NCBI GenBank assembly: GCA_049999805.1
Contig: JBNGIO010005423.1
Span: 1 to 48,750, forward strand
From: Folioceros fuciformis
Lineage: Eukaryota
Direction of reading: 5' to 3'
DNA length: 48,750 bases
Positions 1 to 48,750 of this stretch are shown piece after piece. A program made the position numbers and the translations under genes. Position 1 is the first letter of the stretch. The number at the start of each line of letters is the position of its first letter. The notes under the pieces were generated by a model that worked only from the letters and a program-made list of their open reading frames with translations, did not search any database and was not told the origin of the DNA.

Positions 1-2300
1 AGGCCGGCCATGTTTCATGGCGTCTGGTAAGGTTGTGGGGAGGAGATATCTGAGAGGGGAGTGTGTTCCCTTCTTTCTTTTATTTGCGGTTAGTCTAGTA
101 ACTCTTGCCGAGAAGGAGGAGTCAGTAGGGAAGTGTAGAAGGTAGTGGTGTCGTTGTTAGTTGTTGGTGTTGGTGCTGGAGTGAGAGAGCGAGTGAAGTG
201 AGTGAGGGAAGTCACAGATTTGAGAGGTTAGGGTCATTGTAGTGACTGGAGTGAGTTTGTGGGCACCGAGAGGTGCAGCTGACCGCTAGACAGTGAGGCT
301 TGTCCTACGCCTGATCGGAGCTAGAGGGGAGCCCTCGAATCCATCATCGAGTCGATTGAGTCCGACCCTCCTTCCACAGCAGCAAGGAACCGCATCGCTC
401 CTTTGTAGGAATGGAACCCAATGTCTCAACGACAGTGGGATAAGTGTGGCCACTAAAGGTGGAACCCGTCGGCAATAAGTGCCCGGGGTTTTGCCTCCAC
501 AGTAACGATCACCCCTTATACCACTGTGGGCAAGCGGGTATGGTATCCCTACCAGGCACCTGCTCACATGTATCGTGGCCACATCAATCCCATGGTCGTT
601 GTAGGTTTCTCCGGAATCGCTCCCCTCTGAGCCTGGTCAGCTACGTTTATCGCTCCCCTACACTAGTCAACTCTCCCAACCACGTACCTACCAATCTGGC
701 CACACGTCCCATCAATAGGTAGGCACCATTCCTTCACTTGGAAGGGCCCCAGTACCTCCCCTACCGATTTCTACCTCCCTACACCCAACACCCCTTCCTC
801 ACAAGTGTCCTCACAACACCTTCCACAACGATCCAGCTGCTCGTCTCCCTACGTCCAACGACCAACAAGTTTTTCCTTGGGCCGGTTGTTGCATGCTTGC
901 GCTTGTTAGCAAGAACTCCCAGGAAGTCTTTCCCTGGAGTCTACCCTCAAGCCAACAGCCACATAGGTATTACCACACACCTACAGCAGCACAACAACCA
1001 TTCACAAGGGAAGCAACTTGCAGGGGTGCTGTGGAGTGAAACTTGCACCCAAGAACCACCAAGGGGCCACACTTCCCCTTATTATCGATGCAGTCTTACG
1101 ATTCGCTCCCAAGGGAGTGAATTAATGTCAAGGTTACCTACATCTCCCTAATCTCACCCTATCTATCAGCATATACCAAGTGCTACAGCAGTAGGTCAGA
1201 AGTCTCGGTCCTGTCTTCGGCTCCTACCACAACACCAACCCCAGCCTCAACAAAATGAGAACTCCAGCATTGTCTTTAGCCTTCATTTCCAGCTCCAAGT
1301 ATCAATCACTTCAGTGCTAAGAGGAGGCTCCAGCCCCAAGTCTGGCCTCCAACTCTCAGCACCTAGTGTTAGCTACCTCCGCAGCTGAACGAGAACCTCA
1401 ACCTCAGCTAGCTCCTCACTCCAGCTCCAACACTTCATTCCACCACTTCAGCACTTCACTTGAGCACTTCAGTCCTTCACTTCAGCACTTCAGCACTTCA
1501 CTTCACCCTCCAGCCCCTCACTTCAGCTCAACTCCTCACTTCAACACTTCCACTTCCAAAATCTGCAACTCAACCCTTCTCTCCTGCAATTTGGAACACA
1601 ACAGCCTTCCCTCTTGCAGCCTTCAAGGCAAAGGCGAGGCCTAGGGCTGGGTAGCCTCCTTGGCTCACGGCCCTGCAACCTCACCTCAGCCAGCATGCAA
1701 GGTGGTCAGCCAGTGCAGATCCGGCCACACGAATCTTGGCAGTCTCGGGATCCTCCACATTCCCCTAGTGGCAAGGGAAATCAAGACCTTGGTTTAGTCT
1801 CAACCAGCTCAGCGCCCTAAGCCAGGAGTTATGCACCCAAGGTCCAGGGAAATCGCACCGTAGACAGCCCCCTCCTCAATGGCAGGTCTAGCCTCTTATA
1901 CTACCTTGGCCCAAACCTCCATCTCTATCTATTAGGGTTAGCCTCAGTCAACCACCCAACAATCTCTCTCTGACCTAAGCCGGCCCTAATTCTTACCTAA
2001 ACCTAACTCTGACCTAACCCTAACTTTGACCCAAACCTAGTTCTGACCTGAAAGGGGTTGTGTCCCATGGACACCACTGGGTGCCCTTACCAAAATTGAC
2101 CAACCTCTCAAGACTACCAAAATGGTCAGTGCCTCTCAACCCTCTCCCTCCTCTCTCAAATCATTCCATCCCTTCTCTCAGATCATTCCAGCAACCCTTC
2201 AAAGACACATCTCACCTCACCATTAATCTAGCTACTAATCTTTCCTAATCTTTTAACTATTTCACCACAGGGTTCACTTAGAGATTCCCAAAAAGAGGAA
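1..2300 (-). mobile_element. Degenerate LTR-like TE-derived tract
   Basis: No credible ORF; strand-biased CTTCAGCA/CTTCAC microrepeats at 1420-1560; motifs TTGGAACAC (1591) and GCCTCTTATAC (1891) recur with similar spacing at 34239/34531. Confidence 0.4.
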
Positions 2301-2934
2301 TCCTACCATTTTCCAAGGACCTATTCAGGATGTGGAGTCCACAGGTGCCCATGGAAGAATATGAGCCCTTCGCCAAGCACTTCGACCACTGCAACTCTAG
2401 CCACAACCAGGTGCTGTGATGGCACACAGTCGGCAACGAGATTCCTACGCTTTGCTGAGCACGAGAACTCACCATGAGAAGAGTGCCGAATGTGGTGGTT
2501 CATTTCTTTGTGTAGCCTCTCCTTATAGGAGAGATCGACACATGAAGCCTCTCCTACATGTAGGTGGTGGGCTACCCTTCTCTCACACTAGGTGCCACCA
2601 ACTTTAACTGCACACACCTACCAAGAGGCTAAGTCCTACCAACAATTGCTAGGGCAGTGCGCGCCGATGAAGATTAGGATTGTCGATGCCGCCATAGAAG
2701 ATTCGTTGACCCCCTTTTCAAAAAGGTGTGGCTAGGAGGGCTTTTGAAGGGAGGCAGAGTCTGAAGGCTGAGCCACTAGGCCCCCCTCCGTTATTGGGAT
2801 TCGTCTTCTTTTGGATCCACGAGCTTCCATCGTACCTTCCTCTATGTGGATCTCTTGGGCTATCCCTTCACCACTACCTACAGGTTTGGTAGGGGAGGGA
2901 TCCCATTGTTCCTCAACTTGAGGCTCCTTCCCTA

Positions 2935-3200
2935 CGTAGGGTGGGAATGTTCCCTCCGTAGGTAGGGTACCTATTGCTCCCTTCGCAGGTAGGGTCCCTA
3001 CCATTCCTTCCCCTCCTCTCGTAGGTAGGTTGCCTACCCCTCCTTTCGTAGGTAGGTTGCCTACCCCTCCTCTAGTAGGTAGGTTCCCTATCCCTCCTTT
3101 CGTAGGTAGGTTCCCTATCCCTCCTGTCGTAGGTAGGTTGCCTACCATTCCCACCCATTGTCGTAGGTAGACAGCCTACCCCATTGCTGTAGGTGGGGTG
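2935..3200. repeat. Tandem repeat, ~8 x 30 bp with internal GGTAGG/CCTACC inverted motif
   Basis: CGTAGGTAGGTTGCCTACCCCTCCT(T)-type units; 10-aa periodicity (GGIGNLPTKG) in ORF 2732-3154. Confidence 0.85.
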
Positions 3201-4676
3201 TCTACTGTATAAGTAGCTTCCCTACCTACGTAGATGTCTTTCATTTTCCCACGTAGGTACTCTCTCTACGTATGTAGGTAGACATCCTACTATGTAGTAT
3301 GTAGGTATCTTCTTATTCTAACCTACCAGAATAGAACTAAAAAAAACTCCATAAAAACCTTCACTAGCCGCTCACTACCTACCATGGGCACTTGCCCAGA
3401 AACCTACCTTCCACATGCCTCCCTTCCAACTATTATGAACAAAAAGAAACCAAATTAGACTTTCCTAGATCGATTACAAAACTTTTCCGTTCTATAACCA
3501 CCTTATTATTTTTGTCCATTGGGGTTATTAGCTGCATGCTACATGCATGATTGATGGGGGTTAGTCCCTATACTTCATTTGTCCCTTCATAAGAATTTTC
3601 TATATCTCTTTAAAGATTATTTACTCTTTACATTCTACTATTTTAAAATACAAGAGTGATGTTCATAGCAGCTAATACCATTTCAGCTTTCAATCCTCTA
3701 TCTCCTGCTGCTCGGGGTACATAACATGAATTTTTCATCTATTCTTTCAAAGAAAGATAAGTTGTGTTTCTAAGGGGTCTTTTTATGTTCTAAGAATCTA
3801 CGTTTGGGATCGGTTAGGTACGTACGTCAGTTTGCACGCGTACATCGAAGGTAGGTTGTGGGTGAAGCAAGAACTACCAGCCTCCACGTACCTACGGATG
3901 TGTGTGGGCTCCGTAATCCGGCGGGACGAGGCAGGGCACGTTAGCAAGCAGTCGAGTCGTCAGCCTGGGCAGATCTGGGATTCGCGAGGACCTCCGCTCA
4001 ATTCGCGGTGCGGGCACTGAGAGTCGCGGTTACAGGTTGGAAAGCATCAAATCCAGATAAGACAGGACGAAAAATGTCAGCATGAGGCCCCACCGCCAAA
4101 CCGATTGTATGCGCCGCAGTGACGAGCGTACATGTCGGCTCTGCGTAACCAGCGCATGTGCACGTTCTCAATCGCCCACTGCCCAAAATGAGACCAATGA
4201 CTTGAGGAGTAATTTGTGATGGACAGCGTAAAATTACATGCGATTGCATCAGGCTCGCAGGGCATCATAGAACCCACAAGGATGAGCTAGCGAGGACAGC
4301 CAGGGACAGAAACTGGTGGCTTCCATTCACCGAGCACTTGCCACACATAATCCATAAACAAAGTCTGACATCCTGCCTACAAAAACATACATGAGCTTGT
4401 GCCAAGGACACCAAGACCAGGACCTTTGTTGACACTGATCGGGCCGCAGCGGATCACCAGCTCACATCCTACACTGGATTTCTGTATAATGGCACCACGA
4501 CTAAGGATAAGCTAGGACGGGTGAGTCTACCATTGTGGCAGGCTTGACAACCCTTCCTGCCAAGAGAGTCTGGTTGACTTGACTCACGAGAAGGCAGGAA
4601 AATGCAGCTTAGCATCTCACGCTGTGGCAGTCCTGAAAGGCAGTCAAGAGGCAGCTCAAGCCCAAGCCCTCGTTGC

Positions 4677-5486
4677 TCATGCAGGAATATCCCAGTCGAT
4701 GTGCCTTCTGAGCACTGGAATCACCTCCTCTGGAGAGCTAAGTTGCGGTAGGTGTCCTTCTGTGGGGAGCACCTCCACGATTGTCTTCCCTCCCAGGGCA
4801 TGGCGCAGGTATTCCGACACCACGACGGGGACAGCCAAGTCCTGGCTGCTCTGCAGAATATGGCAGGGAACGCTTACCCTTGGACAAATGGGGCGCAGGT
4901 CGGACTGGAAAATGGTCTTCGCCACACTGAAGGCGATGTCAGGCCGGATGTTGAACAAGGTTCTGCTGAACTCCTGGACAGCCAAGGCCTCCATGTCAGC
5001 CCCCACGGCAAGGGGCGCAAACCCCGATACCCACGACTTGAAATTGGACTGCATGGCCACAAACAGCTGGTTCAAGTCCTCCTGCTCAAACCCCCCGAAG
5101 TAGTTCACATCGTTAAGGTAGCGAGGGGACGCCGAGAGCATGATGATCTTGGCAAACAAGTCGGGCCGCTCAACAGAGGCAAGGCACCCCACCATCCCGG
5201 ACACCGAGTGCCCCACGTAGATGCAGCTCTCCACCTCCAGCTCGTCCAGGATGGTGAGAAGATCGTCTGCGTAGCCGTGCAGCGTGGAGTAGCGAGGGAA
5301 GCTGAAGTAGTCAGGGTTAGTAGTTCCGGCCCCCATATTGTCAAATAACACCACCTTGTAGTCGTCCACCAAATGCGGCACCACGTGCTTCCACACTGAC
5401 TGATCCGTGCCGAAGCCGTGTCCCAGCATTACGATCTGCTCCCCGCTCCCCAGAATCCTCACATTATGCGCCTCCAGGATCGACAT
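4677..5486 (-). CDS. KAI2: KARRIKIN INSENSITIVE 2 (eu-KAI2) alpha/beta-hydrolase receptor, 269 aa, intronless
   Basis: Single ORF with [20 protein letters not shown] (Ser94), DLAVP (Asp216) and EGHLPQLS (His245); SPRY with Tyr123 and [15 protein letters not shown] are typical of KAI2 rather than D14. Confidence 0.95.
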
Positions 5487-5879
5487 CTTGGATCAGTCGC
5501 TCCTCCTCAGACACCCTCTCCACCAGATTCTACAACCAAGCTCCGCGGCGGAAACGAGAGTCCAGCAGAAGCGTGCGGCCCTAGCCGCAGGATGAAAGCT
5601 GGAGAGAAAGCACGTTCAGCGAGGGAAAGGGGAAGAATAAATCCCTTCTGTGATGCAAACGTGTTCATGTCTCTACGGGACTCTCTCTCTCCGTACGCAC
5701 CCACCTAGTTTATTATTCCCCTTTGATCTGATCCGATTTTATCTTATAGTATACTCCAACACGCATCCGATCTCAGAGGCTTGTTACCCCGCGGCTACGC
5801 CGCCGACCCTGACACGGGCCGATCTTTTACTGTAGCGTGACTCCAGTCGGGATCAGGCTGATGGTGCACAATCCTCCTG

Positions 5880-7470
5880 GGGAGTGGAAGCGTGTGCTGG
5901 ATGAGCCTGAGTTGGTACAGAGGCACTGTCAGTTGCTGCAGCGGCTACCTCCGGCCGCCTGGATTTGATGAACGGCTTCCCTGTTACTCGAATTTGATTG
6001 GGAGCTATTTTGTCTTGGCTGGTTGATAATTGATGTGTGATAGGCTCCATTCCCAGTGGATGGCAGGTAGCTAGGGCTTGTATGCAGAGCTGGGTGATGA
6101 GTTGAGTATGGCAGCTGCGAACATGGTTGTGCGCGGGAAATTGTTGTTGTGGCCTCATTTTTCGCAGGGGCCCCTAGAATTGATGCAGGCAAACCTGCGT
6201 GGAGAGCAGGCTCGCAAAAGTCACAACTTGAGATGCACATGGCCAGACCCACAGCTATCTCAGGTAATCGTGACTTCGGTAAACCTGCCCGGTTGGAGTC
6301 TGATCGTCTGCTCACCAAATTGTTTCCTTTTGGGTACTTCAACAGCGTGTGAATGATGGGACTGAAATCTCATCTTCTGCGCTGGATAGCTATCAGGGTT
6401 CCGGCATGCCCGCTTAGTGTACCCTCCAATTATCAGGTCAGGCAGTAAATTGATCAATGCAGTGTAGCACTGGCGGGTACAAATGCGGAAGGACGCTGTG
6501 GGACGGTGGTACTGGTGGCACTCACTTCATAACTACAAGTTACAGCGTATGGAAGGAGCATGCCATGGTTGTCGGGACTGTGCGAAGAAGAGTAGTGGCA
6601 GAAAGCTCGGAACTATAATATGAGAAAGGAGGTGGAACCCGTTTGACACAGGACGTGCGAAGGATAATGTTGTGTCTCAATTCCCATCGGCTACTGAGAT
6701 GCACTAGTGCATTCTTCTGTGGAGCCTAAGAAATGCCCATGGTTCAACTTCGACATTGTGAGCGGCGTCACAAACAGCTCGCGAATGTAAGTTGCTCTGA
6801 CGTTGTTTGAGGAAGTTAGTCTAAATCAGGAAGACGTTTTCTGTTCAACCAGCTGGTGTAGAGTTTAGGGATATCAGGGTGGACAGCAAGTTGAATGAGA
6901 AGGAAGGACCCGTCTGAAACATCTCGCGCTGTTGTCACGCAGAATTCTTCTGCTCGATGTTGTTAGAAGGCTGGTCGTCGGTATGGAGCACTGAAACTTT
7001 TGAACCAGACGCTCTCGCTTTTGTTGTCTTCTGTCTGGAGTAGTTGTGGGAGGACAACAAGCAAAGGCGGACAAAATGTTGCGAGAGACGTGTTTTTGAG
7101 CCCGAAGAGTTCAGAGAGGAAATTGTCATTGGGTGGCTAATCAGAGCATACAAACATTTGGGGAGGGTGAGATAGCGTGACGCCGAGTGGGCTGTATGCC
7201 CGTGTCGCGTAGCTTCTGTCTGCAATGGCTTGGAGAGGAGGAAGGATGGAATCTTTCACAGCATTTGACCTCTACAAAGACACGTTGAGGCTCATCCTGT
7301 CGCTATTTGGGGTCAGTAAACCGCCTCCGAGATAGCATCGATTCAGATACCATAAGTTGTGCTGTCACCTGCGCCAGCCAGACAGGACGGCCTTCAAGAT
7401 CAGCGCATGAATTGCCATCACGTGCTGCCTATTCTGAATTTGCTTCACGCTAAGTCTTCATCTTTTACTG
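5880..7470 (+). pseudogene. Decayed P-class PPR-like gene, convergent with CYP copy 1
   Basis: Frameshifted peptides resembling PPR motifs: FEPDALAF/CCLLSGVVVGGQQAKADKMLRE (~7000-7088), IGWLIRAYKHLGRV (~7128-7170), LLSAMAWRGGRM (~7213-7250), VALTLFEEV (6791). Many stops; the 5' limit is uncertain. Confidence 0.45.
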
Positions 7471-7481
7471 CTCCTCAAGGC

Positions 7482-9373
7482 TTACTGGTATAGGTGAGGA
7501 GGGAGACGAGGCACAGGAACCGTCAGGAGCGGCTTTGCGCGAGGCAAGGAGAGGCCGTCCTTCTCCATATCCAACTCATGGGGTGCCTGACCCTGTGGCA
7601 AGGCCCAATCGAAGCTATGCACCAGCCTTGCCAGCGAGTACTGTACCATGACAAGCCCCAAGTGGATACCAGGGCAAGCTCGTCTGCCGGAGCCAAAAGG
7701 GAGCAGCTGGAAGTGCTGGCCCCTCATGTCGATGTCGCTGTCGAGGAACCTGTTAGGCTGAAACTCGAGCGGATTCTCCCACCAGCCTGGATGCCGACCG
7801 ATGCTCCACACATTCACGAACACAGTGGTCTCGGCAGGAATATGAAAGCCTGCCACCTCGCAAGCCTCGCTGCTTGCATGAGGAAGCAGGAACCCCCCGG
7901 CAGGATGAAGCCGGAAGGTTTCCTTTACCACAGCCTGCAAGTAGTGAAGGTTTGGTAGATCGGACTCTGTGACTAACCTCTCTTTCCCTACCACCGCGTC
8001 CATCTCTTGGTACACCCGTTGCAGAACCTTGGGATTTCGCAGGAGCTCTGACAAGGTCCACTCCAATGTGTTGCTAGATGTTTCCGTGCCCGCTGTGAGC
8101 ACGTCCTACACATCATGTCAAGGTGTATTTCAGGGCACTCTGCACAAACTCTGGACTTTTAGTGCTGGTAAGACGCAGACTTGAGGAAATCGATTAGTAC
8201 GAGGAGGCGTACCAAGGCCAGTCCCTTCATGACATGTTCGCCCAAATGTGGACCACCGTCTTCTCCCGGCAGAGAAAGCAAGATGTCGAGGTAGTTTCTG
8301 GTTTCGTTCTCGTTTCTAGTATGCCTGTGTTCCTCCAGCACGCCGGACAGAAAAGAGTCAAATCTTTGGTGAACTCGGCGCATTCTCTTCTCATACTTCA
8401 TGATCCGATCCAGGAAGCCCAAGTACGGGATGACGTCTCCTATCAGAGACACTCCAGCTAGGAAGAACAGTTCGTCGATGACACTTTTGAATTCTGCGGC
8501 CAGGTCCTGCTCCAAAATTGGCACGAACAGAGAGACATGTCTGATGGCGAACACGGTGAGCGAGAGAGAGTCGTGAGTGGTTGGGATGATGAAGCACAAA
8601 CCCCTTCCTCGGCTTCGTTGGATTGAGAGGATTTGGTGTAGGAGAGGAAGGTCTTGCTCATTAATAAACGCGTAGCGACGTTCACGAGAAGGGCCCACGC
8701 TGTCTCCTGAAAGTTCACCGGCACCATGGGAGACGTCTTGCTGTCCTCCAGGATGGACTCGACCAGTCTGGACAGCTCCTCAACCCTCACATTCTGGAAC
8801 TCTTGGACCCGCTTTGCACTCAGCAGCTGCGCATTCGAAATTTTCCTTCGCTCCGCATTCGATGCCCGCAAATGACAGTATGCACCGGGATGCTGGACCA
8901 GGTCCCCCATTGAATCACACGATCATCATTACGAAATCAGGTGAAAGTGCGTCGACGACTGACCCGAGAAACCTCCAGTGCGCGCTGTAGGGGACAAATC
9001 CCATGGAGTTCTCTCCATATCCCAGAGCGTCCTTGGCAGTCATGTGGGGCCGGTTCGCGAACTCCCGGTCCATTGTCTTTAGCACTTCTTTGGCAATGTC
9101 CGGAGAGGAGACAACAATCGCCTGCTTCGAACCCAGCCGCAATGACACAATGGGGCCATAATTTTGGGCCAGGCGGTGTAACTCCTGGTGCGGAAGTTTG
9201 GAAGTCACAAAAATGAGAAGATTGCCGAACACTGGCCCCCCTGGAGGACCAGGCGGCAGCCTACTGCTGCTCTGCTTCCAACGTTGCAGCAACACAGCCA
9301 ACGCTATTAGTCCCAGCACCAGATACAACCACCATCCCGTGAGGGCGTGGCCAACTCCTTGTACCGTTCCCAT
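7482..9373 (-). CDS. Cytochrome P450, CYP71 clan (A-type), copy 1, 523 aa, 4 exons
   Basis: Exons 9373-8964, 8845-8602, 8506-8213, 8105-7482 (1572 nt, frame kept, GT-AG introns; first acceptor is a weaker AAG). TM anchor, LPPGPPG hinge, AGTETS I-helix, KETFR, FQPNRF and PFGSGRRACPG heme motif. Confidence 0.9.
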
Positions 9374-9499
9374 TTCTTCTTCACAGGTGTTACAAAACAA
9401 GGAATAAACGATGGCAAGGAGGCCGGCCTTCCTTAGCTTCCGCCCTCCCGTCGTCCCCTAGATAACAGAGGGGACATGACAGGATACTAGAGAGAGACA

Positions 9500-9554
9500 T
9501 GCTTCCGAATTTCATAATTTGCGATTTGCACCACGTGGTTGGCTGAATCGGTTG
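9500..9554 (-). promoter_or_regulatory. Conserved upstream ACGT-core (G-box) element of CYP copy 1
   Basis: TGCGATTTGCACCACGTGGTTGGCTGAATC about 150 bp upstream of the ATG; matched upstream of copy 2 by TGCGATTTGC...CCACGTTGTTGGCGGAATC (31138-31180). Confidence 0.4.
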
Positions 9555-10690
9555 TCAGGAACCCCTCCTTTCGTAAAGAAAGATAGAAACCCATCCATCA
9601 AAAAAACAAACGGGAACCACCACCTCAAGGACACTCATACCAAAGAATCCGAGACGGAGATTTTTTTCTTTCAGAGATCGAATCCCGAACTGCTGACTGA
9701 GGGGCACCTATATGGAATACTGATCCAAACATTTTGGACGTAACACAGATGTGTCTATTTCAGTCATAGGGCACAAAGTAGGTGCTTCGATGGGGACATT
9801 TGTTTTGTGATAATATTTTATCCCTCACGTTCGGGTCCATCTCCACTCAATCATTCACTTTTTTTTAGTTAGGATTAGGGCTTGTGAGTTCAGCATCCAT
9901 CCTTGGGACCTCAGCGTTCACCGTCTGCTGTGAGCTGGCGGAAGAGCCCTCACTAGAGGACGCTCATCAAGAGGGAGACTACCCATCGTAGGCTCAATTG
10001 CGTGCAAAGCTGCTTTGCGTGTTACAGACCGACCTCGTGCTCTGCTCTTGCCAGTCCTGCTTAGCACTCTTCATGTTGGTATGCTGAGGACCCTGAGTAG
10101 GGCTTGTGCTGTGTGATGCTCTAGAGCTTGTCTTTGCCTTCAGGCTTGTGCGCATAATCGTTCTGCTGAACACGAAGCAAGCTCAGCATATAAGGAAGGC
10201 AGTTAGGAGCTCCACGCTGTGTACGTTGGAAGTACGCCATGCTACTGAGAGTAGCTGGCACTTAATGGTATATGATGATTATGAGACCGAACCTATAGTC
10301 GTATAAACCATGTTGGTTTAGTGGGAGTGTTAGGAATGAAACCCTAACATAGTTTATATCCTAGTTACTAGACTACAAGTTAAATTCATAACTCAAAAGA
10401 CACTTTTAGTTTTGTACTTAAAGGACACTTTCCTTTATTAATTAATGCTTTTCTTACAAGCACGCTACCGCATTTAGTAGCAAGTCCTAGGTGTGTCTGT
10501 AGTCGTAGCTGCGTCTTCAGTCCTAGGTGTGTCTTCAATCCTCGTATGCATAAGCTAAGCGACGTTGGTGGAGTGTCGATCCTGCACGGTGCTGCAACCT
10601 CCCCCCTCATCCCAGTGGCCTCCCGCCACTCGACTGCCTAGGCTCTAGGCAAGTGCATCCATGTTGCAGGTGTAGCGGCTGAGACGCAAG

Positions 10691-13600
10691 TTGCACCTGT
10701 GCAAGGCGAACATGATCAGGGAGAGAGAGGGCCGTACCCTGAGGCCCCTGGCTATCGTGCAACCAGGTAGCGATGTGTCTAGGCAGCAGTCGCCATCGAC
10801 ATCGATCCCAGTTGCCGACCCCACAATGCATAGGGCGTTGTCAGAAGTGCATCGCGGCAAGACAGCTCCCGCAGTTAGCCAAGCTGCGATTGTGGGCTCC
10901 ATTCGGAGGTTCAACAGTGCCATTTCTGGAGGGCCATCGACCTATGCGGGAGAGTGGGTGGGGAGCCCGTCCCCTCCAGATGGCCCTCGAGCCCATCGCG
11001 ATTGAGAGGCAAATCGACAGGATGAGCCGGAGTTTGCTTCCTTGCGCGTAGCTGCTGGAAGAATTCCAGTCACCCAACTGCGGAATCACGGGATCCAGGT
11101 GTGAGCACCGCAGAAACGGGAGCGTGCCATAGGCATGCCTGTGGGTGGTGTGTCCAGTCGTTAGTAGGAGAAGCTATTAAGAGTGCAAGTTCCTCTCAAC
11201 AAAGAGCATGCTCGAGTGGATGTCAGTGATGCGGAAGGTGGGCAGGTTGTGTGCATGGCCGGATTGGACTGCACCCAAGTGGAATTTAGCATCCTCGTTG
11301 GCGTGCCGTACAACAAGACTCCATTTGCAGAAGGTATAGTAGTTGCAGCCCTCGTCGCTACTGTGGAGGCCCTGTTTTGTATCCCACCAAATAGCCTCGG
11401 GCCAGGCTCCTTTGTTGTGCGCATGCCACCAATTGCCGCTCGCACGAACATTGCCGGTGTGGCCAGTGACATCCCAGTCATCTTCCCCCCAGGAAGCATT
11501 GCCTCACAGAGCGCAGATCGACTAGCCCAAATGTTGTACATCTGGGACATACACTCCTAGTTCACGCCACAGCAATTGTGCCACTACAAAGAGCGAACCG
11601 GGGTGCACCCAAAAGACGTCTATGTCTGGGACACCGAGAAGGGGGAGGGCACACACATAATCGAGGAGGTCGATTGCGGCAGGTCGATGGACGGCACGGA
11701 GGGGCGGGTTCTGGAGATAATCTTTGACAGTGCTGACGACTGCCCATCCTCTCCAGACCTTGGCGGTGGCATCTCGTAGTCCCCAGTGGCCTCCGACCAT
11801 GACCTATGGCCAGCCCCCGCGCCGCGCATCCCTCTTCCCGCCAGTGTTGCTGCCGCAATCGATGGGCCAGATGTTCTCACAAGGGAAGTGGCTGTATCTT
11901 ATGGGCACACTTCGCCGGCGCCTCGCCGCGAACATGACATGGGAGTGTTCGCCATGTATGTAAGTATCCAAAGAAGGGAACGAGAAGAGGCACTTCTCGC
12001 AACGTGGCAGTCAACGTTCCTGGCCATAGAGGAGTTGCGTAGCACCATGCCAAATGCAATGAAGGGGAAGAGCAAGGCAGGGACAAGCCACAACGGTGGC
12101 CGAACCGTAGTGAACGGTGCACTCTTCTTTGAGATCCTTGGTAGCCTGTAAGACAGAGCTGCAATGATGGACGAAGGGGATGCGGATGTCGGAGCCAATG
12201 CCCTCACCAAACTGCAACAGCTAATTGACATGGGAGCTAGCACAAATTCGGCACATGGGTTGGCCTGCATCTACCACCTCCAGCGCATGGATGGAATTGA
12301 AATGTTCGACACTGCCACAATATAAGGGTTTTGGCTGCGCATGCATCCCTGGCTGTAGTGTTGGGGCAACTAATGGGGAACATGGCTGGAGGGTTGGATC
12401 TTGGGAACATGGGGGCCGTAGAGCTGTTGGAGACGCGCCGCACCACAAGCCTTAGGTACGCTATGGATGAGGAAGAGATGTTGCAACTACACAGCTCACA
12501 TCTGGAGTGGGTAGCTGCAAAGTCCTTCAATCACACCCCTTCCACAGAGGCGGAGAGCGCCGGGGATGCGCTCCACTTGCTCCGATCTGCAAAGGAGGCA
12601 CATGAGGCTGCGCAGGCAGAGATGCAGAGGTTCTCAACCACGGAGAAGGCACTATCCGCCTTTTGCATCGAGCAAGAGCGCCGGTTCAAGGACATTTTCA
12701 CATTGCAAGTTGAGGCTGGCTTGGAGTGCCAGCAGCTGTTTGACAACTTCTGCCGATGGGAGGATAGATGAGGTCCATTCCCCCCCATGCGCATCTTGTA
12801 CGCCACGAGATACGGGGAGCAAGGGGATGTGCTGCACGAACTGGGGATAGTTGATGCGGGTGGGCTAACTCGGCACTGCATTAGTGAGGCGTGGAGGCAG
12901 TTCTGGGAGATGCCTGCGTTTGTGGATGCGGTCTTCGAAAGGAACGTGGCAGAGGGGGCAACCGTGTTCCATGTGAGCCACAGGCCATCGTCAGACGCAC
13001 TGCAACGATGCACGGTGAGGCAAACATGAAGTTCAGACGCAGTCCAAGCTGACGCTGACATCACTTGTCCATACCATATGCTTGTGTTGCTTGCAAGCTA
13101 TGTTCTTCGGGCACCTTGTGTGCCTGGTGCTGTCTTGTGGGTTGCAGGTAAGTAGGCCAATGTCCTTCGCCACCCTTGCACACGCCTTAGGCAGCCAGAG
13201 GGATGGAGCTCACAAACAGTGGAGGGATGTCGACAACGAGAAGGTTCTAAAGCAGGCATTCAAGGCCAACATCCGGGCTACCCATCCCCAACTCACGGCC
13301 ATCCTGAAGATGCTGAAGCGAGCTGTGCGAGAGAGCACAGTGCTGCAAGAGGCTGCCATTTCAGCCGCAGTCACTTTGACGGCTGAGATGCTGCCTGAAT
13401 TTTTCAAACACGTTGTTGAGCTGAAGCCAGCTCATGGCTTTGGGAAGCAGGTCACTCGCATAACACGGAAGCTCCTAGAGCAGCATGTGTTTTCTCGATT
13501 GCTACATGTTGCCAGCTGGGTGGGAGAGGGATTTTGGTATGTGGTGCACAACTTGGACAAGAGGGCCATGCTGCAGTGCCTAGGGGAGTGCACATTTGAA

Positions 13601-13957
13601 GCCGTTACTTGCTTTTTCACTACAACTCTAGGCTATGGGGCAGACACGTTTATGAGTTTAGTGTGGTTTAAGGCATGCATTCCCCAGCTTGTGGAGATGT
13701 TAAAGGAGACCATTCGAGGCATGATATTTAGGGATAGGGCCTACCTATACACCTTCGTTATCGATCGTGTGTATTTCTCTAAGGTGGTGACCGTAGTAGT
13801 GAGGCAAGTGCCGATGTGGGCTCATGGGCAGTTATCGCAAGCTAGAACTTCCAACTACTCAGGAACCCTCCTCCTTCCACTCTTTGAGTTAAAGGTAGTG
13901 ATGGCCGCCCGTTTGGGTGAAGCCATCCGCATGAACGCTGTATATGGGAACCCGTGA
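10691..13957 (+). pseudogene. Decayed ~1050-codon ORF of unknown identity with one predicted intron
   Basis: ORFs at 10691, 11183, 11576 and 11786 share one frame, split by TAG/TGA/TAA. After a frameshift near 12320, ORFs 12331 and 12787 share a frame. A phase-0 GT-AG intron at 13015-13147 joins them in frame to the last 270 codons, ending at 13957. Confidence 0.6.
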
Positions 13958-13969
13958 ACTAATTCAAAG

Positions 13970-15986
13970 GAGGGGAATGACGCCTAGCATCCCCCTACGC
14001 CAAGGGAGGGAGATGACGCACAGCATCCCCCTACGCCAAGGCTAGGGATTGACACCCAGCATCCCCCTACGCCAAGGCTGGGGGATGACGCCTAGCATCC
14101 CCCTACACCAAGGCTGGGGGATGACGCCCAACATCCCCCTACGCCAAGGCTGGAGGATGACGCCCAACATCCCCCTACGCTAAGGCTGGGGGATGACGCC
14201 CAGCATCCCCCAACGCCAAGGCTGGGGGATGTCGCCCAGCCTTCCCCTACGCCAAGGTTGGGGATTGACGCCCAGCATCCCCCAATGCCAACAGTGGGGG
14301 ATGACGCCCAGCATCCCCTACGCCAACGGTGGGGGATGACGCCCAGCATCCCCCAATGCCAACAGTGGGGGATGACGCCTAGTATCCCCCTATGCCAACG
14401 GTGGGGGATGACGCCCAGCATCCCCCTACACCAAGGCAGGGGGATAACGCCCAATATCCCCCTACGCAAAGGGAGGGAAATGACGCCCAACATCCCCCTA
14501 CGCCAAGGCTGGGGGATGACGCCCTGCATCCCCCAGCCCGCCAAGGCTGGGGGATGTCGCCCAGCCTCCCCCTATGCCAAGGCTGGGGATTGACGCCCAG
14601 CATCCCCCAATGCCAACAGTGGGGGATGATGCCCAACATCCCCCTACGCCAAGGGGGGATGACGCCCAGCATCCCCCTACGCCAAGGGAGGGGGATGACG
14701 CCTAGCATCCCCCTACGCCAAGAGAGGGGGATGACGCCCAGCATCCCCCTACGCCAAGGGAGGGGGATGACGCCCCTACGCCAAGGGAGGGGGATGACGC
14801 CCAGCATCCCTCTACGCCAAGACTGGGGATTGACGCTCAGCATCCCCCTACGCCAACGGTGAGGGATGACGCCCAGCATCCCCCTACGCCAAGGGAGGGG
14901 GATGACGCCCAACATCCCCCTACGCCAAGGCTAGGGGATGACACCCAGCCTCCCCCTACGCCAAGGTTGGGGATTGACGCCTAGCATCCCCCTACACCAA
15001 GGGAAGGGGATGACGCCCAACATCCCCCTACGCCAATGGTGGGGGATGACGCCTAGCATCCCCCTACACCAAGGGAAGGGGATGACGCCCAACATCCCCC
15101 TACGCAAAGGGAGGGGATGACACCCAACATCCCCCTACGCCAAGGGAGAGGGATGACGCCCTGCATCCCCCTACGCCAAGGTTGGGGGATGATGCCCTGC
15201 ATCCCTGTACGCCAAGGTTGGGGGATGACGCCCTGCATCCCCCTTCGCCAAGGCTGGGAGATGACACTCAGCATCCCTCTACGCCAAGGCTGGGGATTGA
15301 CGCCCAGCATCCCCTTACGCCAACGATGGGGGATGACGCCCAGCATCCCCCTACGCCAAGGTTGGTGGATGACGCTCAACATCCCCCTACACCAACAGTG
15401 GGGGATGACGCCCAACATCCCCCTACACCAACAGTGGGGGATGACGCCCAACATCCCCCTACGCCAACGGTGGGGGATGACGCCCAGCATCCCCCTACGC
15501 CAAGGTTGGTGGATGACGCCCAGCATCCCCTACACCAACAGTGGGGGATGACGCCCAACATCCCCCTACGCCAAGGGAGGGGGATGACGCTCAGCATCCC
15601 CCTACGCCAAGGGAGGGGGATGACGCCCAGTATCCCCCTACGCCAAGAGAGGGGGATGATGCCCAACATTCCCCCACGCCAAGGCTGGGGGATAACGCCC
15701 TGCATCCCCCTACGCCAAGGTTAGGAGATGACGCCCAGCATGCCCCTACGCCAAGGCTGGGGATTGATGCCCAGCATCCTCCTACGCCAACAGTGGGGGA
15801 TGACGCCCAGCATCCCCCTACGCCAACAGTGAGGGATGACGCCCAGCATCCCCCTACGCCAAGGGAGGGGGATGACGCCCAGCATCCCCTTATGCCAATG
15901 GTGGGGGATAATGCCCAGCATCCCCCTACACCAAGGGAGGGAGATAATGCCCAGCATCCCCCTACGCCAAGGTTGGGCGTGCGCCC
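13970..15986 (+). repeat. Tandem array of ~55 x 36-bp hairpin-containing units
   Basis: Consensus GGGGGATGACGCCCAGCATCCCCCTACGCCAAGGCT; GGGGGATG/CATCCCCC form an 8-bp stem; 12-aa periodicity in the ORF track. Confidence 0.95.
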
Positions 15987-16468
15987 AATTAGAAATAATA
16001 GCAGACCACGTTGGTTTTATACCAATATGGTTAGTCAGCTAAACCTAGCAGTTAGTATAGGTAGTTAGCTAGGCTAGCGAAAGGACACACTGTAAGATCG
16101 CTAGAGGAGCATGGTGAAGGAGAGGAGAGAAGAAAGGGAGGACATACTCTCACAAAAGGTCTCAATATGCAAGGGAGCTCAAGGGGGTATTTATACCCTC
16201 TAGAAGAACTCTCCCTATGAAGTTTCACAAGAAGCGCACAGGAAGCTGCGTAAGAAGCTTCTTACAGATTATCTTAAGCTAATCTAAACTAATGATACTT
16301 AACTAGACACTAATCTTAGACTAAACACATTAGTCCAAGCACATTGGGCTTTAATAACCCTACACACACCCCTTACAAGACCACCTATAAAAGCCCACCT
16401 ATGAACACACTTAATTTATTGTTAATATAACATCTTTGCTTTAGACGCTTCCACATGCAATTCTAACT
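15987..16468 (+). repeat. 5' LTR of the copia element (482 bp)
   Basis: Starts AATTAGAAATAATAGCAGACCACG, ends CATGCAATTCTAACT immediately before the PBS; both ends match the 3' LTR. Confidence 0.9.
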
Positions 16469-16998
16469 TGGTATTAGAGCCTCAGCTCCTACCATGGTCT
16501 CTAGGTTCAATGGCTAGACTTTATACGTATTATTACCTAGGTGAGCCATGGACCTTTGAAGCTCCATGTGCTTGCTTATGGTGAGAAGAAAGTGAGACGT
16601 TGTTTTGGATAGCAGATTGATTCTATCTGACCACAAAAAGGCAGCTACGATGAGGTCCTCATCGTCGCTTCCATGCGATTTAATAGAAGAGCTTTCTCAA
16701 GCCCCGCAATGAATTTAGTTTGTCTATATTTATAGAACTTAAATTTTTTGTCTTCTACTTTTATATAAGTTTAGGAATAGCAAGAAAATAATGTAGAAAA
16801 ATTAAAACTAAATTTTCTATTTATTTTCTTGCCTCCTTTCCTATCTACTTGCCTACTGGATTTGAATGCGTGTATGTAGCTTGGTTCTTAAGATGGATAA
16901 AAGGGGAGGGGGAACCTCAAAGGTTTTTCTCTTTTCTAACATCTATCCTCTTCACCATCCTACATTCTCTTCTTTCCTAGCCACAAATCTCCGCAAAC

Positions 16999-18070
16999 AT
17001 GGCAAGGAATCGTCGCTCTCAACCCCAATCACGTCGCATTGGAGAGGATAGGGAGCGATCTCATGGGCGCCCCAATCAACGGAAAGTCACTCGAGGTTAT
17101 GGCTTCACTCAAGCACCTCGCCATTACCAGATGTTCGGCGAGAATTGGGTGGATGCCCTCATCCATACCTTGCAAGATCAAGGGTGGTCTCTCCCATCAG
17201 GATTCCATTGGATTGGGCGGAGAGCAATGAGGATTTGATAGTCATCGAATCTTGGCAAATACGGCATTCATCTCGAGAGGGGAAGCGCGAGATCTGTACA
17301 GGCCCCCAGGGCACCTCATTTTCTGGAGTCGGCGTCGACCAGGGAGACGCACTTTCACCAATCTTCCCGCCGGCCACCATCTCCACTGACCTCGGAGATG
17401 CGGGAGTGGGAGGCGCGTAAGGGGGAGGCGGGCAATTCACCCTAGGCGGTTCGTTGTCAGTTGCTCCCGCTGGCGAACCGTTATCCAACTTAAGTTGGAT
17501 TACGGGCGCCCCCGAATGGGTGCCACCCATTCAAAGGAACGACGTGTCCATTCCACGGAACAGTGCAACCGTTCAACAGAACACCACAACTGTTCAACGA
17601 AATGGCGTGACTGTTCAACGAAACGGCGCGCCCGTTCCGCAAACGGGTGTCACCCCCGTTACGTCGAACGGGGCCTCTAATACTTTTTCTTATGCTCTTG
17701 ATAATTTTTTTTCGGGCTCTTTTCCAGCAGAAACAGGTGGCGATTTTGGTGGCAATCCTCCTCAACTCCAACGGTTTTTGGCTATGCAAAGTGTGCCTCC
17801 TACACACTATTTCAACACTGGGACATCGTCAATATCTGCCGTCGTAACTATAAAGGAGGAACCAAGATCATCCTCCCCTACTTTCGAGACTTTGGAAGCT
17901 GCCTACAAGGAGTTCAAGTACAATGAGGACCAAGCCCAAGCTTCTACTCAAGAGCACGCTCTCTTCATTATCAAAACCTCTGGTAGTCGATCACACATAT
18001 CAGCACTAATCTTGTGAATGTTGTTGAAACTGTTCGGCAAATTGAGACAAGCTTTGATAAGGCGAGTGTT
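16999..18070 (+). pseudogene. Extra decayed ORF between PBS and gag inside the copia element
   Basis: aaacATGG start at 16999 (MARNRRSQPQ...); after a frameshift, ORFs 17145-17420 and 17454-18017 are in one frame; 21-bp (TVQRNGV-type) repeats near 17555-17650. Confidence 0.45.
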
Positions 18071-18322
18071 TTGAAAAACAATCTTGGAGCACAGGATTCA
18101 GCTGATGCATGGTAGGTGGCTGGTGTGAGTAAGATTGCTTTGAACTCCCCTAGAAAATTTTTTGCTCACACTACATTTGTGTTTTTCTGAGCCTTGTGTC
18201 ACAATACGTTGCTCGTTCACACAATTGTGGAGCCAAGGATTTGACCATGTCAAGAGGCACTCCACCACCACCACCACCTCCGCCATCTCTGGCTCTTGTG
18301 ATTAATGGTATGAACGTCTCTA

Positions 18323-21300
18323 TTGACTTTAAAGAGAGAGATCGGTTCAACGAGACCAAATATGAGATTTGGTCTCGACGCTCTCAATTTGCGCGATCTT
18401 CTCCCACTGGTGGAGGGTGTTTCCCCAAAGCCTACCGCACCTCAGTCAACGGTTGATGCTTGGCTCAAGCTGGATCGTCAAGCCATGCAAATGCTGGTTT
18501 CTTGCCTTGATGAAACCACCTTGCATCACACCGATGGTGCAACTACTTCAGCAGAGGCCTGGAAGCAGATCAATGACATCTATCAGTCAACGAATGTGAT
18601 GACTTTGGTCACCGTTCGACAAGAGTTCTACACTCTTCGGATGCAACAAGGTGATAGTGTTGCCCATCACGTGAGCCGATTCAAGTATCTTCGGGCACAA
18701 TTGGCTGCATTGGGGACTACAATGTCTGAATTTGATGCTGCTGTCCAGCTGCTAGCTAGCCTTCCGGCTAGTTATCAGTCGTTCGTCTCTTCCCAAAACC
18801 AGTTGGTCCAAATTTCATAACAAGCAGTGGCGACTGGTGGACAATCCACGCTAACTATGTCCTAGCTTGCTAGCGCGCTCCTTCAGGAGGAGGCATTTCG
18901 CTTCAACTCTAGCACATCTAAACATGGTGGAGAGCGAGTGATGTTTGTGGCTCGAGGACGGTCACAAAATCAACAACAGAAGAGAGGGACTAACCCCCGG
19001 AGAAACAACAACTCCCGCACATCAAAGGCTGCTCCTTCTGCCGCTTCCTCCTCCAAGCCTACAAAATGTCAAGGGACATGCAATTGGTGTCAGTCACCCG
19101 GCCATTGGGAGCGGGAGTGCAGAAAGAAGCAAGCCGGTGAGGCCAAGCGTGAGATCAAGACAGCTAATACAGCTGTCTTTTCCAAGGCCAAGACCCAGTC
19201 CAAGTCTGAGATTGCTTTAACCGTGTGCCAAGCTCCTTGCCATGACTCAGCAGGACTTGTATCGAGATAAGTTGCCCTCCTTGGCCAAGACACCACCTCT
19301 TTGTGAAGCGTGTGTGCTTGCCAAGCAGCGGAGCTCTCCCTACTCAAGTCTTCCTGCTCATAGGGTTTCTCAGCCTTTGGAGTTAGTTCACGTAGACTTG
19401 TGTGGACCTCTCCCTGTTACTTCTTTAGGCGGAGCACGCCATTTTATGACGATAGTGGATGATTATTCCCGCTACTCTTTGGCGTACCCGCTTTGTCTCA
19501 AGAGTGACTCCTTTGCTGTGTTCTCACCTTTTGTTTCTACGGCCGAGTTGCACACTGGCTGCAAGCTACGGTGCATCAGATCCGATAATGCGGGAGAACT
19601 CAACAACCATTAGTTCAAAGACTAATGTGAGGCGTGTGGGATCTTGAGACAATTCACTGTTCCCTACACTTCTGCTCATAATGGCATTGCTAAGAAGGCC
19701 AATGGCGATTTTATGGCCATGGCGTGGGCTATGTTAGCCTAGCCTCGCTTGCCTAAGTCTTTTTGGGCTGAGGCAATCTCTACGGCAGCCTACATCAAGA
19801 ATAGGTTACTGACCAAGTCCGTTGTTGGCCGTACTCCTTTCGAGTGTTGGCATGGGTACAAGCCTTTGATCACCCATTTGCACGTCTTTGGCTCTCCTGC
19901 TTATGCCTATGTCCCCTCCCAGCTTCGTGATAAGCTTTCTTCCCGAGCACGGAAGCTAGTGTTTGTGGGTTATAGTGAAGATCGCAAGGCGTACAAGTTG
20001 ATGGACGTGGCTACTTGGACTCTTGTTTATGCTCGAACTGTCACTTTTGACGAGGCTAGTATTCTCTCTTCTGGTCTGCTTCTGGATGAGGAGGATGATG
20101 CAGCTTCTATCCACCATAGTCCCCGCTCTACTGACGGCCTTTCTGTTCACTTTGATTTAAGCCCTTCGTCTTTTCCTGTTGGTGTTGTTCTTGTCCCTCC
20201 CATGGCTCCTTTACCTCAAGCAGTTCCAGATCTTCCAGTTCCTGCTCGAGAGGGGGAAGATGATCGGCCCATGGATGATGCACCAGGACAGCTGCTTCTG
20301 GATTTGGGGGGCATACATGATGGAGCGGCTCCAGATGTTCCTTTACCGCCTCCATCACCCCCGAGATCTGAAGTCGTTGTTCATGAGCGTAGTTACCCTA
20401 CACGTTAGAGACTACCAAGACACCTCTAGAATAAGAAGCCATTTGACTTGGAGTTCAATCAAGCTGGTTATACTGATCTTGATCTAGCCACCTATTCTTT
20501 TGCTATGAGTTCTGTAGTTTTTGAGGGAGATCCTCTCACACTTCAAGAAGCATGTGCTAGACCTGAGGCTAACAAGTGGAAACTGGCTGTTGACGATGAG
20601 TATAACTCTTTAGTCAAGAATAACACTTGGGCGTTAGTGGACCTACCCCCAGGAAGGACTAATGTCAAGTGCAAGTGGGTACTCAAAACAAAGTTTCAAG
20701 AGGTTGAGCCCCGCATACGTTATAAAGTGAGGTTAGCGGCCAAGGGCTATAGTCAGAAAGAGGGAGTCGACTATCAAGGCGATCAAGTCTAGTCACCTGT
20801 CGTTAAAGCAGCTTCGATAAGGATGCTCCTTGCTTTATGTGCTGAACTTAACTTGGACATCTGTCAGCTGGACGTTTGTACAGCTTTCCTCTATGGTCAC
20901 TTGGAAGAGGAGATCTAAATGGATCAACCTGAGGATTATGAGGATAAGAGATTCCCACATAAGGTGTGTAAACTTCTTCGTTCTATTTATGGGCTCAAAC
21001 AAAGTCCTCGACTGTGGTACAAGAGAATTGACTCTTATCTTAAGAAGATAGGCTTCGTGCAAAGCCAAGCAGATACTAACCTATATGTGCTACAAAAGGA
21101 CAGCTCGCTTGTTTTGATAGCGTTATACGTGGATGACTTAGTTATCCCCAGTAACAATGTGGATTTGGTTAACCAGATCAAGGTTGATCTTAGCAAGGAT
21201 TTTGAAATGAAAGATCTGGGTCAAGTTAAATACATTCTTGGAATGCATGTACACAAAGACACTGGAGCAATCTACCTTCATCAAGGTCGATATGTAGCCG

Positions 21301-21994
21301 GGATGCTCAAGAGGTTCAACCTGGAGAATGCACGAGCAGCTACCACCCCAGGTGTTGTTGGTGCTAAGCTCTCCTCATCTTCTTGTCACAGTCTGACGAA
21401 GAGAAAAAGGAAATGGAGAGTGTACCCCATCGTATGGCGGTTGGTACCCTCATGTTTCTAAGCATCTAGACACGACCAGACATATCTAATGCTGTTAATG
21501 CAGTTGCCCAATTCTCTGAGAACCTAGGAAGGGATCACTAGGTAGCTTTTAAAAGAATTATGCGGTATCTCAAGGGCACTCCTAACTATAGTCTTTGCTA
21601 CAAGCCTAGTGGCAAAAGGAGTCTACAAGTGACTTGCTATGTTGATGTAGATTGGGCTCCCGATGCAGACACCAAAAAGAGTCTATCGGCTCATTGCTTC
21701 CTCGCCGGCTCTACTGTTGTAAATTGGTCTTGTAAGAAACAAGCCTCTATATCTTTATCTTCCACGGAGTCAGAGTACAAAGCACTCACAGAAGCCACAA
21801 AGGAGGCTGAGTGGGAAAGGAAGTTATGCGAAGACTTGGGTATGCAACAAGCAAGACCTACGCTTATTACTTGTGATAATATGTCAGTCATCGCCTTGGT
21901 TTCTAACCCTGTGTTTCACGCCCGCACTAAGCACATTGAGATTCAACATCATTATGTTAGAGATGCTGTTGCGAGGGGCTTAGTGAAGATATAG
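18323..21994 (+). pseudogene. Copia gag-pol remnant (gag, zinc knuckle, integrase, RT, RNase H; protease deleted)
   Basis: Gag QEFYTLRMQQGDSV; CNWCQSPGHWERECR; LELVHVDLCGP, IVDDYSRY, IRSDNAGE; KCKWVLKTK, YGLKQSPRLW, LYVDDL; SLSSTESEY, CDNMS, ARTKHIEI. Multiple stops and frameshifts. Confidence 0.93.
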
Positions 21995-22296
21995 TATGTA
22001 TCAATAGATGATAATTGTAGCTATGTGACGCTAGACAAATCACTCGTTTGGTGAGGCTCTTGCGTTTGATCCATCATCTACGAAGATAACTTAAGTTGAA
22101 GACTTGCTTCTGCTCTGGTCATGACTGGTGCTCTACTGCGTGAGTTGCTGTCGACGACAGACTCAACGTCAGTAGGTGCAACTAGAAGATGTGACAACCA
22201 AGCCGAAGATGGTAGCCTTCAGTGGCAATTTCTTTTAGTAGTGATATCCTTTTCTTAGTTCGGAGCTCTTAGAACAGCAACGTGTCTAAGAGGGAG

Positions 22297-22485
22297 AGTT
22301 AGAAATAATAGTAGACCACGTTGGTTTTGTACCAATATGGTTAGTCAGCCAGACCTAGCAGTTAGTATAGGTAGTTAGCTAGGCTAGCGAAAGGACACAC
22401 CCCTTACGAGACTACCTATGAACACACTTAATTTATTGTTAATATAGCATCTTTGCTTAAGACGCTTCCGCATGCAATTCTAACT
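22297..22485 (+). repeat. 3' LTR of the copia element (189 bp, internally deleted)
   Basis: AGTTAGAAATAATAG...GCAATTCTAACT; lacks ~280 bp that lie between two ACACAC microhomologies in the 5' LTR. Confidence 0.9.
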
Positions 22486-22700
22486 GCCCAGCATCCCCCT
22501 AGAGATGATGGATGCGCGCTCAGCGCCCAGCATCCCCTACGCCAAGGTTGGGCGCGCGCCCAGCATCCCCTACGCCAAGGTTGGGCGCGCGCCCAGCATC
22601 CCCTACGCCAAGGTTGGGCGCACGCTCAGCATCCCTCTAGAGATGATGGGTGCGCGCTTAGCATCCTGCGAGGCACAAGGCTGGGCGTGTGCCCAACCAT
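22486..22700 (+). repeat. Continuation of the tandem array (33-bp GCGCGC-containing variant)
   Basis: GCGCCCAGCATCCCCTACGCCAAGGTTGGGCGC x3 plus degenerate units; resumes exactly after the 3' LTR. Confidence 0.85.
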
Positions 22701-23189
22701 GCCTCTGGCACACGCTGGCCACGCGCCCAAGATCGTGCCTCACACAATGGTGGGCACGCGCTCACTATTGTGTAAGGCATTCCCTACGAGATTGTTGGGG
22801 GCGCGCCGCATCCTGTGAGGGAGATGCTAAGCGCGCATGCTGAGTATCCCCCTCCGTCAAGAGATAGGGGGAGGCACAAGGGTGGTGGGGGCAAAGTGGC
22901 CTCCATGTACAATGGTATTGTGTAATGTAGCTTCGATTGCAATTGTGTAATGAAGAGGGCACCTACCATTGAAACCCCCACAACGAGTAATGTTCATGGC
23001 AGTAGTAGAGACCAAAGTGGGAAGGTGGGTTAAGAATAAAAATATGTCAAAACTTTCAAGTTCCAAGTTGGTGCAACCACGACCTTCCAAGCAAAAGCAA
23101 TGGAAAACAAACATACCTCGAGCAAACGCGAACATAGTGGACTTGAAGCCAACCCCCCCTACTTAAGACCAATTTTTCTAAAAGGAGGT

Positions 23190-24100
23190 TTGGCCATTAT
23201 ATATAGCCAGGCCCTAATTAAATTAAATAAACTAAACTAATTAGCTAGATACGAATCGACAGATTCCTATCAACACGACTTAGGGTCGTGTCCCAACGTC
23301 CAACGGTCGTAGGCCACGGGACACCACCAACGGGTTCTCCCGCGCCTGTATAAACCGCCACACGGCCCTACAAAAATATTCATTTATTCGTTTTTCTTTC
23401 CTCTCGATCACCTGATCTCAGTGTTCTCGATCCTGTCGATCGTCATGGTATCAGAGCCTGATGGACTCTGCCGGGCTTCCAATTATCTGTGCAACCTGCA
23501 ACAGCGCAAATTGCGTCAAGAACTTGCTGCTCGGATGCATGCATGCTCGGATCTGCATATTTGGTGATGTCATCTTGATGCATGTCCTTTGTATGGTTTT
23601 CCTATAGGTCACCTGGCTAAGCCATCAGCAGGAGAAAGTGGTATAAAGGAAACCAAGCTTTGCTTCGTTTCCTTTATACCACTTTGTCAGCGATGTCCTC
23701 GGGCCTAGGTGCTGCGTTCTTCCAGCACACCAAAAGGGCTGTGAGCCGGAGCGCATTAAGCAAGAACGCTACCGGAATGGGTCAAAACATGCCTGCATCA
23801 TGTACGATACCAACAATAATGGACCTCAACCAGCGCGCATCTATCACACTACATCAAACAATGGGACTCAACTTGCAAGCCTCAATTCTGATTGGTGCAA
23901 CAACGACTAACTACATGAATCACGACAAGCAGAGGACTGTCGTGCAAATCAGCAAGGTGGCAACATTTGGGGAGTCCTAGGAAGGACAATCCCGGATATG
24001 CCTTGTCCTAGCACTCTTGCAATTGAAGAACAACTCCATCAAAAAGAAAGTGAGTCATGGTCATAGGAGCAAGTTTGAGATGATGGAGCACCTACGGCTT
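23190..24100 (+). mobile_element. Second LTR retrotransposon fragment (LTR end, tRNA-iMet PBS and leader)
   Basis: ...GATCGTCA (23445) directly followed by TGGTATCAGAGC (23446-23457); TATA-like TATAAA at ~23349; purine run AAAAGGAGG at ~23180. No pol is recognisable. Confidence 0.65.
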
Positions 24101-26013
24101 CCCCCCAAAACTGTTTTCCTACGCTACGAGAGGGAATCATGAAAGTTGTAGTGTAAGCAACTGGGCCAGCTCAGGGTACATGCGTTGGCTGGGAGTTCCT
24201 CCATTACACTTCTGCACCTTTCGGAGGGGCACACAGAAAACCAGCTCCGTATGTATGACACACAAGTACAAGGCCTTTCTCCTATAGGTATGGCGCTCTC
24301 CAAGTGCAACTTCGAAGACTAACTTCCTTGCCCCTACCCTCCTAGTGTTAGTACCTATTAGTGTTCACATTTGCTGGGTTCTACCATTTTTGTAGCGACT
24401 TCAATCTAGCTACACCCTAATCACTACGTTCCCAATTTAATGAAATAAAAGGGAATACTAGCCATTATCCATATTGTGCTAAGGGACGAACGGAAAGCTA
24501 TGAATACAAACGTTCCTTACCTTCCTTCTTGTGCTTGAGCGTAGTAGTGGAAGTAGTATCAGGAGGCCCGGAAGTCTTAATTGTAGAATGAACAGGTTAC
24601 CAGTCCCGACCTCCCTAGCATATTACTGTCAGGAATCAAGCAAGCATGAAGCATAACCTTTCATATGGTCATGGCTTCGGGTCCAGTAATCTAAACCCTC
24701 ATGGCCCGTGGTACATCACCAAGGACTCGTGGCCATGCATTTGGTTATGAAAACATCCCACCTGTACACAAAACGGGTCCTCATACATCAGCATCTACTA
24801 CCCAATCTTTACTCCCTCTCCCTATCATACCCTACGTATCATATACTAGCCCTCCCTTGCATAGCCATGCCTAGCCAACCTAAGCAACTCCACGACTGAC
24901 CTCCACCTTCGGAGTGAGTTGCTGCACCCTCTCCTTCAAGTTGCCTAGCCTAGTATGCATGCTGGCCTTTAGTGAGTTCAGGCACTCCATGAGCCCTCCT
25001 GGCAAGCTTTCCACAATTGTGTCCCCATTGGTCCACATGTTGAAAGGAGTGGGGGAATATGAAGATTGTATATGCTACTAAAGTGAGCACAGTGATGTGG
25101 GCATGTAGAACACGAGCATATAGGGGATACCCTTCCATATATTCCCATAATGAGTAGGTTTCAGAGCAAAATTGGATGAGAGGGTGGCCAATGTGTGAAT
25201 GGCTTGTGCATAAGGGAGCATCACGAAAGGGCATCGTGAAGTCCTACACATCCTAGACCCTAGTATGCGAGGGAGGAGGCAACCAAGAAGGTCGAAGGCA
25301 TTGCCCTTGGTGGTCCAGAGATGGTGAACCTCATGAGCTTTGGAGGAAGTTGGTGTTAGGAGATTGCCATTGTATCACCATACAATGTCACGTTGGATAG
25401 GTGGTGTGGAATGTGGTGTAGGTGCATTGTTGCCTTAATCTTCTAGTGGTAAGAATATGACTTTGTTGTGAACCTATAAGGGCAGATGTAATTGATGAGG
25501 TGGCTAATTCTATGCCAAATTGTGAAGCTATCACTTGCATAGAACGCTTGAAGCAGGTTGGCAAAGCACTATAAATGTGGACAAAAAGGGTTGTAACAAG
25601 GAACTGTGCGTATGGATGGCAACGGCTCCAAAGTCTTGACCAAATTAAACAGCCCCAAATTCTTGGGGAGGCATGTTGATGTGGGCTATGGAGGAAATGC
25701 ATGTGAACAAGGATGAAGAGGAATTGCTTGGAACAAGAGTGTAACAAAGGGGTTAGTGTAAGGAGCACCAACACACAAAGTACAGAAAACACAATGGCTA
25801 AGGCCTAGGAATTGCATAATGTTGTCGAAAAAAGACAAAATTGGATGATAGGGTTGGACACAAACTCCGGGCTTTTTCTACGCCAAATGCTGTAGTGTGG
25901 AACGTCCATTGTGCACATACTTGCAAAGGGGTAGACCTCACATTGCACGATGTACGAGGAGAAGAGGTAAAGAGCTCATTTCCATCAACAATAGGGACAG
26001 TGGATGGACACGC

Positions 26014-27673
26014 TGACATGTGCATAAGAAAAAAAAGTATAACACCCTTGGGTTTGTCACCATCGAGACCCCTAGATGGCGCCCTACAACCGAATGGGGC
26101 AGATTTGTGACGTCCAAAACATTGGACCATACATTGCCGTGCAAAAGTTTGTGTTACATATGGCATCGCCGTATCGGTATTCCATGGAACATACCCCAAG
26201 ATGCCTATCTACCCTTGTCTGCTTTAGGAATCACCAACAAGTGCCCAGTGTAGCCATACAGGTACCCGAAGGTTGCACATGGTTTACCAAGGCCTAGCCT
26301 CACGACGAGCACGACATCTTGCAGAACACTTTATACACAAACAAGAATGAACCCTTGGTAGGGAAGGGGGCAATGTCTGCGTGAACACAACTACGGTAGA
26401 GTGTGGACCCACCAGGCATGGAGAATGAATTGCAAACCACATGTGCTTTGTATGTACCCGACCCTCAACCCAAAACCACCCTGCCATGTTGTTGCCAATG
26501 TTGGGTAGGTCGTACAAACGGGTCCACCATAGGAGTCATGGACAATGAACTGCAAACGCCATCTTGCCGTAGATCAGTGATGGTAGCCCTACCCGCCAGT
26601 GCTCCTATACATGCACACCCACCAACCCATGCTCCAATGGTGCCGGTGTGTATGGAATTGTGACGAATGTAAGTCCAAATAAGGCATAAGGGCCCATGTC
26701 GGTGCCACTGTGGCCAACGGACAAAGGCGAATAAACAAGACTCTACCAACATGCTGGACTGTAGTGCATACAAAAATAAAAGCGGAAATGACAAGAAAAA
26801 CATGAAATGGGCCGTAGGGTCCATGCCCATGACCATTCCGCGGAAGGAACGTACGCTTCAGCAGGTTGTGTGGTGGAGTGGGGAATACACGGAGATGACC
26901 CTGAGGCGGGGCAGTGGTGTGGATGGAGGCGAGAGAGACGTATGCATCCAAGGCTAAACGCTGGACGCTGGCGTGCGCACCCAAGGCTGAACACTGACGT
27001 GTGCATAAGAAAAAATAGTATGACACCCTTGGTTTTGTCACCATCAGGACCCCTAGATGGCCCCCTATGATCGAATGGGGCAGATTTGTGACGTCCAAAA
27101 CATTGGACCATATACCACCGCACAAAACTTTGTATTACCATATCCACTTTGCATCACCATATCCATATTCCATGGAACATACCCCAAGATGCATGTCTAC
27201 CCTTGTTTGCTTTAGGAATCACCAACAAGTGCCCAGTGTAGCCATATAGGTACTCGAAGGTTGCACACGGTTTACCAAGGCCTAGCCTCACGACGAGCAC
27301 GACATATTGCAGAACACCTTATACACAAACAAGAATGAACCCTTGGTAGGGAAGGGTTTCTACACAAACAAGAATGAACCCTTGGTAGGGAAGGGTTTAT
27401 ACACAAANNNNNNNNNNGGGAAGGGTTTATACACAAACAAGAATGAACCCTTGGTAGGGAAGGGGGCAATGAGTGCGCGAACACAACTATAGTAGAGTGT
27501 GTACCCACCATGCATGGAGAATGAATTGCAACCCACATGCTACTTTGTATGTACCCGACCCTCAACCCAAAACCACACTGCCACGTAGTTGCCAATGCTG
27601 GGTAGGTCGTGCAAACGGATCCACCATAATAGTCATGGGCAATGAAATGCAAATGACATCTTGCCGTAAATCA
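26014..27673. repeat. Pair of ~560-bp diverged direct repeats (26014-26577 and 26995-27673)
   Basis: Both run TGAC(A/G)TGTGCATAAGAAAAAA...GGCAGATTTGTGACGTCCAAAACATTGGACCATA...ATCTTGCCGTA(G/A)ATCA; the second copy has a 39-bp unit amplified around an N gap. Confidence 0.85.
27408..27417. other. Assembly gap (10 N)
   Basis: Run of N inside the 39-bp TACACAAACAAGAATGAACCCTTGGTAGGGAAGGG repeat. Confidence 1.
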
Positions 27674-28599
27674 TGCAATAATATACACTTCACACCTTTT
27701 ATGTTTTAGTTCACCAACACCAAGTACGTATGTAATTATTTTCTTTTACATATTTTATTAATCTATAAAGTATTAAAAGTTAAGAGTACTTGATTGTTCT
27801 TTCATACTTGTTAGGAACTATTTGTATATTATAACAAGTACAAAACGTAGGGATGCACACATGACTTTGCAATGTTGCAAATTGATTGGGTAGACACATG
27901 ATTTTGTGGTGTAACAAAAGATTTGGAGAGAAATAAAATCATAGTGGATCCTCAACTACACTTCCTTCAGTATCTAGCAAAGAGGGAAGAACCAAAGTCT
28001 CATAATATTGAAGCCTCTTTTGTGTCTTCTCTACACCTTTTTTATTTTTCAAAGGAAGGGAAATATTTGATCCCAAGTCTTAAGATGCCAATGTTTTATA
28101 AAAGCATCTTTTGAAAAGTGGATACCCTAGAAAATTAGGAATGTGGGAGAAAGGACCTCTTCTTATTAAAGAGTCATTTCTACATTGAGAACTAAGGTGA
28201 ATAGTAAAGAAGATAACAAACTATAGAAAAAATTATAATAAGAAAAAATAATGAAGTCCAAAGTATACGTAAATACAAAAGTTGTCAAGTCTCTAGGCCT
28301 ATATGTATTGAATTTCAATGAAAAGGTTTCTATTGACCTAATTAAGTAGCTTAATAAATATATTTTATACAGCAATGTGGCAGGATATATATACCAATGT
28401 TATGAGCGTATGAAATATATGAAATAATGTAACTATCTCCTCGCGAACATGTAACTATCTCCTCGCGAACAACGTGCGGTTCTCTGCACGAACTGCAAAG
28501 GAAACCCAGATTCGAAATGAGGATGTTTGAGAACTGTACAGCGGTCCAATATATGCTCAATGTGTGATTTTGAACTGGATGTTATTACTTCTCTTTATC

Positions 28600-29060
28600 T
28601 TTGAACTGCGGTAGTGGAGGAAAGATGTGCTTATTTATACTACTTTACTATCTGCACTAGTTGAGGAAAGACACCAGGCAAAGGCGGGGAAAATATAGTG
28701 GGAGACGGTTTCGGGCAATGAGCAAGATGTCATACGGCGGCTAATCACCGTATACAACATTTCTGGAGGGCGAGATGGGATGACGGCGAACGCCCAGTGG
28801 CTGTGTGCGGGCGTCGCGTGACTCCTGTCAGCCATGGCTCGGAGGGTAGGGAGGTTGGATCTCTCAGGACAATTGACCTCTACAAAAACACGGGGAAGCT
28901 CGTCCTGTCGCTGTGTAAGGTCCGTGAACGAGCTCCGAGACAGCACAGGTCGTGCTGTCACCTGCGCCAGTCAAACAGGTCGGCCTTCAAAATAAGGGGT
29001 GTGAATTCCCGTCGCGCGCTGCGCATTCTCAATTTGCTTCACACAAAGTCTTCACCTGCT
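28600..29060 (+). pseudogene. Second copy of the PPR-like relic tail, convergent with CYP copy 2
   Basis: Colinear DNA similarity to ~7020-7470; peptides LLSALVEERHQAKAGKI, RLITVYNISG, LLSAMARRVGRLD, DLYKNTGKLVLSL. Confidence 0.45.
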
Positions 29061-29070
29061 CCTCAAGGCC

Positions 29071-30991
29071 TTACTGGTATAGGTGAAGAGGAAGACGAGG
29101 CGAAGGAACCGCCAGAAGCGGCTTGGCGCGTGGCAAGGTGAGGCCGAACTTCTCCCCCATATCCAACTCATGGGGTGCCTGACCCTGTGGCAGCGCCCAA
29201 TCGAAGCTATGCACCAGCGTTGCCAGCGAGTACTGTACCATGGCAATCGCAAAGTGGATACCAGGGCAAGCTCGTCTGCCGGAGCCAAAAGGGAGCAGCT
29301 GGAAGTGCTGGCCTCGCACGTCGATGTCGCTGTTGAGGAACCTGTCAGGCTGAAACTCGAGCGGATTCTCCCACAAGCCGGGATTCCGACCGATGCTCCA
29401 CACATTCACGAAGGTGGTGGTCTCGGCAGGAATACGAAAGCCTGCAACCTCGCACGCCTCGGTGCTTGCATGAGGAAGCAGCAAGGGCCCGGCAGGATGA
29501 AGGCGGAAGGTTTCCTTCACCACAGCTTGGAGGTAGGGAAGATTCCGGAGATCGGTTTCAGCGACTAATCTCTCTTTCCCTAGCACCGCGTCCATTTCTC
29601 GGTGCACCCGTTGCACAACCTTGGGATTCCGCAGGAGTTCTGACAAGGCCCACTCCACTGTGATGCTAGACGTTTCCGTGCCAGCAGTGAGCACGTCCTG
29701 CACACAATGTCTAGTCTGTATTTCAGGGCACACTGCACGAATTGTGGGCAGAATCTAGTGCTAGGAAGACACAGCCTGAAGGAAATCGATTGGTACAAGG
29801 ATGCGTACCAGGGCCAATCCCTTTATGACATGCTCCTCCAAATGTGGACCACCATCTTCTCCCGGGAGAGAGAGCAAGATGTCGAGGTAATTTCTGGCTT
29901 CTTTCTCGTCTCTGGTACGCCTCTGTGCCTCCAGCACGCCGGACAGAAAAGAGTCAAATCTCTTGTGAACTCGGCGCATTTTCTTCTCGTAATTCATTAT
30001 CCGATCCAGGAAGCCCAAGTATGGGATGACGTCTCCTATCATAGACACTCCAGCGAGAAAGAACAGATCGTCGATGAGACTTTTGAATTCTGCAACCAGT
30101 TCCTGCCCCAAAAATTGGCACGGTCAGATAGACATGTCCGGTAGCGAAGACGGGGAGAGAGAGAGAGAGTCGTGAGTGGTTGGGATGATGAGGCACAAAC
30201 CCCTTCCTCGGCTTCGGTGGTTTGAGAGGATTCAGTGTAGGAGAAGAATGTCTTGCTCATCAATATACGCGTAACAACGTTGACGGAAAGGGCCCACGAT
30301 CTCTCCTGAACGTTCACCGGCACCATAGGAGACCTCTTGCTGTCCTCCAGTATGGACTTAACCAGTCGAGACAACTCCTCCGTCCTCACATTCCCGAACT
30401 CTTGGACCCGCTTTGCACTCAGCAGCTCTCCATTCGAGATCTTCCTGCGCATGAATACCAATAAGACGGGACGTGACTGTTTGCACCCCGATGGACTGCC
30501 CTGGACCGGGATGCCGGACCACGTCCCGCATTAATCACAACCACGGTCCTCACGAAACGTGGTGGATGTGCAGCGACGACTGACCTGAGGAATCTCCAGT
30601 GCGCGCCGTAGGTGGCGAACCCCATGGTGTTATCCCCATACCCCAGGGCGTCCTTGGCAGTCAAGAAGGGCCGGTTCGCGAACTCCGCGTCCTGAGTCTT
30701 GAGCACGACTTTAGCAATGTCCGGAGAGGACACGACAATCGCCTGCTTCGACCCCAGCCGCAGTGACATGATGGGACCATACTGCTGGGCTAGGCGGTGT
30801 AACTCCTGGTGCGGAAGTTTGGAAGTCACCAGAACGAGGAGGTTGCCGAACACCGGCAGCCCTGGAGGACCAGGCGGCAGCCTGCTGCTGCTGCTCTGCT
30901 TCCGACGCTGCAGCACCACAGCCAACGCTACCAGTCCCAGCACCAAGTACAACCACCACGCCGTGAGCGCATGACCGGCGTCGTCTGCCAT
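29071..30991 (-). CDS. Cytochrome P450, CYP71 clan, copy 2, 523 aa, 4 exons
   Basis: Exons 30991-30585, 30444-30201, 30102-29809, 29697-29071 (1572 nt) with canonical GT/CAG junctions and the same intron positions as copy 1; AGTETS, KETFR, FQPDRF and PFGSGRRACPG. Confidence 0.93.
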
Positions 30992-33249
30992 CGCCGTGCA
31001 GGCGTGAGAGGTAACTGGCGTTCAAAACTGAACGTAAGCTTCTGTCCTCTCGGAGAGAAGACCGAGGGGAGAGGTAGACGGGGACTGGGACTGGGACAAG
31101 ACAGGAGATGAGAGACACGCGTCCAGATTTGATGACGTGCGATTTGCGATGTGCAACTGCTCCACGTTGTTGGCGGAATCAAAGGGGCAATGGGTTCCCA
31201 CAATAGCATGTCAGGCAATGAGAATGACACAAATCTTTCGACGTCAGCGGCAAAGGATATCTCAGCTGTGAATCGGTTGCTTCGGGGCAAGGCCGGTCCG
31301 CCGTTCTACGAACTTACTCTACTCTTTGTTTATCATTTTCCATCTCTGATCTCGGCACTCCCGCACGTGAAGCGACGGCAACCGAGATTCCGGGAAACGA
31401 AGGTCACTACGGACCTGCACTCCTCTGCTCACCTTCCGTGCAAGCATCACCTTTTTGGTCCCCAATCCCACCTCCGTACTGTTGTCGGTGTGTACAACGA
31501 ACGGACCGTAGTACGCCGGGTTGGGCTGGCTTCAGGCCTTGCCCCCCTTTCACAACTCTAACAACATCCGGTCCGGTGTGTTATTTTACGCCCCAAAAAC
31601 CAACCAGCAACATGAACATCTAGAGACCATGATGCTTAGACTTTTTTTTCTTAATTTATGTCCTCGATTCACATATATATAGCATTTGGCATTTGGTTTG
31701 CTTGGCCGTGATCCAAACCCTCGATTCGCTCTCGTTTTGCTTGTAATTGAAGGTGTCACGCCTCAAAAACTTGGAAACCCACCTGCTTACTGCCTCATTG
31801 GTGGGTAGCACATGCTTATAGATTACTTACCTTGAAAGGAGCAACCCTTAAAAGCATCCTTATAAGGGTAGAGTATAAATTATCCTCTGCCCAACACAAG
31901 AGGTCGAACCTATTTCAATTTTAAGGAATTATTTAGTCTTTAATATATAATTATAATTATATATAATATATTACTAAAGTATTTTTTTAAAAAAATAATA
32001 TAGAAAATGGACCAAGAAAATACACATATCAATTACTTTAGAGATACATGGCAAGACGATATAGTGAAGCTAAAACTTTAAGAACATGTCACTTGTCAAG
32101 GAACTAACGTATCCAAGAGATGCTTGTCATAAATTGTAGTGTAGCATAGTAGAGAAGAAAAAGAAAAGAGAAGGAAAGAGATATGCGAATGCTATTGCTG
32201 TAATTTATAACTTGTATGGCACATTGTTGAGCAAAGGCCACACAAACCTAGAATTGGGATTTAGGGTTCCCAATACCCAAACTTTGCATTGCTCTAACAT
32301 GTCTTGGTTCTTAGTTTATTTTATAGTTTGACTAATGTTGTGCTATACTATGTGTACATAGTCTCCACCTCTTTCTTTGTAATATAGTTATTAACAAGAA
32401 AGAAAATTGATTGAAATTTTAAAAAATGTGATGGTTGGAAATAGAGTCCCTATGAAATTTGGTTCCAACCACATCAACTATGGAAACCTAGCCCACTAGA
32501 AGGTTGAGGTCTTCTGCAACTATCTCTAATGATACTCGAAAGGAAACTCTAAATCCCTCAAGCAAAGTATAATAGCACTCCTTATAGAGCAGAAAGGCCC
32601 CTTTCTTGGCCAAAGAAAAAAAATGATATCAAACACTACACAAGAAAAAAAAATGATATCAAACACTACACAAGCAATCTATTATTCTGTTGCTATGCAT
32701 TGAGCTAGATGTATTCCTAAGTTGTCTATGCCATAAACAACTTACAACATAGGAGATCCCACTAGGTTCTCTTAAGGTATATTGAGCTAGATGCATTCCT
32801 ATGCATTGAGCTAGATGCACGCCTCGGTTATCTATAAGAACTCTTCGGCTACATATTGAGAGACTAGGCCTTGGATAGGGTCAAACTAAATCAAAACCTT
32901 ATCACAATGGAGAATGTTGTTGATGCAATTCAGAAAGCTTGGATGCATGACTAAGTCAAAACTCAGGAACATGTGTGCTTTGGTCAACATGAGTATAACC
33001 ATACTCGAACTAACTAAGGAATCAAAGAGTCTCATAGAAGAGAGTTGCGCTTGCCCATCTAGTTGGAAGGAAGCCCCCTCACTTCCACAACACATGTAGG
33101 AGGAAGGTACCTTTCTACCAGATGAAAGATTCTCAACATGAGGAAATTCTTGATGAAGAAGAAGGATGCCAAGATAATGGTCGAGCTCTAGAGGAAGTCA
33201 GCCACCACTACCCAAAACTTTGAAGCTAAAAGAGAATGAAAAGACACAC

Positions 33250-35905
33250 CAACAGGTATGTGCTTCTTATTACTAGCTGTTGTGGAGTGAAATCTTGTGT
33301 CCGGAGCCACCATGAGGTCCACATTCACCCTCTATGTCGTTGTAGTCGTATGATTTGCTCCCAAGGAAATGATTTGTGCCAAAGAATGCTAACTTCTATC
33401 ACTACTCACCCTTACTTAAGTCAAGACTCAAGTACTACTACCCCTACTACCTACTAGCTCAACTGTTACTACCCCTAGTTAGCCCACCTACCGCAGACCT
33501 TACTCTACAGCTCTGGTTCCCACTCCACGACTGCGGTCGTTGTTCCGCGACTGGTAGTTGTTTCCACAACCATGGTAGGACCCACCCAAAACCCTAACTA
33601 ATATTTTTCCAACGCACTTGCTACCACGGGTTTCCACCACGAAATTTTGCCTCAAGGACTTCTAGACTCGCAGATTTGGCCTTATTGGATGCTCCCCACA
33701 CATGCAAATGCCAATCCTTGGGAAACAAGACCCTGCAAATCAGCTACACTTCTTCACACACAAAGCAAGACTCTCCACATATGAAAAACATACAAGAGCT
33801 TTGGTTCACACTCGTTTCTCATAGACCTGATTCCAAATGTCTCCAATCTTCCATCAATGTCCACAAATCTTCAGCAATCCCTCAACAATTCTCCGCAATC
33901 TTCCCCAATCTCTAGCAATCTTTAACAATCTTCCACAAACACCTAGAAATCTTTCAAAAATCTTCCAGAAATCATCTCCAATCTCCAGCAATCTTTCACA
34001 ATCTCTCAGCAATTCTCTTCAGTTAGTTGCAGTTAGTTCTTCTCCTCACTCTCAATCTCCTGCCTCTCACCTCGCATCGCGTTCAGTGATCAACCACACT
34101 TCTCCTCTCTTGCCTCACACCTCGCTTCGTGTTTAGTCCTTGGTCGCCCTTCTCTCCTTCTCTTCTCAGCTCACTCATACATCCTCTTCACACACATCCT
34201 CAAACTTCGTCTTCACAAACACTTTCACACTCAGAATTTTGGAACACAGCCAGCAGTTCAGGGTATAAAAGAAGAGGAAGTTTCTGGATGTCACAGCAGG
34301 CGTTATGAGCAAGCTCCAAACCCGGCCCATGCCAATCCTTCAACTCTTCTTCCGTTGTTAGCAAAGCTTGCTCAATCATACCCCTCAACACTAGCTGCGA
34401 AGCAAAGCTCTCGACCACCCTTAGGAGCTTCTCGCACACACTACCCACCTAGACCAGACGTCTCCAATCCAACCACAGGCAGTGCAGGGATCTCAACCGG
34501 GAAGTTGTCTCCTTAGAGAGGCACTGACAAGCCTCTTTATACAAAGTTTGCACAGCGGTGTCACAGCCCGCCATAAAGTTTAGGTCTAAAAAAAATCAAC
34601 TTGAAAGGTGCCCTTAATTACGGGCGGCATCAGGTCCAAGATAGCGTCTAGCCAAATCTTATCTAAATTCTATTTTTAAGATGCACTAACTCCTGGCCTA
34701 CCTCAACGCCGCGCTCTCCTCCTACCCGTTCTTATGGCCCTCCTTTCTCTGCTGCCAAATCCTCAGGCTCTCCTTCCACGCTGCTGATTAAGCAAATCCT
34801 CCCATAAAATTTCCACCTCACTCTTGCTAGCTGACCCCTTCTGGCTGGGCAAGGGTGGGGCCCACCTTGGGGTCCTCTCCTCCTCTACTAGCCGCCTGTT
34901 GCTAAGGACCAGCACAGGTTCTTCCTCCACCCAAGCTTGTGCCTCCTCTTCTGTGAGCTCCTTCAGGACTGCCTCCGCATAATAGAGGGTTAATCCCTGT
35001 ACCCACACACAATGGAAGAAGTATCCATTCTAGGTCCTCACTTGCAAAAGGTAAGCCCTGGTCCCTCGTATTCCCATATACACATGGAGAGTAAGGTTAA
35101 GAACCTGATCTCCATATACATAGAGACTAGGAATATAAGACTCTTCATCCATGTGCCTAAATACAATCTGGCCTTGTGCTTGCTTAATACCCCCTCCTCT
35201 CATGGGCTACCCCTAAGGGCTCCTCCCATGGGCTACCCCTTTTTGCCCACCAAGGATGCTGCAGTGCCTCCTGTCGATCTGCCTGCAGCTGTCTCTATTC
35301 TAGTCCTCCAAATGCGGGTAAGGGTTTCAGCAACCGAGGTTGCTGGTTCCACTACTATCGCTACTTACCCGACTGCGATAGGACTTCCCTTTCTTGGAGT
35401 CGTCTCCCTCCTACCGGTAGCGACTTCCACTACCTCGGTCGTGGACTTGCTATTCCGTTTGACCTTGCCCTTCCCCTTAACTCGGCTCTAGGCCTCATCC
35501 CGTTCCCATTTGTAACGGTCCACTAGCTTCTGGACCTTCTCCACAACGGCTGCTTCCTGCTCCTGTGCTTGCAACAACTCCTGCTGCATTTCCTTATTTG
35601 CTTCATGCACCTCTCTGACCTGGGTCAGGAGCAGTTCCCGTTGATCCTTCATGGCTTGCACCACTTCCAGGGCCTTATGCAATTCTTTCTACACCTGAGA
35701 TCTCACTTTGCCAAGGGCCTGTTGGGCTTCTTCTAGTTGTTTCCGTCTTGCTTCCTCTTTAGCCAGCTTGGCCTGTGCCACCTCATCTCGCTATCTCTGC
35801 ATTCTCAGCCAGGTGAGCGCTAGCGTGGCCTGATCCAACATGTCGCTAGTGACGCGCGCTTTCGCCTTCCTCCTCTTTGCAGGAGTCTTCTTGCTTCCTC
35901 CCGCT
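33250..35905 (-). mobile_element. LTR-retrotransposon-like remnant: decayed coiled-coil ORF (35905-34763) followed by an LTR-like tract
   Basis: In-frame E/Q/K-rich segments (DEVAQAKLAKEEARRKQLEE, ALEVVQAMKDQRELLLTQVRE) split by stops; motif similarity to 1585-1900. Confidence 0.45.
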
Positions 35906-35909
35906 AGAG

Positions 35910-37020
35910 AATAGCATTGAATTTCACAACTTGACCTATATAGGCCGTAAGCTTTATGGTGACACCGGCACCCAAAGTCCAAGCAAGGAGACATTATGGG
36001 CAAGCGTTGCAGGCCCTCATGCTAGATTCCTCCATTGACAAGCAGGCTCGTGCACGCCTTTGATCTTGTTCAAGGAAGGGCGTTGGCTCTTGGCTGTTGG
36101 TCCATCCAGGCTTTCCGAATCGCACAAGCTTCTTTCACTACCGCGATGAGGTTCTGCCTAGGCTTGGTCCAGCCACTAAACTGGTCTCTCTCTTCTTGTA
36201 GCTATGGCGTCCCCCTCGACGACCCCAAGAGCCACCTGGTGCGTTGCCCTATTGGCAAGCAGCGCATCATCGCCCATAATGCAGTGAGGGAAGTTATGTT
36301 GTCTTTGGCCAAGGAGGGTGGCTTCTTCCTCTACAAGGAACGCCCATATACCTTGCTAAACAGCGTCTCCCTCATTACAGACTTTTTCTTGACCAAGGAG
36401 GACCAGGTTTCTATAGCAGATGTGGTCAAAAACCCCACTCGGACAACCATCAGCAAGCATGTCATTATCAACCCCCCAGGTTGGGCGGCAGAAGGAAGTG
36501 CGACAAAGAAGACTTGCAAGTACAGGCCCATGCAGTAGAGTCACTTGTTCATCCCCCTTGCTATTGAAACGCATGGGACAATGGGTAAGGATTTTTCCAA
36601 GTTTTTGAAGACATGCACAAAGGCCCATCACATTAGCAGGAGCGGTGTAGGGCTTTCCTTATCTAGGGTGGTGGCATTTTTCCGGCAATGGGTTTCGATT
36701 GCGCTACAAAAGGCCTTGGCAAACGCGAATTTTCGGACAACATCAAGCGTGGTAGATGCAGCTTCAGTGGCCCCAGTGGTAAGTAGGCCGTACCTCATAC
36801 CTGAATGTGACATCTTAAGGGCGATAGAGAGTTACAAGCTAGACAGAAGAGGGGAATAGGCCCCCTTTCTTGGCTTTTCCCCATTGCGGGTTGTTCCCCT
36901 TGTCATGGGTTAGAAGGAACCTCCATTTGTTTTTTTTAATAAAGTCTTCATGTTCACAGCAAGGAGACAATGATGCCATAGTTCTTTTTGGGCTTACATG
37001 ATTTTTAAAAAAAATAAAAA
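35910..37020 (+). mobile_element. 3' fragment of an RLE-type (CRE-like) non-LTR retrotransposon
   Basis: SVAGPHA; degenerate CCHC (CSYG...HLVRC); AHNAV; D...DV...KKTCKY; FIPLAIETHG; WVSIALQKA; AATAAA at ~36938 and an A-rich tract at ~37007-37020. In-frame stop at 36536. Confidence 0.75.
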
Positions 37021-37555
37021 TATTAAGATATTACACCAATAATTTTAAAAAGAAACTTTAGTATTATATGCTTAAAACTGAGAAAGCCAATCCACCTCGT
37101 AAAAAGATGGAACAACATTTACAAGAGGCACCAGACCAACGGAGGGCAAGGGCGGGGGCCCATGGACCCCCTCGTCTAAACACAACCTACATAAGCATGT
37201 ACCACATGTACATCCGACGAAACCCAGGGACCACCACGGTTTGAAGACGGCGTGGGACATCTGCAACATGCATGATGTACGGTGTGTCCATCTCGAAGCT
37301 CGTCATGATGAGTGGGTGTAGGGCCATATGCCGATATTATTTTATTTAAATCCACACGGATTAATAATTAATGGCCTAGATGCGCCGTACCAGGATCACG
37401 GGCACAATATCTGTCGACATACATACGTACATATATGTGCGCGCGATTTCGATGTCCCTTTAACATCGGAGCTCTGGGGCCACACAAGTGAACCCTACGG
37501 TAGCACCAGCGAGAACTTCGAGATTCATGTTCTCAGCCAATCTGCAGCCCTGTGG

Positions 37556-38588
37556 ATGGCCGAACAAGTGGCTCCGCTCTGGAGAAGTGGTTCTTGTACC
37601 TGGAGCTGGGACAGGTGGCGTTACCTGTGTTGCTGTTGCTGCAGTGGCCGCGTCGCACCCAGAACCAGAGCACAAGGCAGAAGGAATGGTTACATGGTAC
37701 CTTTTTTCTCCAGGGTTGCCAGTCGTTGAGATGCCAGCCTTTCTTCCTCTCCAAGTAGCTTCCAGCCAGCCTTACCAGGAAGCACGAAGACTAGTCCGAC
37801 AATTTTGCCCCCTTTATGATCATGCTGTCACCGTAACCCTGGGGGTGGAAGCAGGTGATCGATGTATCATCGCCGGACGTTGCCAAAGAGTGCTCGAGAC
37901 TCTGGACCGGGATCTCGCAAACCGAGCCTAGATGACTGACTGCCGAGGAAGACATCCGCTATGGCGAGTCTAGAGCAGCATGAGAATGGCCTCCGTCAGT
38001 TCACGCTGGAGATTTCTCAGGTCCGGACTGAACGCAGGGGATTCGTAATACGGGCCTCGTTTGACATACCGAAAGCGTACCAGGAGCTGGAGGTAGTAGA
38101 GAAACAGAATCCCGTCTCCCGAACCTTCCCTGAAACGCCCAGCCTGTAGCCAAGGGAAGACTAGAACTCAGCCTTCATCCAGCCGCGCCGTTACTCACGC
38201 CACACGAGGGCCTGCGAAGAGGCAGGCTTCCATATCGGTGCCCACACCGCAGCATTCGCGAAGGTATGGAGTACCGCCCGGCAACCCGACGTGTGGGAGA
38301 ATCTGCTGGAGTTTCAGCTTGACGATATCGACATGCGAGGCAAGCACTTGCAGTTGCTCCCGTTCGCCTTCGGCAGGCGAGATTGCCCTGGAATCCACAT
38401 GGCTCTTGCTGTGGAGCAATTGCCATACTCGCTCTTGAGGGTGGTGCATAGTCTAGAATGAGCTTCGCCACAGTGTTGGGCATACCTTGAATTATTAAAT
38501 GGAGAAGAGGTTCGGCCGAACCTTGGCTCGCGGTAAGCCGGTCCTGGCTGATACTGTGCCTCGTGTTCCTCCACACCTTCATAAGTGA
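37556..38588 (+). pseudogene. CYP pseudogene (copy 3), inverted relative to the intact copies, middle exons missing
   Basis: Frameshifted exon-1 relic (WFLYL...PGLPV...VSSPDVAK, donor TTTCTCAG|GT at 38020), then LHPAAPLL, WENLLEF, DIDMRGKHLQLLPFAFGRRDCPGIH and PRVPPHLHK*. Confidence 0.85.
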
Positions 38589-38929
38589 AAATCATAAGGC
38601 GCAGGTGAAGACGTCGTTGCAGCAGAGCCAGAATGGGTAGCAGCACATCTGATGAGCGGTTCCTGTAGCTGATACCGAAGGCCATCTTCGGAAGCATTTC
38701 AGTTTAGCGAGTGAGCTGAGAACTTGAAGGAATTATGCGCACATTGTGCAGCACGCAGTGTGAAAGTTGTTCTCATCCTGGTATCAGGTAAACAAACAAA
38801 TCGACAAATGTGCACCGGTTTATGATCCTATTTCCATATTATTAACCGGAGCTGAACCCGCCGTTGATCAAGAAGACTGGTGTTCTGAGGTCAGTCCACC
38901 CATTGCTCAGCAGCCGGGGTGGCCTCAAT

Positions 38930-39400
38930 AACTGCCTACTTGTGGAGTAGACGCCATGATTCTTGGCAGCGGGGGCTTGCAAACGCGCGTCCCCTACCCA
39001 TTCAAAAACACAGTTGGACTCGTGAACAAGTTTCGCTCCTCTAAAACCTTGCCCAACTCCCAGCTCCTGGTAGACCCCATGGCCCTTAACTCAGATAAAC
39101 CACTGTCATAAAAGACAAATCTGTGCCAGCAATCATCGTGTCCTGCACGGCACGTTGCGAGAACGGTGTACATGGTGGAAGGGCGCACAGTGAGATTCCT
39201 GTGAGGAGGCCTAGCCGGGTCAGAGCCTTGATGACAAACAAGTCCACATGTGGTCCACCGTCTTGTCCAGCGAGGGACAGCAAGATATCCAAGTTGTTCC
39301 TGACTTCTTTATTATTTCTGGTGAGCCCAAGTTCATCGATGACCGGTGTCAGGAAGCGAAGAACACCTGTGTCATGTAGGAGTCAAATCCCTGTTGAAGT
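38930..39400 (-). pseudogene. CYP pseudogene fragment (H/I-helix region with intron)
   Basis: LDILLSLAGQDGGPHVDLFVIKAL, an intron ending GTGCAG, then DTMIAGTD; homologous to the exon 3/4 junction of the intact copies. Confidence 0.8.
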
Positions 39401-39766
39401 GTGCGCATTGTCTAGCCATAATTCGTAGTCTCATGATAGAAGCACAAGTATGGGATGACGTAAACCACTTGTAACAGAAACACAATTCCTCAATACACTT
39501 TGCTCTGACAACAACACTCTAACTTGCGGATTCATCATCGAAGTCTCGTTTGCTTCCCTGAGGGAAGCCGAAGCTTCTAGAACATTGGACCTGTTCAAAG
39601 ATGCCCAAAGTGGACACACAGGAGCCAAGGTTCGCCACCAGACCCTATCCTTCACATGTCGCTGTGTATGGCCAGTAAACTCACATTGCTGCGAGAACTG
39701 CCAAGCATCTGCTGTCCATCCTATCCTGACTCCCCTTCACAAAATTCTTCAGGTCCTTCCCATGAC

Positions 39767-40120
39767 TTACTCATTGCAGTGGGGAGGAAGGCGAGAAACA
39801 GGTACAGGCAGGACCGGCATGGCGCGAGATGCTTATCCCGAAGTGTTCCTCTATACGCACATGCAGTGCCTGATATTATGGTTAGGCCCAATCAAAGCTA
39901 TACACCAGCCTCGCCAGTCCGTCATGCACCGTAGTTAGCCCCGGCTGTATACTCCGGGCAGGCTCGTCCGCCACAGCCAACAGGAGCAACTGGAAATGAA
40001 GGTCTTGCTCCTTGATGTCGGTGTTGAGAAATCCGTCGGGCTAAAGCGCCAGCGGATTCTCCGCACGTCTAGATGTCGGGTGACCGACTGAAAATCCACG
40101 AGTTCGCGGAGGCGGTGGTC
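39767..40120 (-). pseudogene. CYP pseudogene fragment (C-terminal heme-binding region)
   Basis: ENPLAL..DGFLNTDIKEQDLHFQLL, LARLVYSFDWA, EEHFGIS and VPVSRLPPH..TAA; frameshifted. Confidence 0.8.
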
Positions 40121-40430
40121 ATGAGCGGGTGTGGACGCCAGCTAATTCACAGCGTCAATACTTGCACCTGGAACCAGTCACGGCACTGCTGGGAGAAGCC
40201 GGGTTGTCTTTAGTTGCAACCCGTGAGTAGAATAGGGAAAGTTTGGGTGCTGAGATTCTGCAACCAACCTCTTCTCCTACCAACCCCGCTAACGGTACCA
40301 CCCTCTGTAAAGCCTATGCCTACCACATCGTCCAGTTCCTGCCTTCAACCTCAGCACGCACAGCCTTGGATTTCGGACCTCTGATATCCCCCCCGCACCA
40401 CGGTGGTTCGATATGTCCTTCCACCATTAC

Positions 40431-40580
40431 ACTTTCCAGCTTACCTGTGTCGACAGTACTTGCTTACCAGCTTTCCACTGTGTGGAACGTACTTACTTTC
40501 CAACTTACCTGTGTCGACTGTACTTGCTTACCAGATTTCCACTGTGTGGAGCGTACTTGCTTTCCAGCTTTCCTGTCTGG
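40431..40580. repeat. ~2.3 x 64-bp tandem repeat in the FBPase 3' flank
   Basis: ACTTTCCA(G/A)CTTACCTGTGTCGAC...GTACTT units start at 40431, 40495 and ~40559. Confidence 0.8.
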
Positions 40581-40656
40581 CATGCACTTGTCTTTTAACA
40601 GTTTTCACTACTGTAACAAGGCCACTTGGTACAAAATTTGTCACAGGAAGATGGAG

Positions 40657-42319
40657 TCACACACTGTATCCTGGATTCACCAGTTGCTGGATGTCCTGGT
40701 AGCTCTCCAGCTCTGCAACATCCTCAAAACTCCCAAGAAACAGAGGGAGCCTCTGATGAAGCTTTTCTGGCTCAATGTTCAGAATCCGCCTCTTTCCATC
40801 CGATCCGCTCCCGCCAGCTTGCTCGGTAAGAAAACTCAAGGGATTAGCCTCGTACACCAGCCGAAGATGGCTCCGGGGATTCATGGCGATGCCCCCATAC
40901 AACAGCGTTCGATGCAAGTCGGCGACTAAGGAACATATGTAGCGTGCAGAGTACTTCCTGGGGTTCTGCCCTTTCCCCTGCCGAATGTCATCGATATACT
41001 GCTGCAAGCCTTTGGGCCAGTCGAAATACCTCGCGTCGTTAACAGAGTATATTTGACCTGCAACGGCCAATCCGGATTCAGACCTTCGGTTGTTCGGTGA
41101 TCACTCTCAAAGGGCCCTCTCCAGACGGTGGTAGTAGACTCACCTCGTTTTGGCACGTTGATGTTCGGGTGTGTCAGAACAAAGTCTCCGAAAGCTGGAT
41201 CCAAGGTCAACCCACACGTACCAGAGCCTACCGAGATGACTAGCATGGTGGCGGAAGAGTACAAGGCATAACCAGCAGCCACAAGGTTCTCCCCTCTCTG
41301 CAGCACGTTGGCAGCCGCCCTCTGGTCCACAGGGAGCGAAACAGACTCTTCCAGACACCTGTAGATGCCGAAGATTGTGCCCGTTGGGATGGAAGCATCT
41401 ATGTTGCGGGATCCATCCAGAGGGTCGAAAACCACCACATAAGGCCTGTTGTCCCCGAACCATGCTGGAAAGTCGTCTTCCTCTGAAGCTACGGCCGCCA
41501 CCTTGCCTGAACTTTTGAGGGCCGCTTTCAGAATATCATTCTGCATTGCCAACATGGAGCCAGTACGTCAGCTGTTGTAGTCATCCAGACTTCTGGCTCG
41601 TAGGTGACCTCCACCTGCAGCAATGAGAAGTGCTTCTCAGATCCCCACACAAGCTTTGAAGCTCTCCCATGACAGCCTAATGGAAACTGGGCAATGGATG
41701 CGACACGAAGCAATGGCTGTAGCCGAGATTACAAGAAGTCGAATCCAGTCTGACAACCTATTAGGGTTACAGCATCTCAGCGCAGTTATACTACAACATG
41801 ACATCAAGCACGTAAAAGCTGATGCTCAACTCGGTGACAGATCTGGATTGCAGTAGTGGCTACACGGGGACCGTGGGAATCACTTACCGAAACAATGTCG
41901 AGGGGCTTGGGAGCATCTCTGCCAGCTGCAACCGACCCCACAGCATCGGGCACCGCAGGAATGTGTGAGGGAGAGGCGAGGAGGGCCGCAATGCGCTTGC
42001 AGGCGCAGGCAACCTGTTCGAGAACTATCTTCAGCGCGTCGTCTACATTCTCCTGCTGCCCAAGATAGCTGAGCAGAGTAACAGGAGAGGCCATGCCTTC
42101 CACAGTTACTGCTACTGGTACTACTCCCGGCGGTGCAGCCATACATAGAGGAACCTCAGCTGAAGACAAGGACACAGGTGGAGCTTGAGCGGCCCACGAG
42201 GCGCGGGGGAGCGAGGAAGAAAATGGCCAGTAGAACGCTGGCGTGCGGGGTGTGGTTGGCGTGGCAAGAGAATAAGGTGATAACGCACGGCACCCAAAAT
42301 GGCAGCCCAAGGAATGCAT
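40657..42319 (-). CDS. Plastid fructose-1,6-bisphosphatase II (cpFBPaseII), 409 aa, 3 exons
   Basis: Exons 42319-41888, 41540-41144, 41057-40657 (1230 nt). Ser/Pro-rich transit-like N-terminus, GRDAPKPLDIVSN, DPLDGSRNIDASIPTGTIFGIY, YSARYICSLVADLHRTLLYGG, HQRLPLFLGS; lacks the multi-Cys regulatory loop of cpFBPaseI. Confidence 0.93.
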
Positions 42320-43180
42320 GGTGAGACTACTGGACAACGAATCGCCCTACTCTGCCCCTGTAACAAGCTCCCGAGACGCTTGCGGTTGACAGGAATGCTC
42401 CTTCACCGGCCTTTAGCAATGATAGGACCACCGAGAGCCTGCGAAGGCAGGGCCCAATGTCTGCGAAACAGTACATACTTGGACTCGACTATGACGAACT
42501 TGGACAGTTGGACGCCGTGTCCATGTCCAGTCAGAATAGGATATTGAATGGAATTTAGAATTGAATTTCAGATATTTTGCCGGTCGGAAAGAGCCCTGCA
42601 GGGTACAAGAACGTTGTCTAGGTAACACCGTGATCAGCCATGATCCAGCAGGATGCCGTGCGACTGTGCTTCGGACAAGTCTTAATCCCGGTCAAGTAGA
42701 CGTGTCTGCCAGGTGGCGCTGTACATGTGGTGTCGTGACCCTCGGCACTACCTTGGAGAGTGAGCCACCTGCAAATAGGAAGGCAGGCTGATTCCAAACT
42801 CCATCAGAGTCCGCTCTGTCGTGTCCTGGTTAAAATATGGGTGGACAGTGGGGATAATCGTGGAATCTCACCGTCCTTACCTCTTCTCATTGTGCTGTTG
42901 GCAGCGAACCCTGTTTGACCGCAGCAGTGTTTGGGCACTGCTAGCCCAGCATTTAGTCTGAACGGGAACGCTGCTCATTTCCTCGCAGTTCTCCATAGGC
43001 GTATATTGGACGGGTGAATTGGGCTCCAAACCAAATCACCTTGGGGAGGTCCTGCCAACAGTCAATGCTTTCCTGCTCTCGAGGGGTGATTTAGTAGCAG
43101 CGGAATCCATACCTCTGCCTGCCATTGTGTAGCGTTTACAGATCGTCTCCAATTGGAACAAACCTGCCTGAGCTACAAGG

Positions 43181-44665
43181 ATGTCTGGACCTCAGGGGCT
43201 GGTAGTAGTGGTTGGTGGTTCAGGTTATCTTGGTCTTCATATCCTTCAGCACTTCTCTGCAAACTCCAATTGTCATCTGGCCTACACATTCCACGACCAT
43301 ACGCCATCTTCTTTCCTTCAAAGCATTCTAGGTCGGGCTCATGCCTTCCAGGTTGATGTTGCTACTGGAAAGGGTTTGGAGGCCATCTCAGAGATGTTGG
43401 GACCAGTGAGTGCCTATTCTGGAACTATCTACCCCACCTCCTTGGCGTTTTGCAGAGTTTGCGGCTTTGGTTGCTTGGCTTCCCATTGAGTACGCCGAAG
43501 TTTTGTGATAGTTGCTAACATGCCCTGCTGTGGTCAGCCATCTGTTGTTATAAACTGTGCAGCCATGTCAATACCTCGGGATTGTGAAGAGAATCCTGAA
43601 AAAGCCAGAGCCATCAATCTCCCTAGGTTTCTTGTGCATTGGTTAACTTCCTTCGGTTATTTCAAACCCTTTCTCATCCATCTTTCAACAGATCAAGGTT
43701 TTTACCCCTGCTATCACCCCTTTCTACGAGCAACTGTGTAGGTGTACCCCTTGAGATGGTTTCAGTGCTAATAGCTTGGATTTCTTGTACAGTTTATGAA
43801 GGTACCCGGAGATTCTACACCGAGGAAGATGAAACCAACCCTGTGAACGTATATGGGCAAACGAAAGTTGAGGCTGAGAAGTTTATCCAAGCAACTTGGC
43901 CCAATTATGCCATCCTGAGAAGCAGTATCATATACGGACCCAACCCCGTCGTGCAGGTCGAACGAGCACTGCCGGTTCAGGTGTGTATGAATGTTCATGT
44001 TTGCAATCATCCTATCCTTCAAGTAGCAGCAGCGTAGGTAGCAGACAAGTCCATTATGGGAAGGGGCTCGGTTGAGAAGTTTGAATCCTACCACGGTTGG
44101 AAATGCAGTGGATCGACAGCGTGCTAGCAGCTGGTGAGGAAACCGATTTCTTCATTGACCAGTACAGATGTCCCATCTTCGTGAAAGACGTGGTACACGT
44201 GGTGGAGCTTCTAATCACCAACATGTCTCCTGGTTCGATTGTGGTCTTGGCCCCTCTTAGCAAAAATGTTGCTGTTTTGCGACTGACTATCGGGAGTCCT
44301 GGCTGATACTCGGGTCTGATTGGAAGTGCAGGAGGCGAGCCCGTCCAGCTCCTGCTGAACTTGGGTGGGGGTGAGCGGCTGTCACGAGCTAGAATGGCGG
44401 AAATCGTAGCACAAGTTAGAGGGCGTAACATCTCTCTAATCAATCGGGCAACATCCACGGTGCGCTAACTTTGCCGTAAGATGTAGTTTGTGTCAGATGT
44501 TGGGAAACTAAAATCCGTGTCTTTGTACAGGCCATCCGAGGCGTTAGAAGCCCTGCAGATATTTCCATGGATATCTCGAAGTTGGAGTCGCTTTTTGGGT
44601 TCAAGCCGACAAAGTTCGCAGACGGGGTTCGACAGACGTTTGACTACACAGCGTCCATACGATAA
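43181..44665 (+). CDS. RmlD/dTDP-4-dehydrorhamnose-reductase-like (MAT2B-like) NAD(P)-binding protein, 319 aa, 6 exons
   Basis: Exons 43181-43405, 43538-43697, 43793-43980, 44109-44232, 44332-44459, 44531-44665 (960 nt). GGSGYLG, VINCAA, HLSTDQVYEG, YGQTK, LRSSIIYGP, SPADISMD. Confidence 0.9.
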
Positions 44666-44857
44666 CTGATCTTCTATTTACGCTTCCAGTGGATTTCGGG
44701 TGATCCACATGATTTTCGGGTGTGACGGACAGTGTGAGACACTTGGGTGTAGAAATGTACATAAATAGTGTATGAAGGTACAGGCCCTTACACTACGTGG
44801 CTACAAGATTTCTGACATTCTCTGCACAACAAGATGCTCAACATGATGTTGTCTATC

Positions 44858-47742
44858 CTAATACCGCCCAAAGGTGGAGGAGTTGGGCCTCCTTACACGA
44901 AACTCAGCAGCCGAACGTTCTTCTGCAAGCTGAGATCTTCTTATACCCCAGAAGGCTTTCGGTTGGCTGCCTTCCTTCACCGCTCGGAAGTACCAACCCA
45001 TGTGCAGCTCACAATGCACACAGTGTGCGATGGTCCAGGAATAGCTGCACAGTCCGACGAAAAGAGTTGGACACAACTGACAGTCACTAATTTTCCACCA
45101 CACTTCCGCGTAGCACAACTCGGGGGGAGAAGCAGCCAACCTACCCAGGGAACCAACTATGTGCAGTCTCTGGACGCCCATCGAGTACCAGCCCCCGTGC
45201 TCGCGTGAGGGTTAACGCTTCAAAGATATAACCATGCTCATTGACAAAGGCGCTAACCGGGCCTTCTGCGGACATGACTAGCATGTCACTCCTTTTCGCA
45301 ATAACCGCCTGCAAAAAACACTCATACTCTGTTAGAGTATGTCCAGCATGAACTACGGCACGACTGCAGGTGGGAACTTCATCATACTCACACCGCAGCT
45401 CTTACAACAAAGGCGCTCCAAAGTCTCTAGTATTTGAATTTCCATCTTAAGGCGGTACGCAACCCCATTCGTTTCCAGCAGTTCTTGCTTGGTGGAGTCT
45501 TGGACAGGTAAGTTGCTAGCAATGTAGTAGGACACCATTTCTGGGCTCCTATTGGCATCGCACATCAAGGGCTGATCTATCATCTGCCGCCACATATCTG
45601 CAGGACCATCACCTCCAAGTTAGCACGCACATGCAAAATCTTCCAAGCTGAACCAGCTAGAATGATGTCCTCCGTAGAAAAACATCTTGCAGCCTACAGT
45701 CGTGAGGAGGATGTCATAATCTCACATTGCAGGAGAAGTTTGCATCCATACCAGTGGCTCGACGAGCAAGATCATAGGCATCATACATCCTATACACCCA
45801 ATGGGGCCAAGCTGAAAGTTGAGCCCTGCGTCTCCACCGTATTTCATCTGCAGCCCATGCTTTGCATGCTCCTCCCCAACCTTCATATCTGCCACGCTTT
45901 CTTTGCTTGGCCTCTCTGGCATCACAATAGAGATCAGAACTCTCATCTTCTTGTTCATTTCTGAGTTGTCCTGGTCCAACTTCCTCCAACACGTCCGAAG
46001 CTAGCACCATCCTTAGGAGCCTTCTATTATCATCACTTTCCTCTTCACTTGATTCATCTTCACCGTCTGACAAGGATTTACTATCTACAGATCGGGTACC
46101 TACTGACCTTGGATCTTCTGCTTGCATAGTCACGTGGGAGTCACCGTCATCCATCTCACCTTTGTCACTGTCCACATCATCTGAGACAGTACTCTGAGCA
46201 CGTACAACCTTCCCACTTTCATAATTTGGGACACATGCCAAGCGTCCGAAGGCCTCTCTGGGAATATGGAGCACCTTATCCTCCTCAATGATTCGCACTT
46301 CAGCATAAGGCTGTGCCAGACGGGATAAGAGCTAGATAAGCAACACTATTCAAATTTCGTCGAGTCAAATTATTCTTGCCCATCAACGCAGCTTTAAGTT
46401 GCACAGTAGGATAGTAACTCACAGTCCCTTCTACATCTGTCCAGGTTTTGCCGACTGTAAACCGCTGACGGCCGCGAGTAATGACATTCATAGATCCATC
46501 GCTAAAGGATCTCACTTTGCGAATCTGGAGGGCAAGTCAAGTAAGAAAGTAGGAACCTGACCTCAAATAGAATCCCTCTACTCTATGAAGAAATTCATTT
46601 AACATAGAGGTGAAAAACGAGGCAACTTTTGAACACCTCAGCTGTTGTCCCGACTGATGCCAAACGCCCTCCCCCATCGTGGTTCCGTCCAACATGTACC
46701 TGCACAACACCATAAAATAATTTTTGGAGGAACCTACAACCAGAAGAACAAGCCAACTCTGAACCCCCTCTTTTCCACCAACTAGATAAGTGTGTAAATG
46801 GCTTGCAACACTTAAAAATCCTTTTTGGAGGACTTCCTCCCAGACTTTCAGACTTACCACACCTAAGGTAGACGGGGCAATGGTTTGGTGCAAGGCGTGA
46901 TAGACAGCCGCTTTTAGTCGAGGCTGCAGCACCCTCAACGGCAAGGTGTCTTCAGGGAACAGCACAATTCCTAAACATCCCATATGCCAAATGGGTCAAC
47001 CAAGGTGGGTTCATTGTGTGTGCACATACCTAGCAATAACAAAGGTAGCAGGCTTACCTTCCAGAAAAAACATCGGCAAAGTCAGCAAGGCGCCTCCATC
47101 ATTATACTGGCGACCACACCCACCGGTAACGTCGTCAACATCTGCAACAGTTGAAACAGCTTCAGCTGTCCGACAGCCAAAAACAAACGAACGGTGCATA
47201 AGAGCCCACACAGTTCATACCACCAAGATAGGTATGCCTCGAAACGAGACAAGAGAGTTCTGTATGAAAAGTGAGGCGACCCCGTGGTCCAGCTCCACCG
47301 TCACCACGTCCTTCAAGACTGACAACCAAAAAAACGCAGAGTTAAGGCAACCTCGAAACGACAAAAATACATCCACAAGGCCTTCAGCCACTGAATCTAG
47401 CAGCAATTCCACCAGGTTGAGACTTGGGCAGACAGCCGGATGGAGGGATATGCTGACTACGCAAGAGTTGGTGAACAACAGCAGTTGTAGAGGTGATTTA
47501 AAAAAAACAAGTCCAGCGAGAATGCAGCACCTTGAATCATCGCTACGATCAGCCTCGAGATCCGATCCCACTTCTTCTACTTCCAGCTCCTCAGAGTCCA
47601 GCTCCCGCACCCGCTGCATGTGAAGCCGCTCGGAGTGTGACAACTGAACCCCTGTAGCATCCTCCCCTGCCCCACCGCCGCCTAATGGTGCAACCAATTC
47701 ATCCTCGTGCAGCAAACGAGCATCGGCTTCGGCATGCTCCAT
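44858..47742 (-). CDS. CRBN: Cereblon-like protein (LON-N plus CULT domains), 595 aa, 10 exons
   Basis: Exons 47742-47531, 47318-47221, 47141-47058, 46970-46858, 46699-46637, 46524-46423, 46310-45752, 45597-45392, 45308-45145, 45044-44858 (1788 nt). HTYLG, GIVLFPEDTLPLRV, GRQRF, CKSC...HSWFPGYSWTIAHCVHC..HMGWYF, FWGIRRS. Confidence 0.9.
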
Positions 47743-48750
47743 GCCAGCCCACAGCTTATCTTTCACGCACAATCACGCACGTCTCATTCACCCACGAAAC
47801 ACATGCCTCCAAGCACGCCAGCCACTTCCCGCTGTCGTTTCAAAATAAAACCTTACGATCATCTGTGAACTGAACTCAGTACTTCATGCCTGGCATCACT
47901 CCCACTCTGTTCAAACCCTTGCTGCATTAATCCAACTATGCAGACAACTGTGTATATAGGTCAGAGGAGACTTTATTGAAGAAAATAGGATCGGAAAATC
48001 CACACCTGAAGTATGGGAAGAGCCTAAAAATCAAAAAAAGAAGCGGAGCAGTCGGGTTCAAGGGCAGGCCGGAGTGTCTCCGTCACCGTTGGTAATTTAA
48101 TTTGTCTCATCTTTTTAGGCATATGGGTTTTTATTTTGCTTTCCTACATATAAATGAACATTTATCATTCACTTTGCATGTCATTTGATGAGAATAAAAT
48201 GCACTCAAAATTTTATTTTATTTTATAGGTTAATAGAATTGAATTGCAAGGACATTCGAGCCATGTCAAAAAAATTGGTATTATAGGTGGTTCTCCTTTT
48301 TTGCTGTACTACATCCTTATAACTGATATGAACAAGTCTTCATGTATATATTTTGTCGAATGAAGGAAAAAATCAAAATTCTTCCTCATCTTATAGAAGA
48401 CAAGAAAGAACGTTAAGACTAATGTATAATACTTATTATTGCTATACAACACATCAAAGGCTGACCTAGAGGTTCCCTAGTCCAGTTCATTAATAACTGT
48501 AAATGGTAGGAATTCAATTTTGAAAATATCACGCTTTGCTTCAGTATCCTTTATGTATTTTGCAACACATGCTCTAGCCCACATTGTCATACATATGCTT
48601 TGCATTATATATAGTGACACATCGGTGGTAGCATTGTTATTACACATATCATATTTCGCAACATTCTGCATTTACACTTTAAGGGTCTAAGATTGTCCTA
48701 TAGGGTCTAAGAAATTGCCTCTATATCTTGTTTTATGATGGTGGGCCTTA

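Follow-up and report, generated by a model that had tools for sequence, protein, structure and literature searches.

Architecture of the locus

The window analyzed here is a 48,750-nt stretch of the 87-Mb Folioceros fuciformis genome, taken at its full length (contig C5423), in which Pfam searches recognized plant-type neighbors, namely P450s, an alpha/beta hydrolase, and a fructose-1,6-bisphosphatase. Tandem P450 paralogs (7031-9352, 28648-30976, and 38100-40120; one pair is 82% identical) lie around a degenerate mobile element (Table 1), the left end of which is located about 340 bp 5′ of the start codon of the first P450. Other host-like exons, of alpha/beta hydrolase, fructose-1,6-bisphosphatase, and RmlD type, are found at 4680-5492 (-), 40929-41567 (-), and 43627-44034 (+), and a 27-bp tandem array occupies 2943-3178.

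Table 1. Features of the decayed element in the window and the evidence on which each assignment is based
Feature	Position	Strand	Basis
GingerRoot/IS3EU left end, starts TATGGAATA	9711..9928	+	72% to C6406 element end; many loci genome-wide; end motif
Nested LTR retroelement, 3′ remnant (internal part, polypurine tract, 155-bp LTR at 10328-10482)	9932..10482	+	Sharp boundaries common to other loci
18-bp tandem repeat upstream of the gene	10483..10542	+	Also present in the C6406 element
First exon(s) of the HECT gene	10712..13014	+	Collinear with copies on C6165, C5869, C4681, C3188, C6247, and C6148
Phase-0 GT-AG intron, 133 nt	13015..13147	+	Donor in 7/10 and acceptor AG in 8/10 copies
Last exon, divergent HECT domain with C-lobe	13148..13957	+	Profile, Pfam, PDB, and fold matches
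Catalytic position, Ser and two extra residues in place of the HECT cysteine	13850..13858	+	Alignment
36-bp minisatellite, imperfect palindrome, about 56 units (56.3), private to the window copy	13965..15986	+	Tandem repeat; genome matches
Nested Ty1/copia in the array end	15987..22485	+	Pfam gag, integrase, and RVT_2; LTR pair; junctions; missing from sister C5806
Array remainder past the copia insertion	22486..22690	+	Repeat matches
Nested LTR with primer-binding site	23179..23527	+	C4054 donor element, matched at both LTRs
Block common to GingerRoot copies on C6406, C6148, C6379, and C5806	25290..25555		Sequence matches; no Pfam match
Right TIR-like end, ends ...TATTCCATG	26076..26186	-	76% to C6406 terminal repeat; inverted match to left end

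The element begins with TATGG at 9711, its right ends read CCATG, and without its insertions it measures about 9 kb. The left end pairs over about 80-110 bp, at about 70-76% identity, with the right TIR-like end and with a second copy of the latter at 27057-27174, and many genomic matches stop at the 26186-end base. Because subfamily matches on C5806, C5775, C4373, and C6038 continue beyond this TIR, the true right end may be located further out. A direct duplication (26010-26576/26991-27673) includes the right TIR-like end. No target duplication was found in a search around the window copy, and Pfam scans detected no transposase in it.

Three retroelement insertions are nested in the element. 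The leftmost remnant occupies the position at which a related element on C6406 (described below) has its transposase, and the same type of LTR is followed by a primer-binding site at loci L115, L117, and L119. A coding-like stretch at 9910-10306, which an earlier note on this DNA had listed beside the gene as being in the same frame, belongs to this unrelated LTR retroelement, as indicated by its sharp boundaries elsewhere. The LTRs of the copia element appear to be AG...CT-ended, not TG...CA-ended, with a duplication that measures 4 bp (GCCC) or 5 bp (GCCCA) according to where the cut is placed. A copia relative on C6165 likewise reads ...CTAACT before its primer-binding site, and the 5′ LTR in the window carries a 270-bp insertion that is found at other loci. 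The possibility that the gene was an extra (env-like) gene of an LTR retrotransposon was rejected, since the copia element behind the array is a later insertion, missing from C5806.

Reading frame and decay of the window gene

The earlier note had described a gene relic of about 1,050 codons with one frameshift and a frame-restoring GT-AG intron, and this structure was recovered: the path from an ATG at 10712 to 13957 comprises 1,037 codons, with nine stops, one frameshift, and one intron. Eight stops interrupt the first frame, which runs from the ATG to about 12330 (TGA at 11003 and 11102; TAG at 11162, 11165, 11558, and 11777; TAA at 12149 and 12323), while the second frame, from the frameshift at about 12327-12333 to 13014, has a single stop (TGA at 12769) and the 269 codons of the last exon have none. 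Upstream of the intron, the layout consists of a low-complexity N-terminus, a conserved block (about 11050-11635), a helical middle, and a motif resembling the start of a HECT N-lobe. The nine stops compare with 43 ± 6 (minimum 25) in 1,000 shuffles; since the path was picked after the frames had been seen, homology is the real test, not this control.

Seven of the nine stops could be aligned to codons of a related copy. At 11558, 11777, 12149, and 12323 the related copy has a codon with C as its first base, at 11003 and 11102 it has arginine codons, and at 12769 it has GGA, a transversion, so that the C>T origin previously suggested does not hold for all of the stops. Silencing by methylation, proposed at the same time, agrees with the comparison of the window with its 88% identical sister on C5806: C>T/G>A changes were found at 33% of CG (23/70), 31% of CHG (25/81), and 6% of CHH (23/381) sites, an excess that is the pattern expected of methylated plant repeats. 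The window copy is dead, as it has accumulated stops and a frameshift, has lost its catalytic cysteine, has no transposase, and carries three nested retroelement insertions.

A divergent HECT domain in the last exon

No domain had been recognized in this gene from its sequence, and single-sequence searches with the window exon returned nothing in Pfam (no HECT match included), the protein database, the PDB, or the ESM Atlas (top score, 0.78). Only a profile of genomic copies succeeded in detecting homologs. Built from 21 last-exon pieces, it retrieved 15 proteins at E ≤ 0.001 among 1.84 billion, all 15 of which exceed the Pfam HECT cut-off and two of which are full-length ligases. The HECT family (PF00632) was also matched directly by 7/21 family pieces (best E, 1.1e-11), with matches beginning at model position 161-183 of 306. 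In a PDB sequence search, HECT-type ligases accounted for all 26 matches at E ≤ 1, although these E-values were weak (best, 8.5e-4). An AlphaFold model had a pLDDT of 73 overall, 77-97 in the C-lobe, and <50 at 118-162; when used in Foldseek, HECT entries made up 40/40 of the matches listed, nine of them at E ≤ 0.001, and the C-lobe superposed with an rmsd of 2.2 Å over 112 columns. The catalytic cysteine is retained in all eight other genome copies that cover the column, as well as in the 13/13 outside homologs in the alignment. Taken from sequence profiles and a predicted fold, these results show that the last exon of the window gene encodes a divergent HECT E3 ubiquitin-ligase domain.

In the exon before the last, a DAGG..R..ISEAWRQFW stretch resembles the start of a HECT N-lobe, but matches of this upstream exon to the HECT N-lobe were not significant. 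The N-terminal 550 residues had no match in the PDB or NCBIfam, leads in the ESM Atlas were under 0.9, and structure prediction for the N-terminal block gave a pLDDT of 35. Pfam also gave a match to SAT at E values of 0.001-0.02, which, being weak and under the cut-off, was attributed to chance.

A multicopy gene family with signs of purifying selection

The last exon has 26 matches on at least 19 contigs of the genome, at 33-75% identity, and falls into two main subfamilies that are about 40% identical to each other. In copies on C6165, C5869, C4681, C2292, and C6148, the N-terminal, middle, and last-exon segments follow one another as in the window; none of the copies seen is intact. A GTGAG donor located 133-137 nt ahead of the acceptor is present in 7/10 copies and the acceptor AG in 8/10, the intron being kept among copies whose protein identity is only about 40%. 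Two outside homologs start at an exon boundary equal to the start of the window's last exon, a hint of shared gene structure as judged from sequence; a metagenome scan with an outside homolog found no locus.

Across all pairs with a value, dN/dS ranged from 0.05 to 0.88, and many deep dS values are saturated, making the ratios rough. Between lineages, values were 0.28 (window-C6148), 0.20 (C5806-C6148), 0.36 (window-C6373), and 0.05-0.14 (deep-lineage pairs within the second subfamily), indicating that the lineages evolved under purifying selection (0.05-0.36 for the cited pairs). Between the window and its sister on C5806 the ratio was 0.88. The combination of low values between lineages and a high value for this pair indicates that selection acted on the gene while the elements were active and that both of these copies have since drifted.

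Two further observations concern gene structure. In the second subfamily (L059:8750-8830), an extra in-frame 81-nt GT-AG stretch precedes a VEAG motif and is missing from the window's subfamily, possibly reflecting intron gain or loss between element lineages. The piece of the gene at 11629-12217 recurs with the same sharp boundaries, at 84% identity, on C1314, C1919, and C6237, and in pieces on C6382, and is apparently carried by another repeat. Past the sister element, an open frame of 208 codons (L006:7710-8333) contains a CxxC motif and has no Pfam match. We take this frame to be reminiscent of an RPA-type OB fold.

Association with GingerRoot/IS3EU transposons

Downstream of the gene copy on C5869 lies an integrase-core transposase (PF24764) with WHMD/RSD/RIE motifs, which occurs in 31 places on 23 contigs of the genome. 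Such a transposase is located within 5 kb of the HECT gene in 8/20 gene loci, compared with about 0.3% expected by chance per locus (30 loci × 10 kb/87 Mb). It is downstream on the same strand on C6165, C5869, C2292, C5252, C6247, and C3188, and divergent on C6406 and C5977. In the four copies with intact 3′ ends (C6165, C5869, C2292, and C5252), the gene is located about 1-1.5 kb upstream of the transposase. Viewed from the transposase, the gene adjoins it on 6/22 PF24764 contigs examined; the other 16 have no gene in the DNA examined, which for five of them comprised 1.5-kb flanks only.

The boundaries of the transposon could be drawn at C6406:26524-34600, an 8,077-bp element with TA...TA termini, TATGGAATA ends, and a perfect 6-bp target duplication. 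Its parts follow the window's order: end, transposase, 18-bp repeats, 5′ end of the gene, and the block matching 25290-25555. The end is 72% identical to window positions 9724-9907, and the gene is represented by its 5′ 450 bp only, at 87% identity to the window. The two ends of the C6406 element have a common stretch of only about 10 bp. TA...TA termini of the type TAYGG..CCRTA are present at both ends on C6406, C6373, and C4167, with one mismatch in the 6-bp duplication on the latter two; the brute-force scan for target duplications also yielded 13 other one-mismatch pairs, several of which are probably due to chance. None of the TSD-bounded elements seen carries the whole HECT gene and the transposase together. 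On C4167, a TSD-bounded element of 5.2 kb carries no more than the transposase, and the gene is therefore dispensable in cis.

GingerRoot elements are DNA transposons described in Selaginella lepidophylla (Cerbin et al. 2019, PMC6839031). When compared by eye with a sequence printed there, the transposase exon is identical at 41/87 ungapped positions; used as a query, this exon had no match in the protein database. IS3EU and GingerRoot form one lineage with 99% bootstrap according to Kojima and Bao (2023, PMC10045372). Taken together, these results lead to the main reading, held at a probability of roughly 0.87: a cut-and-paste DNA transposon of the IS3EU/GingerRoot type carried the relic as its second (accessory) gene, which encoded a protein of roughly 1,040 residues ending in a HECT E3 domain. 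The earlier proposal of an accessory gene in a mobile element is retained, and the element, which had been regarded as unclassified, is assigned to IS3EU/GingerRoot from its transposase and TA...TA ends.

Miniature elements of 1.1-1.2 kb with GingerRoot ends (C6373:399151-400240 and C1263:319-1516) were also observed; of the HECT gene they retain just the 3′ end, with the cysteine motif kept. A metagenome scan with the transposase alignment yielded one 3.5-kb contig, in which a GingerRoot-type transposase (L193:1345-1900) is nearly intact, 53% identical, and has the same intron after the first catalytic Asp; no HECT gene lies within its 3.5 kb.

The 36-bp array

The earlier note had described the hairpin array as coupled to the gene and as starting about 12 bp past it; it in fact starts 7 bp past the stop. 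Such proximity could mean that the product of the gene acts on the array in cis, as with the target arrays of VANC proteins, or that the array serves the element as a signal for replication or recombination. The units pair as hairpins (z = -3.35 for a two-unit piece and -0.96 for a single unit), and other copies bear other tandem repeats (59 bp on C5806 and 56 bp on C2292). However, the array follows only 1 of the 11 gene ends checked, and all 18 exact unit matches genome-wide are in the window contig, so the array is not coupled to the gene. The sister on C5806 has only a 30-bp trace of it. Because arrays may be collapsed in a short-read assembly, the counts of it elsewhere are lower bounds. 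A cis-acting role is thus quite improbable, and the array would instead have arisen locally, by slippage, from a short palindrome of which the sister copy has one or two units.

Origin of the gene

Under the main reading, the gene belongs to the transposon. It might instead be Pack-type cargo, a captured piece of a host UPL ligase that drifts neutrally; the window copy has no transposase, and gene fragments are reported in 22/77 GingerRoots, mostly in elements without the DDE region (PMC6839031). Potential donors exist, since host-type HECT matches are found on six other contigs and comprise 18 of the 25 Pfam HECT matches in the genome. Captures reported in that source are 84-1,654 bp long and 79-98% identical to their parents, whereas the gene here spans 3.2 kb, and DNA searches with it returned repeat-like copies only, with no parent in this range of identity. 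Against the 14 host HECT loci it gave no blastn match, and protein matches were confined to the surroundings of the cysteine motif. The dN/dS values between lineages likewise argue against neutral drift. The six element copies group together (94/90) among unnamed divergent HECTs in a 27-row C-lobe tree, and the two host pieces used stand apart (96/96); because the alignment is short and long-branched, and an ordinary, long-branched ligase (P0015) falls on the element side, the tree indicates distance from the host genes, not origin. Capture of a host fragment is therefore very improbable.

An endogenous virus gene, which the earlier note had entertained, or a gene of a different kind of element that just happens to be nested in GingerRoots, would suit the heavily nested locus with its three retroelement insertions and the N-terminal half without a domain match, and is nevertheless extremely improbable, given that Pfam scans of the gene and its flanks found no viral hallmark or retroelement domain in the gene, the spliceosomal intron is conserved, the gene has a fixed place upstream of the transposase in four copies, and its 3′ end lies inside the miniature GingerRoot-ended elements.

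Proposed function and significance

HECT ligases accept ubiquitin from an E2 enzyme onto a cysteine of their own and pass it to a substrate. By analogy with this chemistry, the HECT protein of active elements would have accepted ubiquitin at its cysteine from an E2 of the host and then transferred it to a substrate chosen by its N-terminal part. The preferred reading of its purpose, held tentatively, is that the substrate would be a factor by which the host silences or restricts the element, making the ligase a counter-defense enzyme. This type of substrate is favored because, where a role is known or proposed for a transposon's second gene, that role is often to oppose silencing, as for the VANC proteins of VANDAL MuDR elements, whose anti-silencing function has been shown (PMC13547354, PMC12730594), and as has been proposed for TET/JBP proteins of fungal transposons (PMC12730594). 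Second in likelihood, and somewhat less probable, is that the ligase would regulate the element's own transposase or the post-insertion complex. Extending the counter-defense reading, and more speculatively than the reading itself, the second gene of IS3EU/GingerRoot may ancestrally be a HECT gene, retained in lineages from animals through to land plants, and its product may destroy a conserved host silencing or restriction factor as a form of ubiquitin-based counter-defense.

The window copy, being dead, matters only as a marker. The presence of a dead ligase gene in GingerRoot/IS3EU suggests that these elements carry their own tool for marking proteins for destruction. For a transposon superfamily that has been little studied, the analysis identifies the second gene in plants and shows that selection maintained it in several element lineages. 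Should host silencing indeed be what the ligase targets, it would represent a new kind of transposon counter-defense, and knowing its substrate would lead to a host factor restricting DNA transposons. In addition, divergent HECT/UPL-like pseudogenes in annotations of seed-free plants may be transposon genes; here, element copies account for 7/13 contigs with a Pfam HECT match.

Comparison with known systems

With the HECT E3 ligases (PF00632; E6AP, HECTD3, Smurf2, HUWE1, and plant UPL), the element family has in common the predicted C-lobe fold, the LPxxxTCxxxLxLPxY motif, and an aromatic residue four from the C-terminus. In contrast, the element protein is only 12-19% identical to solved HECTs, contains no recognizable UPL N-terminal domain, and, in the window copy, lacks the catalytic cysteine.

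The likeness to VANC is that of a second, element-encoded protein of host-derived type that serves the element. The two differ in superfamily, fold, and chemistry, and the role proposed here for the ligase is an inferred one.

GingerRoot elements and the present family have in common an integrase-like DDE transposase, TA...TA termini, a 6-bp duplication (perfect on C6406), and heavy methylation, and the size of the window element without insertions is within the 4-13 kb reported for GingerRoot (PMC6839031). IS3EU/GingerRoot TIRs measure about 100-150 bp, with which the pairing of the window ends agrees. The available portion of the GingerRoot report describes only the transposase and captured host fragments, whereas a selected, intron-bearing second gene is proposed here; the words HECT and ubiquitin do not occur in its main text or supplement text.

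IS3EU elements of rust fungi have TAYGG..CCRTA ends (Kojima 2025, PMC12730594), the same type as in the present family, and IS3EU has been described as encoding two proteins (PMC10853768). HECT is likewise not mentioned in PMC10853768, PMC13547354, the text of bioRxiv 2021.09.26.461848, the supplement of PMC12730594, or PMC10045372, and the literature searched, which lay outside Repbase family reports and subscription journals, linked no HECT gene to IS3EU/GingerRoot. GingerRoot in seed-free plants was already known; the HECT second gene is the new point, no paper on it having been found. Fungal IS3EU families carry extra enzymes, including an alpha-kinase and a TET/JBP dioxygenase in rusts (PMC12730594), and the extra genes of Styx are GATA, CCHC, and DUF3577 (PMC10853768). 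No HECT ligase is among these extra genes named in print.
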